Source: an uncultured Chromatiales bacterium | GTDB taxonomy: Bacteria; Bacteroidota; Ignavibacteria; SZUA-365 | Direction: 5' to 3' | Length of the DNA stretch: 64,000 nucleotides | Assembly: GCA_964448285.1 (NCBI GenBank) | Contig: CAYUWG010000006.1 | Coordinates: 13,715 to 77,714, forward strand | Part shown: positions 1 to 64,000 of the stretch, in pieces | Numbering within the stretch: the first letter of the stretch is position 1 | Layout of the letters: the number at the start of each line of letters is the position of its first letter | Translations under genes and position numbers: made by a program | Notes under the pieces: model-generated | Databases searched by the model: none | The model's input: only the letters and a program-made list of their open reading frames with translations | What the model was told of the DNA's origin: nothing

Positions 1-2664
1 GGAGCGTGTGTTCATATATATGAGGAACATCACGATGAGCAGCGTGATGGGTATCACCAACATCAATTGCTTTTTGGCATGCTGCATGTATTCATATTGA
101 CCGCTCCACACGATGTTGTATCCCTGCGGAAGCTTTACGTTTTGCGCGACAATCTTTTGTGCTTCCTTCACATAGCTTCCGATGTCCGACGTCTTGAGAT
201 CGACATAGACCCAGGCGTTGGGACGCGAATTTTCGGACTTGATTCCCGGCGGGCCTTTCTTGATCTGAATATCGGCGATTTCACTGATCGGTATCTTGCC
301 ACCCCCCTGCAAGGGTATCAGAACGCGACGAAGCGCGTTGATATCTTCCCGGTAATCACGTTGGTAGCGCAGGTTGACCGGATAGCGTTCGAGGCCTTCC
401 ACCGTGGTGGTGATGTTCATTCCACCGATGGCGGACATGATCACGTTTTGCACGTCCTGTACGGAAAGCCCATAGCGTGCAATCGCTTTACGGTTGATGG
501 TATAGTCCAGATAATTCCCACCCATGACGCGTTCGGCATAGGCGGAGAGTGTCCCAGGTACCTTCTTCACAGAAACTTCGATCTGCTTCCCAATCTCCTC
601 CAAAACCGTGAGATCGGGTCCCGAAATCTTGATTCCTACAGGTGTCTTGATACCAGTGGAAAGCATGTCGATGCGTGTTTTGATAGGCATTGTCCAGGCA
701 TTGGTGACGCCAGGGAATTGTATGGCAGCGTTGAGTTCGCTGATGAGTTTCTCGCCAGTCATTCCCGGGCGCCATTCACTTTCGGGTTTGAGTTGAATGG
801 TGGTTTCGACCATGGAAAGCGGCGCTGGATCGGTTGCAGTTTCGGCTCGACCAATCTTCCCGAAAACATGATCCACTTCCGGGAAGGATTTGATGATCTT
901 GTCGGTCTGCTGAAGGATTTCACGCGCCTTCGTGATGGAGATACCGGGCAGTGTTGTCGGCATGTAGAGAAGATCTCCTTCATACAACGGTGGCATGAAC
1001 TCACTTCCGATCTTGTTGAATGGAAAGACTATGGAGAGCATCAATATCACCGCGCCGCCTACGAACCACCATTTATACTTGAGCGAGAGGTTATTCAATG
1101 GTCGGTACAATCGAATGATCCAACGGTTGAGTGGGTTTTCACTCTCCTTCTTCATTTTGCCCCGTATGAAGAAACCCATCAGCACCGGCACCAGTGTTAC
1201 GGCGAGAATAGCCGCTGCACCCATTGCATACGTCTTGGTGTAAGCCAGCGGTTTGAAAAGACGTCCTTCCTGCTGTTCGAGCGTGAAAATCGGGAGGAAC
1301 GACACCGTGATGACGAGCAGGGAATAAAACAGTGAGGGGCCGACTTCCTTGGCAGCTTCTGTGATAATCGTCCAGTTCTGTCGTCGCTTCTCCTGCGGAA
1401 GCAGATTCTCATGCTCAATGTGCTTGTGCGCGTTTTCAATCATAATAATTGCCGCATCGACCATCGCCCCGATAGCGATGGCAATCCCTCCTAGCGACAT
1501 GATGTTGGCGTTGATGCCCTGTGCATGCATGACGATGAACGCCATGAGTATGGCCACCGGCAACGTGATGATGGCCACGAATGAACTGCGGAAATGCAGG
1601 AGAAAGAGGAGGATCACGATGGAAACGACAATCGCTTCCTCGATCAGTTTTTCACTCAGATTGTCGATGGCGCGTTCAATAAGACTGGAACGGTCGTAGG
1701 CCGGAACGATTTTCACCTCATCCGGCAGGCCTGCTTTCAATTCCTCCAACTTCATCTTGACGCGCTGTATTGTGGCGAGGGCGTTTTCTCCGAAGCGCAT
1801 CACGATAATCCCGCCGACTGTTTCACCGGTTCCGTCATGTTCCGCCAAACCCCGGCGGAGTTCCGGGCCGAGGGCCACATCCGCCACGTCGTTAAGATAG
1901 ACAGGTGTGCCGGCGGGCGTGGAGCCAAGAGAAATTTCCTTCACGTCATCCACGGACTTGATGTAGCCAAGCCCGCGCACCATGAATTCGGATTCCGCGA
2001 ATTCCAGCAACCGGCCGCCGACATCGTTGTTGCTGCGTTTGATCGCGTCGCGTACGTGTGCGAGTGAGATTCCGTACGACTGAAGTTTGTTGGGATCGAC
2101 GGCGACCTGGTATTGCTTGACATAGCCGCCGATGGATGCGACTTCAGAAACACCACTCACTGAAGTGAGTTCATACTTTAAATACCAATCCTGGATCGAT
2201 CGCAATTCCTGAAGACTGTGCTTGTCGGATTGCAACGTGTATTGATAAATCCATCCCAATCCGGTCGCGTCGGGGCCAAGTTGTGGCGTTATGCCCCGGG
2301 GCAATTGGCCTTGCAGCGTGCTGAGATACTCGAGGACGCGGCTGCGCGCCCAGTACATGTCCGTCCCGTCTTCGAAGATCACGTACACGAACGAGAAGCC
2401 AAAAAAGGAATATCCCCGTACGACACGCGCATATGGGACGGACAACATCTTCGTGGTGAGGGGGTAGGTGACCTGATCCTCAACGATACGCGGCGCCTGA
2501 CCGGGATACTCCGTGTAGATGATGACCTGCACATCGCTGAGGTCGGGGATAGCATCCACCGGTGTGTTCAGCATGGAATAGATCCCCAGTCCGATCAGAA
2601 CGAGCGTTCCGAGGATCACCATGAACTTGTTGTTAATGCACCACTCTATGATTTTTCCAAGCAT
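1..2664 (-). CDS. cusA: Heavy-metal efflux RND transporter (CusA/CzcA family), partial: N-terminal 888 aa, C-terminus beyond left window edge
   Basis: Hand translation of the minus strand from ATG at 2664 (RBS AAGGAG 7 nt upstream) gives an uninterrupted 888-codon frame ending exactly at position 1. The N-terminus reads MLGKIIEWCINNKFMVILGTLVLIGLGIYSMLNTPVDAIPDLSDVQVIIYTEYPGQAPRIVEDQVTYPLTTKMLSVP, near-identical to the canonical CusA N-terminus. Spot checks of the hand translation at 1-66 (reads LMLVIPITLLIVMFLIYMNTRS), 2401-2460 and 2521-2580 confirm the frame. It is absent from the ORF track because no stop lies inside the window. It sits downstream of cusB in the same orientation. Confidence 0.9.
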   Translation of the reverse strand, partial: MLGKIIEWCINNKFMVILGTLVLIGLGIYSMLNTPVDAIPDLSDVQVIIYTEYPGQAPRIVEDQVTYPLTTKMLSVPYARVVRGYSFFGFSFVYVIFEDGTDMYWARSRVLEYLSTLQGQLPRGITPQLGPDATGLGWIYQYTLQSDKHSLQELRSIQDWYLKYELTSVSGVSEVASIGGYVKQYQVAVDPNKLQSYGISLAHVRDAIKRSNNDVGGRLLEFAESEFMVRGLGYIKSVDDVKEISLGSTPAGTPVYLNDVADVALGPELRRGLAEHDGTGETVGGIIVMRFGENALATIQRVKMKLEELKAGLPDEVKIVPAYDRSSLIERAIDNLSEKLIEEAIVVSIVILLFLLHFRSSFVAIITLPVAILMAFIVMHAQGINANIMSLGGIAIAIGAMVDAAIIMIENAHKHIEHENLLPQEKRRQNWTIITEAAKEVGPSLFYSLLVITVSFLPIFTLEQQEGRLFKPLAYTKTYAMGAAAILAVTLVPVLMGFFIRGKMKKESENPLNRWIIRLYRPLNNLSLKYKWWFVGGAVILMLSIVFPFNKIGSEFMPPLYEGDLLYMPTTLPGISITKAREILQQTDKIIKSFPEVDHVFGKIGRAETATDPAPLSMVETTIQLKPESEWRPGMTGEKLISELNAAIQFPGVTNAWTMPIKTRIDMLSTGIKTPVGIKISGPDLTVLEEIGKQIEVSVKKVPGTLSAYAERVMGGNYLDYTINRKAIARYGLSVQDVQNVIMSAIGGMNITTTVEGLERYPVNLRYQRDYREDINALRRVLIPLQGGGKIPISEIADIQIKKGPPGIKSENSRPNAWVYVDLKTSDIGSYVKEAQKIVAQNVKLPQGYNIVWSGQYEYMQHAKKQLMLVIPITLLIVMFLIYMNTRS

Positions 2665-2674
2665 CGGTTTCTCC

Positions 2675-4174
2675 TTAGTGATTATGACCTTGTGTGGGAA
2701 CGGCTGTCTTGGAGTCCGTCGACCTTGGTGTATCAGCTTTTTCACCTGTCATGGCATTGAGCGCAGCACGAAGATTGCTTTCGGAATCGATAAGGAATTG
2801 CGCGGAAAGCACAATGCGTTCACCGGGTTGCACCCCTTTCAGAATTTGATAGAAACCCTGCGAAAGAATACCAAGCGTCACTTCGCGTGGTTCGAAGCGT
2901 CCGCCACCGAGAGAGACAACGATCATGTCGCGCGTCCCTCCGCGGATGACCGCTTGTTCCGGAACGACGACCGCATCATGGATCGGATCGCCGAAGATCT
3001 CCACGTCCGCGAACATCTCCGGCTTGAGTTCCATTTTTGGATTGGGAAAATCTATACGGACGCGACCTGTGCGCGACTTCGCGACGAGCGTCGGATAGAA
3101 GAATGCAACGCGTCCGGTAAATGTCCTGCCGGGAGCGAACGGCAATGTCATCACAGCCTTCTGGCCCACCTTCGCATTTCCGAGTTCGTACTCATACAGA
3201 TCGGCATGGAGCCACACGATCGAGAGATCGGCAATCTTCAGCAGTTGCTCGCCTGTCTGCACGCGTTGCCCCTGAATGACGTTCTTCTCCAACACGACAC
3301 CACGTGCAGGCGCGTGGAGCGTGATGGTGCGCTGGATTTTCCGTGAAGTGACGATCTGCTGAATCTGCTCATCGGTGATGTCCCAGAGTTGAAGCTTGCG
3401 TTTCGCTGTTTCCAGCAATGCGTCACCACTTTTTGCAACGTCATTGAAGCTGCTTGATGAAACACCTTTCTGATAATCCAGAGCGGTGATCAGTTCCTGT
3501 TCGGCGGCGACAAACTCCGGGCTGTAAATCTCCATGAGCTTCTGTCCGCGTCGGACGGATTGCCCGACGTAATCCACGTAGAGCTTCTCCACCCAGCCGC
3601 TGATCTTTGTGTTGAGAATCGCCTGTCTCGGTTCAGCGATGGCGATGTGTCCGTTGGTTCGAATGGTGGTGCTCAGCGATCGTTTTTCCGCTTCGCCGAT
3701 TTTCACGTTGATGTTCTGCTCCACCGCCGGGTCGATGCGGATCACTCCCGCCGAACCTTCCTGACCTTCATAGACAGGAACGAGATCCATTCCGCAATCC
3801 GGAGCTTTCCCCGGATGCTCGGATGTGTACCAGGGATGCATGGGATCCTTGTAATAGAGAATCTTCTTTTCGCCGCCTGCATCAGCATCCGTCCCACCCA
3901 TCGTCGATTGCTTGACGGGCATCAGTTTCATGCCACAGATCGGGCAGTCGCCTGACTCATCGCGGATAATCTCCGGATGCATCCCGCACGTGTAGAGCTG
4001 CTTCTGTTCGGTTTGCGTGGTGGTTTGCTTGTCGTCCGATGAGCATGAAACGAATGCAACGCTTCCCACGAGGACGAGCAGGACAATGATGAATACCTTC
4101 ATGGTGTTTTGCTCCTTCAATAATCTCGATATCAGTTGTTGTTTCATTTTTCTGTTCCATTCGTTGCTTCTCAT
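2675..4174 (-). CDS. cusB: Efflux RND periplasmic adaptor (CusB-like membrane fusion protein) with two N-terminal Cys-x-x-Cys heavy-metal-binding domains
   Basis: 499-aa ORF with an N-terminal signal/TM segment. Two HMBD-like motifs: YTCGMHPEIIRDESGDCPICGMKL and YYKDPMHPWYTSEHPGKAPDCGMDL. The remainder is an MFP beta-barrel/lipoyl-like region. Lies between a TolC-like gene and cusA; start/stop overlaps suggest one operon. Confidence 0.88.
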   Translation of the reverse strand: MRSNEWNRKMKQQLISRLLKEQNTMKVFIIVLLVLVGSVAFVSCSSDDKQTTTQTEQKQLYTCGMHPEIIRDESGDCPICGMKLMPVKQSTMGGTDADAGGEKKILYYKDPMHPWYTSEHPGKAPDCGMDLVPVYEGQEGSAGVIRIDPAVEQNINVKIGEAEKRSLSTTIRTNGHIAIAEPRQAILNTKISGWVEKLYVDYVGQSVRRGQKLMEIYSPEFVAAEQELITALDYQKGVSSSSFNDVAKSGDALLETAKRKLQLWDITDEQIQQIVTSRKIQRTITLHAPARGVVLEKNVIQGQRVQTGEQLLKIADLSIVWLHADLYEYELGNAKVGQKAVMTLPFAPGRTFTGRVAFFYPTLVAKSRTGRVRIDFPNPKMELKPEMFADVEIFGDPIHDAVVVPEQAVIRGGTRDMIVVSLGGGRFEPREVTLGILSQGFYQILKGVQPGERIVLSAQFLIDSESNLRAALNAMTGEKADTPRSTDSKTAVPTQGHNH

Positions 4175-5448
4175 GGCTGCACCGCCTTTCCGGTGTGAAA
4201 GTCGATGTCCGCGCGAGTTTTCCAGTAGTCTGCGCGAAGTCGATGGTAATCCGTTTGCAGTTGATAGAGCTTGACCAGATTGTCGAGAACGGTGAGGTAA
4301 TCGACATCCCCGACCTGATAACCGGCCAGCGATGCGTTCAATGCCTGCGACGCCTGCGGGAGAAGACCCGTCGTCAACAGTTCCAGGCGCTCATGCACGG
4401 TCGCCAGCGTGGCGAGCGATGAAGAAAATGATGTCTGGAGTTGTTGCAAGGCGGTGTTGTACGACTCGGTGTACATGTTGATCATCGCCTCTGCTTCCTC
4501 CACCGCTGCCGATCGCTTTCCCCCGTTATTCAGAGGCAGATTCAGGTTGAGGGACAAGGAAAGGAAGTCCACAAGATTGTTATTATTCGCCGCGAGATAA
4601 TCCCTTTGCGAGTATGCGGCCCCGATCATGAAATCGGGGTACCATTCAAGATTGGCGAGTTCCTTCTGTGCCCGAGCCTTATCGGCCGCATTCTTTATGC
4701 CTTGTAGAAATGGCCGATGCTGAATCGCTTCATCGAGCAGGTCACGAACCGAGAACTGATCTTTTCCAACCTCAGTGAGTGAATCGATCCTCATCCCTGT
4801 ACCTGCTTCACGCAGGAGAAGACTGTTCATCTCATCCACCTTCCTGCGGTACTCTTCACGGAGCTTCAGAATGCGATCCGTGATGCGGCTGATCTCGAAA
4901 TCAGATTTGATGACGTCCTGCTGCGTTCCTCTCGCGACTTCATACTTCGCGCGCACCACTTTCGAGATGTTTCGAAGCACGTCACGGGATTCCTCGTCGA
5001 CGGCGATTGCTTTCTGAAGGAAGGCAAGTTCGTAATAGACCTTCCGCACATTTCGCACGATATCGTTTCGCGTATCGAAGAATTCCTGTTGGGCGATGCG
5101 TTCATCCTGTCCGGCGATGTCGCCTCGTGTGGAAAGCTTCCCGGGGAAAGGAAACATCTGTGATAGACCGAGCATCTTGCCGGTCATCGGTTCCTGTGTA
5201 AAGCTGAAGCTGTTGACCGGAAGATTGTTCATGCTGAATGCAACACGCGGATCGGGAAGGCTGGAAACCTGCGGAACACGTTGGTTGAACATTCTTACCC
5301 GGGCTTCGAGTGCTTTCAGGCGAGGACTGACGTACAAGGCTTCGCGGACGTATCCGGAGAGAACGGTGTCATGGATTTCCTGCCCTTGCACCGTCTGAAG
5401 AAACATCACCAGGAGTGTGGTAAGGAGTAAAGGGATTGTTCGATACAT
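4171..5448 (-). CDS. TolC-family outer membrane efflux protein (CusC-like outer membrane factor)
   Basis: Track ORF 4171..5565. The likely true start is the internal ATG at 5448 (MYRTIPLLLTTLLVMFLQTVQGQ signal peptide). Alpha-helical/coiled-coil-rich sequence typical of TolC-family proteins. Overlaps the cusB start by 4 bp. Confidence 0.8.
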   Translation of the reverse strand: MYRTIPLLLTTLLVMFLQTVQGQEIHDTVLSGYVREALYVSPRLKALEARVRMFNQRVPQVSSLPDPRVAFSMNNLPVNSFSFTQEPMTGKMLGLSQMFPFPGKLSTRGDIAGQDERIAQQEFFDTRNDIVRNVRKVYYELAFLQKAIAVDEESRDVLRNISKVVRAKYEVARGTQQDVIKSDFEISRITDRILKLREEYRRKVDEMNSLLLREAGTGMRIDSLTEVGKDQFSVRDLLDEAIQHRPFLQGIKNAADKARAQKELANLEWYPDFMIGAAYSQRDYLAANNNNLVDFLSLSLNLNLPLNNGGKRSAAVEEAEAMINMYTESYNTALQQLQTSFSSSLATLATVHERLELLTTGLLPQASQALNASLAGYQVGDVDYLTVLDNLVKLYQLQTDYHRLRADYWKTRADIDFHTGKAVQP

Positions 5449-5589
5449 GGATCTGACCTTGTAGTTCATGAAACAGCTGGAAGAACTGGTTGAGAGCTTG
5501 TCCTTGCCACATGTCAGCAGCATGACAGGGGATAAAACGAACCACCCGTGCGCAGAACGGCGCACGAATCTTCGTTCAAAGAGACAGGG

Positions 5590-6054
5590 TCAGATTAAAA
5601 AGGAGGAGTTGAATAGGTAGGTATTTTCTCCGCCACCAGGGGGGAAGTGGTCGCGATGAAGATGCTGATAGAGGGCCGAGCGTAGAGCCAAGAATGAATG
5701 TGAGACATCAGTAACAGAATTATCTACTGTGAACCTCAGAGGTTGGAACGTCGGCCTGAACTGATATTCGAATGCATTATGAATCTGTTTCGTGGCGTCT
5801 ATTTCATAGCAGCACTCCACACCGTCGAGCTTCTGTTTCGTTGGTTGTGAGGACCGCTCAGAGCAACACGAGAAGTCATGCGTTTCCCGTTCGTGCATCG
5901 TGCACGTGGAGAACAATTCCGCAACACCCATTTCCGCACAGATGTGCTGATACAATGGAATCCCGATCACACCGAATGAAAGGGAAACGAGCATGATGGC
6001 TGTTGTGATATTTCTCGTTGCGTTTCGCATCCGATGACAACTTAGTTTATTCAC
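5590..6054 (-). CDS. Hypothetical small membrane-anchored Cys/His-rich protein, possible metal-binding accessory protein
   Basis: 154-aa ORF (probable start at internal MRNATRNITTAIMLVSLSFGVIGIPLY with one TM helix). Contains CAEMG, STCTMHERETHDFSCC, GVECC and HLHRDH clusters. Placed between the multicopper oxidase genes and the TolC-like gene on the same strand. No family recognised. Confidence 0.4.
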   Translation of the reverse strand: MNKLSCHRMRNATRNITTAIMLVSLSFGVIGIPLYQHICAEMGVAELFSTCTMHERETHDFSCCSERSSQPTKQKLDGVECCYEIDATKQIHNAFEYQFRPTFQPLRFTVDNSVTDVSHSFLALRSALYQHLHRDHFPPGGGENTYLFNSSFLI

Positions 6055-6131
6055 ATCAGCGAATCAATGACATTTGTTACAAGATCTTTTGAAACAGTTG
6101 TAAAATCGTTGGGATCGCTACGAGTAAACTC

Positions 6132-7346
6132 CTACTCCACGACGATCATCTTCCTAAGCACATGCACTCCGTCTCGTATCTCGATGAATGAACTCCCGCG
6201 AAGTCCGTTCAACTCGAATGCGAGGTTGTGAGTCCCGGATTCGAGTGCAATACCACCCGCAAGTGTGCGCACCCTTCGCCCGAGCAGATCATACACAAAG
6301 ACCGAGAACACCGACGGCGTCCGTGTGACAAGTTTCAGCGAGAGCTTCGAAGACGACGCAAGCGGATTTGGATAGACAGTGAAGTCGAAAGTGCGTGGAG
6401 TTTCGATGTTCGATACGGATAAGGGGCCGGTTACCTGGACAGGCACGGTGAGTTTATGGCGACTCATCTCATTGTACATCGTGAGAAACTCGACGCTGAT
6501 GGAATGAAGTCCGCTCGTGTTCGCGGTAATGAGTACATCGTACCGCTCACCCGGCAGAACCTCCAATGAAGAGGAATGGATAGCCGAAGGCAGTGGTCTT
6601 CCATCGGAGGCGATAATGGTCGCACCAAGATTCGCGAAGTCATACCGATGCACCATATAGCCGGCGTTCAAAAGTCGAAGCAGGACAGTATCTCCTAAGG
6701 AAAATGCGACGTGAGAGTTCGGGTCACCGTTGATTCCGGATTGTTCCTTCCCGTTGATCATGAAATACTTCGGGCGATAGTATTTGAAATCCGCGTCCAT
6801 CGTCTGCCGCAGCCAGAGCGAATCGAATTCGGAGGCGATCCACATCCGTTCAACGTCGAAAGAAGGCCCTCCCTCCCATGCGGTCGTGGAACTATCCGGA
6901 GGGCGCACGATGATCGCACCCCACATGCCCATGTGTGCATGGAGAAAACTTTCGACGTGGCAGTGATACCAGTACGTTCCGGCATGTGGCGCGGTGAATT
7001 CATATGAACCCGTGCGACCCATTCGTACGGAAAAGGAAGTCTCCGGAAATCCGTCATTCGCCTGGTCAACGTCTAAGCCATGGAGATGCACGGTGTGATC
7101 TTCCATCGAGTTGTTCGTGAAATTGATTTTGTATTGCTGTCCTTGTATCAGTGTAAACATCGGTCCCGGTAGTTGAATCGTCGGCGGCATGCTCGGATAG
7201 CCGAATCCCCAGTAGGTATGGTTCGCGCCGTCGGAGGTCGTCATCCGACCGGTCATGGTTGCGATGAGATTGAGCTCCGTGACCTGGGATAAGGCGATCG
7301 GTGAATGAGCCAAACAGACGAGACCGATAAAGACCAACTTCTTCAT
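6132..7346 (-). CDS. Multicopper oxidase family protein (two cupredoxin domains) with T9SS C-terminal sorting domain
   Basis: Signal peptide. Copper-ligand motifs HTVHLHG (HxH) and YWYHCHVESFLHAHMGMW (HCH...H...M). The C-terminal ~80 aa (YPNPLASSSKLSLKL...VFVYDLLGRRVRTL...) match the T9SS CTD pattern. Confidence 0.8.
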   Translation of the reverse strand: MKKLVFIGLVCLAHSPIALSQVTELNLIATMTGRMTTSDGANHTYWGFGYPSMPPTIQLPGPMFTLIQGQQYKINFTNNSMEDHTVHLHGLDVDQANDGFPETSFSVRMGRTGSYEFTAPHAGTYWYHCHVESFLHAHMGMWGAIIVRPPDSSTTAWEGGPSFDVERMWIASEFDSLWLRQTMDADFKYYRPKYFMINGKEQSGINGDPNSHVAFSLGDTVLLRLLNAGYMVHRYDFANLGATIIASDGRPLPSAIHSSSLEVLPGERYDVLITANTSGLHSISVEFLTMYNEMSRHKLTVPVQVTGPLSVSNIETPRTFDFTVYPNPLASSSKLSLKLVTRTPSVFSVFVYDLLGRRVRTLAGGIALESGTHNLAFELNGLRGSSFIEIRDGVHVLRKMIVVE

Positions 7347-8206
7347 GGCAGAACCTCCATCAAATCGAGCATCCCGTTGTGATGCTGCCCGCCTCCGATT
7401 TCCCCTGCGAGATTATTGTGATCGTGCACGGGGAATTTACCCGGTTGGTCAGGAGTCAGCAGCAATTCCATGCTTTCTCCCCATCGAATCGGAATCGTGT
7501 CTTTCCACAAAGGAGGGTCGATCATGACGTGATTTCTTCGCGTCAGAGCTAAGTGATAGCCGTGAAAATGCAGGCTGTGCCACATCAATCCGGCATTGAG
7601 CACACGAATGCGAATGGTCTCCCCGACGCGACCCATGATGTGCGTCGAAGGATCGGATTGAATGTTCGGCTGACTTTTCCCATTTATAGTGAAGTAGTCC
7701 GGCCAATACTCATTCACGTCTGCGATACCCGTGGTCATCCATGTACTGTCATGCTCGCTCAGAATCCACAGGTACTCACGGTCGTAGCTCTTGCCATCAT
7801 CTACGATGATTGCACCGAAGAGTCCGGTACTCTGATTGCGAGGATAGTTAATCGGATCGTGATAGAGATAGACGCCCGGTTCCGAAAAAGACAAGTCTAT
7901 CGGTCTCGATTCGTTTGGAGGTATTATCGTCACGAGCGGCCTGCCTTCGGTTCGAATCGCAAACCCGTGCTCGACCGAATCAGTGTTGAAGACCTGAATC
8001 TGCAATGTGACGTCTTTGTCGCACTTCAGTACAGGGCCCGGAAGCGTCGCTTCGCCGTCCTTCGACGCGCTGAACGTCGTGATCGGTATGCGTCCGCCTA
8101 AGGAACTGACTATTGTTCCTGATCGGATGAAGAGTGTGTCAGGATTTCGGGAGAGTGCGCTCCAAAGTGGCGTGAGTAAAAGAACACAGAGAAAGGCGCT
8201 TTTCAT
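7343..8206 (-). CDS. Cupredoxin/multicopper-oxidase-like secreted protein
   Basis: 287 aa with a signal peptide. HxH motif WHSLHFHGYH and His-rich PVHDHNNLAGEIGGGQHHNGM. Overlaps the downstream MCO gene by 4 bp (operon). Lacks a full HCH motif, so it may be a partner or degenerate MCO. Confidence 0.65.
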   Translation of the reverse strand: MKSAFLCVLLLTPLWSALSRNPDTLFIRSGTIVSSLGGRIPITTFSASKDGEATLPGPVLKCDKDVTLQIQVFNTDSVEHGFAIRTEGRPLVTIIPPNESRPIDLSFSEPGVYLYHDPINYPRNQSTGLFGAIIVDDGKSYDREYLWILSEHDSTWMTTGIADVNEYWPDYFTINGKSQPNIQSDPSTHIMGRVGETIRIRVLNAGLMWHSLHFHGYHLALTRRNHVMIDPPLWKDTIPIRWGESMELLLTPDQPGKFPVHDHNNLAGEIGGGQHHNGMLDLMEVLP

Positions 8207-8430
8207 GAGAAAATCTTTCTTGCTTTATCGCGAAAACTTTCATGGGAGAATAATGCAACCTTGTTTTCCAAGATGCAAGCAGTTTCCTCTCGGAAATCCT
8301 GTCATCGGATCGGCGATGGTTCCAAACTGCGAATCGCATTGCCTTTATTGATCTTCATTCATACCTTGAAAAGGGAAATGAATAGCTTCTCGACACCCGT
8401 ACACTCTCCAATCAACGAAAAGGAATTCCG

Positions 8431-8766
8431 ATGAAAATACTTCTCACTCTCTTCGCAACGACGCTCTTTTTCACCGCGTGCAGTTCAGAAAAACAGGAGC
8501 AGAAATCCGGTCAGGAAAATCAAACGGAAACCAAACCTGCACAGACAACTGAATTGCAAAGCCTGGATGAATGGATCCGTCCGACACCGGTCAAGAGCGT
8601 TGCGGATTTCGATGAGAACCATGATGGACACGTGTATAACGACAACATGTGCTGGAACGTCATCGCGGACGTACCGGGGAAATGTCCCAAGTGCGGAATG
8701 AAGATGAAGGAAGTCACGGTCGCAGATGCCGAGGCCAAGCTCAAAGAGCACGGCATGATGGAATAG
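8431..8766 (+). CDS. Lipoprotein with C-terminal Cys-x-x-Cys heavy-metal-binding domain (copper chaperone-like)
   Basis: Lipobox LFFTAC. C-terminal NMCWNVIADVPGKCPKCGMKMKEV matches the HMBD motifs in cusB. Transcribed divergently from the copper operon. Confidence 0.7.
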   Translation: MKILLTLFATTLFFTACSSEKQEQKSGQENQTETKPAQTTELQSLDEWIRPTPVKSVADFDENHDGHVYNDNMCWNVIADVPGKCPKCGMKMKEVTVADAEAKLKEHGMME

Positions 8767-8771
8767 GAAAT

Positions 8772-10724
8772 TCAGTACACCGTTTTCGATCGCAACAAAC
8801 TGTCCAGTACATCAGCGCGCTGAAGCGCCGGAGTGTATCGCGATTGCCGGTAATAAGAAATCGCAAGGCGATGATCGCCGAGGCGTTCGGCGGTTTCGCC
8901 CGCTAGGAGAAATCCGTTCGCGCCCGGATCGCCGTGTCTGCCTGATTCGGCGTAAGCTTGCATCGCCTCGTAAGGCTTCGATGTCGCGAGCAAATCCCCA
9001 TACAAACGCCAGCGTAAACCATCCGTCGGGTCGCGTTCGAGTCCTCTTCGATATGCGACGATGGCGCGCGCGGTATCGTGTGTTTTCACTGCCGAAGCGA
9101 ACCAGAAATACGCAAGCGCTTCATCTGAGTAGTGATTTACCGCAAGTGCCGCGAGTGTCGTATCGTTTGGGCGCAGCATCATGAGATATCGCAAGTGTCG
9201 TGAAGTGTGACGCAGTTCATCGCTCCATGCCGACGTTGCCGAAGAGTGGTCACTGCTGGTTCGGTAGAGGTGTCCCATGAACCAATTCAGTGAAGGAATT
9301 GAGTAAGACTCTCTTCGCATTTCATGGAGCAATTCGAGGTCGCGTGCATCTGAGTGCATTACATGAACAGCCTTCAGGTTCCGGAAGTTTACTTCACGAA
9401 CCGGTGAGATCGAGAGCATGACGATGACACATGCAACGGAACATGCTGTGATAATCCGAGAGTGTCGCCGCAGTGCATCTCGTTGGAGACAGTAGTATTC
9501 TGACGCAATCAATCCGGCAAATAGAAACAGGAAGAGCGATGCATATGAACCGGGCGCAAGAGCATCGAACATCCCGAATACGACCATTGCAACGAATGAG
9601 CCACTGAGGCCGACGATCGGGATGCGATTCTCGGAAGTGGTCGCATGCCTCCGAAGGAGACTTCGCAACATCATCACGATGAGCATGCCGACACCGATGA
9701 AAAGAACTCCTCCGCCGATACCGAAATCCATGAACACGTGTAAAAACATCTGATGGGCATCCATCTGCCCATGCAATTCTGTCCCTGAAGCGGAGTAGTA
9801 TCGAGTCACCAGATGAGACATGGATGATAGACCGATGCCGGTCGTGGGAAAATCCTGAATCAATGTGACCGCAGTTCTCCAGATGTCGAGCCGTCCGGAA
9901 AGAACATTATTCAATGACACGCCGCTGTTTTTCCCCGCAAAGAGAAGGACGTCGAAAAATCGCGTGACACCGAAAATGAGAAGGACGGCACCTGCGGCGA
10001 TCAATCCGACGAACAAACGCTTCTGACCCCAGCGCCCGGAGAGCAGGAAAATCGTCGTAACACCGGCAAGGGAGGCAAGCAATCCCGCTCGCGATTGCGT
10101 GAGGAGCAAACCGAAAACGGGGACAACGAACATAGATGTAGTGATCCAAACCGACGAACGATCTCGCTTTCGAATCGCAGTGAGCAAGACCGCGACGGAC
10201 AGGGGGATGAAAAGCGCCAGCTCCCCGGCGAGTTCATTCCCATTCACTGAATTGAAGAAAGAACGAATGGGTGAGATCTCAGCGATTGCGAAACTGATTT
10301 CACTCACGACTGGAAATTTGTACGACGGTTGAAGACAGAGTATGCCTGCGAGCGAAACGATTGCACCGAGAATAGTAACGACACGATAGCCGGTGAAATC
10401 GATTTCTCGTTCACTGAGGTATAGCATCGTGAACACACCGACGACAAGAACATTAGCCTGAGCGACCGATGCAGTGCCTACCGAGACCGCGATGCTCATA
10501 GGTATGAAGAGAACAAGAAACACGAGAAGCGGGAAAGTGACAGGACTGCGAGGCAGGAGCGGTGATTTCTGCACAACGCGAAGACCGATCCACGATGCGA
10601 AGAGAAGTACCGACAAGATGAGCAGAGGTATCTCAGCGAAATGCAAGAATGGAATGAGTACTCCATCGATCCCAAGCGCGAGTGCACCAAACGATTCATG
10701 ACGAATGAAACGTTTTACTTTCAT
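8772..10724 (-). CDS. O-antigen ligase (Wzy_C) family polytopic membrane protein with C-terminal TPR-repeat domain
   Basis: 650 aa with many TM helices. Ligase-family signature region RLDIWRTAVTLIQDFPTTGIGL...HQMFLHVFMDFGIGGGVLF. C-terminal ~200 aa are TPR-like (AYFWFASAVK...AISYYRQS). Confidence 0.7.
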   Translation of the reverse strand: MKVKRFIRHESFGALALGIDGVLIPFLHFAEIPLLILSVLLFASWIGLRVVQKSPLLPRSPVTFPLLVFLVLFIPMSIAVSVGTASVAQANVLVVGVFTMLYLSEREIDFTGYRVVTILGAIVSLAGILCLQPSYKFPVVSEISFAIAEISPIRSFFNSVNGNELAGELALFIPLSVAVLLTAIRKRDRSSVWITTSMFVVPVFGLLLTQSRAGLLASLAGVTTIFLLSGRWGQKRLFVGLIAAGAVLLIFGVTRFFDVLLFAGKNSGVSLNNVLSGRLDIWRTAVTLIQDFPTTGIGLSSMSHLVTRYYSASGTELHGQMDAHQMFLHVFMDFGIGGGVLFIGVGMLIVMMLRSLLRRHATTSENRIPIVGLSGSFVAMVVFGMFDALAPGSYASLFLFLFAGLIASEYYCLQRDALRRHSRIITACSVACVIVMLSISPVREVNFRNLKAVHVMHSDARDLELLHEMRRESYSIPSLNWFMGHLYRTSSDHSSATSAWSDELRHTSRHLRYLMMLRPNDTTLAALAVNHYSDEALAYFWFASAVKTHDTARAIVAYRRGLERDPTDGLRWRLYGDLLATSKPYEAMQAYAESGRHGDPGANGFLLAGETAERLGDHRLAISYYRQSRYTPALQRADVLDSLLRSKTVY

Positions 10725-10926
10725 GCGATGCGGTTGCCAGGCTGTGTCATCGTTTCGAAACTTGCATCATGGAGATGAGAACGGGAAACGGTATTCAAGG
10801 CCTGAATCCGGCGAGCCAATTCATCGCGAAATTTCCCCGGAAGGATTTGATACATCCTATTGAGTTTGAAAGTCTTTTTCTTCACATTGTCGCGGCAATT
10901 CGTTTTCCTTTCACCAACTCAAAGGA

Positions 10927-11499
10927 TTGGCTATGAAGAAAATTTTGATCGCAGCATTGTCAGGCGGAATCACGGCATTTGTTTGGGGGTGGGTCTCATG
11001 GGGAATGCTTCCATGGCATAATTCCGTTATGCCGTCAATACCAAATGAAGACGCGACCATTTCCCATCTGCAGGAAGCTCTGCCGTCAACAGGCGTGTAC
11101 GCCTTCCCCGGTTATACAATGAGCATGTCAGACGCCGAGCAGGAGGCTGTCAATACGAAATACAAACGCGGTCCCTATGGTATGATCGTTTACTCCGCGT
11201 CGGGAGTGGATATGTGGGATCCGATGATCTTCATCCAGGGGTTGGTGCTTTCCGTAATCATGACGTGGATACTTGCCGTTCTTCTTTCGATGGCTGGTCC
11301 TCGGCTTGGCACCTACTCGTCGCGCGTGTTCTTTTCGGTACTGGTTGGCGTATTGATTGCCTTGAATGCGCACTTCTCGAACTGGATTTGGATGGGCTAT
11401 CCGACGGACTACACGATGGTGAATGCCGCGGATACGGTGCTTACCGTTCTGTTCGTCGGGTTGGTTATATCCGCCATCATGAAACCATCGAACGCGTAG
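10927..11499 (+). CDS. Hypothetical integral membrane protein
   Basis: 190-aa ORF with 4-5 hydrophobic helices, a Trp-rich N-terminus (VWGWVSWGMLPWHN) and an RBS-like GGA upstream. Confidence 0.5.
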   Translation: MAMKKILIAALSGGITAFVWGWVSWGMLPWHNSVMPSIPNEDATISHLQEALPSTGVYAFPGYTMSMSDAEQEAVNTKYKRGPYGMIVYSASGVDMWDPMIFIQGLVLSVIMTWILAVLLSMAGPRLGTYSSRVFFSVLVGVLIALNAHFSNWIWMGYPTDYTMVNAADTVLTVLFVGLVISAIMKPSNA

Positions 11500-12038
11500 A
11501 GCCTGTGATCGGTGAATCATACTTACACCTTTGTTTTGTGAAGAAACACGTCGTGATCGGGGCTTGACAAACAGACGGATGAGTGTGATCCAACCACCTT
11601 CATAATTCCTTCCAACTGACGAGCGAAATATTACTCCGGTTTGTGTACTCGCAAATGCGGAAAGGGTGTTTATTGTCGATTCCTGATTCTTCCTGCGCGA
11701 ATTTTCGTTCGTCCGGGCACCGGAATTTCTCAACGTCAGCCGGTTCCGGTTTTTGCCCATCTCCCGAATGATTACGAATTTCGTAGCGGCTCTAACAGCC
11801 AAGCGAACATTCGATGATGACCAGCGAGCAATACTTGACAACGAACGACGGCATACAGCCGTCCCGTCTCGTGTGTCTTCCCTTCAATCGCTGTCGCACG
11901 CGCTCCCGCAAGATCTCTCAGTTCCAGCATTACGTTACCGACGCACCCGTCTAAGGAGTGCGCGATCTCAGCATGAACCTTCGTTCGTGTGAACGAAGGC
12001 GTCCCCTTTTTCTGAATTCTAACACTGGAGTTTTTATC

Positions 12039-12959
12039 GTGAGCAAACGCGATTTTCTTGAAGTCACTGATTTTTCCACCGAAGAGATCAACGAGGTCTT
12101 CCAGCTTGCGCTGGACATGAAAGCGGATCGGCGTAAGTACGCCGAGGCGCTCAAAGGCGAAGCCCTCGCGCTCATTTTCGAAAAACCGTCGCTTCGTACG
12201 CGCACGACATTCGACATCGGTATCCAGCAGCTTGGCGGTTACTCGCTCTACCTCTCGCCGAACGAAATCAGTCTCGGCAAGCGCGAATCGGTTTACGACG
12301 TGGCGAAGAATCTCGAACGCATGGTGCAAGGGATCATGCTTCGCACGTTCGGGCACGATATCGTTGTGGACATGGCGAAGTATGCGAGCATCCCGATCAT
12401 CAACGGCCTGACGGACTTCGCGCATCCCTGCCAGGCGATGGCGGACTTCCTCACGCTGCATGAAGTGAAAGGCAGCCTCGAAGGTTTGAAGCTTACCTAC
12501 GTGGGTGACGGCAACAACGTCGCGCATTCGCTCATGGCTGCCGGTGCAAGGCTCGGTGTACACGTCACCGTTGCGTGTCCGAAGGGGTTCGAGCCGCAGG
12601 AGAACACCGTCAACGCAGCACGCGATGCCGCGAAAGAAACCGGCGCTCGCATCGAGGTGGTGAACGATCCGGTCGAGGGAGTGAAAGACGCCGACGCGGT
12701 TTACACGGACGTCTGGGCTTCGATGGGTCAGGAAGCGGAAGCAGAAGAGCGCAAGAATATCTTTCGTCCATATCAGGTGAATGAAGAGCTGATGTCGAAC
12801 GCGAAGAGCGATGCAATCTTCATGCACTGCCTGCCCGCGCATCGCGGCGATGAAGTCACCGATGGGGTTATCGACGCTGCGTACTCCGTCGTCTTCCAGG
12901 AAGCGGAGAACCGCCTCCACGTGCAAAAGGCCATCCTCTACAAATTGATGAAGCAATAA
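12039..12959 (+). CDS. argF: Ornithine carbamoyltransferase
   Basis: Motifs SLRTRTTF (STRTR), HPCQ, DVWASMG and FMHCLPAHRGDEV (HCLP). Probable GTG start at 12039 (VSKRDFLEV...) preceded by GGAG; the track's upstream ATG at 11958 adds a non-homologous extension. Confidence 0.85.
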   Translation: MSKRDFLEVTDFSTEEINEVFQLALDMKADRRKYAEALKGEALALIFEKPSLRTRTTFDIGIQQLGGYSLYLSPNEISLGKRESVYDVAKNLERMVQGIMLRTFGHDIVVDMAKYASIPIINGLTDFAHPCQAMADFLTLHEVKGSLEGLKLTYVGDGNNVAHSLMAAGARLGVHVTVACPKGFEPQENTVNAARDAAKETGARIEVVNDPVEGVKDADAVYTDVWASMGQEAEAEERKNIFRPYQVNEELMSNAKSDAIFMHCLPAHRGDEVTDGVIDAAYSVVFQEAENRLHVQKAILYKLMKQ

Positions 12960-12962
12960 TCC

Positions 12963-13901
12963 ATGTCGAAAACCGCGCTCATAGCGATCGGAGGAAACTC
13001 ACTCATCCAGGCGGGCGAGCGCGGGACTATTGAAGAACAGCTTCTCAACGCGCACGCAACGGCGCGCGCTATCGTTCACATGGTGAAGGACGGCTGGCGA
13101 ATCGTAATCACGCATGGCAATGGACCGCAAGTCGGTGCCGCCCTGTTGAGAAGTGAACGAGCCGCCGGCGAGGTTTACACCCATCCGCTCGACGTTTGCG
13201 TTGCGACGACGCAGAGCGAGATCGGCTATCTCCTGCAACGTGCCATGGAGTATGAGCTCAGGCAGTTAGGTCTCACGACTCCCGTCATCACTGTCCTGAC
13301 GCAGGTGAGGGTCGATCCGCGCGACCCGGCATTCGAGAATCCGACGAAACCGGTCGGCCCGTTTTACACGAAGCGCGTTGCCGAAGAAAAGAAGCGGACG
13401 TTGGGCTGGCACATCATCGAGGACTCCTCGCGCGGCTGGCGACGGGTTGTGCCTTCACCGGAACCGGTGGAAGTCTTCGAGCTGGACATCATCCGCACGA
13501 TGATGGAGCAGGGGATGATCGTCATCGCGTGCGGCGGCGGCGGCATCCCGGTGATCGAACACGAGGACCATCGCGTCGAAGGAGCGGAAGCGGTTATCGA
13601 CAAAGATCGCGCGTCAGCGTTACTCGCCGCAGGACTTAACGTCGATCTCTTCATCATCTCGACCGCGACGCCTCAGGTCTATGTCGATTTTAAATCGCGG
13701 ACGCAGCGCGGTTTGGGCGACGTCTCCGCTGACGAATTGCAACGGTATCTCGATGAAGGGCAATTCCCGGAAGGCAGCATGGGTCCGAAGGTGGAATCGG
13801 CGCTGGATTTCATCCGAAAGGGCGGCCGGCATGTGATCATTACATCGTATGAGTTTCTCATGGATGCGTTGAAAGGAAAGGCGGGGACGCATGTGCGATA
13901 G
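12963..13901 (+). CDS. arcC: Carbamate kinase
   Basis: N-terminus MSKTALIAIGGNSL...VITHGNGPQVG and the glycine-rich IACGGGGIPV are canonical carbamate kinase features. 312 aa. Confidence 0.88.
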   Translation: MSKTALIAIGGNSLIQAGERGTIEEQLLNAHATARAIVHMVKDGWRIVITHGNGPQVGAALLRSERAAGEVYTHPLDVCVATTQSEIGYLLQRAMEYELRQLGLTTPVITVLTQVRVDPRDPAFENPTKPVGPFYTKRVAEEKKRTLGWHIIEDSSRGWRRVVPSPEPVEVFELDIIRTMMEQGMIVIACGGGGIPVIEHEDHRVEGAEAVIDKDRASALLAAGLNVDLFIISTATPQVYVDFKSRTQRGLGDVSADELQRYLDEGQFPEGSMGPKVESALDFIRKGGRHVIITSYEFLMDALKGKAGTHVR

Positions 13902-14069
13902 AAAGGCCAGTGCGCGGCGCAGCAGTTCCGATAGTCCTGTTGGGCGCAATGAATCAAACCGAAGAATGAAAACTCATGTGCGGGAAACCATCGCGACTCA
14001 AACGAATCTCAATCGACAACCATCGACTATTCACAATTCACAAAACGCTCAACGCTATCCGGTGGTAAC

Positions 14070-14987
14070 ATGAAACTTCAACACATCGTCGAGTCGCAGC
14101 AATTCACGGTTCCGTTTCTCATGGAGTTGTTCGAACGCATCGAACGCATGAAGCGCATCGATCAGCGGGGAGGAACACGGGACTACAACAACCGGATCAT
14201 GACGACGCTCTTCTCGCGGCCTTCGACGCGCACGCGATTTTCGTTCGAAGCCGCGATGTACCGTCTCGGCGGAAGCGTTCTTTCGACGGAATCGGCGCAA
14301 GCGTTTTCCTCTGAGATCGAAGGAAGCCAGTTGGAGGATACGATTCGCATCATCGGAGCGTATTGCGACGTGATCGTCCTTCGTCACCACGAAGAAGGGG
14401 GAGCGAAACGCGCCGCCGCCGTGTCGAGCGTGCCGATCATCAATGCAGGCGACGGCGCAGGCGGGCAGCATCCGACGCTGGCGCTCACGGATCTCTATAC
14501 GATTTACAACGAGTGCAAAACGCTCGACGGTTTGAGCGTTGCACTCATCGGCGCACTGGATACCGGCAGGACGGCTCGCTCGCTCGCGTATCTTCTCAGC
14601 AAGTTCGAGCGCACGAAACTCTACTTCATCGCGCCGGAGGAAATGCAGATCAAACCGGATATCCTCGCCTATCTCGATCAGCACGACGTTGCCTATGAGT
14701 GCACGACGAACACGCGCGGCATCATCAATCACGTGGACGTCGTGTATCAGACGAGGATCGACCGCGAACGGCTGCGTAATCGCGAGATGGATTTGAGCGC
14801 ATACAACATCGACAGTGCCGTTCTCCACGAGATGAAGAAGAACGCGATCGTCATGCACCCGCTCCCGCGTTCCGTCGAGATCGATGCATCGGTCGATTCC
14901 GATCCAAGGGCGGCGTACTTCAGGCAAGCACGAAACGGATTGTTCGTCCGCATGGCGTTGCTCACGATGCTTTTCGACAATGAATAA
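14070..14987 (+). CDS. Aspartate/ornithine carbamoyltransferase superfamily protein, PyrB-like (aspartate carbamoyltransferase catalytic-chain-like)
   Basis: STRTRFSFE, QHPTLALTDL (the ATCase motif is HPTQALLD) and HPLPR motifs. 305 aa. No pyrI-like gene follows. Confidence 0.75.
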   Translation: MKLQHIVESQQFTVPFLMELFERIERMKRIDQRGGTRDYNNRIMTTLFSRPSTRTRFSFEAAMYRLGGSVLSTESAQAFSSEIEGSQLEDTIRIIGAYCDVIVLRHHEEGGAKRAAAVSSVPIINAGDGAGGQHPTLALTDLYTIYNECKTLDGLSVALIGALDTGRTARSLAYLLSKFERTKLYFIAPEEMQIKPDILAYLDQHDVAYECTTNTRGIINHVDVVYQTRIDRERLRNREMDLSAYNIDSAVLHEMKKNAIVMHPLPRSVEIDASVDSDPRAAYFRQARNGLFVRMALLTMLFDNE

Positions 14988-15011
14988 CAGACAATTCAAA
15001 CCAAGGACTTT

Positions 15012-16214
15012 ATGAAAACACAAGACTATATCGCGCTCGAAGAGCAGTACGGCGCACATAACTATCATCCGCTTGACGTCGTCATCGCGAGCGCGTCTGG
15101 TGCATGGGTGACGGACGTCGATGGGAACAAGTATCTCGACTGTCTCGCCGCTTACTCGGCGGTGAATCAGGGGCACTGCCATCCGAAGATCCTGGAAGCA
15201 TTTATCGCGCAAGCGAAACGCGTCACGCTGACGAGCCGCGCATTCCGCAACGATCAGTTGCCCCTTCTCTACAAAAAACTGCACGACCTCACCGGTTACG
15301 AATTCTCACTCCCCATGAACTCCGGCGCTGAAGCCGTGGAAACCGCGATCAAGTGCGCTCGCAAGTGGGGCTACAAGGTGAAGGGCATCGCGCATGACAA
15401 GGCTGAGATAGTCTGTGCGACCGATAACTTCCACGGACGCACGACAACCATCGTCAGCTTTTCAACCGAGCCGCAATACCGCGACGGTTTCGGGCCGATG
15501 ACGCCGGGCTTTCCAATAGCGAAGTACGGCGACATCGACGACATGAAATCGAAGATCAACGAGAACACCGCCGCTATTCTCATCGAGCCGATTCAGGGCG
15601 AGAGCGGCATCGTCGTTCCACCGGAAGGCTACCTGAAGCAGATCGCACAGCTTTGCAAGGATCAGAATATTCTCTTCATCTGCGATGAAGTGCAGTCCGG
15701 TTTGGGACGCAGCGGTAAGCTCTTCGCGTTCGAGTACGAAGGCGTTCGCCCGGACATGGTCATCATCGGGAAGGCGTTGTCGGGTGGCTTTTATCCGGTC
15801 TCTGCAGTGCTTTCGAGCAAGGCAATTCTCGGCGTGTTCAAACCCGGAGATCACGGTTCGACGTTCGGCGGTAACCCGCTCGCGGCCGCGGTCGCATGTG
15901 CATCGCTCGACGTCATCGTGGAAGAAAAACTGATCGAGCGTTCCTTCGAACTTGGGAATTACTTCATGGAGAAACTGCGCACGATCCGGGACCCGCACGT
16001 CGTCGAAGTTCGCGGGCGAGGATTGTGGATCGGTTTCGTTCTCGATACGAAAGCGCGTCCCTATTGCGAAGCGCTCATGAAGGAAGGAATCCTCTGCAAG
16101 GAAACGCACGACAACATCATCCGCTTCGCACCGCCGTTGGTGATCACGAAGGAAGAAATCGACTGGGCATTCGAACGCATCGCGCGCGTCGTTACGAACA
16201 TGAGTTTACAATAG
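15012..16214 (+). CDS. rocD: Ornithine aminotransferase (class-III PLP aminotransferase)
   Basis: DEVQSGLGRSGKLFAFEYEGVRPDMVIIGKALSGGFYPVSAV closely matches the OAT signature around the PLP lysine. 400 aa. Confidence 0.8.
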   Translation: MKTQDYIALEEQYGAHNYHPLDVVIASASGAWVTDVDGNKYLDCLAAYSAVNQGHCHPKILEAFIAQAKRVTLTSRAFRNDQLPLLYKKLHDLTGYEFSLPMNSGAEAVETAIKCARKWGYKVKGIAHDKAEIVCATDNFHGRTTTIVSFSTEPQYRDGFGPMTPGFPIAKYGDIDDMKSKINENTAAILIEPIQGESGIVVPPEGYLKQIAQLCKDQNILFICDEVQSGLGRSGKLFAFEYEGVRPDMVIIGKALSGGFYPVSAVLSSKAILGVFKPGDHGSTFGGNPLAAAVACASLDVIVEEKLIERSFELGNYFMEKLRTIRDPHVVEVRGRGLWIGFVLDTKARPYCEALMKEGILCKETHDNIIRFAPPLVITKEEIDWAFERIARVVTNMSLQ

Positions 16215-16233
16215 AATCATATCAGGAGTCTTT

Positions 16234-17559
16234 ATGGCAGAACAGAATCGCATCAACACCATCATCGTCGGAGCCGCAGGACGCGACTTCCACAATTTCA
16301 ACATGCTCTATCGCGACAACGAGCGTTACAACGTCGTCGCGTTCACGGCGAACCAGATCCCGAACATCGACGGAAGGAAATACCCCGCGTCGCTTGCGGG
16401 AAAGCTCTATCCCAAAGGCATTCCCATCCATAAGGAAGCGGAACTCGATGCGCTCATCGCAAAGCACGACGTTGAGGAGGTCGTCTTTTCGTACAGCGAC
16501 GTGGACTACGAGCACGTGATGCGCATCGGTGCCCGCGTGAATGCCGCTGGGGCGCATTTCAAAATGCTCGGCTCGACAAGGACCATGTTGAAAAGTTCGA
16601 AGCCGGTGATCGCCGTGTGTGCCGTTCGTACCGGTTGCGGGAAGAGCCAGACCACGAGGCGCGTCGCGAAACTTCTGCAGGAGATGGGAAAGAAAGTCGT
16701 TGCCGTGCGTCACCCGATGCCATACGGCGATCTCGCGAAGCAGGCGGTGCAGCGATTCGCTTCCGTTACAGATATGAAGAAGCACAAGTGCACCATCGAA
16801 GAAATGGAGGAATACGAACCGCACGTCGTGAGCGGAACCGTGATCTATGCCGGCGTGGATTACGAACGCATTCTTCGCGAAGCGGAGAAGGAAGCGGACG
16901 TGATCCTGTGGGACGGAGGCAACAACGACCTGCCGTTCTTCAAGCCGGACGTGCACATCGTCGTCACCGATCCTCACCGCGCAGGCGACGAACTGTACTA
17001 CTATCCCGGCGAAGCGAACCTGCGCATGGCCGACGTGGTTGTGATCAACAAGATCGACACGGCCGGACCTGAAGAGATTCACATTCTGCGGGACAACATC
17101 CGCTTCGCGAATCCGAAGGCCGTCGTCATCGATGCGGCCTCACCGATTCTCGTGAAGAACGCGGAGAAGATCGCCGGGAAGCGCGCACTGGTCGTTGAAG
17201 ACGGTCCGACGCTGACGCATGGCGAAATGAAATTCGGAGCGGGTGTGATCGCCGCACAAAAATTCGGCGCGAGCGAACTCGTCGATCCCCGCGCGTACGC
17301 AGTCGGCACGATCAAAGACACGTTCGCGAAGTATCCCGATATCGGCACGCTCCTCCCTGCGATGGGTTATGGCGACAAGCAGATCAAGGATCTCGAAAGC
17401 ACGATCAACAAAACGCCGTGCGACGTTGTCGTAATCGGAACGCCGATCGATCTTTCCCGCATCATTGAAATGAAAAAACCTGCCGTGCGCGTGACGTACG
17501 AACTTCAAGAGATCGGTGAGCCAAGCTTGAGGACGGTGTTAGGGAAGATGCAGAAATAG
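16234..17559 (+). CDS. P-loop NTPase of the COG2403 / cyclic-2,3-diphosphoglycerate-synthetase-like family (tentative)
   Basis: 441 aa. N-terminal Rossmann-like segment, then Walker A AVRTGCGKSQTT and Walker B-like ADVILWDGG. Its last ~20 codons are duplicated at 31979-32042. Confidence 0.55.
   Translation: MAEQNRINTIIVGAAGRDFHNFNMLYRDNERYNVVAFTANQIPNIDGRKYPASLAGKLYPKGIPIHKEAELDALIAKHDVEEVVFSYSDVDYEHVMRIGARVNAAGAHFKMLGSTRTMLKSSKPVIAVCAVRTGCGKSQTTRRVAKLLQEMGKKVVAVRHPMPYGDLAKQAVQRFASVTDMKKHKCTIEEMEEYEPHVVSGTVIYAGVDYERILREAEKEADVILWDGGNNDLPFFKPDVHIVVTDPHRAGDELYYYPGEANLRMADVVVINKIDTAGPEEIHILRDNIRFANPKAVVIDAASPILVKNAEKIAGKRALVVEDGPTLTHGEMKFGAGVIAAQKFGASELVDPRAYAVGTIKDTFAKYPDIGTLLPAMGYGDKQIKDLESTINKTPCDVVVIGTPIDLSRIIEMKKPAVRVTYELQEIGEPSLRTVLGKMQK
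17485..17548. repeat. Left copy of ~64-bp imperfect direct repeat (3' end of COG2403 gene); attL-like
   Basis: GTGCGCGTGACGTACGAACTTCA[A]GAGATCGGTGAGCCAAGCTTGAGGACGGTGTT[A]GGGAAGA recurs at 31979-32042 with 3-4 mismatches. Confidence 0.8.
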
Positions 17560-17678
17560 AGCGAGACCGAGGGTAACACTTTAGATTGGTATGCGAATGA
17601 CTTAAATCTAACTCTTTTCTGCGATTTTAAGATAAGACATCTCATTTCAAGACTTATTCAAGAAAAATAGAATGAGCC

Positions 17679-17708
17679 TTGACATTGACTCCGTCGATTT
17701 TCTATATT
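17679..17708 (+). promoter_or_regulatory. Candidate sigma70-like promoter (TTGACA-N18-TATATT) upstream of the first island gene
   Basis: TTGACA at 17679-17684, TATATT at 17703-17708, GGAG RBS at 17727-17730, ATG at 17739. Sits in AT-rich intergenic DNA. Confidence 0.35.
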
Positions 17709-17738
17709 TGTAATAGGTAATGGAAAACGGAGCTAAAC

Positions 17739-20327
17739 ATGAGCTTTTCTAACATCATCAAGCCACGGCCGGAAGTTCTTAAAAAAGATGGAATTGATAG
17801 CGTCATCGATATCGAGAATTTGCGTTCGAAGAGGTTAAAAGCAGTCGAAAGTAGGCCCAAGGACTTTTTCGATCTCACATATCCTACGAGCGACATCAGG
17901 TTTGTCGTAGAACATCTTCATCGAAGGTTCATGGGCAAAGAGGCTGGTGCAGGAACGTACTTGCTTGAAGGGTACAAAGGGAGTGGAAAATCTCATCTTG
18001 AATTGTTCGTGTACCATTTGCTCAATAGCCCAAATGATGCGCAGGAATGGCTGCTTCGAAACGATCTTGAGTGTGCGCTTCCAAAACAGCCGGTTACGGT
18101 TATTCGGAAATTCACCGATTTCCATATCGACACACTGTGGAACTGGATTTTTGACGAGTTGGGAGATCGGAAAAATATGGATCGCCCACCTGACTTGGAC
18201 CAATTTCGAAGAACACTGGCGGGTAGGCAGTTAATCCTGATTCTCGATGAATTGGAGATGGGTATCAAGAGCATTCCGAATGAGGCGAGCCGGGCACAAA
18301 ACCTCGCATTCATTCAAATGCTTAGCGAGGAGGCACAGAGATCGGAATCAGCCACGGTGACGGTGTTCGCATCCGTGTACGATTCAAACCAGGAAGCCGG
18401 GGCAACTCTTAAACGTGTCTCTCCGGTCAACATACGTTTCATGGAGCCGCAGGACAGAAGGAGAATCATTCAGCATAGATTGTTCGCTCAATTCGAAAAG
18501 CGTGAGACGAACCGGATAGATCAAGTCATCCAATCATATGTCAACGAATGGAAAAGGCATGATATCCAGGTTGATGAACGACACATCGAAAGCATGAGGG
18601 AGTCCTTTCCCTTCAGTCCTGAACTTCTTGATACAGTTTTGTACCGTGTTCCCGCAAAAGGTGGGTTTCAGGCGAACAGAGGAGCGCTCGGTCTTCTTGG
18701 AACGGTGGTTCGGCTAACACATAACAAAACCGATCTAATCACTACTGCGCATCTTGCTATCAGCGAACCTACGGTAAGAAATAAACTCGCCGACCTTGAT
18801 CCTGCCCAGAACTTCCTCGATTGCGCTGGCAGTGATTTCAATGATCTCAAAGAACTCAGTGTGGCTGAAGAAATCATTTCCAGTGTCCTTGTCGCATCAC
18901 TCGCGCCCGCTGGCCAGACCATCGGAATAACGGAGATGGAATTGAAGCGGCAAATCATCGAACCAGGGGATGACATCAATGTCTTCTCGAGTACGCTTCA
19001 TGCACTTGAAAAACTTGGGACCTACTTTCAACACCAAGAGGACAGATACTTTTTCGACACGCATGAGAAACCGAACGCCAAAGTGGAATATCGATCCCTA
19101 CGTATCGAAAGAGGCCGAGCGATCGACTATGCTTTGACAAAATGGAAGGTTGACCTTTTCAAAGATCCGGAAGCAGTAGTCTATCGTGATAGAGTTCAGG
19201 TTAACGAGGATCTTTCAATGAGGGACGCTAAGAGGATTAGGTTCGTCCTATCACCCTTTCGATTGAATGAAGATGAGAGAAGGAATGTCTTTCACGGTCA
19301 GCAGAACCAGAACATTATCCTACTCCTCGAACCGCGAACAACGACGTTCAATGCATTGGAGCACCCTGATATTATCAAATGGGGACAAAGGGCGCTTGCC
19401 GCCCAAGAGCTTATTCCCACAGCAGAATCAGACAGACGAAAGCACTATGAGAAGATTTTGGCGGAAGACACGAGATGGATCATCGATACGATCAAGCGGA
19501 CAGGGCTGCATCTGGTCTGGATACAGGACTATGGTGTCATGGAAGAGGAGAATCTTGGAAACGCGTCGACACGTGACGATGTCCTGAAACAATTGCGCGA
19601 CACAATATTTCCTCGTCAGCGCTTCGAGGAACATATCAAGGACCATATCAAGGATTTCTTCGGACAAACGGTTCGCTCCGTCGATGCAATATACAGGAAG
19701 ACGCTTGGCTACCCGATCAGAACAGCTGATTCAACTATCCCTGATGCTATTCGGGAATTATGCAAGTCTGGTGTCCTCGGTCTTATTCATGAACGAGCGA
19801 AAGCATGCGGAACGACCTTCGACCTATCATCGATGGAACTACTCGATGCGACGATTTCAGAGCCATTTGAGGAAGATCAGCCCGCAAAGATGCCCTTCAC
19901 TGAAGGTCTGGGATTCAAGGATCATACGGATACTAAATCGACTACGATCATCGATAAGTCACCCATTTACGATTCTCCTGTGTATTCGTACGAAACGCTC
20001 CAGTTACCGTTCACAACATCAATTCACTCACTACGACAGGGAATCGCAAGTCGTCTGGAGAATCACCCACAGTCGCAGATACACAAGGCAACGTTTTACA
20101 TTCTCATGAAGCATTCGGAGGTTGAACTTTCTTCTTTATCTGCTGCGGTTCGCGGCTCTCTGTCAGGAAAAGGTAGTATTGTCGCTGACATCACTATCAG
20201 TAGGGTTGGCGTCTTTTCCAAAGCTGCGATCGAACAGATGGTTGAGCAACTCCCGTCCTTCGAAGGCGCTCAGTACGGAATGGAATGCAAGATTGAAACT
20301 GTCAGGGAGACCGTATCAAGTGAATGA
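17739..20327 (+). CDS. P-loop ATPase, DUF499/BrxC(PglY)-like defence ATPase (tentative family assignment)
   Basis: 862 aa. Walker A LLEGYKGSGKSH near residue 80 and Walker B LILILDELE near residue 170, followed by a long non-enzymatic C-terminal region as in BREX BrxC-type ATPases. First gene after the AT-rich junction. Confidence 0.65.
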   Translation: MSFSNIIKPRPEVLKKDGIDSVIDIENLRSKRLKAVESRPKDFFDLTYPTSDIRFVVEHLHRRFMGKEAGAGTYLLEGYKGSGKSHLELFVYHLLNSPNDAQEWLLRNDLECALPKQPVTVIRKFTDFHIDTLWNWIFDELGDRKNMDRPPDLDQFRRTLAGRQLILILDELEMGIKSIPNEASRAQNLAFIQMLSEEAQRSESATVTVFASVYDSNQEAGATLKRVSPVNIRFMEPQDRRRIIQHRLFAQFEKRETNRIDQVIQSYVNEWKRHDIQVDERHIESMRESFPFSPELLDTVLYRVPAKGGFQANRGALGLLGTVVRLTHNKTDLITTAHLAISEPTVRNKLADLDPAQNFLDCAGSDFNDLKELSVAEEIISSVLVASLAPAGQTIGITEMELKRQIIEPGDDINVFSSTLHALEKLGTYFQHQEDRYFFDTHEKPNAKVEYRSLRIERGRAIDYALTKWKVDLFKDPEAVVYRDRVQVNEDLSMRDAKRIRFVLSPFRLNEDERRNVFHGQQNQNIILLLEPRTTTFNALEHPDIIKWGQRALAAQELIPTAESDRRKHYEKILAEDTRWIIDTIKRTGLHLVWIQDYGVMEEENLGNASTRDDVLKQLRDTIFPRQRFEEHIKDHIKDFFGQTVRSVDAIYRKTLGYPIRTADSTIPDAIRELCKSGVLGLIHERAKACGTTFDLSSMELLDATISEPFEEDQPAKMPFTEGLGFKDHTDTKSTTIIDKSPIYDSPVYSYETLQLPFTTSIHSLRQGIASRLENHPQSQIHKATFYILMKHSEVELSSLSAAVRGSLSGKGSIVADITISRVGVFSKAAIEQMVEQLPSFEGAQYGMECKIETVRETVSSE

Positions 20328-20346
20328 TAAGCGGAATATCTTCAAC

Positions 20347-21288
20347 ATGATGCTGCAGCCGGGAGACCGACTGCCTGCAATTCAGATGTGGTTGAAGCAA
20401 TATGTGTGGTCCATTGACCGCTTTTCAGCGATGCCACCGGAAGACTATCTGAGAGACGGTGAGGCATGTGTTTTCAACGTGGAGGAGTTGATGCTTATTG
20501 CGGCGCCGAGGGTTTATGATGAGCTTTATGGTGCTTCCGAACGAGCAAAGCGAATCGAACAGCAGATCGCACCTGACGAACCAACCGCATTCGTCGTGCT
20601 TGATGGTGCCTCGATTCGGGAGATTCCCTTGTTCGAACGTTTAGCTTCCGAAACGGGCTTCCAGATAGTGGAATCAAGCTACAACATTTCAGCTCTCCCA
20701 AGTGATACTCTTTCTTTCATCGTTCAACGTATCACGAGCAAAGAAGTAGCTCCAGTCCAACTTCCAACGAGAAAGGAACTTATAGAACGAGGATGGAGCG
20801 TGTGGTATTACGACGCTGCGATTCGGAATCATGAGCTGCCGAACGATGGAAGACATCTCCTTCTCTGGTCTGCATTTCCGGACGCGACGTATGGGAATTT
20901 TGAAGCCAGGGCTGCGAGCCATTTCACAGGGATCGTCACGCTGTATGAGACAGTCTGGAAGAACGTAGTGCAGGCGATACCGAACGGATACAGGATCATT
21001 CTGACCAGCGACCACGGATATGCGTATTTCGGGACCGGGCTGGATTCGAATCATACAGTTTCGGGTCCGCGAATTCTGGAACAAGCACGTTACAAGTTTT
21101 TTTCAGACAGTGACGACTTTCCTGAACCTGCAATCGACCTCTACACACTCCCAGAAAAGCGACTCGCTGTCCTGAAAGGTCGGGTGAAGAACAGGCCACA
21201 GGGACCGATGGGGAATCGCGTGTATAGGCACGGCGGAATGTCGTTGATGGAAATGCTCACACCATGGCTCGTACTGAAAAGAATGTGA
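20347..21288 (+). CDS. PglZ-like alkaline-phosphatase-superfamily protein
   Basis: Motifs FVVLDGASIRE (metal-binding Asp strand), ILTSDHGYAYFG (DHG) and YRHGGMSLMEMLTPW (HGG.S..E..P) are the alkaline-phosphatase-superfamily core as seen in PglZ. An alternative GTG start at 20320 overlaps the upstream stop. Confidence 0.65.
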   Translation: MMLQPGDRLPAIQMWLKQYVWSIDRFSAMPPEDYLRDGEACVFNVEELMLIAAPRVYDELYGASERAKRIEQQIAPDEPTAFVVLDGASIREIPLFERLASETGFQIVESSYNISALPSDTLSFIVQRITSKEVAPVQLPTRKELIERGWSVWYYDAAIRNHELPNDGRHLLLWSAFPDATYGNFEARAASHFTGIVTLYETVWKNVVQAIPNGYRIILTSDHGYAYFGTGLDSNHTVSGPRILEQARYKFFSDSDDFPEPAIDLYTLPEKRLAVLKGRVKNRPQGPMGNRVYRHGGMSLMEMLTPWLVLKRM

Positions 21289-21316
21289 TGAAACCGATGA
21301 ACGAAAAGGAACCATC

Positions 21317-21583
21317 ATGAAAACACTCCAGCATCAGTCGAAGAAAGTAAAGATCGGAACGGTTCTCGATGAGGACATCCTCCGAAGATTGAAAGAACGA
21401 GCCGCACGTGAAGGGCGCACTATCGCCGCGCTCATCGAGGAAGCCGTCCTCAAGTACGAACAGGAGGAAGCGTTTGCGCGTGAGATGCGGCTCCGCGCTC
21501 TTGAATCAGTCTTTGCCGTCAAATTCAATATCTCGCGGGAGGACTTCGAGGCGATCATGGAAGAGGATTACTACGACCAATGA
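21317..21583 (+). CDS. Ribbon-helix-helix (CopG/VapB-like) antitoxin
   Basis: 88 aa. ILRRLKERAAREGRTIAALIEEAV is a typical RHH fold sequence. Overlaps the downstream PIN gene by 4 bp. Confidence 0.7.
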   Translation: MKTLQHQSKKVKIGTVLDEDILRRLKERAAREGRTIAALIEEAVLKYEQEEAFAREMRLRALESVFAVKFNISREDFEAIMEEDYYDQ

Positions 21584-22089
21584 ACCTGGACGACGTGAGA
21601 AATAGGGACGTGATCATTCTCGACGCGAATATCTTCGTGTATGGAGCGCTGGAGATGTCCGAGCAATGTATGCGTTTGCTCCGGCGATGCGCGGCGCGGG
21701 ATGTAACCGGTGTCGTTGGGTTGCAACAGATGGCGGAGGTCATGCACCGCCTCATGATGATCGAAGCGCGTGAAAACAAATGGACGCCGGGAGCGAATCC
21801 GGCCAAGACCCTTGCCAACCACCCGGATCGCGTGCGCTCGCTCAACAGGTACGAGCAGGCAGTCAAGGGATTCTTTGCAAGTGGCTTTCGATTTGAAACG
21901 CTCATGAAGGAGGATTTCGGGATCGCGCTCTCGTTGCAGCGGCAATTCGGGCTGATGACGAACGATGCACTTCTGGCTGCCATGGCGGAAAGACTCCGCA
22001 TCCAATCCATTGCGAGCGCGGATACGTCATTCGCGAACGTGCGAGGGATGATGCTGTATCAACCGGATGACGTTGTATCAACCGGATGA
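21580..22089 (+). CDS. PIN-domain ribonuclease toxin (VapC-like)
   Basis: 169 aa. N-terminal VIILDANIFVY (first acidic residue) and later MTNDALLAA motif typical of PIN domains. Confidence 0.75.
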   Translation: MNLDDVRNRDVIILDANIFVYGALEMSEQCMRLLRRCAARDVTGVVGLQQMAEVMHRLMMIEARENKWTPGANPAKTLANHPDRVRSLNRYEQAVKGFFASGFRFETLMKEDFGIALSLQRQFGLMTNDALLAAMAERLRIQSIASADTSFANVRGMMLYQPDDVVSTG

Positions 22090-22111
22090 TATGAAATAAG
22101 ACAGGCAGACA

Positions 22112-22531
22112 ATGAAGGAAAAAGAGGAAATATATCTTGAGGAACGAAGGATGCTGGTTCAGGCGGAGCAAGATGCTTATCAGCAGTTCGATAAAACGAT
22201 CATTACAATTGCAAGCGGAGGATTAGGACTCTCACTTCTTTTCTTGAAAGATATTCTCGACAAGGATCAAATCACTAGTCAATGGCTCCTGATTGTCTCA
22301 TGGTGTTCATTCATCCTTTCGATTCTTTCTACTCTCTTGTCATTTATGGGAAGCCAGCGCGCCTTTAGAAGACAAATAGAAATTACCGATGAATTGTATT
22401 CAAAGAATCAGACTCATGATTCTAATAACAAGCCAGCAAAAGCCACTGAGAAGTTGAACTACTTTTCGATTGGTTTCCTGATCTTAGCGATTATTCTCCT
22501 CGTCATTTTTGTTTCACTAAACTTTCAATGA
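22112..22531 (+). CDS. Hypothetical membrane protein (AT-rich cassette)
   Basis: 139 aa. Charged coiled N-terminus followed by 3 TM helices. Local GC about 38% versus about 55% in surrounding genes. Confidence 0.45.
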   Translation: MKEKEEIYLEERRMLVQAEQDAYQQFDKTIITIASGGLGLSLLFLKDILDKDQITSQWLLIVSWCSFILSILSTLLSFMGSQRAFRRQIEITDELYSKNQTHDSNNKPAKATEKLNYFSIGFLILAIILLVIFVSLNFQ

Positions 22532-22540
22532 GGTTTTATC

Positions 22541-22744
22541 ATGTCTGAAGACAAAAACGAAATAATTACAGTTGCAAATGGTAGGGTTCCATCTCTCTCG
22601 CACCCTCTTCTCAGCGATGCTAAAAAACCGCGTCTTGAGGGAGCCGTCCCTCCAAAACCTCCGGTGCCGCTGAAACCGACAACAAGCGAACCACAACCGG
22701 AGGGTGGAAGTCAGGGAAGCCCGCCGAAGGAGAAGAAGGAATGA
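22541..22744 (+). CDS. Hypothetical small Pro-rich protein
   Basis: 67 aa (PPKPPVPLKPTTSEPQPEGG). Overlaps the next ORF by 4 bp, with a GAGG-like RBS. Could be spurious. Confidence 0.3.
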   Translation: MSEDKNEIITVANGRVPSLSHPLLSDAKKPRLEGAVPPKPPVPLKPTTSEPQPEGGSQGSPPKEKKE

Positions 22745-23379
22745 CTTTGAGAAAAGGATTTGACCTCTATGAATACACAGGGATTCTCGTCCCTGGTTAC
22801 TTACTGTTGGTAGGAATAGCTCTTTTGCATCCTGAAGCGAAATCCTTCCTATTGTCTGTTAATTTCACAGTTGGCCATTTTGGGCTTTCGGTACTCCTTG
22901 CGTATTCCGCAGGGCATCTTCTACAAGCACTGGGAAACATGATCGAATATCTGTGGTGGGAACTCTATGGTGGTATGCCTACCGATTGGGTAAGAACTGG
23001 AAAGCATTTCCTCCTTGCACCAGATCAGATCGTAATGCTGAAGAACAAGATGTCAGCTATACTTGGACTTTCGGTCAAGAATGAACTGCAAGAATATTCG
23101 AAGGAGGAATGGTCCTCTATAATCCGGCAAGTATATGCGGCAATTGATGGAGATAACCGTTCAAAGCGTGTCGATATCTTCAACGGTCAATATGGCTTGA
23201 ACAGAGGTATAGGAGCTTCCTTTCTATTCCTTCTTGTTGTCACGTTGCTTTACTATGGGCTCTCCTCGTGGAGTATCCAGATTTGGCTATGTGCAGGATT
23301 CGTTGTTTCGATTTACAGGATGCATCGGTTTGGTAGGAATTATGGACACTCTCTTTTCATGTCTTTTATTATCGAATAA
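22741..23379 (+). CDS. Hypothetical polytopic membrane protein (AT-rich cassette)
   Basis: 212 aa with 4-5 TM segments. No recognisable family. Confidence 0.45.
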   Translation: MTLRKGFDLYEYTGILVPGYLLLVGIALLHPEAKSFLLSVNFTVGHFGLSVLLAYSAGHLLQALGNMIEYLWWELYGGMPTDWVRTGKHFLLAPDQIVMLKNKMSAILGLSVKNELQEYSKEEWSSIIRQVYAAIDGDNRSKRVDIFNGQYGLNRGIGASFLFLLVVTLLYYGLSSWSIQIWLCAGFVVSIYRMHRFGRNYGHSLFMSFIIE

Positions 23380-23482
23380 TAACAGTTTGTACTGAGCGTG
23401 GAAGATTTGTATAATTGCTTCTTATGTTGTATATTCATAATATGAAACAAATATTTATTACCCAAAATACAGGAGATAAGAA

Positions 23483-24424
23483 ATGAACATTCCAAAAAAG
23501 CGAACACGATTTCGTGCATATCAACTAAAGACTGAGGGGTCCTCATTTTCGTACTTTGATGGAGACGCATTTACACTTATCGAAGCGCGCTGCAATGAAC
23601 ATAATTGTTCGAATATATGTGATGAATTGGGGGAATGCGACAAGAGTAGAATTGATTCTCTTCATATTACGAGTTGGGATGAAGACCATTGTGCTTTTAA
23701 GGAGTTAGAGGAAATACTCGACACCTTCACGCCAAAAAGGATTGAATATCCTGGCTACGAACCGAAAACTGAAAATGGTAAGCATTGTTTAAGTGCAATT
23801 TATTCATACAATAAGAAAGAATGGAGATGGATAGTAAAAGTAAATCCAGAATATATTCGCGGTTTGAAGAAGGCGGAAGCGCTTGGCTATCAAGACATTT
23901 TGTACAATCCATTGGTTATCATGGAGACGTCGAACGACAATTCGACTATTAAATTCTTTCGAAAGGGATCATTTAACGTAATAAGCCTCGGTGATGTTGA
24001 GAGCCCGATGATTCGCTCGAGACTTGAAAGGCTCAGTATTTTCAATTCTGAGATAGACGTCATGATATTATCCCATCACGGCGCAGATAATGGCTTTACA
24101 ACCAAATCATTTTTAAGCAAAACAAAACCAACTGTGGCTATAGCTTCAGCTAATTACGAAAATGAATATGAACATCCAAGAAAGAGTATTCGAAACGATC
24201 TGTACGAATTGAACATACCAATCTTTACGTCTAAAACGGGAGATGTGATAATCGAATCCACAGGAGATCACACAGGCTCATATAGAGTCACAAACTTAAA
24301 GAGTGATTCGACGGATATATCGTCGCAAAGGGATTTTAAATCAAAGAAGGCATCCAAATTGACTCATAATGCGGATTCGATTCGAAATCATTATAATCCC
24401 AAGAGACCGTTTTATAGGTTCTGA
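23483..24424 (+). CDS. MBL-fold metallo-hydrolase, ComEC-C-terminal-like (possible nuclease)
   Basis: 313 aa. DVMILSHHGADNGFTTKSFLSKTKPTVAIASANYENEYEHPRKSIRNDLYELNIPIFTSKTGDVIIE parallels the ComEC/MBL pattern V.HHGS......FL..V.P..A.IS.G..N.YGHP. AT-rich. Confidence 0.5.
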   Translation: MNIPKKRTRFRAYQLKTEGSSFSYFDGDAFTLIEARCNEHNCSNICDELGECDKSRIDSLHITSWDEDHCAFKELEEILDTFTPKRIEYPGYEPKTENGKHCLSAIYSYNKKEWRWIVKVNPEYIRGLKKAEALGYQDILYNPLVIMETSNDNSTIKFFRKGSFNVISLGDVESPMIRSRLERLSIFNSEIDVMILSHHGADNGFTTKSFLSKTKPTVAIASANYENEYEHPRKSIRNDLYELNIPIFTSKTGDVIIESTGDHTGSYRVTNLKSDSTDISSQRDFKSKKASKLTHNADSIRNHYNPKRPFYRF

Positions 24425-24435
24425 CTACTTACCCC

Positions 24436-24642
24436 ATGATCCGCGCCATCGAAGAGTATTTCCCCATCGTGGACATCAACCGCCTTGCGGTGCCGGAGCG
24501 AAATGCGTTCAAACCGATCTATCAGATGCACAAGGGGTTTGCGCGGCGTTCGGTTATGGTTTTTCGTACGATCCTGTTGGGCGCGATGAAACCTGTCAAC
24601 CCAGATATTATGGAGGAGTTCTACGGGACGGAGAGACGATGA
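24436..24642 (+). pseudogene. Decayed in-frame duplicate of the first ~65 codons of the DUF1156 methyltransferase gene
   Basis: MIRAIEEYFPIVDINRLAVPERNAFKPIYQMHKGFARR... versus MTRAIEEYFPIVDINRLAVPERNAFKPIYQMHKWFARR... at 25609. Roughly 85% nucleotide identity over ~190 bp (my manual alignment). Terminates at an ATGA overlap with the next gene. Confidence 0.7.
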
Positions 24643-24983
24643 AACGAAGCACATCCCAAAGAAAATCGCAACTCGAGCGCCTACCTCAATCGGTTCGTGA
24701 TATCTTCTGGGAATACGAAAAAGGGTCCATCTCATGGCAGAAGGACCGCGACCTCATCATCAAGAAAATCTTACATCACGGGTCGTGGGACGCCCTGTGT
24801 TGGATGAGGTCGGTCATCGATGACGAATCGCTTCGAACGTGGTTGATCGATCATGATGGTGCGGGTCTCGATGCGAAGCGATTGCGCTACTGGCAACTCA
24901 TCCTCAACCTGCCGGTGTCCAACGTGAACAAGTGGATTCAAACATACCGGGATAATCCCTGGAGCCGGAGGATGACGGGATGA
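24639..24983 (+). CDS. Small protein encoded upstream of and overlapping the AbiEii-type toxin gene; putative cognate antitoxin/regulator
   Basis: 114 aa (MKRSTSQRKSQLERLPQSVRDIFWEYEKGS...). Its start overlaps the stop of the methylase fragment and its stop overlaps the AbiEii start (ATGA). Family not recognised; shorter than classical AbiEi. Confidence 0.45.
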   Translation: MKRSTSQRKSQLERLPQSVRDIFWEYEKGSISWQKDRDLIIKKILHHGSWDALCWMRSVIDDESLRTWLIDHDGAGLDAKRLRYWQLILNLPVSNVNKWIQTYRDNPWSRRMTG

Positions 24984-25612
24984 AGATCCACGAGGAGGTA
25001 TTGTCGCCGCGGCAAAAGAACCTTGCCCGTCGCATCGGGCCGGCACTTTCCCGACAGGGTTTTTATCTCGCAGGTGGGACGGCATTGGCTCTCATGGTGG
25101 GACATCGGCATTCTGTTGACTTCGACTACTTCATCGACGATCCGATGAACGATCCTCAATCCGTCATCGAGACCTTGCGCAAGGTCGGTTGTAATCCTAT
25201 CGTGGAGATTCTGGAGAAAGGCACTGTTCACGTGACGTGGTCGAGCGTCAGGATGTCTTTCATTACGTACCGCTATCCGATGCTCCAGCCTTTCGTTGAA
25301 TGGAAAGAAGGTGGATGTCGGCTTGCTTCGCTGGACGATATCGCATGCATGAAGCTTTCCGCTCTTGCGCAACGTGGTTCGAAGAAAGACTTCATCGATG
25401 CATTCGCGCTGATCCGGAAACACAAACCGCTTTCGGATCTCCTGCAACTCTATCAAAAAAAATTCGATGTCTCTGAGATTGTTCATGTGCTCTATGGATT
25501 GAGCTATTTCGACGACGCAGACAAAGAGCGTTCACCCAGGATGCTGTGGGATGTCTCATGGAAAGAGATAAAGAAAAAGCTCACAGAACACGTAAGGAAC
25601 CTCTCCCCATGA
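24980..25612 (+). CDS. Nucleotidyltransferase of the AbiEii/AbiGii toxin family
   Basis: 210 aa. FYLAGGTALALMVGHRHSVDFDYF is the family's characteristic GG.AL..HR.S.D.D motif region. Stop overlaps the methylase start (ATGA). Confidence 0.7.
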   Translation: MKIHEEVLSPRQKNLARRIGPALSRQGFYLAGGTALALMVGHRHSVDFDYFIDDPMNDPQSVIETLRKVGCNPIVEILEKGTVHVTWSSVRMSFITYRYPMLQPFVEWKEGGCRLASLDDIACMKLSALAQRGSKKDFIDAFALIRKHKPLSDLLQLYQKKFDVSEIVHVLYGLSYFDDADKERSPRMLWDVSWKEIKKKLTEHVRNLSP

Positions 25613-28600
25613 CCCGCGCCATTGAAGAATACTTCCCCATCGTGGACATCAACCGCCTCGCGGTGCCGGAGCGCAATGCGTTCAAGCCGATCTACCAGAT
25701 GCACAAGTGGTTTGCGCGACGTTCGTCGTCGGTGTTTCGCGCGATACTGCTTGCGGCAATGAAGCCCGCCGGTATGGACATCATGAAGGAATTTTACCTG
25801 GATCACACGAACGATCCCGACACGAATGGGAAGGTGATACTCGACCCGTTCATGGGCGGTGGCACCACCGTCGTGGAGGCACTACGGCTTGGCTGCAACG
25901 TGATCGGCATCGACCTCAATCCCGTCGCGTGGTTCATCGTGAAGACGGAAGTGGAACCGGTGGACATCGACAGCTTGAAAGCCTCGTTCGAACGGCTCGC
26001 GAATCGCACAGTGGACTGGTCGGGCAAACCGCTGAAGGAAACACTGCTCGATCTGTACAAAACCGTGTGCCCGGGTTGCGGCGGTGAAGCGGATATCATC
26101 TACACGTTCTGGGTAAAATCCGCGCCCTGCACGACGGGAACTTGTAAAACGCAGACGCCGCTGTTTTCTGACTTCATCATCGCACAGAAGAAACCGTCCA
26201 TTCGGTACTCCCCTGACTGCACCTGTCCTTCCTGTGCGAAGGAATTCGACTGGGAGCGCGAACCCGCTTCGCTGATCGCTGAAGAAAAACTGATGGTGTC
26301 TGCGACGGCTTATTCCGCCGGTGATGGAAGGCAGAATGCACGATGGGCCTTTTCGGCTGACAAGAAAGTGACCTGTCCGTGGTGTAGGATGGATGTTAGG
26401 CCGAAACCCAAATCGCTCAAACTCAAACGCAAGAAGATTCCGCTCAATGTGTTGCTCTGCCCGCACTGCGAGGAAGTCTGGCAGTACCGTGGTGAGTTGC
26501 CGGATTCCGTTGCATGCCCGACGTGCGCACATGAATACGATCCAACGAAAGGCAACATCCCCGGCACGGGGAAGTTCATCTGTCGCGGCACGTGCAACGG
26601 CAACGTCGATACCGTGATTACCGCCATTCGCACGCTTCCTGAAGAAAGACTCTTGCCCATCCGCCTGTATGCGATGGAAGGCTACTGCCCCCGCTGTGCG
26701 AAAAAACCGGGCGGGAAAGAAACTCCGATGGTTGTTAACGAACCGATGTTCGAATATCAACCCTCTCCCGGTCACTCCGTGACACCCCTCTCCCGAACCG
26801 GGAGAGGGGACGGGGGTGAGGGTCTTCTCTGGAAAAACTCCGGCAAGTTCTTCAAGCGCGTTTCACCCGTTGACCTTGCCCGGTACCTGGAAGCAAGTTC
26901 TATCTGGCAGAGAGAGAAAAAGAATCTACCGCACCCGGTTTCCGAAATACCAGTCGGTGAAAAAACGAAGTCTGGCTTACATTCACATCACTACCGCTAT
27001 TGGTGGCAGATGTTCAATGACAGACAGTTGTTGGCGCTGAGCACGCTACTGAAAGGGATTGGGGAGGAGGGTGAGCAGGTAGCAAAGGAGATGTTATTAA
27101 CAGCGTTTTTCAGTGCGCTTGAGACAAGTAATTTGTTTACTAGATATCACTCTACGAGGTTTTTGTCCGCTGGAGTTTTTGCCCGTCATGATTACCAACC
27201 GAAGGTGACAATTTGCGAAAACAACGTCTGGGGTACGCTATATGGAAATCAAACATATAACAATACGTTTGAGAAGGTTATTGATGGAAAATCTTTCGCA
27301 CTTAATCCTACTGATCTAAAATATTGTGATGAAAAATATAAACCGATAGCTTCCCATGATTCACTTTCCAACCTCGAGCTGGATGAAAATGTCCTATTAA
27401 AAGCTAAATCATCAACCAATATGGATGAGATAGAAAACTCTTCCATAGAATTTGTTATTACAGATCCACCATACGCCGGCAATGTCAACTACGCGGAGTT
27501 GTCGGACTTCTTCTATGTCTGGCTTCGTCTCCTGCTGAAGGAGAAGTATCCGCAGTTTCTTCCGGAGTATGTGCCAAAGGCGGAGGAGATTATCGAGAAC
27601 AGAACGCGGGGAAAATCATCGAAGGACTTCAAGGAGGGACTCCGCGCCGTCTTCCGCGAAGGGCATCGCGTCTTGAAAGACGACGGATTGCTTGTATTCA
27701 CCTTCCATCACGCTGAAGGCTCTGCCTGGGAGGCACTGCTCGAATCGGTCTGTGAAGCGGGCTATTACATCGAAGCCGTGTATCCCATACACGGGGAGGC
27801 GGAGAACTCACTGCACCTGATGAACAACGAAGCCATCTCCTACGATCTCATACACGTCTGCAAGAAAGCAACCGCCCAGCAGACCTGGGCGAAGCGCTCC
27901 TGGGCAGGCGTACGGCACGATATCAGGAAGAGGGCACGCGAAGAAGCGAGGCTCATCGAGTCCGGCAGGTACGGCAACGAGCCACTCCCTGCTGCTGATA
28001 TCAACATTCTCCTCATCGGAAAATGCCTCGAGCTGTACAGCAAGCACTACAACCGCATCGTGGATCATGAAGACAAGCCGATACCTCTGCATCAGGCGTT
28101 GGAAGAAATCAAGATGCTCGTCGATCAGATCGTCGCGCGCGAGAAGCCGCTCCCGCCGGAACTCGAAGAGGGCGTCGATCCCGTCTCCTACGTCTATCTC
28201 ACTGCTCTTGCCGGTCAACGGGAAATCCAGAGCGATCACGTCAGCAAGCAGACGCGCGGCATCATCGAAACGTCCGAGTTGAAGGAACATGGCCTGCTCA
28301 TCAAAGGTCGCGCGAAGCGCGGACGTACGTTCGAGATCAAACAACCGGTTGAGCGCCTCAACGACCTGAAGAAGAAGTTCTACGACGACGGGGTGTTGAC
28401 GCAACTCCCGCTGTTCGGTGAGAACGGTTCACCGCTGCCCAAGGGCCTGCTCTTCGTGGATTGCGTGCAACTGCTGTTGGGTCTCGCGGAGAACGGTGAG
28501 AACGTGCTACCGTGGCTCGACCGTCTTCGTGGTTTGCGTCCGCAACTTCGCGCCGCGCTTTCATATCTGCATGACCGGAATATCTTCACCGTTCCCTCCA

Positions 28601-28647
28601 GGAAAATCCTCTCCCTCATCGACGAGCGTACGCTCTTCAATACGTGA
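25609..28647 (+). CDS. DUF1156-type adenine-specific DNA methyltransferase with multiple Zn-ribbon inserts
   Basis: 1013 aa from ATG 25609; the track's upstream extension is unlikely. N-terminus MTRAIEEYFPIVDINRL. Motif I DPFMGGGTTVVEA lies before motif IV FVITDPPYAGNV. Five Cys-x-x-Cys pairs lie between them (CPGCGG, CPSC, CPWC, CPHC, CPTC). Confidence 0.8.
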   Translation: MTRAIEEYFPIVDINRLAVPERNAFKPIYQMHKWFARRSSSVFRAILLAAMKPAGMDIMKEFYLDHTNDPDTNGKVILDPFMGGGTTVVEALRLGCNVIGIDLNPVAWFIVKTEVEPVDIDSLKASFERLANRTVDWSGKPLKETLLDLYKTVCPGCGGEADIIYTFWVKSAPCTTGTCKTQTPLFSDFIIAQKKPSIRYSPDCTCPSCAKEFDWEREPASLIAEEKLMVSATAYSAGDGRQNARWAFSADKKVTCPWCRMDVRPKPKSLKLKRKKIPLNVLLCPHCEEVWQYRGELPDSVACPTCAHEYDPTKGNIPGTGKFICRGTCNGNVDTVITAIRTLPEERLLPIRLYAMEGYCPRCAKKPGGKETPMVVNEPMFEYQPSPGHSVTPLSRTGRGDGGEGLLWKNSGKFFKRVSPVDLARYLEASSIWQREKKNLPHPVSEIPVGEKTKSGLHSHHYRYWWQMFNDRQLLALSTLLKGIGEEGEQVAKEMLLTAFFSALETSNLFTRYHSTRFLSAGVFARHDYQPKVTICENNVWGTLYGNQTYNNTFEKVIDGKSFALNPTDLKYCDEKYKPIASHDSLSNLELDENVLLKAKSSTNMDEIENSSIEFVITDPPYAGNVNYAELSDFFYVWLRLLLKEKYPQFLPEYVPKAEEIIENRTRGKSSKDFKEGLRAVFREGHRVLKDDGLLVFTFHHAEGSAWEALLESVCEAGYYIEAVYPIHGEAENSLHLMNNEAISYDLIHVCKKATAQQTWAKRSWAGVRHDIRKRAREEARLIESGRYGNEPLPAADINILLIGKCLELYSKHYNRIVDHEDKPIPLHQALEEIKMLVDQIVAREKPLPPELEEGVDPVSYVYLTALAGQREIQSDHVSKQTRGIIETSELKEHGLLIKGRAKRGRTFEIKQPVERLNDLKKKFYDDGVLTQLPLFGENGSPLPKGLLFVDCVQLLLGLAENGENVLPWLDRLRGLRPQLRAALSYLHDRNIFTVPSRKILSLIDERTLFNT

Positions 28648-28656
28648 GGCAATGCC

Positions 28657-29079
28657 ATGTCCTACATACTCATAGAACACAACCATCTCTCACCGCCCCG
28701 CTTGGCAGGTCAGGGTTTTAAGGCAAACACGCACCGTATCGGATTTCTGGACTTCCTCCGTGAATTGGACAGGGAAGAATTTCCATTCCACGAAAGCAGT
28801 CACCTGCTTGTTGTTGGCCTTGAGGACGTACTGCTTTTTTCGCGTCCCCACATGCACTCCATTGCGTTAGACATCCGAAATCGATTGAAGCGTGTCGCGA
28901 ATGATTTTGAACGATGTCCTCATGTTCAAATCGTTTTCATGAAAGGGCATCTCGTCGCAGGCGCAGAGCTTCGGTTGGAAATGAAACCTGAGCCATTGCC
29001 TCTGCACCTCATTTTCGGAACGCCACAACGGATGGAAAACGGCTTCGTCTATTACTTGGCGCCGTTCAACCTGAGTTAA
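28657..29079 (+). CDS. Small conserved-looking protein between methylase and helicase (DUF3780-like position; unassigned)
   Basis: 140-aa ORF 10 bp after the methylase stop, same strand. No motif recognised. Confidence 0.45.
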   Translation: MSYILIEHNHLSPPRLAGQGFKANTHRIGFLDFLRELDREEFPFHESSHLLVVGLEDVLLFSRPHMHSIALDIRNRLKRVANDFERCPHVQIVFMKGHLVAGAELRLEMKPEPLPLHLIFGTPQRMENGFVYYLAPFNLS

Positions 29080-29115
29080 GTGGAATCAGAGTAGGAAAAG
29101 GATACAAGGACAGAT

Positions 29116-31971
29116 ATGAATACATCGGCGTTTACCGACAGAACATCGGAAAAGGGCACACCCTATAGTCCCGGCCAACGTGTCCGAGTAGCCGGACGAG
29201 AAGATCTCGGAATAGGCGAAGTGCTACGTGTGAGTGATATCTACGGCGTGTATCAGGCGGACATTATCTTTGAAACCAGTGGATTACGACGATTGGAAAG
29301 CTTCCCTGTCGAGCGTCTCGAGCATGCCCCCGACTTATGGGAGCGATTGAAGAAGGGAATGTTCGACGATCCGAATGACGTACTCTTCAAACAACTCGCG
29401 TTTCAGTTTCCATTGCAAAACAAGGGAGGTCAACTCTCGAACAGTCGAACGCAATTGTTACCTCATCAGATTCTGCTGACTCGGGACGTGGTTGCATCAC
29501 ACCGTCGTCGCTATCTCATCGCTGATGAAGTGGGGCTGGGGAAAACGATCGAGATCGGCATGATCCTTAGGGAACTGGAGTCCCGGCGTGAAGCGTCACG
29601 CATGTTGATCATTGCGCCGGCAGGCCTGATCAAAAACTGGCAACAGGAATTACGGGATGCATTTCGACTGCATTTCGAAATTCTTGGGATCGACTTCATG
29701 GACCACGGCTCAACAACGTGGGAAATGAAAAGCAAGGTGATCGTTTCCATCGATACGATCAAGCGCAGCCCGAGGCTCGATCGTTTGCTTGCGGGTCCTC
29801 GTTGGGACGTGATCGTTTTCGATGAAGCCCACCATTTGAGTCGCAATCGGTATGGAAAGAAAATCGTCCCAACTCAAAACTATCGTCTTGCCGAATCCCT
29901 TCGTTCTCACACGAGGGATTTCCTTCTCCTTTCTGCAACACCCCATCAGGGAAACACCTATCAGTTCTGGTCGCTCATCCAACTCTTGAACGATTCGCTG
30001 TTCGATTCCGAAGAGGCCATGATCCAGCATCGAGGGCTTTTGAATCAGGTCATGATTCGTCGAACGAAACGGGAGGTAACGGATCGTCACGGGAATCCTA
30101 TTTTCATGCGTCGTCAGGTTCATACAGAACGCTTTCTGCAATCCGCACGGGAGCGAATGTTCTATGAGAAGCTTACGGAATACCTCAAGGAGGGGTACTC
30201 CGTTGCCCGGATCGGTGAAACCAAAGTGACGACAGAGGAACGCGCGATCGGGTTTGTCATGACGACGTTTCAGAAGATCATGTCCTCCAGCATTCGTGCT
30301 ATCCGGCAGGCATTGCGTCGAAGATTGCTCGTATTGCTCATCCGCCATTATATGGAATTAGAGCAGAAGAGATCGAAGCGTGGGCCTGACGAGACTATAG
30401 ATCGGAAGATTCTGGAAGTGCAGGATGAAATGCGCATGATTACTTCACATATCCTTGGCATTGATAATATCGCTGCCAATACAGGCGACATCGATGCCTT
30501 CATAGCGCAGACCAGACAAAAGGTGAGTCGCAAATTTCTCGTCGAAGAAAGCACACTGTGGTCCCTTGACGCTGACGAAGAGGCAGAGGAAGAACTCTAT
30601 GCCACGGTGAATATTCCCGATGAGATTCGGAAAGTCCGTTCGCTCATCTCCGTTATTCCTGACGGTCGGGATAGGAAATTTGAAACGCTCATCAACGCAA
30701 TCGAATCTATCCGGCAGGATAACCCATCCGAGAAGTTCGTGATCTTTACGCAGTACATCGAGACCTTGAAATTTCTCGAGGAGGAGTTGGGGGCGCTTTA
30801 TGGAAAACAAAAGATTGCGATCATTCGGGGTGGTCCACTGGAAAACAAGATTGAAGCTGTAGAAAGGTTCTGGGATGAACGAGGTGCACAATTCCTTATC
30901 TGCACATCGGCTGGTGGAGAAGGGATCAATCTTCAGATCGGAAGGATCCTTTTCAATTACGATTTGCCCTGGAATCCTATGGCGGTTGAACAACGCATAG
31001 GGCGCATTCACCGCTTCGGGCAGAAGGAAACGGCACAGATATATAATCTCATTGCCGAGGATACTGTAGAAGAACATATCTATGACCTTCTGAACAGGAA
31101 GTTGAGGGAAATTGCGTCACAAATCGGTAAAGTAGATTCATCCACAGGTGAGCCGCGTGAAGATTTCCGCAATGAAATACTGGGATTTCTCGGTTCCAGT
31201 CCCAGCTATCTCGATCTGTACAAGCGTGCTATCTTGGACAGAGATTACCGACGAACGGAACACGAGATTGAAGAAGCGATACGGAAAGCGCGTGAAGCAA
31301 GTGAAGCGCTTTCATCCTTCACTCAAGATCTCGATTCATTCGATTTGCGCGATTATCTCGCGATGGAGGGATCGTTTACACTTGATCACCTAATGGAATT
31401 CATTTTTCAAGCAGTACTCCGATTGGAAGGCGCTGTTCTTCCCCGTGATGAGTTTCATTCCATACAGACCCCTCCCAGTCTTTTACGGTACCCAAGTGTT
31501 TCCGCGAAGTATGACACTGTCACTTTCGATCGTGACGCGGCTATGAGAAAAAAGAGTGTCGAATTCCTTGGTCTCGGACATCCTTTCGTAGATGCAGTGG
31601 TAGAGCATTTTCAACAGTCTGCATTTCCAGGCGACGTGAGCTGTATCTCGCGTTTGAGTCATGAACAACCCTATACCGTCTTCCTTACCTTGATCACGAT
31701 CGGTTTGGAAGATGGTACTGTCCACCAGGAATTGAATCTCATGCGGGTAACACAATCGGGTGATGCACAGGTGTTGCCTGATCACTGGCTCTTTCAGCGG
31801 TTCGAACAGCGCGATTCCTTGTTCGAACCAGTGGAGAGTCTTTTTGATTTCATGTCAATCAGGATGTCGTACGAATCAGCAATCGGCGCTATTCTGACTC
31901 AAATGAAAGCATCAATGATCAATCCTATCAGCGCACGGTTGCGATTGCTTGGAGTATTGAACGTCGCTTGA
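29116..31971 (+). CDS. SNF2/RapA-family helicase (DISARM DrmD-like position)
   Basis: 951 aa. Motifs I LIADEVGLGKTIE, II VIVFDEAHHL, III LLLSATPHQG, V ICTSAGGEGINLQ and VI YDLPWNPMAVEQRIGRIHRFGQ. Confidence 0.88.
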   Translation: MNTSAFTDRTSEKGTPYSPGQRVRVAGREDLGIGEVLRVSDIYGVYQADIIFETSGLRRLESFPVERLEHAPDLWERLKKGMFDDPNDVLFKQLAFQFPLQNKGGQLSNSRTQLLPHQILLTRDVVASHRRRYLIADEVGLGKTIEIGMILRELESRREASRMLIIAPAGLIKNWQQELRDAFRLHFEILGIDFMDHGSTTWEMKSKVIVSIDTIKRSPRLDRLLAGPRWDVIVFDEAHHLSRNRYGKKIVPTQNYRLAESLRSHTRDFLLLSATPHQGNTYQFWSLIQLLNDSLFDSEEAMIQHRGLLNQVMIRRTKREVTDRHGNPIFMRRQVHTERFLQSARERMFYEKLTEYLKEGYSVARIGETKVTTEERAIGFVMTTFQKIMSSSIRAIRQALRRRLLVLLIRHYMELEQKRSKRGPDETIDRKILEVQDEMRMITSHILGIDNIAANTGDIDAFIAQTRQKVSRKFLVEESTLWSLDADEEAEEELYATVNIPDEIRKVRSLISVIPDGRDRKFETLINAIESIRQDNPSEKFVIFTQYIETLKFLEEELGALYGKQKIAIIRGGPLENKIEAVERFWDERGAQFLICTSAGGEGINLQIGRILFNYDLPWNPMAVEQRIGRIHRFGQKETAQIYNLIAEDTVEEHIYDLLNRKLREIASQIGKVDSSTGEPREDFRNEILGFLGSSPSYLDLYKRAILDRDYRRTEHEIEEAIRKAREASEALSSFTQDLDSFDLRDYLAMEGSFTLDHLMEFIFQAVLRLEGAVLPRDEFHSIQTPPSLLRYPSVSAKYDTVTFDRDAAMRKKSVEFLGLGHPFVDAVVEHFQQSAFPGDVSCISRLSHEQPYTVFLTLITIGLEDGTVHQELNLMRVTQSGDAQVLPDHWLFQRFEQRDSLFEPVESLFDFMSIRMSYESAIGAILTQMKASMINPISARLRLLGVLNVA

Positions 31972-31978
31972 TTCCCCA

Positions 31979-32042
31979 GTGCGCGTGACGTACGAACTTC
32001 AGGAGATCGGTGAGCCAAGCTTGAGGACGGTGTTGGAGAAGA
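31979..32042. repeat. Right copy of the ~64-bp imperfect direct repeat; displaced original 3' end of the COG2403 gene (attR-like)
   Basis: In the gene's frame it would encode ...VRVTYELQEIGEPSLRTVLEKKFGSE*, an alternative C-terminus to the ...TVLGKMQK* read at 17559. Confidence 0.8.
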
Positions 32043-32266
32043 AGTTCGGAAGCGAATAAGTGAGGTGATAGATAAAACAAGGCGGATCCTTTTACTCGAT
32101 CGAAGCCAGCAGATAAATCCCTGCGAGAATGACGAGCACTCCGCACACTCTGCGTAGCCATACCATGAAAGACGAAAAGGGCTGGACGCCTCCCTATGGT
32201 TAATGGAGAAGTGGCTCGCTACCGTCATCGATTCGATTTACATTGAGCAATGGATGATGGAAGCCA

Positions 32267-33153
32267 ATGTTCTTCAACGGTATTGATCACTCTATAAGGA
32301 GAGGTTCTATGATTCGGACCTTTGTGTACATCCTCACATTTTGTCTCGCACGAAGCCTTTGTGCACAAGATATCTATTACCCACTGTCCGCTGGGAATAA
32401 GTGGCAACTTTCTGTTATCCTATCGACGAACCCGATTATCTACGATTACATCAATCTCAAGATTGTCCGTGACACGACAATGCCAAATGGACATACATAC
32501 GCTGCCTTCGAAGACTATGGGCCATTCGAGCGGCAAGTCGGAAATCAGGTTTTCATCTACTCTCAAGCTGACAGCCAGGAGTACGTCAGGTTCGATTTTT
32601 CACGAGCGATTGGTGACACGTCGTTCTATTTCAATTCCGGTAGGGTCATGATGGTCGTTGTGCTGGATACTGGTACATGGAACATATTTGGAGAGCCAAG
32701 GCGAACCTTCACCTTTTATGAAGGAGAACATCCCGGCATCGATGCATACCACATCATTACTATTGCCGACAGTATCGGACCGATCCGAATTACACCTTCC
32801 CTTGGCGGAGATTATGGCCTCAACGGAGCGGTCATTTCCGGCGCGACATACGGTAAGATCGTCTCCATAGAGAGAGAACAACGACCACGATCACCGGTAC
32901 TCTATCAGAACTCCCCCAATCCGTTCAATTCCAGAACCACAATCTCCTTCGAGGTTGAGGCTAAGTCCAAGGTCAAGCTGGAGGTGTCGATGTTCTGGGT
33001 CGAATGATTTCTGTTCTCGTCGATCAGTCAATCACTCAAGGTTTTCACTCAGTCATCTTTGAAGGCGCGACATCGCTTCCGTCAGGTGTGTATAGCTACC
33101 GACTCATTACCGATCAAGGCGTGTTCACTCGAAGAATGATTCTCCGTAAATAA
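32267..33153 (+). pseudogene. T9SS cargo protein with a frameshift inside its C-terminal sorting domain
   Basis: ORF 32267..33007 has a signal peptide and ends ...PVLYQNSPNPFNSRTTISFEVEAKSKVKLEVSMFWVE*. A shift of one base near 32988 restores the canonical CTD ...KLEV(x)DVLGRMISVLVDQSITQGFHSVIFEGATSLPSGVYSYRLITDQGVFTRRMILRK* ending at 33153. Either a true frameshift or an indel sequencing error. Confidence 0.55.
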
Positions 33154-33367
33154 ACGGCTGCATCACCTGACATGCGCATTCGAGGTTTGAGAGACAGAAG
33201 GAAGCCTTTACTTGCTCAACCTTCGATTCTGGATTTGGGAATGCAGCGAAGCTACTTCGGGTTAACTGAAACTCCATTGCACACATCAACGACCCTTTTG
33301 ATTTGTTCGAGCTTTGCTCTATGTTTTCGGTCGGTAAAGGTTCTCATCACTCTTGGAACGAGCCTGA

Positions 33368-33991
33368 ATGCGTTGGAAGATAGTACTCATAGGGGCATTG
33401 CTTGGCGTCGGGCTGTGCAGTCAATCTCTTCTGTCGCAGGATAAGAAAGCACACGACTGGTTTGCGGACATAACACCATCGCTTTTGTTTGGCATATCAG
33501 CACACTCATTGACCGACTACGAGGGCGGAGTTGGTATTGGTCTTCACGCTACACCGTGGACACTTTGGCGCGTTGGCGCGAGTGTACGATACAGGTCTTC
33601 GCGTTCGATTGATGTGAGTGATACGCTGTTTTCCAGTGACGAGAAATCCTCAAACTTAACCCTTTCCTTTTCCTTTTCTCCGATATTTCTGCTTCGGAAA
33701 TGGGATATCTACTATCTTTTCACGGCGCCATTTATAGAGTGTGGTTATTCATGGAGTTCAAGCGAGTGGAAGAACCGAAATCCTATGGAGTACCTTTCGG
33801 GGAGTTACTCCAACGAGGATTGGAATTTTGCCGGTGGTATTGGACTTGGAGGTGGATTAACTGTCTCCTCACAAATCACGTTTACGGGGGAGTATCGGCT
33901 GATTTTTTCCCCATCATATGCTCCGGTGTTTTTGTTCGACGGCCTGTATTGCGGGACTTCATTATCTCTAGCGATCATGGTTAAACTCTGA
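33368..33991 (+). CDS. Outer-membrane beta-barrel protein (small OMP, paralog 1 of 3)
   Basis: Signal peptide, alternating amphipathic strands, C-terminal aromatic-rich end. Paralogous to 34139..34789. Confidence 0.55.
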   Translation: MRWKIVLIGALLGVGLCSQSLLSQDKKAHDWFADITPSLLFGISAHSLTDYEGGVGIGLHATPWTLWRVGASVRYRSSRSIDVSDTLFSSDEKSSNLTLSFSFSPIFLLRKWDIYYLFTAPFIECGYSWSSSEWKNRNPMEYLSGSYSNEDWNFAGGIGLGGGLTVSSQITFTGEYRLIFSPSYAPVFLFDGLYCGTSLSLAIMVKL

Positions 33992-34138
33992 TCGATAAAG
34001 TTCACAATGGTAGCATCGGATATACCCCGTACTTGTTCGAGAAAGCATCGTGGTAGTACCGACCAGCAATATCGTGACACTCTTTGCTCCGTTCTCTCAA
34101 TCCACTTCAGAAAATCTCATTCACATTAAGGTAACCTT

Positions 34139-34789
34139 ATGGCTATAGCGAAACGACACATCCGTGCAATAGTATTCGCACTGATGTTCCTCTGTCACGG
34201 CCTCTTCGCTCAGGAGGCGAGTAAGAACGAATGGTTCTTGGAGACATCGCCTTCGCTCCTGTTCTCCGTCTCATCTTTGACTACATACAGCTATCAAGGC
34301 GGCGTCGGTATCGGATTCCAGCGATCACCGGATGCTCTGTGGCGTATCGCCGTCATCGTCAGTCACAGATCCGAAAGTTCAACAAGATCTTCTGATTATC
34401 CCTTTCATGACCTGAGGAAGGGGACAGAGTCGCAGTTATCTCTTTTCGTTTCTCCGCTATTCCCTATTCGCAACTGGGATGCCTTCTATGTATTTACTGC
34501 ACCATCCGTGCAAGGGGGAAATAGTTGGAGCTCATCCGATTTCGAAAGGATGGATATAAGTAGAGTATCAACATGGAGTACAACACGCTCAATATGGAAC
34601 ATCGCCGGCGGATTCGGTTTTGGTGTAGGTGCCACGATAAGTAAAAGAATCTCTCTGACCGCAGAATACCGCATATCGCTTTCATACACAAGAGAATACG
34701 CGGATGACACTCGGTTTAAGCAAGTATCTTCATTTGAAATGTGGTCATTCAGCACTTACGCATCATTAACGTTGATGTATAAGTTATGA
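34139..34789 (+). CDS. Outer-membrane beta-barrel protein (paralog 2)
   Basis: Shares ITPSLLF, GGVGIG, LWR, WSSS and AGG.G.G segments with paralog 1. Signal peptide. Confidence 0.55.
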   Translation: MAIAKRHIRAIVFALMFLCHGLFAQEASKNEWFLETSPSLLFSVSSLTTYSYQGGVGIGFQRSPDALWRIAVIVSHRSESSTRSSDYPFHDLRKGTESQLSLFVSPLFPIRNWDAFYVFTAPSVQGGNSWSSSDFERMDISRVSTWSTTRSIWNIAGGFGFGVGATISKRISLTAEYRISLSYTREYADDTRFKQVSSFEMWSFSTYASLTLMYKL

Positions 34790-35355
34790 AAAGCATTCTC
34801 ACGGCATGCGTATTCTTATCGATTGCCGCGTTCGGACAATCGCCATCTGCAGTGGATTCTGTTTTCGCAAGGGATCTGTCGAATCCTTCTCTGCTTGTTC
34901 AGTTTTTTAACTTACCGAATTTTGATCCTTCGCATGAATTAGCACTCGGAGTGGCGATGTCGTTGTCAAAAAGCCAGGAATTGCACGTACTTATGCATTA
35001 CGGGTGGAGCCGGGATCCTATGCACTATGGCTTAGGCATACATTTAGGTTGGTACCAATACTTTCACGGTGACCACATTTCATCGCCGTATATCGGCGGA
35101 ATGATTTCTTCCATTTTTTATTACACGGAGTATTTCCGCCTTCCTATACAAAAAGCCCTTTCAACGGGTAAAGCAACCTATAGCAGTGGTCTCAGCGCCG
35201 GTATTCTGTTTTTTCCAGAATCGATATTCCAGCTATCTGTCGATTATTTGCTTCGCTACGATTACAGCGTTTACCCAGATTTCGAACGTCATTCGTTCGG
35301 TCACAGCGTTCGGTTTATTGGGAGGTTATCGCTGGCGAAACTGTTCCGTGAATGA
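34786..35355 (+). CDS. Small secreted/outer-membrane protein (distant third member)
   Basis: Signal peptide MKSILTACVFLSIAAFGQ. 4-bp overlap with paralog 2. Similarity to the other two is weak. Confidence 0.45.
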   Translation: MKSILTACVFLSIAAFGQSPSAVDSVFARDLSNPSLLVQFFNLPNFDPSHELALGVAMSLSKSQELHVLMHYGWSRDPMHYGLGIHLGWYQYFHGDHISSPYIGGMISSIFYYTEYFRLPIQKALSTGKATYSSGLSAGILFFPESIFQLSVDYLLRYDYSVYPDFERHSFGHSVRFIGRLSLAKLFRE

Positions 35356-35404
35356 GAGGAAATCATTCCACAGACAATGCATTCCTCTCATCGACAGAAA
35401 CACG

Positions 35405-35812
35405 TCACGCCTGCGGCATCGCGTTCATATCCATGTGGAAGATTTCCCAGATGTGTCCGTCAGGATCGGAGAAGGAACGGCCGTACATCCAGCCGTGGTC
35501 TTCCGGCTTGCGATGTTCATTCGCTCCGTGTTCTATAGCTTTTTGAATCAGGCCATCGACTTCGTCGCGGCTGGAGGCAGAGAGGGCTGTGATCACTTCC
35601 GCGTTCCGGGCCGTGTCGCACAGATCTCTGCGTGAAAAGGACTTGAAGAACGGTTCAACGAGAAGCATCACGAAGCTTTCTTCGGAGATGATCATACACG
35701 TCGCGTTCTCATCAGTGAATTGCGGATTGAACGTGAATCCCAGCGCCGTAAAGAAGGCAACGGATCTGTCGAGGTCTTTCACGGGGAGATTGATGAATGT
35801 CTGTCGTGCCAT
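35405..35812 (-). CDS. VOC/glyoxalase-family protein
   Basis: Only the C-terminal 135 aa of track ORF 35405..37057 (from MARQTFINLPVKDLDRSVAFF) look real: the glyoxalase-like fold pattern is present, the ATG is at 35812, and the rest of that ORF is antisense to phoD. Confidence 0.65.
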   Translation of the reverse strand: MARQTFINLPVKDLDRSVAFFTALGFTFNPQFTDENATCMIISEESFVMLLVEPFFKSFSRRDLCDTARNAEVITALSASSRDEVDGLIQKAIEHGANEHRKPEDHGWMYGRSFSDPDGHIWEIFHMDMNAMPQA

Positions 35813-35965
35813 ACCAGGCCTTTCGAAAGAAGTGGATGAAGGGTGAGCAAGCTTTCCGCACAACCTTAGCGAGTTGACGCGCGATTTGCAAAGTCGTCGA
35901 ATGTCGAGACGTGGAATCATCATCCTGTTTCGTATTGCCTCCCTTCGAACATATTTTGCAGCGCG

Positions 35966-37321
35966 ATGAATACACTTTCCGAAATACGCCCCTTCCCTCC
36001 CGTCCTTACTTTCATCCTCTTCGCCTCGATCAGCAGCCTTTGTTTCGCTCAGCAAGACCTGCTTCAATCCGGTCCGATGCTTGGGTATGCGGACTATCGT
36101 GAGGTGTTGCTGTGGGTGCAAACCAAAGCGGAAGCGAAGGTGCATTTCACTTACTACGAAATCGACAATCCGGCGAAAAGGTATCGCACCGCGGACTTCC
36201 CAACGAAGAAGAACGAAGGCTGCGTCGCCAAACTCGTCGCGGATCAGGTTGAGCCGGGAAAGCGATACTGGTACGATCTCTACATCAACAACAAGCTCGT
36301 GAAGCGACCATATCCGACGGAGTTTCAGACGCTCACTCTCTGGCAGTGGCGAACCGATCCACCGGAGTTCACCGTTGCGACGGGAAGCTGTTTCTATGTC
36401 AACGAGGAACAATACGACCGTCCCGGCACACCGTACGGAAGCGAATACGAGATTATGCAGGCGATTCACTCGAAGCGTCCCGAACTCATGCTCTGGCTCG
36501 GTGACAACACGTATTTGCGCGAAGTCGATTGGAACACGTGGACGGGCATCATCCGCCGATGGACGAACACGCGTTCGATTCCCGAGCTGCAGCCGCTGCT
36601 CGCCTCGACGCATCATTACATGATCTGGGACGATCACGATTACGGTCCGAACGATAGCGACCGCGGCTTCTGGAACAAGGAACAGACGCTTGCAGCCTTC
36701 AAGCTTTTTTCCGGGAATCCGAACTACGGCGTGCATGGGGCGGGAGGAATCGCCTCGCGTTTCGAATGGGGCGACGTGGAGTTTTTCCTGCTCGATAACC
36801 GATGGTTCCGTACACCGAACAGGCGGCTGACCGGCGAGCGGCACATACTCGGCAATAAACAGATTCACTGGATCATCGATGCACTTTCCACAAGCAGGGC
36901 GACGTTCAAGATCGTTGCCATCGGCGGGCAGGTGCTCAATACGGCAGCGGTCTATGAGAACTACGCCAACTACGAAGAGGAACGCACGGAATTCCTGGAC
37001 GCAATCAAGAAGAACGGTATCCAGGGCGTCTTCTTCATCGATGGCGACAGGCATCACACCGAGCTTACCATGATGCCGCGCGAGGAAACCTATCCGCTGT
37101 ACGATCTTACGGTCTCATCCCTTACCGCAGGCGTCAACACGAAATCCGGAGATGAAGCCAACACGCTGCGCGTTCAGGGGACCCACGTGATGAAGCACAA
37201 CTTCGCGACGCTGAAATTCAGCGGTCCACGCAAGGAGCGCGTGATGACGATTACGATTTTCGATAAAGACGGCAACGAAATCTGGACGCGAAGAATCACG
37301 GCGAAAGAACTCGGCAGTTGA
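35966..37321 (+). CDS. phoD: PhoD-like alkaline phosphatase/phosphodiesterase
   Basis: Signal peptide. Metallophosphatase motifs LWLGDNTY, WDDHDYGPND, FLLDNRW and DGDRHHTEL. Confidence 0.85.
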   Translation: MNTLSEIRPFPPVLTFILFASISSLCFAQQDLLQSGPMLGYADYREVLLWVQTKAEAKVHFTYYEIDNPAKRYRTADFPTKKNEGCVAKLVADQVEPGKRYWYDLYINNKLVKRPYPTEFQTLTLWQWRTDPPEFTVATGSCFYVNEEQYDRPGTPYGSEYEIMQAIHSKRPELMLWLGDNTYLREVDWNTWTGIIRRWTNTRSIPELQPLLASTHHYMIWDDHDYGPNDSDRGFWNKEQTLAAFKLFSGNPNYGVHGAGGIASRFEWGDVEFFLLDNRWFRTPNRRLTGERHILGNKQIHWIIDALSTSRATFKIVAIGGQVLNTAAVYENYANYEEERTEFLDAIKKNGIQGVFFIDGDRHHTELTMMPREETYPLYDLTVSSLTAGVNTKSGDEANTLRVQGTHVMKHNFATLKFSGPRKERVMTITIFDKDGNEIWTRRITAKELGS

Positions 37322-37397
37322 GATTCGATTGCCTGAGAGCGTTGGCAGGGCTACATTCGCTGACGGCGGCAATCCAAACGAGCCGTCGCCCCACCAC

Positions 37398-38009
37398 ATG
37401 AAATCCCGGCATTTTATCCTTCTCTCCCTCATTGCACTTCCGTTCATGATGTCGTTCGGGCAGCAGCAGCAGCAACCGATGAAGTTCATCATCGAAAAGA
37501 AGGAAGTGTATAGCCGTTATCTCCTCGGTGCCGAAGGACACTTGTTCGTTGCGGATCCCATCACGTCAGTCTCCACGATCGAAGCATATCCCGGACTTTC
37601 GTTCATGGGAGAGTATGCACTCGATAACGTGTTCGACCGCGCCGATTGGTTTTTCCGCAGCAGGATCGGCGGCTCGCATAAGTTCGTCTATGGGGAAATC
37701 GGAACGCGCTTCGGCCAGGGTCTTTTCGGCTCAGTATCTGCAACGTACCTTCACCACTTCGAACAGGAGCGCGTTCTGCAGAGAGACGATACTTCGAAGG
37801 TGGTCTTTTATTCGAAAAAAGTTCTGCACAATCTCTATTTGTCACTCGGTTTGGGTTTCTCACTCGAAGACATCTCGATAGAAGCGTCGTATCGCACACC
37901 CGTCGAGAACACGCTTGAAGTCGTGAAGACGAACGTGTACGAAGGATCACCGCGTTTCGGCGTGTGGCGCCATGCGTATGTCACGGTAACGTTCTGGCTC
38001 GTGCTGTAA
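37398..38009 (+). CDS. Hypothetical outer-membrane beta-barrel-like protein
   Basis: Start at internal ATG 37398 (MKSRHFILLSLIALPFMMSFGQQQQQ signal). Ends ...VTVTFWLVL (aromatic C-terminus). Confidence 0.45.
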   Translation: MKSRHFILLSLIALPFMMSFGQQQQQPMKFIIEKKEVYSRYLLGAEGHLFVADPITSVSTIEAYPGLSFMGEYALDNVFDRADWFFRSRIGGSHKFVYGEIGTRFGQGLFGSVSATYLHHFEQERVLQRDDTSKVVFYSKKVLHNLYLSLGLGFSLEDISIEASYRTPVENTLEVVKTNVYEGSPRFGVWRHAYVTVTFWLVL

Positions 38010-38044
38010 AGGAAGCAGCGTCGCCTGCGTTGCGATGATTCGGG

Positions 38045-38275
38045 TTATGCTTTCGGTTGAATGGGAGGCAATGCACGCGCTTTCGATTCGTCGTCGAATC
38101 CGATCTCGCGGTGTGTGCTGTCGCAGAAGGGAGCATTCTTCGTGTGTCCGCATCGACAGAGTTTTATCACTTCGCGTCCGCCGAGGTCGTAGCGGTTTCC
38201 CTCCGCGTCGTAGAGTTCGAAATCTCCTTCGATTTTCACGGAGCCTTTCGGATTTATGGTAAGTCTTGCAGTCAT
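38045..38275 (-). CDS. CDGSH-type iron-sulfur domain protein
   Basis: 76 aa from ATG 38275. CRCGHTKNAPFCDSTH matches the CDGSH motif C-x-C-x2-(S/T)-x3-P-x-C-D-(G/S)-(S/T)-H. The longer track ORF 38045..38734 is read-through in another gene's shadow. Confidence 0.65.
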   Translation of the reverse strand: MTARLTINPKGSVKIEGDFELYDAEGNRYDLGGREVIKLCRCGHTKNAPFCDSTHREIGFDDESKARALPPIQPKA

Positions 38276-38844
38276 ATCTCTCGAAATCGTTTGATGAAGT
38301 TTCTGTCCCGTTTCCCGTCGTGCCTGTGTTTTGCGATGAGCTTCAGTGCGATTCCCGGAGGCTGCTTTGCGAATGCATCGTACTTGCGAAGCGGTTTCTT
38401 TCCCAACTCGACGAACGATTCCACGACGTCGGCGAGAAGGATGACGCGGTCTCCGCTGTCCATGCTGTTCACGGTGAGGCATTCGCTCCAACCGCACGTG
38501 CCGGGGAGGACGGGCAATCCACTCGGTGATCGTTCGAGCGCGATGCCTTCGAACTTGTTTCGATCGCGACCGGAGTTCAATCCGAAAAGCGGAAGCCACT
38601 CGTATTGATCTTCCGCGAGCATGTTCGCGACAAAGCGTCCGCTCTTCCGGATAAGCTCGAACGTGTAATTCATCGGTGAAAAAACCGCGACGACGCGCGG
38701 GAGATCGGGTACGAGCGTCGCCGGCATGAGCCACGTCGCAACGAAACCGCTTTCCTGTTCCCCATCTTTCGCCGTAATGACGAAAACCTCATGATTGGTC
38801 AGTGAAAAGACGGAGCCGGGATAGACGAGCGATTCTCCCGACAC
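38272..38844 (-). CDS. Flavin reductase-like (FMN-binding split-barrel) protein
   Basis: 190 aa. Conserved flavin-reductase-domain pattern (GFVATW...P...V...). 4-bp overlap with the CDGSH gene. Confidence 0.6.
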   Translation of the reverse strand: MSGESLVYPGSVFSLTNHEVFVITAKDGEQESGFVATWLMPATLVPDLPRVVAVFSPMNYTFELIRKSGRFVANMLAEDQYEWLPLFGLNSGRDRNKFEGIALERSPSGLPVLPGTCGWSECLTVNSMDSGDRVILLADVVESFVELGKKPLRKYDAFAKQPPGIALKLIAKHRHDGKRDRNFIKRFREI

Positions 38845-38845
38845 G

Positions 38846-39181
38846 CTACTCTTCCTTCAAGTCGATCGCTCGGCCGACTTTTTCAGAGATCATTTTATTC
38901 AACGATGCGATGAGCGGCACCTCGGTCGTTTCGTTGAACCACTCCTCTTCAACGTCGTCGTAGTAAAACCGATGGATCGTCCCCGTTGTATGTTCCAATT
39001 GAATGCGACGCTCGGCGGTGTCGCGCTTCATGACGATGCGGGACACGTCCTCGAATTCAATAACGCAGTTTCCACCGTGAGCGGTGACTTCCACGTGATT
39101 GATGGCTAATTCATCGATACGCCGCTCGATAAATTCGTAGGTCTCTTCAACCGTGATTTCAAAATCTGTATGATCGAGCAT
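38846..39181 (-). CDS. Frataxin/CyaY-like iron-binding protein
   Basis: 111 aa from ATG 39181 (MLDHTDFEITVEETYEFIERRIDEL...). Acidic helix then beta-sheet, CyaY-like in length and pattern. The track start at 39295 adds a 38-aa non-conserved extension. Confidence 0.5.
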   Translation of the reverse strand: MLDHTDFEITVEETYEFIERRIDELAINHVEVTAHGGNCVIEFEDVSRIVMKRDTAERRIQLEHTTGTIHRFYYDDVEEEWFNETTEVPLIASLNKMISEKVGRAIDLKEE

Positions 39182-39455
39182 AGAAGGAATGGTTGGTTCG
39201 ACAAAAAACATGGAGCAAAATACGGCTCGGGTGAAGGATGGACAAAGATCGTGACCCTGAGCTATTTCAAATACCCGTGCACGGTATCGCGACAAACGAA
39301 GGCGAGACGGGATTCAACGCCATGCCAATGCTTCCGCGTGCATTACAGAAAGGAATCATCGACCTGCATCCTGCGGCATATCCGAAAATCTCACGGGAGA
39401 TTTCTTTCTCTCGTGTTTTTCTCCATCTTGCTTCCATCAATACGGAGGATCATCC

Positions 39456-40316
39456 ATGAGAAATTCCTTTCACATAGAGCCGCGCACGAAGGTCTCGCTC
39501 AAGAAATTCGATACGGCTTTCACCGGGGAGTATTCCAGCAAACAGGACGCGAAGGAAAAGCTTGAACAATCCGTCAAGAAGCTCGCGGGGATGCAGGATA
39601 TTCTCTATGCGAGCGATACTTACGGCTTGCTGCTGATCTTTCAGGCAATGGACGCTGCAGGAAAAGACAGCACGATCAAGCATGTCATGTCCGGAGTCAA
39701 TCCACAGGGTTGCCAGGTGTTCAGCTTCAAAACGCCGAGCGCGGAAGAACAGGACCATGACTTTCTCTGGCGATACATGAAAGCGCTGCCGGAGCGTGGC
39801 CGCATCGGCATATTCAATCGCTCCTATTATGAGGACGTCCTGATCGTTCGCGTGCACGATGCCATCCGCGAGAAACTGAAACTCCCCGCATCGGCGATGA
39901 CGGAGGACATGTGGAAGCGTCGCTTCGAAGACATAAACAACCTCGAACGCTACCTTACGCGCAACGGCATCATCATTCTGAAATTTTTCCTGCACGTCTC
40001 CAAGGGGGAGCAGAAGAAGCGTTTCCTCAAACGCATCAACACGCCGGAGAAGAACTGGAAGTTCTCGTTGCAGGACGTTCGTGAACGTCAGCATTGGGAC
40101 AAGTACATGTATACATACGAAGAAGTCCTAGCCCATACGAGCACGGAGTATGCGCCGTGGTACGTGATCCCGGCAGACCATAAGTGGTTCACGCGCGTTG
40201 CCGTTTCTGAAATCATTCTCTCGCGTCTCGAATCGCTCGATCTTCAATACCCGGTCGTGAGTGATGAACACAAACGCGAACTCGAAGAAGCGCGCATCGC
40301 ATTGGAAAGCGAGTGA
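39456..40316 (+). CDS. ppk2: Polyphosphate kinase 2 family (polyphosphate:nucleotide phosphotransferase)
   Basis: FQAMDAAGKDSTI (Walker A), FNRSYYEDVL and lid motifs typical of PPK2. 286 aa. Confidence 0.85.
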   Translation: MRNSFHIEPRTKVSLKKFDTAFTGEYSSKQDAKEKLEQSVKKLAGMQDILYASDTYGLLLIFQAMDAAGKDSTIKHVMSGVNPQGCQVFSFKTPSAEEQDHDFLWRYMKALPERGRIGIFNRSYYEDVLIVRVHDAIREKLKLPASAMTEDMWKRRFEDINNLERYLTRNGIIILKFFLHVSKGEQKKRFLKRINTPEKNWKFSLQDVRERQHWDKYMYTYEEVLAHTSTEYAPWYVIPADHKWFTRVAVSEIILSRLESLDLQYPVVSDEHKRELEEARIALESE

Positions 40317-40322
40317 CGCACG

Positions 40323-41072
40323 TTACGCTTTTCTGAGAGCGAAAAGCACGTCGGTGTTCTCCACGTCGATCCTTTGAAATGAAACTGCACGGACGACAAC
40401 CTGAAACACGCGCCATATTTGCCGCAATACCACGTTTCGCTCTTCCACCCAATCGACAAACTCGTTGCGATACGTTTCCAGCATGAGAATGTCTGCCTGA
40501 TGAAGTCCGGCCCAGCGTTCCAACGCCGCCGGCGCGATGCCTGACCGATGATAGGTACGAAACGGTGCCCGGTCATTTCTCCCCGCATCGCGATCGCGAA
40601 GAATGCGGCGATACACCCACACGTGGAATGCATGCGGTGTGAAGCGCGTAATCAATCCCTTGAGTGAGCGCACGTGCGGAAGCGCAAGAATCATCATTCC
40701 ACCGGTGCGAAGCGCGGCAAACAGATTCTCCAACGCTTGTTCAGGCGCGCGAAGGTGTTCGAGAACGTCCCAGCATACGATTGCGTGGAATGTGCCTTCC
40801 GCGAAGCGATGCTTCTGAATATCCGCACAGATTTTTTCCTGAATGAACGGATTGCGATCCAACTGTGATTGCGAAATATCGATTCCGGTAACGCGGGCGT
40901 CGCGAGGAAACGAAAGGTGGCTCAACGAACCGCATCCCGCTTCGAGTATGCGTGGATCATCGACGCCTTCGAGGGCTTCGTCGAGGTATCGCTGAAGACT
41001 TTCTATCCGCGTGCTCATCGAATGGAAACTACGGGATAAACGCATAACAGTGTAAGGCTCTCTCCGGCTCAT
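40323..41072 (-). CDS. Class I SAM-dependent methyltransferase
   Basis: ILEAGCGSLSHL (motif I), VTGIDIS and CWDVLEHL (motif II/III region). Confidence 0.75.
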   Translation of the reverse strand: MSRREPYTVMRLSRSFHSMSTRIESLQRYLDEALEGVDDPRILEAGCGSLSHLSFPRDARVTGIDISQSQLDRNPFIQEKICADIQKHRFAEGTFHAIVCWDVLEHLRAPEQALENLFAALRTGGMMILALPHVRSLKGLITRFTPHAFHVWVYRRILRDRDAGRNDRAPFRTYHRSGIAPAALERWAGLHQADILMLETYRNEFVDWVEERNVVLRQIWRVFQVVVRAVSFQRIDVENTDVLFALRKA

Positions 41073-41120
41073 TTCGTAGCTTTCACGCGATGAATCACTC
41101 CCGAATAAATGGAAACTTTC

Positions 41121-42419
41121 ATGTCAACCCTTCAACAATCAGATCCCGAACTTCACCAGATCATTCAGAATGAAATCGAACGGCAGGTAACCAAACTCCA
41201 GCTTATCGCCTCCGAGAACTACGCTTCGCCTGCGGTGATGGAAGCCGCCGGCAGCGTCATGACGAACAAATACGCGGAAGGCTATCCCGGCAAGCGCTAC
41301 TACGGAGGCTGTGAGTTCGTCGATGATGCGGAGGAGCTTGCACGCAAGCGCCTGCGGCAGCTCTTCGGTGCGGAGTACGTGAACGTTCAACCCCACTCAG
41401 GCGCGACGGCAAATCAGGCCGTGTATTTCGCTTACCTCAAGCCGGGCGACAAAGTGCTCGGCATGGACTTAGCGCACGGCGGACACCTCACACACGGTTC
41501 ACCGGTCAACTTCAGCGGACAGTTGTACTCCATCATCCCATATGGCGTGAAGAAGGAAACCGGCACGATCGACTACGACGAACTTGAAGCGATCGCGCTT
41601 CGCGAGAGACCGAAGATGATCATCGCCGGCGCAAGCTCGTATCCGCGCAACATCGACTATGCTCGCTTTCGCGCGATCGCGGAAAAGGTCGGCGCGTTTC
41701 TCTGGGCGGATATCGCACATCCCGCGGCGCTCATTGCCACCGGACTCCTCGACGATCCGATGCCGCATTGCCACGTCGTCACATCAACGACGCACAAGAC
41801 CCTTCGCGGTCCCCGAGGAGGCGTCATCATGATGCAGAAGGACGCGGAGAATCCGTTCGGCATCGTCATGGCGAAGAGCGGCCGAACGAAAATGATGTCG
41901 GAAATTCTCGACAGCACCGTGATGCCCGGCGTGCAAGGCGGGCCGCTCATGCACATCATCGCTGCGAAGGCCGTTGCGTTCAATGAAGCATTACAGCCGA
42001 CGTTTGCGAACTATGCGCGGCAAGTGAAGAACAATGCGGCAAACCTCGGTGAACTGCTCGTTGAAAAAGGATTCAATCTCATTTCGAACGGCACCGACAA
42101 TCACCTGATGCTCATCGATCTTCACAACAAGAACGTCACGGGAAAAGAAGCTGAACAGGCTTTGGAACGCGCCGGAATCACGCTCAACAAGAACATGGTT
42201 CCCTTCGACGACCGTTCGCCGTTCGTCACGAGCGGGATTCGTCTCGGAACGGCAGCCATCACGACACGCGGTTTTCGGGAGAAGGACATGGTTTTCATTG
42301 CCCGGCAGATCGATACGGTGATCAGCAATATTTCCGATGAGGCAACGCTCGACCGCGTACGCGGCGAAGTGAAAGCATATTGCGAGCAGTTTCCGCTATA
42401 TACAGAACTGCACGATTGA
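41121..42419 (+). CDS. glyA: Serine hydroxymethyltransferase
   Basis: [38 protein letters not shown] and PLP-lysine region [14 protein letters not shown]. Start taken as MSTLQQ at 41121. Confidence 0.9.
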
Positions 42420-42432
42420 GTGAGGGAATGAA

Positions 42433-42479
42433 AACTGCTGAATCACATTGTGATATGCATGAGGATTTGAATCAGCAGA
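42433..42479. terminator. Imperfect stem-loop between convergent genes (11-bp arms, one mismatch); possible bidirectional terminator
   Basis: CTGCTGAATCA at 42435-42445 pairs with TGAATCAGCAG at 42469-42479. No strong T-tract. Confidence 0.3.
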
Positions 42480-42846
42480 GCTCTTTCACTGTGGAAAGAC
42501 ATTCGACTGCTTTGCTGGCGATATTCCGTGGTGTGTCATAATCGTTATAGCGAGCTTTCTTCGATTCGTTCATGAGGAATCGATACGATTCGTACGCAGG
42601 CCTAAGGTGTTGAAAGACGAGTGTCAGGAGTAGTTGGTGTTTATCCTGACGAAAGTGCGAATTGAGCGCACAATACTCTTCGAAATTTCGATAGACTTGA
42701 TCTCCGAGCGATAATGGGAAAAGTCTGCTTCGAACGTAATGGAGCGCTGAATAGAACGCTGTCGTCACAACCCAGTCAGGCCATCTTCCATTATCATGCA
42801 GGAATGAACAGATGGCTTCATTGCGTTCAGCCCGAATCTTGCTCAT
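42472..42846 (-). CDS. Hypothetical protein
   Basis: 124-aa ORF overlapping the next by 4 bp. No family recognised. Confidence 0.4.
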   Translation of the reverse strand: MSKIRAERNEAICSFLHDNGRWPDWVVTTAFYSALHYVRSRLFPLSLGDQVYRNFEEYCALNSHFRQDKHQLLLTLVFQHLRPAYESYRFLMNESKKARYNDYDTPRNIASKAVECLSTVKELC

Positions 42847-43352
42847 TTCCCAAGAAATGTATGGTAACGTAAATAGCCGTCAGCCTTCAGTAAATCCTCG
42901 TTGAAATTCTCACCGACGTATGAGAACGAGAAGTGAATCATGTACTCCGGAGTGCGCCATTCATTTTCACGCTCTCCAACGTAATCGTAAACTCCTTCGA
43001 ATTGGCGTCCAGCGTATTCCTCCGGCGGAAGAAGTACGAGTACCTCAGGTGCATCGAAGCGTGCTTCGTTCAATCGCGCAGAGATAGGATGAAGTCCTTT
43101 TTGAATGAGCCACTTAAGAATGGTGTGAGTATGTGCCGCAGCTTTTGTGATGTTTTCTTCTCGCTTTCTCGCGAACCATTCCTGCGCAGCTGCAAACGCA
43201 CTTTCAATTCCAGTCGTTACCCCTGCTTTCCATGCACTGATCATCTGGTTTGGACTGTATCGTTCGTCTCCGGGTTCAGGATCTGACCAGTCTATTGGAT
43301 CGACATTCGGGCGAATTTTTCCTTCAAAGATTTTCGAACCAGATGTGCTCAC
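42843..43352 (-). CDS. Hypothetical protein
   Basis: 169-aa ORF, first gene of a two-gene overlapped pair. Confidence 0.4.
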   Translation of the reverse strand: MSTSGSKIFEGKIRPNVDPIDWSDPEPGDERYSPNQMISAWKAGVTTGIESAFAAAQEWFARKREENITKAAAHTHTILKWLIQKGLHPISARLNEARFDAPEVLVLLPPEEYAGRQFEGVYDYVGERENEWRTPEYMIHFSFSYVGENFNEDLLKADGYLRYHTFLGK

Positions 43353-43459
43353 TTCATTCTCCTTTCAAAGGTGCATGGCAATCTACACGTGCTTTCATCG
43401 CCACGCAATTGAAAATTGCATTCGCTGCGTCTCGCTATCCTATCAATTGACAGGATATC

Positions 43460-43855
43460 TCACCCTTTCTGCGGCTTCAGTGACCGCAGCATCAATCCGC
43501 ACCCTGCTGCGATCATGCCGAGCATGAGCAGCGTGATGATGAGATTCGTCGGCAGGAAGAAGAACGTCAGGTTCGTGATGATTCCGATGAGGATGATGAG
43601 AAAGCTGCCGACTGCGAGTATCCAGCCGGCGATGGACTTTCCGTTGAAGAACAGCAGCGCGACTCCGAGCATCAGCGGAATGAGAGCGACGCCGAATGCA
43701 TTGAAACCGAGTATCGTCCAGAGATTCGAAAAGACGATGATGCGGCTGAGAAAGAGATACAGCCCAAGCACGAAGAGAGCGAGGCCGAGGAAAAACTGTC
43801 CGATGCCCCCGCTCGTCCCGCCGGCGCCTTTGAACGCACGCTCATCATTTGCCAT
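43460..43855 (-). CDS. Hypothetical small membrane protein
   Basis: Start at MANDERAFKG (43855). 3-4 TM helices. 8 bp downstream of the response regulator stop. Confidence 0.45.
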   Translation of the reverse strand: MANDERAFKGAGGTSGGIGQFFLGLALFVLGLYLFLSRIIVFSNLWTILGFNAFGVALIPLMLGVALLFFNGKSIAGWILAVGSFLIILIGIITNLTFFFLPTNLIITLLMLGMIAAGCGLMLRSLKPQKG

Positions 43856-44513
43856 GAATACCTCCTGAGGTTGCACGCGCACGCGGCTGCGATGAAAGCC
43901 AGGTGATGATCTCGGACTTCGAGTGCACGTGGAGTTTTTGATAGATGTTTTTTACATGGGATTGAACGGTGCCAAGCGAAATGGAGAGCGCATCGGCGAT
44001 GGCTCTGTACGATTTCCCTTCACCGAGAAGCGCAAGGAGCTCCGATTCTCTCTCGGACAACTCGTCGCTCGGATGGGCCGCCGGTTTCGGTCGGAACATC
44101 GAGAGAACGCGACGGGCAACTTTCGGCGTCATCGGCGCTCCGCCATCATACACTTCGTGGATCGCCGCGAGGATTTCATCGAGAGGTGTGCTCTTGAGGA
44201 TGTAGCCGCACGCACCGGCTCGCAGAGATTGAAAGATATTGTCGTCATCCTCATACACCGTGCACATAAGCACGTCTAAATCCGGGAAACGCTTCTTCAA
44301 TTCCACGACGCCTTCGATGCCCGACATCATCGGAAGATTGATGTCCATCACGACGAGGTCGGGAGCTTCCTTCATTACATCGAGAAGGGAAGGGACATTG
44401 GCGTATGCCCCCGTAACGCACAGCGAAGAATCAGATTCGATGGCGAGTCGAAGAGTCTCGCGATAGTCCGCGATATCCTCGACGATGACGACAGCTATTC
44501 CGTCGCGCTTCAT
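43845..44513 (-). CDS. LuxR/NarL-family response regulator (REC + HTH)
   Basis: 222 aa from ATG 44513. REC domain with VVIVEDIADYRE and phospho-acceptor region LVVMDINLP. C-terminal LuxR HTH ESELLALLGEGKSYRAIADALSISLGTVQSHVKNIYQKL. The rest of track ORF 43845..45032 is shadow. Confidence 0.85.
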   Translation of the reverse strand: MKRDGIAVVIVEDIADYRETLRLAIESDSSLCVTGAYANVPSLLDVMKEAPDLVVMDINLPMMSGIEGVVELKKRFPDLDVLMCTVYEDDDNIFQSLRAGACGYILKSTPLDEILAAIHEVYDGGAPMTPKVARRVLSMFRPKPAAHPSDELSERESELLALLGEGKSYRAIADALSISLGTVQSHVKNIYQKLHVHSKSEIITWLSSQPRARATSGGIHGK

Positions 44514-45814
44514 CCGTGAACGACTCCGGCCACGAGCAGCGTTGCAAGGAAAAGTGATATGAGCGCGGGAAGCACGAACCGTCGCAGGGAAGGCGACGCG
44601 AAGAAAAGCACCATCACGCTCTTCATAACCGTGTTGACCGCGACGGCAATGAGTATCGCTGATATCGCCGTCACCTGGGGCACGCTCGTTTTCGAAAGGC
44701 TTGCCATCGAAAGGGTGATCGCATCGACCTGGGTCACGCCGGAGAGCGCAGCCGCGATGAAGACGCCGCTGTCGCCGAGATATTCCTGGGCAGCCTTCGA
44801 GAGAAAGAGAATCGCGGCGAAGATCACTCCGAACCACAACGCCGTCGTCAGACGAAACGGGTTTTCGAGCTTCACGGCGTCGCCGGATTCTTCTCTCGTA
44901 CCGCGAAGAAGGATCAGGCTCAGGAGTACGCCGACGCCGGCAAGCGCAAGCAGGTATGGCCACATCGCTCGCAGCAAGTCCCCGTTGATGATTGCGATTT
45001 CGATTGCGACACGAGGATACAGTACGGTGCAAGCGAGAACGATCGCTGCGGCGAAGAGTCTTCCAAGGTCGGGCGCTTCCTTGCTCTTTTGCGATAGCGA
45101 AAGCGTGACGGCTGTGCTCGATGCCATTCCGCCGACAAGCCCCGTAAGGGAAATTCCTTTGCCGGGTCCCATGATCTTCACGAGGATGTATCCGAGGAAA
45201 CTCACTCCTGCGATAAGGATGACCATGTACCAGATCTGTCGTGGATTGAGTACGTCGAACGGCCCCATCGTCCTGTCGGGAAGGACGGGAAGAATGATCG
45301 CCGTGATGATGGCGAACTTCAACGTTGCGTAAATGTCTTCCTCATGCACTTTGCTGATGAAGGAGTGCAGCGGCGCCTTGAGCGAAAGGAAAAGCGCAAG
45401 GATGACGCTCCCGGCAATCGCGACGAGGTACATTTCCCAAAACGTAAACGCGCCGAGAATGAAGACGATCATTGCGGCGACTTCACTCGTCATGCCGGGA
45501 AAGCCCTGCCGCGCGGAAAAGACATACGCAACGATGATGAGCGCCATGAATCCGACGGCAAAGGCGATGAACGACCACATGCCCGTGATGGAACCGATGA
45601 GCGCGGCAAGCAGGCCAAGCAACGCGATCAGGGGAAATGTCCTGATGCCGGCGAAAAGCTGTTTGCGGTCCTGAAGCGAGCGCTCGCGTTCAAGCCCGAC
45701 GAGCGCACCGATCAAAAGCGCAACCGCGCCTTTCTCAAACAGCGACGGAATGTCCGTTAAGAAGGAACTCGGTTCGAATTGCGGAACGATTTGGAAGAGG
45801 AGAGCAGCGTTCAT
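44510..45814 (-). CDS. MgtC/SapB-family membrane protein with DUF4010-like extension
   Basis: 434 aa. N-terminal ALLIGALVGLERE is the MgtC signature. Ten or more TM helices. 4-bp overlap with the response regulator gene. Confidence 0.7.
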   Translation of the reverse strand: MNAALLFQIVPQFEPSSFLTDIPSLFEKGAVALLIGALVGLERERSLQDRKQLFAGIRTFPLIALLGLLAALIGSITGMWSFIAFAVGFMALIIVAYVFSARQGFPGMTSEVAAMIVFILGAFTFWEMYLVAIAGSVILALFLSLKAPLHSFISKVHEEDIYATLKFAIITAIILPVLPDRTMGPFDVLNPRQIWYMVILIAGVSFLGYILVKIMGPGKGISLTGLVGGMASSTAVTLSLSQKSKEAPDLGRLFAAAIVLACTVLYPRVAIEIAIINGDLLRAMWPYLLALAGVGVLLSLILLRGTREESGDAVKLENPFRLTTALWFGVIFAAILFLSKAAQEYLGDSGVFIAAALSGVTQVDAITLSMASLSKTSVPQVTAISAILIAVAVNTVMKSVMVLFFASPSLRRFVLPALISLFLATLLVAGVVHG

Positions 45815-45919
45815 GTTTCATCCTGCCCGCACAATATAAACCCGCGCCTGCTTCCGGCACATTGCTTCGCATCACCGGCATGAGACCGATTCGGTCCGGA
45901 GTTTTCACTCGCGATTCCT

Positions 45920-47989
45920 TTAGCGGACGACGGTGAGTGAACGCAAGACGGAGTATTCTCCTCTCGAAAGCCGGCAGATGTACAGCCCGCTTGGAAGCGA
46001 GGATGCTAAGAGTGGAAAAGTATGCTCACCGGTAGAGAGTTCTTTATCGATAGGAGTATGGACAGCCCTTCCAGTGAGATCGAAGAGTTGGAGGCGCACA
46101 CGGCCGCCATCCGTCCGAAAGCGAATCTCGCCTGAGCGAATGATCGGTTGAGGCGAAATGTCTATGAAGGATACCGGCTGCGCTGCAGCGCTTCCCGGAT
46201 CTATTCGCGTCGTCGTTTGTGATGTACGGTAAACGCCGTTCGAAAGCGTGCCTGCCAGGAGCGTATTGTCAGGGAGCGCAAGAAGAGACATCACATTTTC
46301 GTTCGCCGGTTGATTATCCGAACGTGTCCATGTTCGCCCGAGGTCTGTGGACGAGTAAACTCCGTGTTCATAAGTTCCGAGATAGAGTATGCCCTGATGC
46401 GATAGTGCGACCGAGTATCCATCCACGGAGGCGGGACCGGATGCACTCCAGGTTTTCCCGTCATCGGTTGACAGGTAAACGGCGAAGTCCGATCCACCGG
46501 ATTCGCAAGCTGCAAACACTTTCCCGTCACTCGTTTCGACAAACGAACGAAAGTTGGACTGCGGCAATCCGGCTATCGGTTGCCATGATACCCCATCGTC
46601 GGTCGAACGGTCTATGCCGATACTCCCACCGGCAAGTAGTGTCCCGGATTTCAACTGAATGAAGCGCCATGTTGCATGCGTGTTCGTCGCGGCCAGTTCC
46701 CATGTCTCTCCGAAGTTCGTCGAGCGGTAGATGCCATCGTAGGTAAGGCCTGCAAGCAATGTATGATTCGATGTGAGCAGGATGCTTCTCGGGTCGGCAA
46801 TCGGTCGTGGATCGGGGAGCGTTTCCCATTCTGTCGAGCCTTTCCTTTTCATTTTGTATTTCTCTCCGGCGACAAACAACGTTCCGTCATTCGCTTCGGC
46901 GATATCGAAAGCTTGTCCGTACCATCCGATGTCCGACCACGACCGCCCTCCGTCCGTCGATGCCGCGATGCTGTTTCCAAGCTGGGCGGCATAGATGGTA
47001 CCGTCGGATGCTTTGAATAAGTGATACACCTCCGTTGCAGTGAGGCCGGTGTTCCGCTGCACCCAGCCGGAATCATCCTGAATGAACACACCCTGCCACG
47101 TACCGACGATGAGGCGATCATGCGAATCGAAGGCGAGGGAAAAGACATCCTGATAGGGCATGCGAGATGTATCGGGAAAAACTAACATCCAGGTATTCCC
47201 TTCGTCCTCGGAACGATATGCACCATTTCCTGAGCCGAAGAACAAACTTCCATTCGCACTTCGCGCCATCGTCCAAACGACGTTCGATTCAAGGCGGTCG
47301 ATAAGTTTCTCCCAAACCGCACCTCGGTCGCTGCTGCGATACACACCGTTTCCACCTGCATAGATTCGCCCCGATTCATCGATGCATAAGGCGTTCGCGA
47401 AAACGTCATTCAAGCCCGGCCGCTCCCAACGCGCACCATCGTCCGTACTGACATAGACGCCTTCCCATGTCCCGCAGTACAGTGTGCCGTCAGAACCGGA
47501 GATGATTGACGAAATGCGAATGCCTTCCAAAGCAGGCCCTGACCATGATAGACCCATATCGGTGCTGCGAAAAACTCCGTGCCATTCGGTCCCGGCGAGA
47601 ATGATGCCGCTTTCAGTGAAGTAGGCTGTTTGCACTTGTGCGAACGGTGCTTGAATGCTCGGCCCGATACCGGTCCATGAGCTTCCGCCATCTGTTGTAA
47701 GAAATGTCATACGATTCGTCGCGGCGAAGACCGTATCTCCTCGCCCGGCAAAATCGAAAACGTAGGTTCCCGGAATTTCCGGTCCCGACCAGGACCGTCC
47801 TTCATCTGTCGAACGGAATATTCCTCCAGAGCGAGCGCCCGCGATCACTGTCGTACCGGTGCGATACAGCGCATGTATGGTTCCCCCCTCGGGTCCAAAT
47901 GAATTCCAGCGAGCGCCTTGCGAGAACAGCAGTGCGCTTTGCATGGCTAAAGCGAGAGCAGACAGAGTGAAAAGGAGAAATCGTTTCAT
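45920..47989 (-). CDS. BNR/Asp-box repeat beta-propeller protein with T9SS C-terminal sorting domain
   Basis: At least eleven S-x-D-x-G-x-(T/S)-W repeats (STDEGRSW, TTDGGSSW, STDMGLSW, and others). C-terminal CTD ...LQLFDLTGRAVHTPIDKELSTGEHTFPL...GLYICRLSRGEYSVLRSLTVVR. Confidence 0.8.
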   Translation of the reverse strand: MKRFLLFTLSALALAMQSALLFSQGARWNSFGPEGGTIHALYRTGTTVIAGARSGGIFRSTDEGRSWSGPEIPGTYVFDFAGRGDTVFAATNRMTFLTTDGGSSWTGIGPSIQAPFAQVQTAYFTESGIILAGTEWHGVFRSTDMGLSWSGPALEGIRISSIISGSDGTLYCGTWEGVYVSTDDGARWERPGLNDVFANALCIDESGRIYAGGNGVYRSSDRGAVWEKLIDRLESNVVWTMARSANGSLFFGSGNGAYRSEDEGNTWMLVFPDTSRMPYQDVFSLAFDSHDRLIVGTWQGVFIQDDSGWVQRNTGLTATEVYHLFKASDGTIYAAQLGNSIAASTDGGRSWSDIGWYGQAFDIAEANDGTLFVAGEKYKMKRKGSTEWETLPDPRPIADPRSILLTSNHTLLAGLTYDGIYRSTNFGETWELAATNTHATWRFIQLKSGTLLAGGSIGIDRSTDDGVSWQPIAGLPQSNFRSFVETSDGKVFAACESGGSDFAVYLSTDDGKTWSASGPASVDGYSVALSHQGILYLGTYEHGVYSSTDLGRTWTRSDNQPANENVMSLLALPDNTLLAGTLSNGVYRTSQTTTRIDPGSAAAQPVSFIDISPQPIIRSGEIRFRTDGGRVRLQLFDLTGRAVHTPIDKELSTGEHTFPLLASSLPSGLYICRLSRGEYSVLRSLTVVR

Positions 47990-48210
47990 TGTTGTGTCGT
48001 CATTTGTGATACAAAAGGCCGATCAACTACGAAGGTTTGCTTTGAGGTTACACGCTATGGATGTGGAAAAAAATATTACCCAATGCGACCTCGATGACTT
48101 ATCGCGGTCATACATCCTTACTTCGTGCATTTGTAGTTTATCGACATGTCCAACGGCAGACAATCTTGTCTAAATTGTAGTAATGAAGGGGTAGGTTTAA
48201 GGAGCAAAGA

Positions 48211-48888
48211 GTGAAGTCGGAAATTGAAAGCATCATCCAACAATTGAAACGTTTCGGAAATCCGGAGTCCGCGGAAGGGATGAAGCGATTCGGGATAACG
48301 CCGGAACATACGTTCGGTGTGCGAATCCCGAATCTGCGCGCGCTCGGGAAAACGCTTGGCCGGAGTCATGACCTGGCCCTTGCGCTTTGGGCTATCGACA
48401 CGCGCGAAACACGAATCCTCGCAAGCATCGTGGACGAACCGAAGAAGCTCACCGCAAAACAAATGGACGCTTGGGCGAAGGACTTTTCGTACTGGGAAAT
48501 ATGCGACCAGGTGTGCATGAACCTGTTCGAGAAATCATCGCTGGCCTGGGACAAGACTATCGAGTGGAGTGGGAGCGAACACGAATTCATCAAGCGTGCT
48601 GGATTCGTGCTCATGGCGCGGCTTGCGGTCAGCGACAAGAACGCGATCGATGCACGGTTCGAGGCATTCTTTCCGATCATCGTCCGTGAGTCCGGTGACA
48701 ACCGAAACAATGTGAGGAAAGCCGTCAACTGGGCCTTACGTCAGATCGGAAAGCGGAATCGTGCGCTGAACGAAACGGCCATTCATATAGCGGAGGAAAT
48801 TCACGCGCAGGATTCACCCGCTGCGAAGTGGATTGCATCGGATGCTCTCCGGGAGTTGCGGAGCCGCTCCGATTCCTTGAAGCGCTGA
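48211..48888 (+). CDS. DNA alkylation repair protein (AlkD/AlkC-like HEAT-repeat glycosylase family)
   Basis: 225 aa. Repeated helical HEAT-like units and the family's characteristic W...D region (ALALWAIDTRETRILASIV). Confidence 0.75.
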   Translation: MKSEIESIIQQLKRFGNPESAEGMKRFGITPEHTFGVRIPNLRALGKTLGRSHDLALALWAIDTRETRILASIVDEPKKLTAKQMDAWAKDFSYWEICDQVCMNLFEKSSLAWDKTIEWSGSEHEFIKRAGFVLMARLAVSDKNAIDARFEAFFPIIVRESGDNRNNVRKAVNWALRQIGKRNRALNETAIHIAEEIHAQDSPAAKWIASDALRELRSRSDSLKR

Positions 48889-48893
48889 TACAT

Positions 48894-48941
48894 AAAAAAG
48901 AAGCTGCCCGAAATGTCGGTTTTTCGGGCAGCTTCTTTTTT
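48894..48941. terminator. Rho-independent bidirectional terminator
   Basis: A6-GAAGCTGCCCGAAA-(8-nt loop)-TTTCGGGCAGCTTC-T6: a perfect 14-bp GC-rich stem flanked by an A-tract and a T-tract, between convergent alkD-like (+) and cytochrome c (-) genes. Confidence 0.85.
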
Positions 48942-48958
48942 GCAGAAGAGTCTTGGGT

Positions 48959-49549
48959 TTACTTATTCGTCCCGGACTGCATCGCCATCACGGCATCCGG
49001 CGGCAATGGCGCAGGAACGGCGTTGTTCACCGGCTTGAGCGATTTGAGATAGGCGAAGATGTCTTTCAAATCGTCGTCGGTCGCCAGTGCGAAATTGAAC
49101 CACGGCATTGGCGGGAGAATCGGGCGGCCGGTTCCCATGTGCTTTCCGGTGCGCATCGCGCTTAGGAAAATTTCTTCCGTCCAGCCTGCAAGACCGGTTG
49201 CGTCAGGCGTCAGGTTCGCGGCATACGACATTCCCCACGGACCGGCCCATGCGGTGAAATCCTCGTTGCAGAGATAGAGCTTTCCATCCTTGACTAAATT
49301 GAAATCGAACGGCGCCACGTTCCCGGCGTGATGGCCGGAGAGCAACCGTGCAGGATCTGGCTCGGGGCCTTTCTCCGTCATGATCTTGGGCGAGTGACAA
49401 TCGTTGCACCCTCCGATAGTCACCAGATACTCTCCATGCTTGACGCGTTCCTCGGTGGTGCGCTCTTTCGGTTTCGTATCGCAATGAATACAGGTGAACG
49501 CGAATGCGAACACCAACGACACAACGATGTTCGGGAGTTGTGATTTCAT
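48959..49549 (-). CDS. c-type cytochrome (single CxxCH haem-binding site)
   Basis: Signal peptide. CNDCHS haem-binding motif, with a Met-rich region later (PMPWF...). Confidence 0.65.
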   Translation of the reverse strand: MKSQLPNIVVSLVFAFAFTCIHCDTKPKERTTEERVKHGEYLVTIGGCNDCHSPKIMTEKGPEPDPARLLSGHHAGNVAPFDFNLVKDGKLYLCNEDFTAWAGPWGMSYAANLTPDATGLAGWTEEIFLSAMRTGKHMGTGRPILPPMPWFNFALATDDDLKDIFAYLKSLKPVNNAVPAPLPPDAVMAMQSGTNK

Positions 49550-49704
49550 CAGAAATCCTTTCTTGAAATATGAAAGTGGATGATGGATGATGGCTCAGAT
49601 AGCCTTTCTTTCCTTTTCTCGCCCGCAAACCTACAGCGGTCACTTCATATTATCAAAACAGACGAACGGTGAGCCTCGACCAGACGTCTTTGCGTTTCAG
49701 TTCG

Positions 49705-51090
49705 TCACACCGTGCTTGAGAAGACCGGCTTCTCCATCTGCTTCTTCAGATAGGCGTCGAATGCCATCGCGATGTTGCGGATGACGAGGATGCCCATGCC
49801 GAGCACCTCGATCTTGTCATCGGTGATGCGAACGAGACCATCGGCGACGGGTTCTTCCAACAGCGGATAGGTATCGGCGAAATAGGCGTCGAAGTCGATG
49901 CCGTATTTCTCTTCCACCTTTCGCTTGTCGAGTGAGAAGTCGCACATGATACTCATGATCACATCGCGACGAAGGACGTCGTCGTCGGTGAGGCGAATGC
50001 CTGCGTGCGTCGCAAGTTCGTTCGCGTCGATGCGTTTGTAGTACTCGCCGATCGTCTTCACATTCTGAGCATACATCCGGTCGAATTGCCCGATGCTCGT
50101 GATCCCGAAACCGTACAGGTCCGCGCCCGCGTGTGTCGTGTATCCCTGGAAGTTGCGATAGAGCGTACCGTTGCGCTGTGCGACGGCGAGTTCGTTGTCC
50201 TCCTTCGCGAAGTGATCCATGCCGACGTAGATATACCCCGCTTCATTCAAGCGCTCGATCGTGCGGACGAGAATGCGAAGCTTCTCTTCGGGCGTCGGCA
50301 AGTCTTCCGGATGGATGAGTGACATGTGCTTCTTGAGCCAAGGCACATGCGCGTAGTTGAACACTGCAAAACGGTCGGGATCGATGTCGATGACACGTTC
50401 GAGCGTTTCTTCGAACGTCTCCAACGTTTGAAAGGGCAGTCCGTAAATGAGGTCGAGATTGACGCTGTGGATGCCGACTTCATGCGCCCATTCGAGAACC
50501 TGACGGGTGATATCCTCCGGCTGAATGCGATTGACGGCAAGCTGCACATTCTCGTTGAAGTCCTGCACGCCCATCGAGATGCGGTTGAATCCGCCTTCTG
50601 CCAGCGCGACGAGATGATCCTTCGTCATTCCGCGCGGGTCGATCTCAACGCCTGCTTCGATGTTCGGGTCGAAGGGGAAGAGCGTTTTCGTTGCGAGCGC
50701 GAGATCGCGAATCTCATCCGGGTTGAGGTACGTGGGCGTGCCGCCTCCCCAAGCGATTTGCGCGGTGAGACGGTCATCGCGGATCATCGGTCGGAGCATT
50801 TCCATTTCGCGCTTGACGTACTGCACGTAGCGGTTGATCTTTTCGCGGTCTCGCGTGATGAGCATGTTGCAGCCGCAGAAATAGCAGAGTGTATCGCAGA
50901 ACGGAATGTGGAAATACAGAGACAAAGGCGGAGGTTTCGGGACCGCGTTCGTTCGCTCGATCTCCGCGCGGTAGTCTTCCGCCGTGAACGATTCACTGAA
51001 CGCAGGTGCAGTGGGATAACTTGTATAGCGCGGACCGGGTCGCGAGTATTTTTTCAGGAGATCAGTGTTTATCGTGTCGAATTGTTGCAT
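49705..51090 (-). CDS. hemN: Oxygen-independent coproporphyrinogen-III oxidase (radical SAM)
   Basis: YSRPGPRYTSYPTAPAF N-terminus and radical-SAM CxxxCxxC HIPFCDTLCYFCGCN. Confidence 0.88.
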   Translation of the reverse strand: MQQFDTINTDLLKKYSRPGPRYTSYPTAPAFSESFTAEDYRAEIERTNAVPKPPPLSLYFHIPFCDTLCYFCGCNMLITRDREKINRYVQYVKREMEMLRPMIRDDRLTAQIAWGGGTPTYLNPDEIRDLALATKTLFPFDPNIEAGVEIDPRGMTKDHLVALAEGGFNRISMGVQDFNENVQLAVNRIQPEDITRQVLEWAHEVGIHSVNLDLIYGLPFQTLETFEETLERVIDIDPDRFAVFNYAHVPWLKKHMSLIHPEDLPTPEEKLRILVRTIERLNEAGYIYVGMDHFAKEDNELAVAQRNGTLYRNFQGYTTHAGADLYGFGITSIGQFDRMYAQNVKTIGEYYKRIDANELATHAGIRLTDDDVLRRDVIMSIMCDFSLDKRKVEEKYGIDFDAYFADTYPLLEEPVADGLVRITDDKIEVLGMGILVIRNIAMAFDAYLKKQMEKPVFSSTV

Positions 51091-51142
51091 GGTGTTTATC
51101 GATTACAGTTGCTTGAATACTTGCAAGGAAATACTCCTTCCA

Positions 51143-52156
51143 TCACATCCCGGTAAGCTCGTTCATTCTATTTCGAATGAGCAATTCAATTTCATCGAAC
51201 GGAATCGTTGCTTCTTTCTTGAAGTACCTCTCCGGGTCGAGGAGCAAACCGTTCACTAACTCAAAACGCTTTACGGGTGCGACTACCCAACGAAACGGCC
51301 CTTTGCTATTGAAACCGGGACTTCGAAAATAACCGGTGAAGACAAGGTAATCATGTCCCGGCATCATCCTGCTTCTTCTCCATTGCGATGAGTCACATGT
51401 AAAGACATCCCATTTAATGCGAAGGCATCCTGCTCCTTCCGGGAGTTCGTGTTGCAGTGGATTACAGCTTGAATAGAACCTTCGTCCTTTGTAAACTTCC
51501 ACGACTTCGACATCTGCGCACTGTGTAATCTTTGAACATGGCCCCGGCCATTCGACGGCAAAGCCCGTGTCATGTCGTTCAAAGAACGATAGACCTCTAA
51601 CACGATAAATTCCATCGGCTCTTCGAATAAGATCCTCTGGCTTATCAATATCCACTCCCTGATAATTTGCTATACCGAGATATCTTCTGTAGTACTCGGT
51701 TACCAGTTCCCAAATGTACCCGCTCCAATCGGATTTATACTCTTGAGGCTTATGAGTCCTCAAATAATGCCATTGAAATTCGAAAAGGAATGGATCGTAC
51801 ATTTGAGATTCATTGTACCATTTCCAAAGCATTTGTATCGAGTCATCAGCAATCATGGGTAATCGTTCTCTGGACTCGAATAGCGTGTATAGTCTGCAAG
51901 TGCTGTCGAGAAAAGTATAGAATCGTCTCACTTCATCAGGCATATCAGGATTTATGATCGGTATCCTCTCGGGTGGTGAGACGTGAAACACTTCGCAAGA
52001 ATCGGGATCAGGCCAGAATTCAAGGTTTATATTCTGACTGAAAGTTGAAGCGACAAGAACGAAGGTGAGAACATTTATGACGAGGAGTTGCTTCACACGG
52101 ATTCTTCTATCCAAAAAGGTCAAACACTTATTCGGCTGTCGTAACCGAATTCTCAT
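51143..52156 (-). CDS. Hypothetical secreted Cys-rich protein, paralog A
   Basis: 337 aa. EFWPDPDSCEVFHVSPPERIP near the N-terminus. The C-terminal ~170 aa are ~93-95% nucleotide-identical (my manual alignment) to paralog B at 53626..54615. Confidence 0.55.
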   Translation of the reverse strand: MRIRLRQPNKCLTFLDRRIRVKQLLVINVLTFVLVASTFSQNINLEFWPDPDSCEVFHVSPPERIPIINPDMPDEVRRFYTFLDSTCRLYTLFESRERLPMIADDSIQMLWKWYNESQMYDPFLFEFQWHYLRTHKPQEYKSDWSGYIWELVTEYYRRYLGIANYQGVDIDKPEDLIRRADGIYRVRGLSFFERHDTGFAVEWPGPCSKITQCADVEVVEVYKGRRFYSSCNPLQHELPEGAGCLRIKWDVFTCDSSQWRRSRMMPGHDYLVFTGYFRSPGFNSKGPFRWVVAPVKRFELVNGLLLDPERYFKKEATIPFDEIELLIRNRMNELTGM

Positions 52157-52391
52157 GAAACTCTCTGCTCATTTCCTTCACCGCATCGATCAGCGCTTTC
52201 GCATGTGATACCGGTACATCGGGAAGGATGCCGTGGCCGAGATTGAAGATATGGCCGGGGTGCGGGCCGTAGCATTTAAGGATGCTTCGAACTTCGCTGC
52301 GAATGTTCTCCGGCGATGCGTAGAGTGCGACCGGATCGAAGTTCACTTCACGGTTTCTGCTATAGAAAACTTCGAAACGCCTTTCTTTCAA
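52128..52391 (-). pseudogene. Duplicated 3' fragment of hemE (last ~70 codons of uroporphyrinogen decarboxylase)
   Basis: Translates to ...NFDPVALYASPENIRSEVRSILKCYGPHPGHIFNLGHGILPDVPVSHAKALIDAVKEMSREF... About 200 bp (52173-52373) are ~98% identical (my manual alignment) to 54675-54875 at the true hemE 3' end. Confidence 0.65.
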
Positions 52392-52399
52392 AAGTCCTA

Positions 52400-53620
52400 C
52401 TATCGCGTAACTAAAAATCGCATGGATTTAATAATGCTATCTGATGATACTACTGCGTAGTATGTCCCGGATGAGTATGACTGTGTAGGAATAGTAACAG
52501 TTTCCTTTAAGCTCCTCATTTCAATTATTCGCTTATCAACGATACTGCCATCGGCCGAGTAAATATCCAGCGCGAGATACTTTTCATTCGACTGTATCGT
52601 AATAAAAATATTAATAGAAGTTGGTTGAGGGTATAAGACTAATTTAATTGAAGAAGGAAATGGCCAAATCGCTTCAATGGCAGTTGGCTGACAACCGGAT
52701 AACGTAGCTGACTTTCTAAAACCAGCTAGATCAGGACAGTAAAGTTTCTTCAAAGCGCATCCCATATAACAAGAAATTGAGGACCTATTTTGGAAGTTGT
52801 CACTTAAATAACCGTCTAACATTGTCTCAGATGTTATGTTTTCGGGAGCCATAGAGGCATCAGTATTGCATGGTGAACCAAAACTATCAAACCCATGATT
52901 ACTTTTCAATCCCTCTATGTGCCCCAAACCAAGTGCATGTGCGATTTCATGCATCAAAATTGTCTCCATCTCTATACAGGTCTTTGTTTTCCCTGAGTTT
53001 GGGTCAATAACAGCTATTGCATCGCATTCCTTCGACCAACAGTGAGGCGGAAATTTGTCGTTCCCATCTCTAAATTCGTCTGTGAGATTTAGATACAGCA
53101 ATCCCGATCCAAATCCAGGTATAGGATAATTAGGGAAAATCGTTTCGGTAAAGCCAATAGCTGTATATATTTTATTATCTACCTCCGTGAAAGCTCCACC
53201 AGCACGACCTTCGGGGATAATCCCTATCCCATCGATGCAGCCTTCTTCAATGTTGATTGCAAGCAAAGAATTGTCAGGAGCGCAGACGTCATTTAAGGCC
53301 TGAACCACCTTTTCCAAGGCTGGTTTAAAGATGTCGAAAAGTTTATCTCCGTCGCAAGTGTGTTCCTCGTAATCTGTATTATTTGCATTTTTGTGAAAAG
53401 TTTCTTTGTCGTAACACATTTTGAGTGGCGTATGTGCTTTTTTTATCTGTGATACTGTAGAGGGATCGCGTGTACAAATAGTTTTTGCTTTTAACTCGGG
53501 ATTTCCATCGTTGTATAAATAGGAATAGTTGTATTTCTCTGGACATTGGCTATTCATGTTAAAACAATTAATAAAGCCAGCGACTATAATAGAAGTGTAT
53601 AGGAGTTTCACTCGTTTCAC
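52400..53620 (-). CDS. Zinc metalloprotease (zincin HEIAHALGLGH) with T9SS C-terminal sorting domain
   Basis: 406 aa with a signal peptide. HEIAHALGLGHIEG is an HExxHxxGxxH metzincin-type motif. C-terminal ...LVLYPQPTSINIFITIQSNEKYLALDIYSADGSIVDK...GTYYAVVSSDSIIKSMRFLVTR resembles a CTD. AT-rich. Confidence 0.7.
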   Translation of the reverse strand: MKRVKLLYTSIIVAGFINCFNMNSQCPEKYNYSYLYNDGNPELKAKTICTRDPSTVSQIKKAHTPLKMCYDKETFHKNANNTDYEEHTCDGDKLFDIFKPALEKVVQALNDVCAPDNSLLAINIEEGCIDGIGIIPEGRAGGAFTEVDNKIYTAIGFTETIFPNYPIPGFGSGLLYLNLTDEFRDGNDKFPPHCWSKECDAIAVIDPNSGKTKTCIEMETILMHEIAHALGLGHIEGLKSNHGFDSFGSPCNTDASMAPENITSETMLDGYLSDNFQNRSSISCYMGCALKKLYCPDLAGFRKSATLSGCQPTAIEAIWPFPSSIKLVLYPQPTSINIFITIQSNEKYLALDIYSADGSIVDKRIIEMRSLKETVTIPTQSYSSGTYYAVVSSDSIIKSMRFLVTR

Positions 53621-53625
53621 CGTGT

Positions 53626-54615
53626 TTATCCTCCTCTTCCTGTAAGTGTGTTCATCGTGTTTCGGATGAATAATTCAATTTCATAAAAAGGTATCGCTTC
53701 TTCTCTCTTGAAATACCTCTCCGGGTCGAGGAGCAAACCGTTCACTATCTCAAAACGCTTTATGGGTGCGACTACCCAACGAAATGGGCCATTGCTATTG
53801 AACCCAGGACTTCGAAAATAGCCGGTGAAGACAAGGTAATCATGTCCCGGCATCATCCTGCTGCTTCTCCATTGCGATGAGTCACATGTAAAGACGTTCC
53901 ATTTAATGCGAAGGCAGCCTGTTCCTTCCGGGAGTTCGTGTTGCAGTGGATTACAGCTTGAATAGAACCTCAGTCCTTTGTAAACTTCGACGACTTCAAC
54001 ATCTGCGCACTGCGTAATCTTTGAACATGGCCCTGGCCATTTGACGGTATAGCCTGTGTCATTCCGTTCGAAGAAAGATAGACCTCGGACACGGTATATG
54101 CCCTCAGAAGCAAAGATAAGCTCCTCAGGGAGGTTGATATTGGGACCTCTATAGTTTGCGTTTTCAATTCCCCTAAATCGTAATGAATACTCCATGTTTA
54201 ACGGTATAAGAACGTCTTGCCAGTCAGCTTTGTAATCAGGAATCGTTCGAAGCATTGAGTATCTGAGTTGATATAGTAGCAGAAACGGATCGTAATCAGC
54301 GATACGGTTATACAAATGCCATCCAATAATCAGGGAGTCATTAGAGATTAAAGGAATGCGTGCTCGTATCTCGTATGGAGTATAGGTCTTACAAATCGTA
54401 TCGAGGACAGTGTAAGCAAGCCACACATCCCAAGGCATATCAGGTCGTGTAACTGGTATCCTCTCAGGTGGTGAGACGTGAAAAACTTCGCATGAATCGG
54501 GATCTGGCCAAATCTCAAAACCATTGCCGGATTGACCATTGGTAGAGCTTACAAGGCATATGAGTAGAAAGAGAGCGAGGGTGGGTATCATGAAAGTCTC
54601 CTTAACGTTCATCAT
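53626..54615 (-). CDS. Hypothetical secreted Cys-rich protein, paralog B
   Basis: 329 aa with a signal peptide. Same family as 51143..52156; the N-terminal halves have diverged and the C-terminal halves are near-identical. Confidence 0.55.
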   Translation of the reverse strand: MMNVKETFMIPTLALFLLICLVSSTNGQSGNGFEIWPDPDSCEVFHVSPPERIPVTRPDMPWDVWLAYTVLDTICKTYTPYEIRARIPLISNDSLIIGWHLYNRIADYDPFLLLYQLRYSMLRTIPDYKADWQDVLIPLNMEYSLRFRGIENANYRGPNINLPEELIFASEGIYRVRGLSFFERNDTGYTVKWPGPCSKITQCADVEVVEVYKGLRFYSSCNPLQHELPEGTGCLRIKWNVFTCDSSQWRSSRMMPGHDYLVFTGYFRSPGFNSNGPFRWVVAPIKRFEIVNGLLLDPERYFKREEAIPFYEIELFIRNTMNTLTGRGG

Positions 54616-54663
54616 GGTACAACGATATCACTTTTCGTCATTGAAAGCAATAGAGATACTGTC

Positions 54664-55716
54664 TTATTTGACAATTTCCTTCACCGCATCAATCAGCGCT
54701 TTCGCATGTGATACCGGTACATCGGGAAGGATGCCGTGGCCGAGATTGAAGATATGGCCGGGGTGCGGGCCGTAGCTTTTAAGGATGCTTCGGACTTCGC
54801 TGCGAATGTTCTCCGGCGATGCGTAGAGTGCGACCGGATCGAAGTTCCCCTGAAGCGCTACACGGTTGTGCAGCGATGTGCGTACCTCCCCGATGTCCAC
54901 AGTCCAGTCGAGCCCGACAACGTCGCAACCGCATTCCGCAAGTTCCTGCAGCGACGTGTTCGCGCCTTTCGCAAAGACGATAACCGGAACGCTCGTGTTC
55001 GCTTTCACGTGCTCGACGATTTGCATGATGTACGGCAGCGAGAATTCGAGAAAGGCTTCTTTGCTGAGAATGCCCGCCCAAGTGTCGAAGATCTGCACGA
55101 CGTCCGCGCCGTGCTGCGCTTGAAACACGAGGTACTCGCTCACGACGCGCGATAATTTTTCGAGCAGCGTGTGCAACGTCGCGGGTTCATCGTAGAGCAT
55201 CGTCTTTACGACGGCGAAGTTTTTCGAGCCATGACCTTCGACGGCGTACGCAGCGAGCGTCCATGGTGCGCCGGCAAAGCCGATGAGCGGCACGCGGTCG
55301 TTCAACGCCCTCTTCGTCGTGCTGAGCGCGTCATACACGAACCGCAGATTCTCCGCAGCACCTTCGATCCGCAATGCGTCGATCGCTTCACGCGAACGAA
55401 GCGGAGACGGAAACCGCGGTCCGCCCTTTCCTTCCTCCACGATGAGTTCCATGCCCATCGCTTCCTGCACGACGAGGATGTCGGAGAAAATGATCGCGGC
55501 ATCCACACCGACGATGTCCACCGGTTGGATGGTGACTTCGGCGGCGAGTTCGGGAGTTTTGCAGAGCGTGAGGAAGTCCGCTTTCTCTCGAACCGCCCGA
55601 TACTCCGGGAGATAGCGCCCGGCTTGCCGCATCATCCACACGGGAGTGCGTTCGACGGGTTGACGGCGTGCGGCTCGGAGAAGGAGGTCGTTTTGAGGGG
55701 CGTTCGATGGAGGCAT
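54664..55716 (-). CDS. hemE: Uroporphyrinogen decarboxylase
   Basis: Start at ATG 55716 (MPPSNAPQNDLLLRAARRQPVERTPVWMMRQAGRYLPEYR, canonical HemE N-terminus). The track's longer start adds 42 unrelated residues. Confidence 0.88.
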   Translation of the reverse strand: MPPSNAPQNDLLLRAARRQPVERTPVWMMRQAGRYLPEYRAVREKADFLTLCKTPELAAEVTIQPVDIVGVDAAIIFSDILVVQEAMGMELIVEEGKGGPRFPSPLRSREAIDALRIEGAAENLRFVYDALSTTKRALNDRVPLIGFAGAPWTLAAYAVEGHGSKNFAVVKTMLYDEPATLHTLLEKLSRVVSEYLVFQAQHGADVVQIFDTWAGILSKEAFLEFSLPYIMQIVEHVKANTSVPVIVFAKGANTSLQELAECGCDVVGLDWTVDIGEVRTSLHNRVALQGNFDPVALYASPENIRSEVRSILKSYGPHPGHIFNLGHGILPDVPVSHAKALIDAVKEIVK

Positions 55717-56111
55717 GAAATACGGGGTAATTAGGGATTGCTTCGCGTGTAGTAAGTTCGGGTTGTTAAACCCGTACAATGTTACGAGATTAAAATATGG
55801 AGACGGATGATGAGAATCATACCCACGCGACTGATCGCTCAAACATGTACGCAGGAGAAGTGAAAAACTGTCTCCGTTCTTATTGTGTGAAGTCCATTGT
55901 TCCTACGACGACGCAATCTCTTCCTCTCGGCTATAAGCAGAACTGAGAAAGTGTGTCACACTTTCGATTCGTTACAAGGACCTCACGATAAACGACCGCA
56001 CTTGCTCATTATCGAGTGTAACCCAACTCCTGTACGATGTGTCTTTCATTGCATAGATTGGACTCCTCTTTCCAATCACATGATCTAAACGATACAGCAA
56101 CGGAGGTATCA

Positions 56112-57440
56112 ATGAGTCTGAAACGGTTACAGAGTGAAGTTGTTCTTCGTCTGGCATTGCTCGTATGTGCAGCAGGCTCGTTGTTTTTTGGCATTGCTTG
56201 CGATGACGACCCGCCGATGAAGCCGCCACCTGTGCTCGGCGAGATCACACTAACACTTGTGGATGTTGGTGTTACTGAAGCGGTTATAAGGGTCGCTTTC
56301 CCGGATTCCATTGGCTATTGGACGCTCAGCCTCCGACGCGACGGTCAGACGTTGCGGACCTTGACTGTGCAGAGGAGGGACACGATCCTCACAGACCAGG
56401 AGCTTACGCCTTCCCGGACCTACACTTACCAAGTTGTTCGCATGATCGATTCCATAACGATGAGGGAGAAGAGCAACGAACTACGCGTGACGACGATGGC
56501 GCCGACCTCCTCTGCGTTCCATTGGCGCCTTGATTCACTTGCGGGTGGGACTTCGAGTGCGCTATATGACGTAGCGATCATTAGAACGGATCCACCATTG
56601 ATTTACGCGGTCGGGGAAATGTACAAATCAGGGGAATCGAAGCTCTACAATCTGGCCGTTTGGAAGGGGCAGGAGTGGGAGTTGAAGCGAGTTACTGCAA
56701 TGTTTAGGGGAAATCCGGTAACCGTGCGACTTGAAGGAGTATTCGCGCATTCTGAGACAGATATATGGCTTGCAGGTGGTCTTCCTATTCATGGGGATGG
56801 AGATAATTGGACATTGTATGATCCCCGAGCTCAGCTTGGTGACAGCGTTTCAGTTTCGAGGGTTTGGGGTACTGAGAAAGACATGTACTTCGTAGGACGT
56901 GGCGGAACCATCTTACACTTCAATGGAACAAGCTGGCGTAGAATCATCAGCGGAACGACATTGCCATTCCGTGGTCTTTATGGCGCTCCTACGAAGGATG
57001 GTACCGATTACGAAATCCTATGTGTGGGGGACGGCTACATGGAACCAGGAGGAAGCAAGGTCTTTTCTATAAGGGATGGCAAGACGACCTTGGTCTGGAC
57101 GGACCCCCGGCAAGATGGACTCGACGATATCTGGTTCATACCGGGGAAGAGGTATATCGTCGTAGGAGACGGTTTCTGGGAAACGGATTCGCTCTCAAAG
57201 CCATTTACGAAGAGAGATGTTTTGACATCAGCCGCAAAGCACTCGATTTATGGAATAGATAATAGAGACATTTTCGCGGCTGGTTCGTTCAAATTGTTGG
57301 CTCATTTCAACGGTTACAAATGGACATCCTTTTTCCCATTCAGTTCAGGAGGTTTCGGTTCCGTCAAAATGAAAGGCGATCTCGTTGTCGCCGTTGGCGC
57401 TGACGGGAGATATGCTCTTGCCGCTATCGGGAAAAGATGA
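56112..57440 (+). CDS. Hypothetical lipoprotein (N-terminal Ig/Fn3-like region plus beta-propeller-like repeats)
   Basis: Start ATG 56112 with a GGAGG RBS. Signal + lipobox FFGIAC. Repeated DIW..G and W..G strands. Confidence 0.5.
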   Translation: MSLKRLQSEVVLRLALLVCAAGSLFFGIACDDDPPMKPPPVLGEITLTLVDVGVTEAVIRVAFPDSIGYWTLSLRRDGQTLRTLTVQRRDTILTDQELTPSRTYTYQVVRMIDSITMREKSNELRVTTMAPTSSAFHWRLDSLAGGTSSALYDVAIIRTDPPLIYAVGEMYKSGESKLYNLAVWKGQEWELKRVTAMFRGNPVTVRLEGVFAHSETDIWLAGGLPIHGDGDNWTLYDPRAQLGDSVSVSRVWGTEKDMYFVGRGGTILHFNGTSWRRIISGTTLPFRGLYGAPTKDGTDYEILCVGDGYMEPGGSKVFSIRDGKTTLVWTDPRQDGLDDIWFIPGKRYIVVGDGFWETDSLSKPFTKRDVLTSAAKHSIYGIDNRDIFAAGSFKLLAHFNGYKWTSFFPFSSGGFGSVKMKGDLVVAVGADGRYALAAIGKR

Positions 57441-57562
57441 TTCTAATCTAATATCCGATGCAATCTCTTATTGATAGTACTTTGACCTTTGTAAACCGAA
57501 GCCATTTTAAATGCCAATGGCTTTTCACACCCAATCATAGATCAAACAGATAGAGGAGTTCC

Positions 57563-60500
57563 ATGAACATCCACATCATTTTCGCAAGTCTCGTTGCAAG
57601 CATGCTTTGCCTGAGCAGTACTGTTCATGCACAACAACAACAGCCTTTTCCACCACTAAGCGACAGTATTTCGCTTCCGCAGTACATTCATACTGTGACG
57701 ATGTCTTCTCTGGACATTGAAACACTACTCACCGAAGACAGCATAGATGCGCAATATTCAAACATCCCACCTCGTTTTGGTTTCGCTCAACCAGTCGATT
57801 TAGGCGTCACGAATGCTGGAACCTGGGACACACTGGTATCCGGAGATCGCATCTGGCGTCTCAGAATCATTTCAAGCGGCGCATACTCAATAAACCTCAA
57901 CTTCAACAGGTTTCTCATACCTGAAGGAGGAAGGTTATTCGTGTACAATGAACAGAAAACGATGACTATAGGAGCTTTCACTAACGAAAACAACCTTCCT
58001 GACAGCGTCTTCGCAACGCGACCGGTGAAAGGCGACACGATAATCCTTGAGTACAACCATCCCGCGTCAGCCCAGGTCCTTCCACTGCTGAACATTGTTG
58101 GAATCGTACATGGTTACAGGGATATGTTTAGCAACGATGCAGGATTCCGGAGATCCCTTTTCTGCCAGCGGAATGTTCATTGCCCTGAAGGCACGGAATG
58201 GCAAATGCAAGCGCGCAGCGTTGCTATGGTGCTCAATGATAAAGGACAAAGGTGGTGCAGTGGGGCCACGATCAACGATGTTACTAATAATAGTGATAAA
58301 GCGTACTTCATCACAGCAGACCACTGCCTTTCTGGATCAGACCCATCCGGATCCGGACTCGTATTCATCTTCAGCTATGAAAGCGCTGACTGTGACTATC
58401 CACCGAGTGAACCAAGTACAGATAAATCGATAAATGGCGCGACAATCATTTCGCGCTGCAGTACGGTAGATATTGCACTTTTGGAGCTATCTAAGTTGCC
58501 TCATAAACTATACGACCCGGATATCTACTATGCAGGTTGGAGTTTAGACGACATCGCACCTAGCCGCATAGCTGTAGTTCACCATCCGAAGGGTGACATT
58601 AAAAAAATCCTTCTCTCGAGCAGTATCCCGGTTTTCAATACTTCATTCATAGAAGCCAATGTGAATGAAACAACAGGCCTTGTTGAGTCAGCGACGTCAG
58701 GCGCCCCGGCATTTGACCAAAACGGTCGGATTATCGGTATCGTTACTGATGCGATGAATAAGGAAGGTTGTTCGATAATAGGTGATCTTTTCATCTCACG
58801 ACTCTCTGCCGCTTTTGAGTGCCAGACAGCTCCACTCAAAACCTCACTGGATCCTAATGACATCGGTGTTCTTCGTATCAACGGTCGTCATCCATATCCT
58901 CCCGCAGATGTTGAAATCACAGTCGATCAGAAGCGAGCGAGCGACGACCGGCTGGCAAATACGATTGTTGAACGTTGGGATTTTACAAATTCCAATTTCG
59001 CCAACCTTGATATCACGGACCAGCCAGCCACCTTCACATCGACGAAAGCCGCTCTCGAAGTACTTAAGGGCATGCAGGATCGGGTAGAAAATCCGAATGA
59101 GAAATACCATGTTTGGAGGATCGGTTCTCAATCCCCCCTCTTCAGCAACGTCCAAAATCAAAGAAGCTTCTTCATTAGAGAGCAACCCATTACGATTACT
59201 TCACAATTCAACTATACGAAGGAGAACGTCATCATCGCGACGGACCTCTTCGAGCATAACCCACCCGCGATGGGAGGAGAGATCAACTTCCTCGACCCGT
59301 GGTACATTGACTTCCAGGACCCTTTATATAACAATAGTTGGCGCAATCGAGGAATGAACCAGGCTTTCCCGCACTCACGCAGCGTCGGTACTACAGGGTT
59401 CAAACCGTATTTTACGACTCCCTTCCAGGAGAGCCCTAATCATCCATATCGAGGAGTCTTTCTGAATCAAAACCCATTGTGGTTGCCACATATTCCAAAC
59501 TACTCCCTCTCTGTTCCTGAAGTTCAAACCATCAATGGTGTTGATTATGCGGCCATCGGTTGGTATAGTCCGAATCAGAAAGCATCGCTTCAATACCCGG
59601 ATAGACTGGAAACAGGTGTTGTGTTCGAGGAAGAAGATGCAAACGAGCCAATCGTCAAGGCTCGCCTGAAGGGACATTTGCTTTCAACATCAACCACACC
59701 GCCCACGAAAAACAACAACCAACGTAAAATCGCTATACAGTTCATGGGAAGTGGGCAAGAGAAACATCTTCATGCCGTGTATGAAAGCGGTGGTCGTATC
59801 TATTACACGAAGTCCACAAACCACGGAACTTCCTGGAGTGGTGAAGTGCTTGTCAGTAATTTCACTGAAACAACATCCGTAAACCCGAGCATCGCTTTTG
59901 AAGGCAACCACGTCTTTGTGACCTATGTAGAAGGGAGTGATATTGTCACCAAGTCGAAAGATTATCAACAAGACATCTGGTTGGAAATAGATAGGCAGTC
60001 GTTAAGGGTACCGATGGCAAGTGTACCTGCAATTGCTGCTTCGTTGGTTGCACTCTCCAATGAACCTTACCCAATTCCAGTTTGTGTAACAATCTGGGAG
60101 GATGGAGATAAAAAATTGAAGTATTCCGTGGTAAGGTTCGATGGGACTCCTGGAGAAGTCGAAATCTCCGGTTCATGGACACCAGCGCTTGGTTTGGAAC
60201 TTCGTGAGGGACGCTATATTGGACAGACACAAGTTCAACCACGATACCCTTCTATCGTTGGCCAACGAAATGGAACTATGCCAGGGTTCGGAATCGTATG
60301 GAACGAACATGGTGAGCTTTACTACAGCGATTTAAACGTGTTGGGTGAAGTTCAAAATACGTTTCGCATCTATCATTATAACCAGGCCGAATTGGTACGA
60401 TCAACGGCTGGATACGGAATACTTGCGAATCAGGCACCTTCAATTACTCTGATAAACAATACGTATCCAATTATCGCTTACACATGCAACAGAAGTATGA

Positions 60501-61789
60501 GCAATCCTGTCTTCTTACCTACACAAACGACGGTAGGAGGACTACAACTTGGCCCGGGAAATGTACAATGGTCTCCATGCTTATATGGGACGAACGAAAT
60601 TATTGTTCGAATGCGATCAGGATCAATCGGTTCTGCAGCATCTTCTGGTTGGAGTGTACAGACATACGCATCACGAAATCAATGTAACGAAGTGTGGGAC
60701 CCATCTATCAGCCATACGGGTGAAGATCCATTGTTTGGAATAAACTTGTACCATGGTCTTCGCGTCGTCGCAAACGATGGTATCAGGACACATAGTGTCG
60801 GAAGAGTATCGCTTAGCTCGTCGTTTTTTGTTACACGAGAAAGAGACGGATACGATCCAAATCTCCCAGTATATGGTTTTTACGATTCGCAACAGTCGAA
60901 TAATCTGAGATACCTTGCGTCAAATCTTGCCTCATCCCCATTCGTACATGGAATATCTTCAGATGATTTTGCAATGACACCAAAAACAGCGGCGTTCACC
61001 ACCCATCACGTGCGGTTGCTCATAGCTACCGGCGACAACGACACGACCTTTGCACTCTACGGCATACACAACCCCGTCGTCCGCGACGGCGAGCAAAACG
61101 AAACCCCAATCGAATGGCTTATGACGGTGGATACAACGACAATACAAGAAGGCATAACTATCGAAGAGCGCATGCGGTCGGATGCCTTTACCGTCCCGAT
61201 GTCAGGCTCGATGAAATACGGGGTCATGCTCTATGCTCGCAATACGAACCAGTTCGAACAGCAATTCAACTTCATCGTGAAGTTCATCAGCACGTCGAGC
61301 GGGAACGTTGTCCTATCGGATTCCATCGCGGCAAGCGCTTTGCCTGACAGCAATATCTATGCGGAATACGTTATCGATCTCTCTTCGATTGCAGGACAGG
61401 AAGTCTATTTGACAGCTACGCTTTCGACGACGCCGGATTCGGCGTTCACCGAGGTAATCGATCTCTTCATCACGGAAGAGGATGCGGAGAAAGTCAGAGC
61501 GCGTGAGCAAGAGAAGCTTACACCCGGTGGTATCACGTTGGATGAGAACCGTCCCAATCCTTTCAGCGCTTCGACTTCGATTACCTTCTCTATTCAGGAA
61601 TCAGGAACCGTTCGACTTTCGGTCTATGATCTTTACGGTCGTCTCATGAAAGAGATTATCAACGGTCGTCGCAATGCCGGTCGTTACACGCACACTTTCA
61701 GTGCCTCCGAGCTTCCATCCGGCGTCTATCTTTATCGCCTTGAAGCGAACGGCCAGATGCTCACCCGGCGCATGTCGGTCATCAAATGA
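57563..61789 (+). CDS. Large T9SS-secreted protein with N-terminal trypsin-like (V8/glutamyl-endopeptidase-like S1B) serine protease domain
   Basis: 1408 aa with a signal peptide. AYFITADHCL (His), ESATSGAPAFDQNGRIIGIVTD (parallels GNSGSPVFNEKNEVIGI of V8 protease, Ser retained). About 900 aa of beta-rich sequence follow. C-terminal CTD ...LSVYDLYGRLMKEIINGRRNAGRYTHTFSASELPSGVYLYRLEANGQMLTRRMSVIK. Confidence 0.75.
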   Translation: MNIHIIFASLVASMLCLSSTVHAQQQQPFPPLSDSISLPQYIHTVTMSSLDIETLLTEDSIDAQYSNIPPRFGFAQPVDLGVTNAGTWDTLVSGDRIWRLRIISSGAYSINLNFNRFLIPEGGRLFVYNEQKTMTIGAFTNENNLPDSVFATRPVKGDTIILEYNHPASAQVLPLLNIVGIVHGYRDMFSNDAGFRRSLFCQRNVHCPEGTEWQMQARSVAMVLNDKGQRWCSGATINDVTNNSDKAYFITADHCLSGSDPSGSGLVFIFSYESADCDYPPSEPSTDKSINGATIISRCSTVDIALLELSKLPHKLYDPDIYYAGWSLDDIAPSRIAVVHHPKGDIKKILLSSSIPVFNTSFIEANVNETTGLVESATSGAPAFDQNGRIIGIVTDAMNKEGCSIIGDLFISRLSAAFECQTAPLKTSLDPNDIGVLRINGRHPYPPADVEITVDQKRASDDRLANTIVERWDFTNSNFANLDITDQPATFTSTKAALEVLKGMQDRVENPNEKYHVWRIGSQSPLFSNVQNQRSFFIREQPITITSQFNYTKENVIIATDLFEHNPPAMGGEINFLDPWYIDFQDPLYNNSWRNRGMNQAFPHSRSVGTTGFKPYFTTPFQESPNHPYRGVFLNQNPLWLPHIPNYSLSVPEVQTINGVDYAAIGWYSPNQKASLQYPDRLETGVVFEEEDANEPIVKARLKGHLLSTSTTPPTKNNNQRKIAIQFMGSGQEKHLHAVYESGGRIYYTKSTNHGTSWSGEVLVSNFTETTSVNPSIAFEGNHVFVTYVEGSDIVTKSKDYQQDIWLEIDRQSLRVPMASVPAIAASLVALSNEPYPIPVCVTIWEDGDKKLKYSVVRFDGTPGEVEISGSWTPALGLELREGRYIGQTQVQPRYPSIVGQRNGTMPGFGIVWNEHGELYYSDLNVLGEVQNTFRIYHYNQAELVRSTAGYGILANQAPSITLINNTYPIIAYTCNRSMSNPVFLPTQTTVGGLQLGPGNVQWSPCLYGTNEIIVRMRSGSIGSAASSGWSVQTYASRNQCNEVWDPSISHTGEDPLFGINLYHGLRVVANDGIRTHSVGRVSLSSSFFVTRERDGYDPNLPVYGFYDSQQSNNLRYLASNLASSPFVHGISSDDFAMTPKTAAFTTHHVRLLIATGDNDTTFALYGIHNPVVRDGEQNETPIEWLMTVDTTTIQEGITIEERMRSDAFTVPMSGSMKYGVMLYARNTNQFEQQFNFIVKFISTSSGNVVLSDSIAASALPDSNIYAEYVIDLSSIAGQEVYLTATLSTTPDSAFTEVIDLFITEEDAEKVRAREQEKLTPGGITLDENRPNPFSASTSITFSIQESGTVRLSVYDLYGRLMKEIINGRRNAGRYTHTFSASELPSGVYLYRLEANGQMLTRRMSVIK

Positions 61790-61813
61790 TCGGTTCGTTA
61801 CTTCATCGATCTA

Positions 61814-61842
61814 AAAACGTCTGTTTACGCGGGCGTTTTTTA
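61814..61842 (+). terminator. Weak AT-rich hairpin plus T-tract after the 1408-aa gene
   Basis: AAAAACG-(loop)-CGTTTTTT at 61814-61841. Low stem stability. Confidence 0.3.
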
Positions 61843-61931
61843 TATACGCGGATTCTTTATACAACCTTTTCCTGAGGCGTATTTGAAACGCGTTATCGCA
61901 ATGCGCTTCCAAACAACCGACGCAAATCGTT

Positions 61932-62717
61932 TCAGATACCGTGCGTGAGCAAGGCACCGGATTGATTGAACGTGAGATAGCGGGCGATGAGCGTTGCAAG
62001 CGCTTCGGCTGTCTGCTCCTGCGGAACGACATCGACGCGGACGCCAAACTCCAACAACGCATCGGCAGTCGTGCGTCCGATTGCAGCGATGAGGATTTCG
62101 CCTTCATGAAAATTCGGGAAGGTGCGGATGAAGCGCGCAACCGCGGAGGGCGAAAAGAACGCGATACATCCGATGGATTCCGATTCGACGCGGCTGCGCA
62201 TCGCTTCGAGTTGGTCGTCCGGAACGTCGTTCGTGAGATAGACTACGAGCGATTCGACCGAACCGCCGCGTTTCGCAATTGCATCCCTCAGTTCCTGACG
62301 CGCGATGTTCGAACAGGGATGAAGGAATCTCTTTCCGGCGACCTCGCCAAGAGCGGCGGCGAGTTCCTCAGCGCTTGCACTCGCAGGAACGACACCGGCT
62401 GCGAGTGCTAACTCCTTCACTGCTTCCTCCGTGCGTTCACCGACGCAATGCATCGGCGGGAGAACGTCGAGCGTTGGGAAGATACTCTTCAGACGCTCTA
62501 TCGTGAAGCGAACAGCATTTGCGCTCGTGAAAAGCACGCCGTCGTATTGCGCTATGTCCGCGAGGGTCGCATCCACTTCGGACCAATCGTCGAGCGATTG
62601 AATGGCGATCATCGGGACGTGAAGCACATCGAGGCCGTGCTCGCGGAGAATGTTTTCGAATACCGGAGATGACCCCTCCGGCCTGGTCAACAGAACCGTG
62701 TTTCTGTGTGTACTCAT
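61932..62717 (-). CDS. hemD: Uroporphyrinogen-III synthase
   Basis: 261 aa from ATG 62717 (MSTHRNTVLLTRPEG...). HemD-like two-lobe sequence. 4-bp overlap with hemC. The upstream part of track ORF 61932..62930 is shadow inside hemC. Confidence 0.72.
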   Translation of the reverse strand: MSTHRNTVLLTRPEGSSPVFENILREHGLDVLHVPMIAIQSLDDWSEVDATLADIAQYDGVLFTSANAVRFTIERLKSIFPTLDVLPPMHCVGERTEEAVKELALAAGVVPASASAEELAAALGEVAGKRFLHPCSNIARQELRDAIAKRGGSVESLVVYLTNDVPDDQLEAMRSRVESESIGCIAFFSPSAVARFIRTFPNFHEGEILIAAIGRTTADALLEFGVRVDVVPQEQTAEALATLIARYLTFNQSGALLTHGI

Positions 62718-63646
62718 TGTGTTTCCCTTCGAATGTCTTGTAAAATTCTTTCGGCTCCGTTCGCGAGGAGTCGTTTGGCAAGGCGCTTCCCGAGCGCTTC
62801 CGCGCGAAGCGGATTTCCGGTCGCAGCGCGCGCGTCGAGTCGTACGTTGCCATCGACCGAACCGACGACTGCATCGAGAACGAGTGTGTCTTTTTCCAAC
62901 CTTCCATACGCTCCGATGGGTATTTGGCATCCGCCTTCAAGTTCGCGCAACAACGCGCGCTCGGCAAGCACGCCGGCCGCGGTCGCTTCGTGATGAAGTG
63001 CGTTGACGACGCGTTGCGCGTGTTCGTCATCTTCCCGTATCTCTATCGCAAGTGCGCCCTGACCGACGGCGGGGAGTATCAACTCCGTCGGTATGAGTTG
63101 CGCGATGCGGTCAGTCCATCCAAGGCGCTTCACTCCTGCATGAGCGAGAATCATTCCGTCCCATTTGGATGCATCGAACTTCTTCATGCGCGTGTTGAGG
63201 TTGCCGCGGATATCGACGATCTGCACGTCGGGTCGCAGATGGAGAAGCTGGCTTCTACGGCGCAGGCTTCCCGTCGCAACGACGGCTCCATCGGGAAGGT
63301 CTTCGAGCGATTTCCACTGCTTTGAAATGAGCACGTCGCGCACGTCCTCGCGTTTCGTGATCGCAGCGATTGCAAGACCTTCCGGTACGAACGTCGGAAG
63401 GTCCTTCATGCTGTGCACGGCAAGATCGATGCGGCGTTCGAGCAAGGCGTGTTCGATCTCTTTCGTGAAAAGACCCTTGTCGCCGATGGTCGAAAGCGCC
63501 TGTCCGAGAATTTTATCACCCGTCGTCTTGATGATCCGTAATTCGATTTCGAGCGAACGAAAGCGTCGGAGCAAACGGTCACGCACGTGATGCGCCTGCC
63601 AGAGAGCAAGCTCGCTTCCGCGCGTTCCGATGACGAGCTTCTTCAT
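62714..63646 (-). CDS. hemC: Hydroxymethylbilane synthase (porphobilinogen deaminase)
   Basis: MKKLVIGTRGSELALWQAHHVRDRL N-terminus. Dipyrromethane cofactor Cys region present. 310 aa. Confidence 0.88.
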   Translation of the reverse strand: MKKLVIGTRGSELALWQAHHVRDRLLRRFRSLEIELRIIKTTGDKILGQALSTIGDKGLFTKEIEHALLERRIDLAVHSMKDLPTFVPEGLAIAAITKREDVRDVLISKQWKSLEDLPDGAVVATGSLRRRSQLLHLRPDVQIVDIRGNLNTRMKKFDASKWDGMILAHAGVKRLGWTDRIAQLIPTELILPAVGQGALAIEIREDDEHAQRVVNALHHEATAAGVLAERALLRELEGGCQIPIGAYGRLEKDTLVLDAVVGSVDGNVRLDARAATGNPLRAEALGKRLAKRLLANGAERILQDIRRETQ

Positions 63647-64000
63647 GGCGAGTGCTCTTTCTTTTGCATCGCGTCTTCCAGGTTGAATATCTCTCGCAGA
63701 AGTTCGGCTTTTTCACTCAACCCCGTCGCACCGAAGCGCTGTTCTTTCAGATTCTTCATCGTCGGATGCAGCAGTTTGTTGATGATGCGCCGCGTCAGCA
63801 TCTCGACCGTTTCGAGATTGTCGGGCGCGAGTTTGTTCTTGAACCGCTCGAACTCCGTTGCGCGGATTTCCTCGAAGTGATTACGCAACTGCTGAATGGT
63901 CGGAATTGCATCGAGCGTGTTGAACCAGAGGAAGAAGTTGACCACTTCCTCCGTGACGATCTGCTCGGCTTTCGGAATCTCGAGCTTGCGCTTTTCAAGG
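63643..64000 (-). CDS. hemA: Glutamyl-tRNA reductase, C-terminal part only (gene continues beyond right window edge)
   Basis: The minus-strand frame stays open to position 64000 (...LEKRKLEIPKAEQIVTEEVVNFFLWFNTLDAIPTIQQLRNHFEEIRATEFERF...), matching the HemA C-terminal dimerisation domain. The track's M at 63945 is an internal GTG. 4-bp overlap with the hemC start. Confidence 0.78.
   Translation of the reverse strand, partial: LEKRKLEIPKAEQIVTEEVVNFFLWFNTLDAIPTIQQLRNHFEEIRATEFERFKNKLAPDNLETVEMLTRRIINKLLHPTMKNLKEQRFGATGLSEKAELLREIFNLEDAMQKKEHSP

Follow-up and report, generated by a model that had tools for sequence, protein, structure and literature searches.

Results

An AT-rich segment of a defence island consists of two units

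A defence island in the 64-kb stretch of DNA analysed here (the window) carries four small genes between its PglZ-like and methylase genes, raising the question of whether they form a single acquired cassette and what they do there. A sequence-only reading had described them as one module, possibly a mini defence system. We found that the segment is two units, ORF1+ORF2 (module A) and ORF3 plus a metallo-beta-lactamase (MBL) gene (module B), and not one cassette (Table 1): the full four-gene set occurs only in the window and in one sibling island (L014), while ORF1+ORF2 and ORF3+MBL are distributed separately. We infer that both modules are probably defensive.

Table 1. Features of the segment and its host island, with positions in the window
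Feature	Position	Strand	Description
HmaC/DUF499-like ATPase	17739-20327	+	PADLOC HmaC 2.7e-19, DUF499 3e-17; NCBIfam DUF499_antiphage 3.6e-21
PglZ-like protein	~20347-21288	+	Weak PADLOC PglZ matches
RHH antitoxin	21317-21583	+	Pfam RHH_1 9.8e-6; embedded pair with PIN, directly upstream of ORF1
PIN toxin	21580-22089	+	Pfam PIN 4.5e-8
ORF1	22112-22531	+	139 aa; coiled N terminus, three hydrophobic segments; transmembrane (TM) part of the ORF1+ORF2 unit, which is split here
ORF2	22541-22744	+	67 aa, Pro-rich (19% Pro); separately encoded tail of the ORF1 family
ORF3	22741-23379	+	212 aa, predicted all-helical membrane protein; MBL partner
AT-rich spacer, ORF3 to MBL	23380-23482	+	103 nt, 27% GC, AGGAG Shine-Dalgarno
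MBL-A	23483-24424	+	313 aa; predicted stand-alone cytoplasmic ComEC-type metallo-beta-lactamase-fold hydrolase
Methylase 5'-end remnant copy	24432-24624; 68-aa ORF 24436-24642	+	193-nt direct repeat matching 25605-25797
DUF6922	24639-24983	+	Pfam 5e-7; embedded pair with AbiEii; gene calls from L009
AbiEii	24980-25612	+	Pfam 3.5e-15; gene calls from L009
HmaB/DUF1156 methylase	25609-28647	+	PADLOC HmaB 3.5e-39; Pfam matches
DUF8076	28657-29079	+	Pfam
HmaA/BrxH-like SNF2 helicase	29116-31971	+	PADLOC HmaA 3.9e-96, BrxHI 3e-105

The four open reading frames lie where they had been placed before and are tightly chained. ORF1 and ORF2 are separated by 9 nt (with a Shine-Dalgarno GAGG 8 nt upstream of ORF2), the ORF2 stop overlaps the ORF3 start by 4 nt (ATGA), and the MBL gene follows. 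The segment at 22100-24430 has a GC content of 40.4% against a window mean of 51.1% (standard deviation, 3.5%), which is about 3 standard deviations under the mean and the lowest value for any 2,331-bp interval in the 64 kb; the GC drop noted earlier is real, with its figures of 38% against 55% slightly overstated. By gene, GC content is 38.6% for ORF1, 52.0% for ORF2, 42.9% for ORF3, and 38.3% for MBL, compared with 47 to 56% for neighbouring genes. A promoter-like TGGACA-18-TATTAT at 23343-23372, just upstream of the ORF3-MBL spacer, is a consensus match only (10 of 12 positions), and promoter and terminator scans gave no excess over shuffled expectation. At its own thresholds, Pfam matched none of the four ORFs; NCBIfam returned no match above threshold for ORF1 to ORF3, and an Rfam scan of 21000-26000 found no RNA family. 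Apart from the duplicated 5' end of the methylase gene and a 19-nt tandem duplication at the 3' end of the PIN gene (22046-22083), we found no convincing direct or inverted repeats flanking the segment.

The segment is embedded in an Hma-like system

The host island matches HmaA, HmaB, and HmaC, each over part of its length, and has an extra PglZ-like gene. In Aminobacter pSR6 and Ensifer pT173c the five core host genes are contiguous, the PglZ-like gene lying 12 bp from the DUF1156 gene. Since the Hma-like system is contiguous in other genomes, the nesting that had been suspected is real, and it lies at the PglZ-like/methylase junction. The same junction holds two classic toxin-antitoxin/Abi pairs, RHH-PIN and DUF6922-AbiEii, of which the sibling island keeps the first at the same position and lacks the second. 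Most of the genes found embedded in Hma, BREX, and type I restriction-modification (RM) systems belong to defence systems (Payne et al., bioRxiv 10.1101/2024.01.29.577857).

Comparison of the window with the sibling island bears on the age of the insertion. ORF1 and its same-position counterpart are 54% identical and the ORF3 pair 48%, against 48 to 63% for the host genes; because this divergence equals that of the host genes, ORF1 and ORF3 had taken their embedded positions before the two islands split from their common ancestor, and we rejected a recent acquisition of the whole cassette. ORF1 to ORF3 diverged in step with the host island and the MBL gene alone was exchanged, so that the earlier idea of secondary acquisition survives for the MBL gene but not for ORF1 and ORF3. 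The ORF3-MBL gap is 3 nt in the sibling island versus 103 nt in the window.

ORF1 and ORF2 represent a large unannotated family in split form

The two membrane proteins predicted earlier were borne out by Kyte-Doolittle scans, which gave three hydrophobic segments each for ORF1 and ORF3. No Pfam or PADLOC model matches ORF1. A k-mer-indexed homolog search returned two matches, which made ORF1 look like an orphan; that view was overturned by an exhaustive HMMER search, which yielded 3,734 cluster representatives at E ≤ 1e-3 and 1,110 at E ≤ 1e-10. In 57 of the 150 best ORF1 relatives, the TM domain continues into a fused tail of 40 aa or longer; proline makes up 12% or more of the residues in 38 of these tails, and 29 contain one or more GxVPP-like motifs. 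ORF2 itself carries two G-x-V-P-(P/S) motifs and a KEKKE end, and the fusion junction in ORF1 relatives retains M(S/A)(D/E)KK, which resembles the ORF2 start, MSEDK. The sibling island has a positional homolog of ORF2 (31% identity; E = 6e-5). Collectively, these comparisons identify ORF1+ORF2 as a split representative of a large unannotated family composed of a three-TM domain and a Pro-rich GxVPP-repeat tail. Genes of the ORF1 family are mostly found beside type IIG RM enzymes, often downstream of them.

The MBL protein is a predicted ComEC-type hydrolase with an altered motif II

The 313-aa protein had been recognised by a ComEC C-terminal MBL pattern, and both sequence and structure comparisons upheld this. 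It matched the ComEC/Rec2 model TIGR00361 (E = 1.4e-11; 43 bits versus a cut-off of 190) over the C-terminal model positions 493 to 650 only, and the ComEC MBL domain in the PDB (9ic4) at E = 1.9e-5 (6.7e-10 when a family profile was used). Sequence matches to ComEC span residues ~150 to 263 (NDNS, GD, HHG, and HP). Foldseek searches with the AlphaFold2 (AF2) model (pLDDT, 82.5) returned 9ic4 as the top match (E = 4.5e-13; TM-score, 0.62/0.71). Thus, the protein is best described as a predicted ComEC-type MBL hydrolase. It has no signal peptide and no TM or hydrophobic segment.

To a large extent, the predicted active site is conserved. Motif II reads S64-W-D66-E-D68-H69, and N151/N153, D171, and H198-H199 (motifs III, IV, and V), which align with the ComEC chains, are invariant or nearly so in the family, here called MBL-A (at least 1,555 homologs); H231 is also present. 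Alignment with canonical defence MBLs (hhalign probability, 98.6%) placed LHITSWDEDH against liiTHpDxDH: three of the four motif II metal ligands are kept, and the first His is a Ser that is invariant in the family. In all, MBL-A retains seven of eight ComEC ligand positions, invariant across phyla, so the metal-ligand check proposed with the earlier reading left a single substitution. A 22-sequence family alignment (A1; ~55% identity) shows invariant TRFR, LHITSWDxDH, SLGD, HHGA, and HP. The C-terminal tail is basic and disordered; we rejected it as a conserved conjugation site because it is variable and basic and has no conserved terminal Gly.

In ComEC, the C-terminal domain has Mn2+-dependent nuclease activity (PMC8579336), and Avs, Hachiman, and Lamassu use ComEC-like MBLs as proven double-stranded DNA nuclease effectors (PMC12642450, PMC12799240). 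Nucleic acid is the probable substrate of MBL-A, which, to judge from its residues and model, would act as a Mn2+/Zn2+-dependent phosphodiesterase or nuclease. Because an invariant Ser replaces the first His of motif II, the enzyme could be specialised or inactive; the same position is Asn in Streptococcus pneumoniae ComEC, whose activity is uncertain.

ORF3 belongs to a conserved family of small membrane proteins

The AF2 model of ORF3 is all-helical (pLDDT, 92.9), and a fold search against the PDB gave no match with E < 0.9. ORF3 carries the conserved motifs FDxYExxGxLxPG, GGMPTDWVR, FNGxYGLNRG, and YRMHRFG, and we identified 21 homologs (30 to 48% identity). ORF3 also aligned with TM proteins directly upstream of MBL-A in five further species (L021, L046, L050, L082, and L092; hhalign probability, 99.6%; E = 1.2e-23). 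Because the comparison with PDC-M48A-like proteins was not significant (hhalign probability, 1.1%) and that with an X207-like TM family was borderline (48%), we claim homology only with this 245- to 270-aa TM group. PADLOC gave a near full-length match of ORF3 to Csx27, an accessory membrane protein of type VI-B CRISPR systems, although the scores were marginal (E = 5e-5 for ORF3; 2e-5 and 4e-3 for two homologs).

ORF3 and MBL recur as a pair with exchangeable partners

ORF3+MBL is a conserved pair that recurs in unrelated genomes from many bacterial phyla. ORF3 homologs adjoin MBL genes at L011, L013, and L014, and with the window they are paired with four MBL subfamilies: the window protein, a 403-aa MBL in L014, 318-aa and 289-aa MBLs in L011, and a 272-aa MBL in L013 that matches PDC-M48B over its full length (E = 7.5e-80). 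Conversely, MBL-A in L023 lies directly downstream of a true PDC-M48A protein (9e-58).

In a census of 76 species-level loci, MBL-A was partnered with patatin (34 loci), multi-TM proteins (25), E2-E1-JAB proteins (17), another MBL (10), or no recognised partner (7), and a 4-nt overlap between the partner gene and the start of MBL-A is frequent. On the MBL-A tree, loci with the same kind of partner group together only in part, implying repeated partner switches. The predicted pairing of a membrane protein with a nuclease-like hydrolase does recur. The census suggests that it is the membrane partner that is exchanged, as effector, and the MBL that stays constant, which departs from the simpler picture of a membrane effector joined to a nuclease effector.

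The genomic context of MBL-A loci is moderately, not overwhelmingly, defensive. The gene occurs inside a type I RM operon (L007), with HsdR, Schlafen, and ImmA (L003), and with AAA_21/RloB (L006), and randomly sampled neighbours include RM, DrmD, and BrxH matches. Plasmids contained only three homologs, and a phage collection no full-length one, only distant MBLs at 26 to 28% identity.

Comparison with named systems

The closest named relative of ORF3+MBL is PDC-M48, a PADLOC candidate system found by "guilt-by-embedding" (cassette CAS_00157, FAM_01875>>FAM_00178; Payne et al. 2024). Both have a small multi-TM gene directly upstream of a same-strand ComEC-like MBL gene, embedded in a DNA-modification defence system, and the families are linked by the partner exchanges at L023 and L013. 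They differ in that the window MBL matches PDC-M48B best through PDLC04673 over residues 150 to 235 only (E = 7e-8), ORF3 has no PADLOC match to PDC-M48A at E ≤ 0.1, and the host system here is Hma-like. The statement that no named family is present can therefore be replaced, since relatives are found both in this candidate and in the "specialised MBL" of the type 6a operons described by Iyer, Burroughs, and Aravind (2006), in which it accompanies an E2-E1-JAB triple-module protein; the sister type, 6b, is type II CBASS.

The window MBL falls in the family adjoining 6a operons (for example, in Gluconobacter oxydans pGOX1, Pseudoalteromonas, and Geobacter) and is 55 to 57% identical to the MBL-A proteins of L002 and L003 and 48% identical to the pGOX1 copy. 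The 64-kb window nevertheless lacks E2, E1, JAB, patatin, and a second MBL, and tblastn with two E2-E1-JAB proteins against the whole window gave no match at E ≤ 0.01. At type 6a loci, a second MBL of ~380 aa adjoins the E2-E1-JAB gene, whereas MBL-A usually adjoins the patatin gene. Literature searches found no paper on PDC-M48, no experimental characterisation of the E2-E1-JAB 6a operons, and no characterised system among Cap2/Cap3+MBL and patatin+MBL+E1/JAB combinations.

ComEC/Rec2 is the best fold and sequence match (reference for the C-terminal MBL nuclease domain: PDB 9ic4; Silale et al. 2021), with motif II D-x-D-H, the motif III Asn, the motif IV Asp, HHG, and HP in common; the window MBL differs in being stand-alone and cytoplasmic, lacking the OB fold and competence channel, and having the motif II Ser. 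Protease-activated MBL zymogens (HamM and VcMBL/AtMBL; Hachiman, Avs, Lamassu, and DRT) are also defence-associated ComEC-like MBLs and have been acquired recurrently as modules by unrelated systems (PMC12799240, PMC12642450). The window MBL weakly matches the same PADLOC models (LmuA, 4e-5), but it has no adjacent trypsin-, caspase-, or subtilisin-like protease, its partner is a membrane protein or patatin, and its motif II is altered. Pfam and PADLOC scans of the island genes found no protease domain; the neighbours of the MBL gene are ORF3 and the methylase remnant. Effector swapping in CBASS and Pycsar offers a further likeness, in that a constant enzyme is combined with alternative membrane-damaging partners (the patatin CapV or TM proteins) and an optional E1/E2/JAB regulator. 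This is an analogy only: the constant enzyme here is a hydrolase of the MBL type rather than a nucleotide cyclase, and the partners have no recognisable ligand-sensing domain.

Discussion

For module B, the gene anatomy, fold, retention of active-site residues, recurrence of the pair, partner swapping, and embedding are observed; its defence function, signalling direction, and substrate we infer. We tentatively favour, at a little short of an even chance, an autonomous abortive-infection-type pair with the membrane partner as effector and the MBL, serving as trigger or nuclease, as the part that does not change. The cytoplasmic MBL would stand upstream, stay the same from locus to locus, and either detect infection or be set off by it, and the membrane partner would be a swappable executioner that damages the membrane (ORF3 here; a patatin phospholipase or other multi-TM proteins elsewhere). 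The MBL may degrade DNA as well. Neither ORF3 nor MBL shows a recognisable sensor domain, which counts against this mechanism.

The reverse order of events is somewhat unlikely, yet it is the most serious competitor: the MBL would be the executioner nuclease and ORF3 a sensor or anchor that restrains it at the membrane, or that detects a perturbation of the envelope or DNA entry and then releases it, as in Kiwa or Zorya. Close ORF3 homologs accompany four MBL subfamilies, some of them canonical THpDxDH types that match RTasMBL and LmuA-associated models, as do proven protease-activated nucleases; such a range is just as compatible with an MBL that is itself the exchanged effector, and so also weighs against the mechanism we favour. 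MBL nuclease effectors have been demonstrated in other systems, and ComEC's own MBL nuclease acts attached to a membrane channel. On the other hand, MBL-A is unusually conserved with an altered motif II, and its commonest partner is patatin. In defence systems such as CBASS, patatin is an effector and not a sensor. The exchange of a phospholipase with three unrelated TM families likewise resembles effector swapping.

It is very unlikely that the four genes are non-autonomous accessory subunits of the Hma-like/PglZ system, such as an effector arm recruited by its ATPase or helicase. Their shared orientation with the host genes, tight spacing, and confinement as a full set to two islands would fit this role, as would the divergence of ORF1 and ORF3, which implies inheritance together with the host genes; this co-divergence of ORF1 to ORF3 is compatible with an accessory role and was counted against the favoured pair. 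The core Hma-like system, however, occurs without the four genes, ORF3+MBL pairs sit between housekeeping genes at L011 and L013, MBL-A modules occur at 76 other loci without Hma, and the ORF1 family has its own type IIG association. The embedded systems tested by Payne et al. functioned independently of their host system (bioRxiv 10.1101/2024.01.29.577857).

Least likely is a role outside defence, with the MBL a housekeeping phosphodiesterase (for example, a Pce-like phosphorylcholine esterase or an enzyme serving DNA uptake or turnover) that cooperates with a membrane protein, or a pseudo-enzyme without activity, and the low GC content merely that of horizontally acquired cargo: Pce (2bib, 1wra) scores almost as high as ComEC in Foldseek, a metal-ligand His is replaced by Ser, and near some MBL-A loci no defence genes can be recognised, but the family is sporadic across phyla at ~55% identity, with plasmid-borne copies, is embedded in RM and Hma systems and associated with patatin and E2-E1-JAB, and, in the window, lacks the signal peptide or TM segment of an envelope enzyme.

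A bolder extension of the favoured pair, which we consider distinctly improbable as a combination, would make the LHITSWDxDH MBL the hub of an unrecognised, widespread immune pathway in which a ComEC-like hydrolase replaces the nucleotide cyclase of a CBASS-like architecture. The MBL would sense infection through hydrolysis of nucleic acid or nucleotides and license membrane-killing effectors (patatin and at least three TM families, including ORF3). About one-fifth of the loci would be regulated by ubiquitin-like conjugation through E2-E1-JAB (Iyer type 6a), the window being a minimal, conjugation-free version, and ORF1+ORF2 would represent a second family of membrane effectors, separate and very abundant, marked by its GxVPP-repeat tail and found in the company of type IIG enzymes.

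The locus is a clear example of several small modules stacked at one Hma-like junction with recombination scars still visible. The ORF1+ORF2 family, with thousands of unannotated members in fused and split forms that trail type IIG enzymes, is a cheap new candidate for testing. If ORF3+MBL is a working defence system, it would widen the candidate class PDC-M48 (TM protein plus MBL), whose catalogued members are its closest relatives, into a broader family centred on one highly conserved hydrolase that swaps patatin and membrane-protein partners. Such a family would tie in the E2-E1-JAB 6a operons of 2006 and would provide a two-gene model for how a ComEC-like hydrolase communicates with a membrane effector.

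The 313-aa protein is a predicted ComEC-type hydrolase

All four ORFs of the AT-rich segment (ORF1, ORF2, ORF3, and a metallo-beta-lactamase [MBL] gene) were found where the sequence-only reading had placed them. ORF1 and ORF2 are separated by 9 nt, ORF2 and ORF3 overlap by 4 nt (ATGA), and 103 nt lie ahead of the MBL gene. ORF1 and ORF3 each contain three strong hydrophobic segments. By exact computation, the GC content of the segment is 40.4% (ORF1, 38.6%; ORF2, 52.0%; ORF3, 42.9%; spacer, 27%; MBL, 38.3%), the minimum among all 2331-bp windows of the 64 kb (mean, 51.1%; standard deviation, 3.5%). Thus, the claimed GC drop is real, although its contrast with the neighboring genes (47 to 56%) is slightly smaller than the ~38% against ~55% first proposed. 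Exactly at the border with the segment, the 3' end of the PIN gene carries a 19-nt tandem duplication (GGATGATGCTGTATCAACC / GGATGACGTTGTATCAACC), and a partial third copy includes the PIN stop codon.

Coordinates of features in the window
Feature	Position	Strand	Description
Arginine-biosynthesis genes	11958-17559		ornithine carbamoyltransferase, amino-acid kinase family protein, class III aminotransferase
Left edge of island	17400-18000		GC ~57% to ~40%
Host system	17739-31971		five-gene Hma variant
HmaC/DUF499 ATPase	17739-20327		PADLOC Hma match
Segment embedded in host system	21317-25612
Tandem duplication	22046-22083		PIN gene 3' end
AT-rich segment	22100-24430	+	four ORFs
ORF1+ORF2	22112-22744	+	split family member
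ORF1	22112-22531	+	139 aa
ORF2	22541-22744	+	67 aa, 19% Pro
ORF3	22741-23379	+	212 aa
MBL	23483-24424	+	313 aa
Direct repeat, first copy	24432-24624		193 nt
Remnant ORF	24436-24642		68 aa
Direct repeat, second copy	25605-25797		193 nt
HmaB/DUF1156 methylase	25609-28647		PADLOC Hma match
HmaA/BrxH-like SNF2 helicase	29116-31971		PADLOC Hma match

The C-terminal part of the 313-aa protein matched TIGR00361 (E = 1.4e-11; 43 bits against a cutoff of 190), its sequence also matched ComEC MBL domains in the PDB, and the top Foldseek match of its AF2 model (pLDDT 82.5) was the ComEC MBL domain 9ic4 (E = 4.5e-13). These matches bear out the original assignment; as judged by sequence and predicted fold, the protein is a ComEC-type MBL hydrolase. 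The C-terminal domain of ComEC is an Mn2+-binding nuclease with an H-x-D-x-D-H motif plus Asn, Asp, and His ligands (PMC8579336). Alignment with canonical defense MBLs (hhalign probability, 98.6%) placed LHITSWDEDH over liiTHpDxDH, with D66, D68, and H69 retained and the first His replaced by an invariant Ser; the first position in Streptococcus pneumoniae ComEC is Asn, and its activity is uncertain (PMC8579336). Also conserved are N151/N153 (the motif III Asn in ComEC), D171 (the bridging Asp), H198-H199, and H231. A lack of metal ligands had been named as a refutation of the original reading; it does not apply, as seven of the eight positions are present and one carries a family-wide substitution.

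MBL-A proteins are found beside diverse partners

The protein belongs to a family (MBL-A) of at least 1555 homologs, found in Planctomycetota, Bacteroidota, Pseudomonadota, and other phyla at ~55% identity, in which the blocks TRFR, LHITSWDxDH, SLGD, HHGA, and HP are invariant. We took a census of MBL-A neighbors at 76 of 80 species-level GTDB loci, where one locus may hold more than one neighbor type. By our own crude ORF calling and BLAST labeling, a patatin phospholipase lies beside MBL-A in 34 loci, a multi-TM protein in 25, and another MBL in 10; an E2-E1-JAB fusion gene is found within four genes in 17 loci (11 of them also with a second, ~380-aa MBL), and 7 loci have no recognized neighbor. 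The multi-TM proteins comprise an 'X207'-like group (207 to 242 aa; 9 loci), an ORF3-like group (245 to 270 aa; 5 loci) that aligns with the ORF3 family (hhalign probability, 99.6%; E = 1.2e-23), and a group of 160 to 180 aa (11 loci) labeled PDC-M48A-like because the TM protein of one locus, L023, scores 9e-58. The partner gene often overlaps the MBL start by 4 nt. Partner types group only in part on the MBL-A tree, which points to frequent partner switches. The whole window contains no patatin, E2-E1-JAB, or second MBL gene.

Exchange is also seen from the side of ORF3, whose homologs (about 20, at 30 to 48% identity) adjoin MBL genes of different subfamilies. Locus L011, flanked by housekeeping genes, encodes a 318-aa MBL, an ORF3 homolog, and a 289-aa MBL; in L013, a 272-aa MBL that matches PDC-M48B over its full length (7.5e-80) is followed by the ORF3 homolog; and in the sibling island L014, the homolog is found with a 403-aa MBL. 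The AF2 model of ORF3 (pLDDT 92.9) had no fold match in the PDB.

ORF3 and two homologs weakly matched the PADLOC Csx27 model over nearly the full length (E = 5e-5, 2e-5, and 4e-3); Csx27 is the membrane protein accessory to type VI-B CRISPR-Cas13b. In many loci, two different ComEC-like MBL genes lie side by side or around a TM gene (L011, 6039-8526; L003, 6001-8138; L038, 5061-7019), for example, MBL-A with a 380-aa 'MBL2' or 318-aa and 289-aa MBLs around an ORF3 homolog, and ~5 of 100 randomly sampled further MBL-A neighbors were also MBLs. Such double MBLs could be catalytic/regulatory paralog pairs.

ORF1 and ORF2 form a separate unit

An exhaustive HMMER search with ORF1 recovered 3734 cluster representatives at E <= 1e-3 (1110 at E <= 1e-10). 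Among the 150 best matches, 57 extend the TM domain by a C-terminal tail of 40 aa or more; in 38 of these, Pro makes up at least 12% of the tail, and 29 of the tails contain at least one GxVPP-like motif. The fused tails finish in KKK and keep M(S/A)(D/E)KK, with an internal Met, at the junction. ORF2 follows the same pattern (MSEDK start, GRVPS, GAVPP, and KEKKE end), which argues that the micro-ORF is real and that ORF1+ORF2 is a split form of one family. Both fused and split forms of the three-TM domain and Pro-rich tail with repeated G-x-V-P-P occur (relatives P0145-P0294; loci L099-L175). Neither ORF3 nor an MBL adjoins this family in 77 metagenome loci; in roughly ten distinct ones, a type IIG RM enzyme (Eco57I/MmeI-like, ~1000 aa) is encoded directly upstream. 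The single four-ORF cassette first envisaged thus resolves into two separately distributed units, ORF1+ORF2 and ORF3+MBL. Pfam and PADLOC hold no model for the ORF1+ORF2 family, which is a separate unannotated lead.

The four ORFs lie within an Hma-like system

The host system encodes a DUF499 ATPase, a short PglZ-like protein, a DUF1156 methylase, DUF8076, and an SNF2 helicase. The PglZ-like gene falls outside the PADLOC Hma definition; its homologs are also found on haloarchaeal plasmids. Arginine-biosynthesis genes immediately precede the island.

On the plasmids pSR6 of Aminobacter and pT173c of Ensifer, the five host genes are uninterrupted, and only 12 bp separate the PglZ-like gene from the DUF1156 gene. 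Thus, an RHH-PIN pair, the four ORFs, and a DUF6922-AbiEii pair are all embedded at this one junction in the window. The DUF6922-AbiEii pair, which L014 lacks, sits between two copies of the methylase 5' end (80% ungapped identity), the first of which leaves the remnant ORF; this duplication looks like the trace of an insertion or recombination event by which the AbiE-like pair arrived.

The gene order in L014 is ATPase, PglZ-like, RHH, PIN, ORF1 homolog, 78-aa Pro/Gly-rich ORF, ORF3 homolog, 403-aa MBL, and methylase. Identity between the islands is 54% for ORF1, 31% for ORF2 (against the 78-aa ORF), and 48% for ORF3, and the divergence of ORF1 and ORF3 equals that of the host genes (48 to 63%). 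The two MBLs, in contrast, share 25% identity over 88 residues and are not orthologous. The common ancestor of the two islands therefore already carried ORF1 to ORF3 at this junction, and the fourth gene has been replaced. A later date for this replacement agrees with the very low GC content of the window MBL gene and with the AT-rich spacer. Secondary acquisition, as originally proposed, is thus only partly right, with exchange limited to the MBL gene.

Relation to known systems and a model for function

Among named systems, PADLOC PDC-M48 (TM protein followed by MBL; 63 instances; 'assign as candidate') comes closest; PADLOC 'PDC' candidates were derived by Payne et al. from embedding in defense systems. 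The window proteins fail both PDC-M48 models and are tied to it only via partner exchange. The E2-E1-JAB and MBL arrangement corresponds to neighborhood '6a' as described in 2006 by Iyer, Burroughs, and Aravind (PMC1779556), whose sister neighborhood, 6b, is type II CBASS; the family of the window MBL was already recorded next to E2-E1-JAB genes in that year. Our literature search found no paper characterizing PDC-M48 or the 6a arrangement. ComEC-like MBLs of Avs, Hachiman, Lamassu, and DRT are proven defense nucleases, made as protease-activated zymogens (PMC12642450, PMC12799240), whereas the window MBL has no protease gene nearby or elsewhere in the island.

Collectively, these data establish that a ComEC-like hydrolase and a membrane-active partner form a genetically coupled pair and that this coupling survives exchange of either member. 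MBL-A loci are sporadic, sometimes plasmid-borne, and, among the neighborhoods sampled, often in or beside RM-type systems. In the main alternative, the TM protein would be the sensor or anchor and the MBL the executioner, a polarity supported by the four MBL subfamilies taken by ORF3 relatives. MBL-A partners range from a phospholipase to several TM families unrelated to one another, and membrane action is the sole trait they share; we therefore favor the partner as the executioner. The membrane partner would then be swappable and the MBL the constant upstream component, which may additionally degrade DNA.

What the first reader, a model, noticed from the sequence alone, without database searches (positions are those of the whole stretch)
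24436..25612. AbiEii-type toxin module wedged into the 5' end of the methylase gene, leaving a decayed in-frame copy of the methylase N-terminus
Seen in sequence: 24436-24642 encodes MIRAIEEYFPIVDINRLAVPERNAFKPIYQMHKGFARR..., a diverged copy (~85% nucleotide identity, my manual alignment) of the first ~65 codons of the DUF1156 methylase, which restarts at 25609 with MTRAIEEYFPIVDINRLAVPERNAFKPIYQMHKWFARR.... Between the two copies are a 114-aa ORF and a 210-aa AbiEii-family nucleotidyltransferase, chained by three ATGA stop/start overlaps (24639, 24980, 25609). Inference: a two-gene toxin/abortive-infection cassette was captured by recombination at the methylase 5' end and became translationally coupled into the methylase operon. 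This suggests functional coupling, such as a toxin guarding the modification gene, or addiction stabilising the island.
Basis: partly seen in the sequence, partly recalled or inferred. Interest (0 to 1): 0.7.

Follow-up and report, generated by a model that had tools for sequence, protein, structure and literature searches.

The report
Toxin module beside a methylase-gene scar
A two-gene toxin/partner module sits in the interchangeable "accessory gene" position of a BREX-related phage-defence operon, and the short methylase-like stub in front of it is a leftover from a different version of the methylase gene, so this is a recombination scar in a known kind of defence island rather than a new mechanism.

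Summary
Window 24432-24624 repeats 25605-25797: 193 nt, 80% identical rather than ~85%, 53/63 residues. All three ATGA stop/start overlaps exist.

The 210-aa protein is an intact AbiEii/MenT-type nucleotidyltransferase. The 114-aa protein is DUF6922, its near-constant upstream partner in 78 of 80 genomes.

The host operon is a DUF499-centred BREX-related ("Type-3 BR"/Hma-like) system: ATPase, PglZ-like, RHH-PIN, methylase, small protein, SNF2 helicase. The position just upstream of the methylase is a cargo slot. Of 72 related loci, 19 carry other modules there (TIR, Schlafen, Fic, MNT-HepT, DUF3800 and others). The window's closest relatives carry DUF6922-AbiEii in the same place without any stub.

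The stub is not a decayed copy of the present methylase start. It is as far from it (dS about 1, dN/dS 0.11) as from orthologues in other genomes. Its differences are mostly synonymous, and it carries three changes at family-invariant residues.

It is best read as the scar of recombination between two diverged alleles of the system. The direction of the event is unresolved, and any guarding or addiction role is untested. This is a new member of a known kind, of modest interest.

The parts
17739..20327 (+). DUF499-family AAA+ ATPase, first core gene of the BREX-related (Hma-like) system
   Evidence: PADLOC HmaC E 2.7e-19 and DUF499 E 3e-17. NCBIfam DUF499_antiphage E 3.6e-21, below its cut-off. 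Present in the same order in nearly all of 80 related loci.
20347..21288 (+). 313-aa PglZ-like protein, second core gene
   Evidence: Weak PADLOC PglZ hits, E 1.3e-4. The homologue in L174 has a precomputed weak Pfam PglZ hit. Conserved directly after DUF499 in the related loci.
21317..22089 (+). RHH (88 aa) plus PIN (169 aa) pair, an optional toxin-antitoxin-like module in front of the cargo slot
   Evidence: Precomputed weak Pfam RHH_1 and PIN hits. Present in roughly half of the related loci, directly upstream of the methylase or of the cargo.
22046..22083 (+). 19-nt tandem duplication at the PIN 3' end that changes the last PIN codons; a possible left-hand scar
   Evidence: the repeat finder family D13. 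Sequence compared with sister loci.
22112..24424 (+). Low-GC four-gene block (139, 67 and 212 aa, then a 313-aa metallo-beta-lactamase-fold protein); foreign cargo absent from all relatives
   Evidence: GC3 is 0.38-0.43 here against 0.50-0.71 in the system genes, with a matching GC dip. No tblastn hit in about 160 related loci. Homologues of the MBL-fold protein lie in other defence islands. Weak PADLOC PDC-M48B and LmuA hits.
24432..24642 (+). Relic of the 5' end of a different allele of the methylase gene. Homology runs 24432-24624, the ORF runs 24436-24642, and its stop overlaps the DUF6922 start.
   Evidence: Searches show the repeat. Searches give dS about 0.99 and dN/dS 0.11, and show it is equidistant from the native start and from L015/L094. 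W34G, S40V and A45T fall at family-invariant positions. Its protein cluster has 2 members.
24639..24983 (+). DUF6922 protein (114 aa), inferred antitoxin or regulator of the adjacent toxin
   Evidence: Pfam DUF6922 E 1.9e-7. A homologue lies directly upstream of the AbiEii homologue in 78 of 80 genome loci, at a distance of -4 to +53 nt. 366 representative clusters in the large protein library. AF2 model is all-alpha with pLDDT 88.5 and has no solved structural relative.
24980..25612 (+). AbiEii/DUF1814 (MenT-like) nucleotidyltransferase toxin, 210 aa
   Evidence: Pfam PF08843, 57 bits. Invariant G32-G33-T34, R43-x-S45-x-D47-x-D49, D120, K125, R132, D137 and D140 are all present. AF2 pLDDT 95. 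Foldseek matches: JHP933 7.7e-7, MenT1 1.2e-5, MenT4 1.8e-5.
25609..28647 (+). DUF1156 N6-adenine DNA methyltransferase (1012 aa), core gene
   Evidence: Pfam N6_N4_Mtase and DUF1156. PADLOC HmaB E 3.7e-39. At least 2280 homologues, the closest non-self hit 67% identical.
28657..29079 (+). Conserved 140-aa protein (DUF8076 in the precomputed annotation), core gene
   Evidence: Precomputed Pfam DUF8076, though not recovered by hmmscan here. Conserved after the methylase in related loci.
29116..31971 (+). SNF2-family helicase (951 aa) with no detectable nuclease domain, core gene
   Evidence: Pfam SNF2-rel_dom and Helicase_C. PADLOC BrxHI/BrxHII E 3.3e-105 and HmaA E 3.9e-96.

Best explanation
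What it is. The locus is a DUF499-centred BREX-related defence operon of the kind called 'Type-3 BR' or Hma-like. Its gene order is DUF499 ATPase, PglZ-like protein, RHH-PIN, methylase, small protein, SNF2 helicase. The position between PIN (or PglZ) and the methylase start is a cargo slot that holds different accessory effector modules in different genomes.

In this genome the slot holds two cargoes separated by a scar:
- a low-GC four-gene block;
- a 63-codon relic of the start of another allele of the methylase;
- the DUF6922-AbiEii module, joined by ATGA overlaps to the relic upstream and to the intact methylase downstream.

How it arose (inferred). One recombination event joined two diverged versions of the system, one carrying each cargo. 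One junction was homologous. The other was illegitimate and fell at about codon 63 of one methylase allele and within 15 nt upstream of the DUF6922 start. Two routes give this structure. Either DUF6922-AbiEii plus a methylase start entered a block-methylase locus, anchored on the conserved methylase 5' end (Campbell-type or homology-facilitated illegitimate recombination). Or the block plus a methylase start entered a PIN-DUF6922-AbiEii-methylase locus. The truncated start has since begun to decay.

How the module works (inferred from family knowledge). AbiEii is a MenT-like nucleotidyltransferase that would block translation by adding nucleotides to tRNA acceptor ends. DUF6922, a small all-helical partner, keeps it off. 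This may work, as with MenA1 and MenA3, by inducing auto-phosphorylation of the conserved serine in the R-x-S-x-D-x-D active-site loop (S45 here). Co-transcription and coupled translation with the methylase tie its dosage to the defence operon. It probably acts as a backup abortive-infection effector, as proposed for other cargo in BREX-type loci.
For: Architecture and slot:
- 80 loci found with the methylase keep the order DUF499, PglZ-like, optional RHH-PIN, methylase, DUF8076, SNF2.
- 19 of 72 loci with a usable upstream anchor have an insert of at least 500 bp just before the methylase.
- The inserts encode ThsB-like TIR, DUF3800, Schlafen AlbA_2, Fic, MNT-HepT, ORF6N, SDH protease and DUF433-DUF5615, and DUF5677 and an AAA_15/21 ATPase.
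- 8 of the 19 inserts end in a 4-nt overlap with the methylase start.
- Embedded accessory effectors in BREX and BR loci have been described (PMC12839542).

Same cargo without the scar:
- L015, L011 and L166/L167 are the closest relatives for every core gene.
- They have PIN, DUF6922, AbiEii and methylase tightly packed. PIN and DUF6922 are 3-15 nt apart in L015 and L166/L167 and about 85 nt apart in L011.

Slot turnover:
- L011's nearest core relative, L090, carries TIR cargo.
- L015's relative L086 carries none.
- The closest methylase hit, P0002, has an ATPase in the slot.

Relic from a foreign allele:
- Identity to the native start is 79.9% over 189 nt, against 79.9% to L015 and 79.4% to L094. 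The native start is closer to L015 and L086 (82.5%) than to the relic.
- dS 0.99, dN 0.11, dN/dS 0.11.
- The 38 differences split 8/7/23 by codon position. The synonymous excess has P = 1.4e-6 under neutral decay.
- Decay signs: W34G, S40V and A45T at invariant sites, and about 0.06 extra dN compared with orthologue pairs.

Module:
- DUF6922 pairs with AbiEii in 78 of 80 genomes.
- The nucleotidyltransferase motifs and fold are intact.
- MenT mechanism and serine/threonine auto-phosphorylation: PMC7450476, PMC10435456 (titles and abstracts) and PMC11375011.
Against: - No relative of either parental allele was found, so neither the two-allele event nor its direction has been observed directly.
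- The extreme 5' end is shared by the relic and the native start: CCCC before the ATG plus the rare Thr2 codon (in assembly L001), about 22 nt in all. The sister loci do not share it. This fits a common origin or a short gene-conversion tract better than two independent alleles.
- The codon statistics rest on only 63 codons.
- The first 114 nt are unusually similar within a subset of family members, so similarity there is a poor clock.
- The AbiEii proteins of the window, L011 and L015 are not each other's nearest relatives. Shared ancestry of the cargo is therefore not shown.
- Toxicity, neutralisation by DUF6922 and any link to phage defence are untested.
- The window's AbiEii carries the rare substitutions W50Y and E96T.
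Confidence: 0.68

Rival explanations
1. One reading: the cassette was wedged into the resident methylase gene with a duplication of that gene's own first ~65 codons, and the upstream copy then decayed to its present divergence.
For: The direct-repeat geometry fits, with period 1173 nt equal to cassette plus repeat. The relic and the native start share CCCC-ATG-ACC, with the rare Thr2 seen in assembly L001. The relic has lost three family-invariant residues.
Against: The differences are mostly synonymous (8/7/23 by codon position, dN/dS 0.11, P = 1.4e-6 under neutral decay). dS of about 1 equals the distance to orthologues in other genomes, and the relic is no closer to the native start than to L015 or L094. 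The sister loci hold the same cargo with no relic.
Confidence: 0.1
2. The 68-codon ORF is kept by selection. It could be a translated leader that passes ribosomes from the upstream block to DUF6922, AbiEii and the methylase, or a free DUF1156 N-terminal peptide with a regulatory role.
For: The frame is open for all 68 codons and ends exactly on the DUF6922 start. The first 38 codons carry only two amino-acid changes (dN/dS 0.05). The ORF is unbroken in all assemblies.
Against: No such ORF exists in any related locus, and its protein cluster has 2 members. W34G, S40V and A45T hit invariant positions. An open frame of this length after few lineage-specific changes is not unlikely by chance (inference). 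A GGAG motif lies about 7-10 nt before the DUF6922 ATG, so DUF6922 may not need coupling. One of the 5 SNPs among assemblies is a non-synonymous change in this ORF.
Confidence: 0.1
3. Assembly chimera of two strains, one with block-methylase and one with DUF6922-AbiEii-methylase.
For: Metagenome assemblies can join strains at repeats. One assembly breaks inside DUF6922 at 24788-24811.
Against: The same junctions occur in contigs from four runs and in a 94.7-kb NCBI contig, with 0-5 mismatches. The repeat is only 80% identical with a 26-nt maximum identical run, so it is a poor substrate for mis-assembly. A chimera would not create a truncated copy that ends at codon 63.
Confidence: 0.02

Closest known systems
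Auxiliary or backup effectors embedded in BREX and DUF499-centred BREX-related (BR) loci (Rakesh & Krishnan, NAR 2026, PMC12839542); the same system is called Hma (HmaA/B/C) in PADLOC
   Same: The core set matches: DUF499 ATPase, N6-methylase and SNF2 helicase, plus a standalone PglZ-like gene as in 'Type-3 BR'. Accessory toxin-type genes lie inside the operon, flanked by core genes, and include MNT-HEPN, PIN and Schlafen.
   Different: That survey concentrates on nucleases and does not mention AbiEii (0 occurrences). Three points are additions from this work: a single preferred slot directly upstream of the methylase, frequent stop/start overlap with the methylase, and a relic methylase start as a footprint of turnover.
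AbiE (AbiEi/AbiEii) abortive-infection toxin-antitoxin system of lactococci and Streptococcus agalactiae
   Same: The toxin belongs to Pfam AbiEii/DUF1814 and keeps the G-G-T...D-x-D and K...R...D..D motifs. It is a two-gene operon with the partner gene upstream and overlapping.
   Different: The partner is not AbiEi (COG5340, winged helix plus C-terminal domain). It is a 114-aa all-helical DUF6922 protein with no solved relative. The toxin is shorter, at about 210 aa.
MenAT systems of Mycobacterium tuberculosis (MenT1, MenT3, MenT4)
   Same: These are among the best structural matches (8an5, 8an4 and 6y56; E 1e-5 to 1e-4). The active-site loop R-x-S-x-D aligns by pattern with MenT3 R76-S78-D80. 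The small helical partner recalls the 7.4-kDa MenA1 (PMC11375011).
   Different: Sequence identity is only 14-16%. No profile hit to any PDB sequence was found. tRNA modification and auto-phosphorylation are inferred here, not shown.
Toxin or anticodon-nuclease genes embedded in type I restriction-modification operons (for example prrC in the EcoprrI locus); from my own knowledge
   Same: A suicide-type effector is placed between genes of a modification/restriction operon and co-expressed with them.
   Different: PrrC is held in check by the R-M proteins themselves. Here the toxin has its own dedicated partner gene and occurs mostly as a free-standing pair elsewhere.

Membership tests
AbiEii / DUF1814 nucleotidyltransferase toxins | Match to Pfam PF08843 above the gathering score | tested here: met
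   57 bits against a cut-off of 22.5, residues 17-202. Eight PADLOC AbiEii models also hit.
AbiEii / DUF1814 nucleotidyltransferase toxins | Pol-beta-type core: G-[GS] loop followed by D-x-D, and the C-terminal K...R...D..D motif | tested here: met
   G32, G33, T34, D47, D49, D120, K125, R132, D137 and D140 are invariant or nearly so in 199 homologues, and all are present in the window protein. E96, the possible h[DE]h position, is T here, but this position is E in only 166 of 199.
AbiEii / DUF1814 nucleotidyltransferase toxins | MenT/JHP933-like fold | tested here: met
   AF2 pLDDT 95. Foldseek: JHP933 7.7e-7, MenT1 1.2e-5, MenT4 1.8e-5, TM about 0.55-0.6.
AbiEii / DUF1814 nucleotidyltransferase toxins | Growth inhibition and nucleotidyl transfer (to tRNA, or GTP binding) | not testable with these tools
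   Needs expression and biochemical assays.
AbiE-type (COG5340-DUF1814) toxin-antitoxin pair | Upstream AbiEi antitoxin with a winged-helix DNA-binding domain | tested here: not met
   The upstream gene matches only DUF6922 in Pfam and nothing in NCBIfam or PADLOC. It has no structural match.
Toxin-antitoxin module in general | Conserved adjacent gene pair that moves as a unit | tested here: met
   78 of 80 loci hold both genes, -4 to +53 nt apart. The neighbours are otherwise unrelated.
Toxin-antitoxin module in general | The partner neutralises the toxin | not testable with these tools
   Co-expression rescue test needed.
DUF499-centred BREX-related system, Type 3 (Hma-like) | DUF499 ATPase, N6-methylase and SNF2 helicase in one operon | tested here: met
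   PADLOC HmaC, HmaB and HmaA/BrxH hits. The order is conserved in 80 loci.
DUF499-centred BREX-related system, Type 3 (Hma-like) | Helicase without a fused nuclease, plus a standalone PglZ gene | tested here: inconclusive
   No nuclease domain was found in Pfam. PglZ support is only weak: PADLOC E 1.3e-4 and a precomputed weak Pfam hit in a homologue. Active-site residues were not checked.
DUF499-centred BREX-related system, Type 3 (Hma-like) | Inactive STAND (iSTAND) component | not tested
   The conserved 140-aa DUF8076 protein is a candidate, but its fold was not examined.
In-situ duplication (the repeat made from the resident gene itself) | Copies closer to each other than to orthologues, with extra differences spread evenly over codon positions | tested here: not met
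   the relic is equidistant from orthologues, dS is about 1, and differences split 8/7/23 by codon position.

The most novel reading that the evidence does not exclude
The position just upstream of the methylase in these BREX-related operons works as a true cassette-exchange site. In this reading the very conserved first ~40 codons of the methylase gene act as the homologous anchor through which foreign effector modules are captured (Campbell-type or homology-facilitated illegitimate recombination). The relic in this window would be the first direct footprint of such a capture. In addition, DUF6922 would be a new class of small antitoxin that silences a MenT-like toxin by inducing auto-phosphorylation of the conserved serine S45.
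Probability: 0.2. Interest if true: 0.55.

Novelty: new member of a known kind. Interest (0 to 1): 0.35.

Why it matters
The locus shows how accessory suicide-type effectors are swapped in and out of BREX-like defence operons. They occupy one preferred slot, are often joined to the methylase start codon, and in this case a scar preserves both parental methylase starts.

It also pairs an uncharacterised family, DUF6922 (no papers found), with a large subfamily of short AbiEii/MenT-like toxins. That gives a clear candidate antitoxin to test.

Neither point changes current understanding of defence islands.

Tried and rejected
Searches for more relics or for the donor:
- I looked for further relic copies, or for a conserved small gene, in 80 genome loci found with AbiEii and 80 metagenome loci found with the methylase. 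There were none.
- I looked for a donor in which the MBL-fold gene sits directly before a DUF1156 methylase. Its homologues instead lie in a type I R-M operon, next to RloB/AAA_21, and in a CBASS-like island.
- I looked up the relic's best protein-level matches. The family N-terminus is about 90% conserved, so protein identity does not discriminate.
- I searched the assemblies for cassette-free variants through the MBL-fold protein. There were none.

Tests of shared ancestry and mosaicism:
- I tested whether the AbiEii proteins of the window, L011 and L015 group together. They do not at this resolution (ranks 29 and 130 of 198), so shared ancestry of the cargo is left open.
- I tested whether the left and right halves of the operon have different nearest relatives. 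Both halves are closest to L015 and L166.
- I tested for family-wide synonymous conservation of methylase codons 3-38 as a possible recombination anchor. The mean is not elevated (0.44 against 0.35-0.45). There is only a 10-fold excess of outlier pairs, and those pairs are not independent.

Annotation of DUF6922 and regulatory signals:
- Promoter and terminator scans were at chance level, and the window has no tRNA genes.
Full report
**1. The observation**

- Window 24436-24642 is a 68-codon ORF, MIRAIEEYFPIVDINRLAVPERNAFKPIYQMHKGFARR...GTERR*.
- Window 24639-24983 encodes 114 aa.
- Window 24980-25612 encodes 210 aa.
- Window 25609-28647 encodes a 1012-aa protein that starts MTRAIEEYFPIVDINRLAVPERNAFKPIYQMHKWFARR.

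Each junction is an ATGA stop/start overlap. The repeat finder gives one long direct repeat, 24432-24624 against 25605-25797: 193 nt, ungapped, 80% identical, 1173 nt apart. Identity is 91% in the first 114 nt and 63% in the next 75. The longest identical run is 26 nt. The whole arrangement recurs, with 0-5 mismatches, in contigs from four sequencing runs, so it is not an assembly artefact.

**2. The genes**

- The 210-aa protein matches Pfam AbiEii (57 bits against a cut-off of 22.5). In an alignment of 199 homologues it keeps every strictly conserved residue: G32-G33-T34, R43-x-S45-x-D47-x-D49, D120, K125, R132, D137 and D140. It has two rare substitutions, W50Y and E96T.
- Its AF2 model (pLDDT 95) matches JHP933, MenT1 and MenT4 (E 7.7e-7 to 1.8e-5).
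- The 114-aa protein is Pfam DUF6922, a family with 366 representative clusters. Its model is all-helical (pLDDT 88.5) and has no solved relative. No paper mentions the family.
- In 78 of 80 genome loci found with the AbiEii profile, a DUF6922 homologue lies immediately upstream, -4 to +53 nt away.
- The other neighbours are unrelated housekeeping genes. DUF1156 methylases are the commonest downstream family, at 3 of 70.
- This is a conserved, mobile, two-gene toxin/partner module. That DUF6922 is the antitoxin is an inference from the pairing.

**3. The surrounding system**

The operon from 17739 to 31971 contains:
- a DUF499 ATPase (PADLOC HmaC);
- a 313-aa PglZ-like protein;
- an RHH-PIN pair;
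- the region in question;
- the DUF1156 methylase (HmaB);
- a 140-aa protein;
- an SNF2 helicase (BrxH/HmaA-like) with no nuclease domain.

This matches the 'Type-3 BREX-related' systems defined around DUF499 ATPases. The same paper notes that accessory or backup effectors such as HEPN-MNT, PIN and Schlafen are embedded in BREX and BR loci (PMC12839542). It does not mention AbiEii.

**4. A cargo slot**

A scan with a methylase profile returned 80 metagenome loci with the same gene order. In 72 loci with an identifiable upstream anchor, the methylase usually follows PIN or PglZ within 2-130 nt. In 19 of them there is an insert of 0.5-2.1 kb at exactly this point.

The inserts encode:
- ThsB-like TIR (L090, L134), DUF3800 (L093, L101), Schlafen AlbA_2 (L100, L137, L147) and Fic (L103, L110);
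- MNT-HepT (L130), ORF6N (L132), an SDH protease (L156) and DUF433-DUF5615 (L157);
- unknowns;
- two further cases, DUF5677 (L174) and an AAA_15/21 ATPase in the locus of the closest methylase homologue (L175).

Eight of the 19 inserts end in a 4-nt overlap with the methylase ATG. DUF6922-AbiEii occupies this slot in L011, L015 and L166/L167, and it lies inside more distant DUF1156 systems in L020 and L042.

**5. What is special to the window**

L015, L166/L167 and L011 are the nearest relatives for every core gene: DUF499 47-53%, methylase 65-68%, SNF2 69-73%. All have PIN, DUF6922, AbiEii and methylase tightly packed. PIN and DUF6922 are 3-15 nt apart in L015 and L166/L167 and about 85 nt apart in L011. 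None has a methylase stub.

Relative to them, the window has an extra 2.55 kb between the PIN stop (22089) and the DUF6922 start (24639). This consists of a four-gene block with GC3 of 0.38-0.43, then the stub with GC3 of 0.71, which is like the rest of the system. The block has no counterpart in any related locus. Homologues of its MBL-fold protein occur in other defence islands.

Slot content turns over faster than the core genes diverge. L011's closest core relative, L090, carries TIR cargo, and L015's relative L086 carries none.

**6. Origin of the stub**

The family N-terminus is about 90% conserved at protein level, so the 53/63 match to the native start is not specific. Many homologues score the same.

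At nucleotide level:
- The stub is 79.9% identical to the native start, 79.9% to L015 and 79.4% to L094.
- The native start is closer to L015 and L086 (82.5%) than to the stub.
- Nei-Gojobori estimates for stub against native are dS 0.99, dN 0.11 and dN/dS 0.11. Native against orthologues gives dS of at least 0.96, saturated in one comparison, and dN/dS 0.04-0.09.
- The 38 differences fall 8/7/23 on codon positions 1/2/3. The synonymous excess has P = 1.4e-6 against neutral decay of one copy.

Most of the divergence therefore accumulated while both sequences were working methylase genes, that is, in separate lineages. After truncation the stub gained about 0.06 extra non-synonymous change per site. 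This includes W34G, S40V and A45T at positions invariant in 40 homologues. It is a decaying relic of a different allele, not a decayed copy of the present gene.

**7. The most likely event**

A single recombination between two diverged versions of the system, one carrying each cargo, gives the observed order: cargo 1, truncated methylase start, cargo 2, intact methylase. One junction is homologous. The other is illegitimate and lies between methylase codon 63 and the short spacer before DUF6922, which carries a GGAG motif.

Two routes are possible:
- A segment made of spacer, DUF6922, AbiEii and a methylase start enters a block-methylase locus, anchored on the conserved methylase 5' end.
- The block plus a methylase start enters a PIN-DUF6922-AbiEii-methylase locus.

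I could not decide between them, because no close relative of either parent is in the collections. A 19-nt tandem duplication at the PIN 3' end (22046-22083) may be a second scar.

One detail is unexplained. The stub and the native start share CCCC-ATG-ACC (Thr2 in assembly L001, Ile in the window), which the sister loci lack. A short gene-conversion tract between the repeats would account for it.

**8. How the module probably works**

This section is inference from family knowledge. MenT toxins add nucleotides to tRNA acceptor stems and block translation (PMC7450476, PMC10435456; titles and abstracts). Their antitoxins, including the 7.4-kDa MenA1, act by inducing auto-phosphorylation of an active-site serine or threonine next to the D-x-D motif. 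In MenT3 this is S78, in an R76-x-S78-x-D80 loop (PMC11375011).

The window protein and all 199 homologues have R43-x-S45-x-D47-x-D49, so the same control by DUF6922 is plausible. Because the slot holds many unrelated suicide-type effectors, the module is best seen as one interchangeable backup or abortive-infection cargo, co-expressed with the methylase. It is less likely to be a specific guard of the methylase gene. None of this has been tested.

**9. Verdict**

The locus is a new member of a known kind: accessory toxin modules embedded in BREX-like operons. It offers two modest additions. One is the DUF6922/short-AbiEii pairing. The other is a preserved recombination scar that documents turnover at a preferred slot in front of the methylase gene.

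Noticed in passing
window 22046-22083: A 19-nt tandem duplication (GGATGATGCTGTATCAACC / GGATGACGTTGTATCAACC) at the PIN gene 3' end. It changes the last codons to ...LYQPDDVVSTG*, where the sister loci suggest ...LYQPDDMK*. It lies 28 nt before the low-GC block and may be a recombination scar.
   Followed up: partly
window 22112-24424: Four-gene low-GC block: 139 aa, 67 aa, a 212-aa membrane-like protein with a weak Csx27 hit, and a 313-aa MBL-fold protein with weak PADLOC PDC-M48B and LmuA hits. It is absent from all related loci. Homologues of the MBL-fold protein sit inside a type I R-M operon (L168) and beside an E1/E2/JAB-patatin set (L171).
   Followed up: partly
window ~27000-27600 (methylase codons ~530-570): GC drops to about 40%. 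Amino-acid identity falls to 0.21-0.32 in every pairwise comparison, even between L015 and L166, which exceed 0.8 elsewhere. This looks like a swapped target-recognition segment.
   Followed up: no
L011 5585-5668 and 6650-6887: In this Ignavibacteriota MAG the DUF6922-AbiEii pair is flanked on both sides by related ~70-nt repeat units (...ACAGATACTCACAGATCAGTGTAAATCGATTTTTTCAGT...), with three copies between AbiEii and the methylase. They could be genome-wide intergenic repeats or cassette boundaries.
   Followed up: no
L112 6822-10444, L113 11081-12958, L166 12242-12499: There are further variable positions in the operon. Inserts of 3.6 and 1.9 kb lie between the methylase and the DUF8076 gene, and a 23S-rRNA-IVP-family gene lies between DUF8076 and the helicase.
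   Followed up: no
window 25609-25722 and the same region of related loci: Within a subset of loci (window, relic, L015, L166, L094, L090) the first 38 methylase codons share 69-79% identical codons at same-residue sites, against 30-60% in the rest of the gene. 33 of 3390 pairs show this at p<1e-3 where 3.4 are expected, though the pairs are not independent. The family-wide mean is not elevated.
   Followed up: partly
window 24440 and 24660: There are polymorphisms among assemblies. Position 24440 is T or C (relic codon 2 Ile or Thr, the Thr form matching the native methylase). Position 24660 is A or C (synonymous, in DUF6922).
   Followed up: yes
window 24980-25612: The window's AbiEii has Y50, where 193 of 199 homologues have W, and T96, where 166 of 199 have E. 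All strictly invariant residues are kept.
   Followed up: yes
window 57563-61789: A 1408-aa protein with a Por_Secre_tail (type IX secretion) sorting domain. This suggests a host from the Bacteroidota/Ignavibacteriota group, in line with the nearest relatives of the defence operon.
   Followed up: no

Follow-up and report, generated by a model that had tools for sequence, protein, structure and literature searches.

Foreign DNA can be anchored in a chromosome by one homologous stretch while its other end is joined illegitimately (homology-facilitated illegitimate recombination), a process which may leave the anchor directly duplicated and for which a recombinase gene is not needed. Direct repeats of the 3' end of a gene, with reconstitution of that gene, are the classic layout of integrative elements. 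Regarding protection against exported proteases, genes of the periplasmic serralysin inhibitors (AprI/Inh) lie beside those of secreted M10B proteases in one operon, and their products are Sec-exported, stay in the periplasm and shield the cell from a zinc protease leaving by a dedicated secretion system. In Tannerella forsythia, inhibitor ORFs, some of them encoding OB-folds, are located directly upstream of T9SS peptidases; these potempins are outer-membrane lipoproteins of 98-132 residues with a single beta-barrel, and the PotA-karilysin pair combines an OB-fold protein with an M10-like zinc peptidase (PMC9890683).

The locus described here lies between hemE and hemN of an uncultured Bacteroidota-like bacterium, in a stretch of 64,000 nucleotides analysed as a whole (the window; Table 1). 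In eight relatives hemC, hemD and hemE are contiguous, and in L010 (hemE 72% identical), L015, L020 and L022 hemN begins about 40-100 bp past the end of hemE. Comparison with related genomes, suggested in an earlier reading made from the sequence alone (the sequence-only reading), revealed neither X, the secreted protein described below, nor the protease at the hemE-hemN site of these relatives. Since hemC-hemD-hemE-hemN is uninterrupted in related species, the whole low-GC block of 3.5 kb that separates hemE from hemN is shown to be an insertion into this conserved operon, containing a two-gene cassette of X_B and a T9SS zinc protease, plus the orphan paralogue X_A. The block had been described as AT-rich, and its composition agrees, with a GC content of 0.39 in the protease gene and 0.42-0.48 in the X genes, compared with 0.56-0.57 in hemE and hemN and 0.557 in the hemE fragment; the cassette DNA (54673 to 52345, about 2.33 kb, GC 0.39-0.46) is enclosed between two copies of the last 174 bp of the hemE body. 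Low GC and the position of hemE directly before hemN in relatives also support the earlier suggestion of an acquired module that recombined into place with the hemE 3' end as substrate, while nothing supports a 'virulence module', and a secreted degradative protease with a partner protein fits better. All six genes from hemE to hemN would be read in one direction and probably as one transcript.

Table 1. Features of the hemE-hemN interval, in order of position in the window.
Feature	Position	Strand	Details
hemN (oxygen-independent coproporphyrinogen III oxidase)	49705..51090	-	Pfam Radical_SAM + HemN_C
X_A, orphan paralogue	51143..52114	-	323 aa from TTG start of NCBI record
X C-domain repeat, copy A	51161..51604	-	
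87-bp island encoding N-terminal motif WPDPDSCEVFHVSPPERIP	51938..52023	-	85% identity with 54433-54518
Displaced hemE 3' end	52128..52344	-	repeat copy A (52171-52344) and longer tail
55-bp spacer past protease stop codon	52345..52399	-	GC 0.38
Zinc metalloprotease-like protein, 406 aa, Cys-rich	52400..53620	-	signal peptide, HEIAHALGLGH, T9SS type A sorting domain
X_B, 329-aa secreted protein	53626..54615	-	unannotated family
X C-domain repeat, copy B	53650..54093	-	
Left edge of inserted DNA: new hemE tail (TGTCAAATAA) and spacer upstream of X_B	54616..54673	-	
hemE (uroporphyrinogen decarboxylase), intact	54664..55842	-	Pfam URO-D E 1.7e-139
hemE 3' repeat, copy B, within working hemE	54674..54847	-	codons about 331-388

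The protease gene, which starts 5 nt past the X_B stop codon, had been read as a T9SS metalloprotease, and profile searches agree: the type A C-terminal domain at residues 329-404 of 406 exceeds the cut-offs of both PF18962 (27.9 bits, cut-off 27) and TIGR04183 (26.8 bits, cut-off 23), and the HEXXHXXGXXH site is present as HEIAHALGLGH, the His, Glu and Gly of this motif and ten Cys being invariant in four homologues. The M10 profile PF00413 reached 19.2 bits, below its cut-off of 24, and covered 24 residues only; no NCBIfam catalytic family and no PDB relative was found for the protease. Its family comprises only two clusters in 5.8 billion proteins, and the AF2 model, built from two sequences, is too poor for a Met-turn or a metzincin fold to be recognised (pLDDT 37.6). 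In X_B, modelled with a pLDDT of 89.6, the signal peptide precedes a Gln and a conserved N-terminal motif; the rest of the chain forms a helical domain at about residues 62-169 and a beta domain at 172-309, with a helix at the C-terminus. X_B matched no Pfam or NCBIfam profile, and the X family numbers 61 representatives among 1.84 billion proteins.

The order X then protease, with 3-22 bp between the genes, recurs in contigs L008, L009 and L091-L093, each time in another neighbourhood, with protease identities of 31% in L008 (E 1e-35), 49% in L009 (where X is 64% identical) and 34% in L091-L093 (E 2e-58); the pair is low in GC in L091 as well. The pair of X_B and a HEXXHXXGXXH/T9SS protease is thus conserved in at least three unrelated contigs. 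Because it occurs elsewhere without hemE, X_B would have come in together with the protease as one unit, as judged from these gene orders; a donor carrying hemE-X_B-protease was not found. X genes without a protease neighbour are X_A itself and those of L003, L006/7, P0009 and P0011.

Regarding function, X is probably the periplasmic partner of the protease and perhaps its inhibitor, the latter suggested by TIMP-2 as the top fold match of the X_B model and by a gene layout resembling that of potempin/KLIKK systems. The best PDB matches of the model were TIMP-2 structures (1br9, 2e2d_C; E 3.6e-3, probability 0.99), followed by SSB OB-folds, the TIMP-2 match being marginal (TM 0.18/0.29 over 102 columns). 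No sequence or profile similarity of X to solved proteins was found in the PDB, and hhalign of X against a TIMP-2 sequence gave a probability of 0.1. As in potempin/KLIKK systems of Bacteroidota hosts, the X ORF is directly upstream of, and co-oriented with, a gene for a peptidase with a T9SS C-terminal domain, and like the potempins X is secreted without a T9SS domain of its own. In contrast to potempins, X has 316-329 aa, about 300 of them following a type I signal peptide, with an invariant Gln at +1 and no lipobox Cys; it further differs in an extra variable helical domain and in lacking sequence similarity to them, and inhibition by X is putative. X resembles TIMP-2 in being disulfide-rich and in having a putative partner with a HEXXHXXGXXH zinc site, and its beta domain may form an OB-like barrel as in TIMP-2. 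However, TIMPs inhibit through a free N-terminal Cys1, whereas mature X is predicted to start at Gln28, probably as pyroglutamate, with its first Cys (residue 42) about 15 residues in, and TIMP-style N-terminal zinc chelation was ruled out on account of this predicted N-terminus. The logic of the pair would be that of AprI/Inh, with a putative Sec-exported inhibitor and an exported zinc protease in one operon, although AprI/Inh proteins are 8-stranded barrels of about 100 aa without homology to X and are associated with type I secretion rather than T9SS.

X carries a signal peptide and no T9SS sorting domain, and should thus be retained in the periplasm when the protease is exported. More tentatively, X may be the cognate inhibitor that silences the protease before T9SS export, in which case the conserved OB-like beta domain would serve as scaffold and the variable helical domain would modulate specificity. 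That X instead acts in trans as a chaperone for folding or maturation, is co-secreted as an accessory that binds substrate, or has no functional relation to the protease is somewhat unlikely but deserves weight: at about 300 aa and with its large helical domain, X is unlike the small known inhibitors, orphan X genes are common and the fold evidence is marginal. Against this, the tight X-then-protease order is kept across homologues down to 31-34% protease identity, and X is expected in the periplasm. A far-reaching version of the inhibitor reading, which we regard as doubtful, would make X a new family of periplasmic inhibitors directed against new Cys-rich, metzincin-like, T9SS-exported proteases, with a conserved OB-like (TIMP-like) scaffold and a swappable helical specificity domain; orphans of the X_A type would provide extra 'immunity' to protease variants of neighbours, and the locus would diversify at the domain boundary as toxin-immunity islands do.

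Regarding hemE, residues 50-389 span positions 2-345 of the 346 positions of the URO-D profile, i.e., the full domain (Pfam), and translation probably begins further downstream than the TTG at 55842. A recurrence of about 200 bp of its 3' end (54675-54875) had been proposed; blastn confirmed the repeat as 174 bp with 3 mismatches (98.3% identity, offset 2503 bp, E 2.6e-85), the proposed upper end overshooting by about 28 bp. The working copy is identical in the repeat to hemE of L003, a contig with a single X gene, and the displaced copy carries three private substitutions (52290, 52274 and 52188). The earlier reading of the latter as a hemE pseudo-fragment rather than an intact second gene also holds: as its ORF (52128-52391) covers only URO-D positions 288-345 of 346, it is a non-functional remnant. 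Comparison of the tails (stop codons given as asterisks) shows that working hemE ends in ...AVKEIVK*, a novel 3-codon tail, while the displaced fragment ends in ...AVKEMSREFHENSVTTAE* (KEMSREFHEN...), like the tails of relatives (AVKEISVEIRNEEQE*, AVKKFSVQYHQ*, AVKEESLKYH*). The left edge of the inserted DNA could not be aligned with the equivalent stretch of unit A, in either the hemE tail or the hemE-X spacer, and the end of the 55-bp spacer forms an illegitimate junction with hemE position -174.

The X genes share a second repeat, for which 93-95% identity had been given between 51211-51620 and 53701-54110; this applies to the centre (about 94%), whereas the whole ungapped repeat of 444 bp is 90.3% identical (offset 2489 bp, E 1e-168), with edges at 76-82%. 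Both repeats are far beyond chance, and further copies were absent from the remainder of the 64-kb window. The C-domain repeat begins at X_B residue 175, the helical/beta domain boundary predicted by the AF2 model. Across X_B residues 61-174, the N-terminal parts show 43% identity at the protein level, matching the 40-50% estimated previously, and 51% at the DNA level. Three repeat ages can be distinguished, with 1.7% divergence in hemE, a dS of 0.37 in the X C-domains (dN 0.06, dN/dS about 0.16) and saturated dS in the N-domains (dN 0.54); the codons of the WPDPDSCEVFHVSPPERIP motif have a dS of 0.92 and a dN of 0.15. In the N-domain X_B is closer to P0003 from another metagenome (56%) than to X_A (43%), while the C-domains of X_A and X_B are mutual closest relatives (88%), either copy being 64% identical to that of P0003. 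These divergence classes and conflicting domain relationships agree with the earlier view of a mosaic that needed more than one recombination event. The X_A ORF is intact, with every family-invariant residue kept in the alignment; its NCBI record (P0002) stems from the same 94,753-bp contig, and an alternative ATG at 52156 would yield 337 aa.

Three samples from other metagenomes contain a single-X haplotype, hemE-X-hemN, without protease or fragment, so that the hemE-hemN locus is polymorphic. Its X gene joins an X_B-like N-domain to an X_A-like C-domain, with the switch at the repeat edge, and the C-half in L003 is about 98% identical to the X_A C-domain repeat. The junction of protease and hemE fragment recurs at 99.9-100% identity in the Logan contigs L001 and L002, which are independent, while the link from fragment to X_A, together with the X_A N-domain, was seen in this MAG contig only.

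We consider it reasonably probable that the locus arose by cassette insertion and X recombination at a domain boundary, with X as partner of the protease. The cassette would have entered a chromosome already holding hemE-X_A-hemN by one homologous crossover in hemE and one illegitimate join at hemE position -174, i.e., by homology-facilitated illegitimate recombination or, equivalently, by Campbell-type integration of a circle with those 174 bp; a closely related strain was the probable source of the incoming DNA, and the target would have been duplicated in the process. As in such duplication-insertions, the hemE anchor is directly duplicated and no recombinase gene was found nearby (44-64 kb); the event is read from its end-product only, and no junction microhomology is evident in the alignment. 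X_A and X_B would be old paralogues whose C-terminal beta domains and N-terminal motif were swapped later, with the breakpoint of the swap at the domain boundary (residue 175), and recombination at the same boundary would have given the single-X haplotype with its X_B N-domain and X_A C-domain. Besides the missing donor and the confinement of the fragment-X_A link to one contig, further points tell against this proposal. Tail B could be the truncated true hemE tail, the ancestral tail being a judgement from four relatives, and the single-X switch coincides with the very edge of the homology block, an unlikely spot for ordinary homologous recombination, so that the order of events may be deletion from a window-like ancestor or the reverse.

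An assembly chimera, in which strains with hemE-X_B-protease-... and hemE-X_A-hemN were stitched together via shared hemE 3' sequence and no single genome would hold both X genes in tandem, is unlikely. Strain chimerism may affect the fragment-X_A stretch, as this link is confined to one MAG contig, 94,753 bp long, whose fragment has two substitutions absent from L001 with the other 1399 bp identical. However, the junction of protease plus 55 bp with hemE -174 is a real rearrangement in at least two independent assemblies, and the displaced hemE 3' piece thus exists in nature regardless of any chimera. Owing to the three SNPs, runs shared by the two copies reach 85 nt at most and large-k assembly can tell the copies apart, and L001 and L002 start and stop exactly at the k-1 positions where a k=31 graph would branch with both copies present, implying both copies in those samples. 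The single-X gene, with its B-type left and A-type right half, is also most easily derived from a chromosome with both.

The sequence-only reading had favoured a tandem duplication, of [hemE 3' end - X - protease], followed by patchy gene conversion and, as the present gene content would demand, loss of the second protease. The two units do have the same order and orientation, head-to-tail with offsets of 2489 and 2503 bp, and at two of the three positions where the window's fragment differs from hemE, the L001 fragment agrees with hemE, which would fit conversion between the copies. This origin nevertheless appears improbable, as protease and 55-bp spacer occur only once, with no second protease or remnant between X_A and hemN, tails and spacers are unalignable, divergence is uneven across the repeats, the X_B N-domain is nearer P0003 than X_A and relatives lack X and protease at the site. 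An integrase-mediated genomic islet that targets the 3' end of hemE, its attL/attR being the 174-bp repeats, would explain direct repeats of a gene 3' end flanking foreign low-GC DNA and an insert that reconstitutes the gene, but is very improbable given that Pfam searches of 44-64 kb, including the DNA between the repeats, found no gene for an integrase, a recombinase or a transposase, that the cargo between the repeats is two genes only, that the X-protease pairs of L091 and L009 lack flanking duplications and that an att core of 174 bp would be long.

At the level of single base pairs, the rearrangement illustrates how secreted-protein cargo can be gained by a housekeeping operon without mobile-element machinery, and the resulting repeats keep the hemC-D-E-N locus polymorphic in natural populations. 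It also exposes a rare unannotated pair, a secreted two-domain protein of about 300 aa followed by a Cys-rich HEXXHXXGXXH T9SS protease, which divergent uncultured Bacteroidota-like bacteria have in common. Should X prove to be no inhibitor, the locus is an ordinary case of insertion and recombination; if it is one, X would represent a second answer, unrelated to the potempins, to the same problem of self-protection, and specific inhibitors of metalloproteases might be obtained from it.

All genes of the hemE-hemN region are encoded on the minus strand, in the order hemE, X_B, protease, hemE fragment, X_A, hemN and cytochrome gene (see table), X_A and X_B being paralogous genes for secreted proteins. 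The tandem duplication with gene conversion put forward in the sequence-only reading is too simple; a better description of the locus is that a conserved X-protease cassette entered at the hemE 3' end by duplication-insertion, next to an older paralogue of X. Self-comparison of the 64-kb window revealed three repeats and nothing further: a hemE 3' repeat of 174 bp (98.3% identity, offset 2503), the X_A/X_B 3' halves (444 bp, ungapped, 90.3%, offset 2489) and an 87-bp island of 85% identity coding for the N-terminal motif WPDPDSCEVFHVSPPERIP. The repeats which that reading had reported at the hemE 3' end and in the X genes are thus real, but the first measures 174 bp, not about 200, and the second is longer than described and overall 90% rather than 93-95% identical.

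Features of the heme operon region (window coordinates; second insertion in the last three lines)
Feature	Coordinates	Strand	Description
hemE	55842-54664	minus	full URO-D domain
X_B	54615-53626	minus	329 aa, without Pfam match
Protease	53620-52400	minus	406 aa; T9SS C-terminal sorting domain and HEIAHALGLGH motif
Spacer		minus	55 bp, between protease and hemE fragment
hemE 3' end copy (fragment)	52344-52171	minus	174 bp, continues into different tail
X_A	52114 or 52156 to 51143	minus	two candidate starts
hemN	51090-49705	minus	after X_A
c-type cytochrome gene		minus	after hemN
Second insertion	55900-61900	opposite	6.1 kb, GC 0.47-0.50
ORF	56037-57440	plus	467-aa protein, no family
ORF	57563-61789	plus	1408-aa trypsin-like protein with T9SS sorting domain

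Regarding gene starts, the longest hemE ORF begins at a TTG codon (window 55700-55842) with an N-terminal extension of approximately 45 aa that is absent from homologues; with Pfam coverage beginning at residue 50 and alignments to relatives at residues 26-51, translation probably starts further downstream. The NCBI version of the protease (P0005, 385 aa) begins at an internal Met and has lost its signal peptide (window 53558-53620), which is restored when translation is taken from the GTG at 53620 (406 aa, the start called on the Logan contigs) and ends ...NS/QC like those of the homologues. A scan of 49.5-56.2 kb for sigma-70 promoters and terminators gave none above shuffled expectation, the consensus probably being wrong for this phylum.

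Regarding gene order in relatives, hemC, hemD, hemE and hemN lie end to end in the closest one (L010), hemN directly follows hemE in L015, L020 and L022 as well, and hemC-hemD-hemE is contiguous in eight relatives. This adjacency argues that, in the window, all DNA separating hemE from hemN is acquired, which the low GC content of the protease (0.39) and X genes (0.42-0.48) fits, hemE, hemN and the hemE fragment being at 0.56-0.57. The closest hemE match (72%) comes from a 'Bacteroidetes bacterium' MAG, the next ones (60-65%) from Bacteroidota/Ignavibacteriota MAGs, and a scan of the GTDB species-representative genomes with the X alignment detected no relative. No integrase or transposase is present in 44-64 kb, and an integrase-mediated island was rejected for want of a recombinase. 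The same operon contains a second insertion, which parts hemD from hemE, unlike in relatives, where hemD abuts hemE; since this insertion also carries a T9SS trypsin-like gene, one heme operon has taken in two separate T9SS-protease cargoes.

The working gene ends in AVKEIVK, and the two hemE copies cease to be homologous 9 nt short of its stop codon, while the fragment runs on as AVKEMSREFHENSVTTAE before its stop; the hemE tails of relatives end in AVKEISVEIRNEEQE, AVKKFSVQYHQ and AVKEESLKYH. By its resemblance to these, the fragment tail seems native-looking, and the working hemE would have received a new, shorter tail from inserted DNA, a judgement made from four relatives; alternatively, tail B, that of the working hemE, could be a truncated native tail. 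Whichever tail is original, the layout (hemE body, 174 bp, new tail with X_B, protease and 55 bp, 174 bp, old tail, X_A, hemN) is the expected product of one homologous and one illegitimate recombination event of DNA carrying the 174 bp, or of the integration by single crossover of a circle carrying them. Microhomology at the two junctions was sought and none was convincing. Of the three substitutions private to the fragment, at window positions 52290, 52274 and 52188, that at 52274 is non-synonymous, replacing Ser with Cys (KSYG to KCYG), and the remaining pair is synonymous, which, the numbers being very small, would fit a remnant drifting without selection.

The two X paralogues differ strongly in divergence along their length, with amino acid identities of 43% at residues 61-174 (dS saturated, dN 0.54), 88% at residues 175-326 (dS 0.37, dN 0.06) and 77% in the motif at residues 31-60 (dS 0.92, dN 0.15; all Nei-Gojobori), while the hemE repeat copies differ at 3 of 174 sites. 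The unequal divergence of hemE repeat, X C-domain and X N-domain points to three repeat classes of three ages. The N-domain of X_B is nearer to that of the X homologue P0003 (56%) than to that of X_A (43%), and of the two paralogues X_A stands further from the closest family members; the C-domains of X_A and X_B group as sisters (88% to each other, 64% to P0003). The N- and C-halves of X have different histories: with saturation of synonymous sites confined to one half, selection alone cannot explain the pattern, and on the same grounds acceleration of the X_A N-domain after duplication was rejected as sole cause of the mosaic. AF2 models X_B (pLDDT 89.6) with a helical domain (62-169), a beta domain (172-309) and a C-terminal helix, and the DNA repeat begins at X_B residue 175, the boundary of the domains in this model.

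Logan contigs from three samples (L003-L005) contain hemE, one X gene, hemN and the cytochrome gene, without protease or fragment. Their hemE, tail and spacer are all B-type, and their X is 97-98% X_B-like in the N-domain and turns 98% X_A-like at the first informative site of the repeat, followed by hemN at 99%. Plain homologous deletion does not readily account for a switch placed precisely at the homology edge, and we read it as the survival only of recombinants joined at the domain linker. The better description of the locus includes domain-boundary recombination between the paralogues, with a polymorphic single-X form in nature. Two further Logan contigs (L001 and L002) match the window at 99.9-100% identity from the X_B 3' end through the protease and across the junction with the hemE fragment, so the protease-to-fragment junction is real and recurrent. 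Both begin with the first 31-mer that extends beyond a 34-nt run common to both X copies, L002 ends exactly 30 nt inside the hemE repeat and L001 one base before the third fragment SNP; provided that the Logan k-mer is 31, as we take it to be, these ends match a k=31 graph with both copies present. The link between fragment and X_A N-domain is known from the window contig only, so this stretch could still be a strain chimera. Exact look-ups of P0002 (the X_A record) and P0005 gave no record outside the NCBI contig.

Both families are rare, with four X clusters and two protease clusters in 5.8 billion proteins and 61 X representatives (E<=1e-3) in 1.84 billion; a JGI metagenome scan with X gave only L090, the same record as L007. 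A protease homologue directly follows an X homologue in three settings beyond the window, namely L008 (X 44%, protease 31%, E 1e-35), L009 (X C-half 64%, protease 49%, then multiheme cytochromes) and L091-L093 (X about 34%, protease 34%, E 2e-58, adjoining ferritin), so X_B and protease form a conserved pair; X_A is an orphan. The L091 pair forms a low-GC islet (0.42 versus 0.54), and no flanking duplications were found around the pairs of L091, L092 and L009. Lone X genes occur in L003-5, L006/7, P0009 and P0011.

Regarding neighbourhoods, the X-family members P0010 and P0007 each lie just downstream of a divergently oriented ferritin gene, an arrangement located at L091 4880-8130, L092 613-3863 and L095 236-2089; in L091 and L092 the protease homologue comes next after X, and the L095 contig breaks off after the first 78 nt of the following gene, whose product has a signal-peptide-like start. 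In L009 (1916-6502) the pair precedes a 429-aa no-family protein and three multiheme c-type cytochrome genes, and the window pair likewise lies among heme and cytochrome genes. The distant member P0011 (28% identity; L097 1743-2972, L096 1854-3269) adjoins a Transposase_mut gene, the only mobile-element gene seen near any X-family member. Ahead of the orphan P0003 (L006 1-720, 2109-2525) lie a gene for an ECF-type sigma factor and an ORF of 118 aa, and beyond it a convergent hemerythrin gene, a setting that hints at regulation linked to stress or oxygen in the lineage concerned.

HEXXHXXGXXH and the T9SS domain are common to all four protease homologues, as are ten invariant cysteines; the catalytic part scored below every curated family (M10 19.2 versus cut-off 24). 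PDB sequence searches gave only noise for protease and X alike, Pfam and NCBIfam assigned no family to X and 32 family members, and the protease AF2 model, built from two sequences, was of such low confidence (pLDDT 37.6) that no fold search was made from it. In both proteins the signal peptide is followed by an invariant Gln, the Q-rule of Bacteroidetes (PMC5837995). X is without a T9SS domain and should remain periplasmic, unlike the exported protease. Among solved structures, the X_B model matches TIMP-2 best (1br9, E 3.6e-3, prob 0.99, 102 columns, TM 0.29), followed by an MMP-13/TIMP-2 complex and many OB-fold SSBs. In Tannerella forsythia, inhibitors are encoded by ORFs directly upstream of those for T9SS peptidases; three have OB-folds, and PotA blocks the M10-like karilysin (PMC9890683). 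Based on the missing T9SS domain, the TIMP-2 match and this precedent, a putative periplasmic cognate inhibitor of the protease is the most likely role of X, tentatively put at somewhat less than an even chance, as the structural match is marginal, a comparison of the X profile with TIMP-2 by hhalign gave no signal and orphan X genes are common; the main rival is a chaperone or accessory role. The predicted pyroGlu N-terminus of X rules out the TIMP mechanism, and X is three times the size of the potempins and not a lipoprotein. The mechanisms at this locus are already known, while the X-protease gene pair is unannotated and may add to the inhibitor-protease theme.
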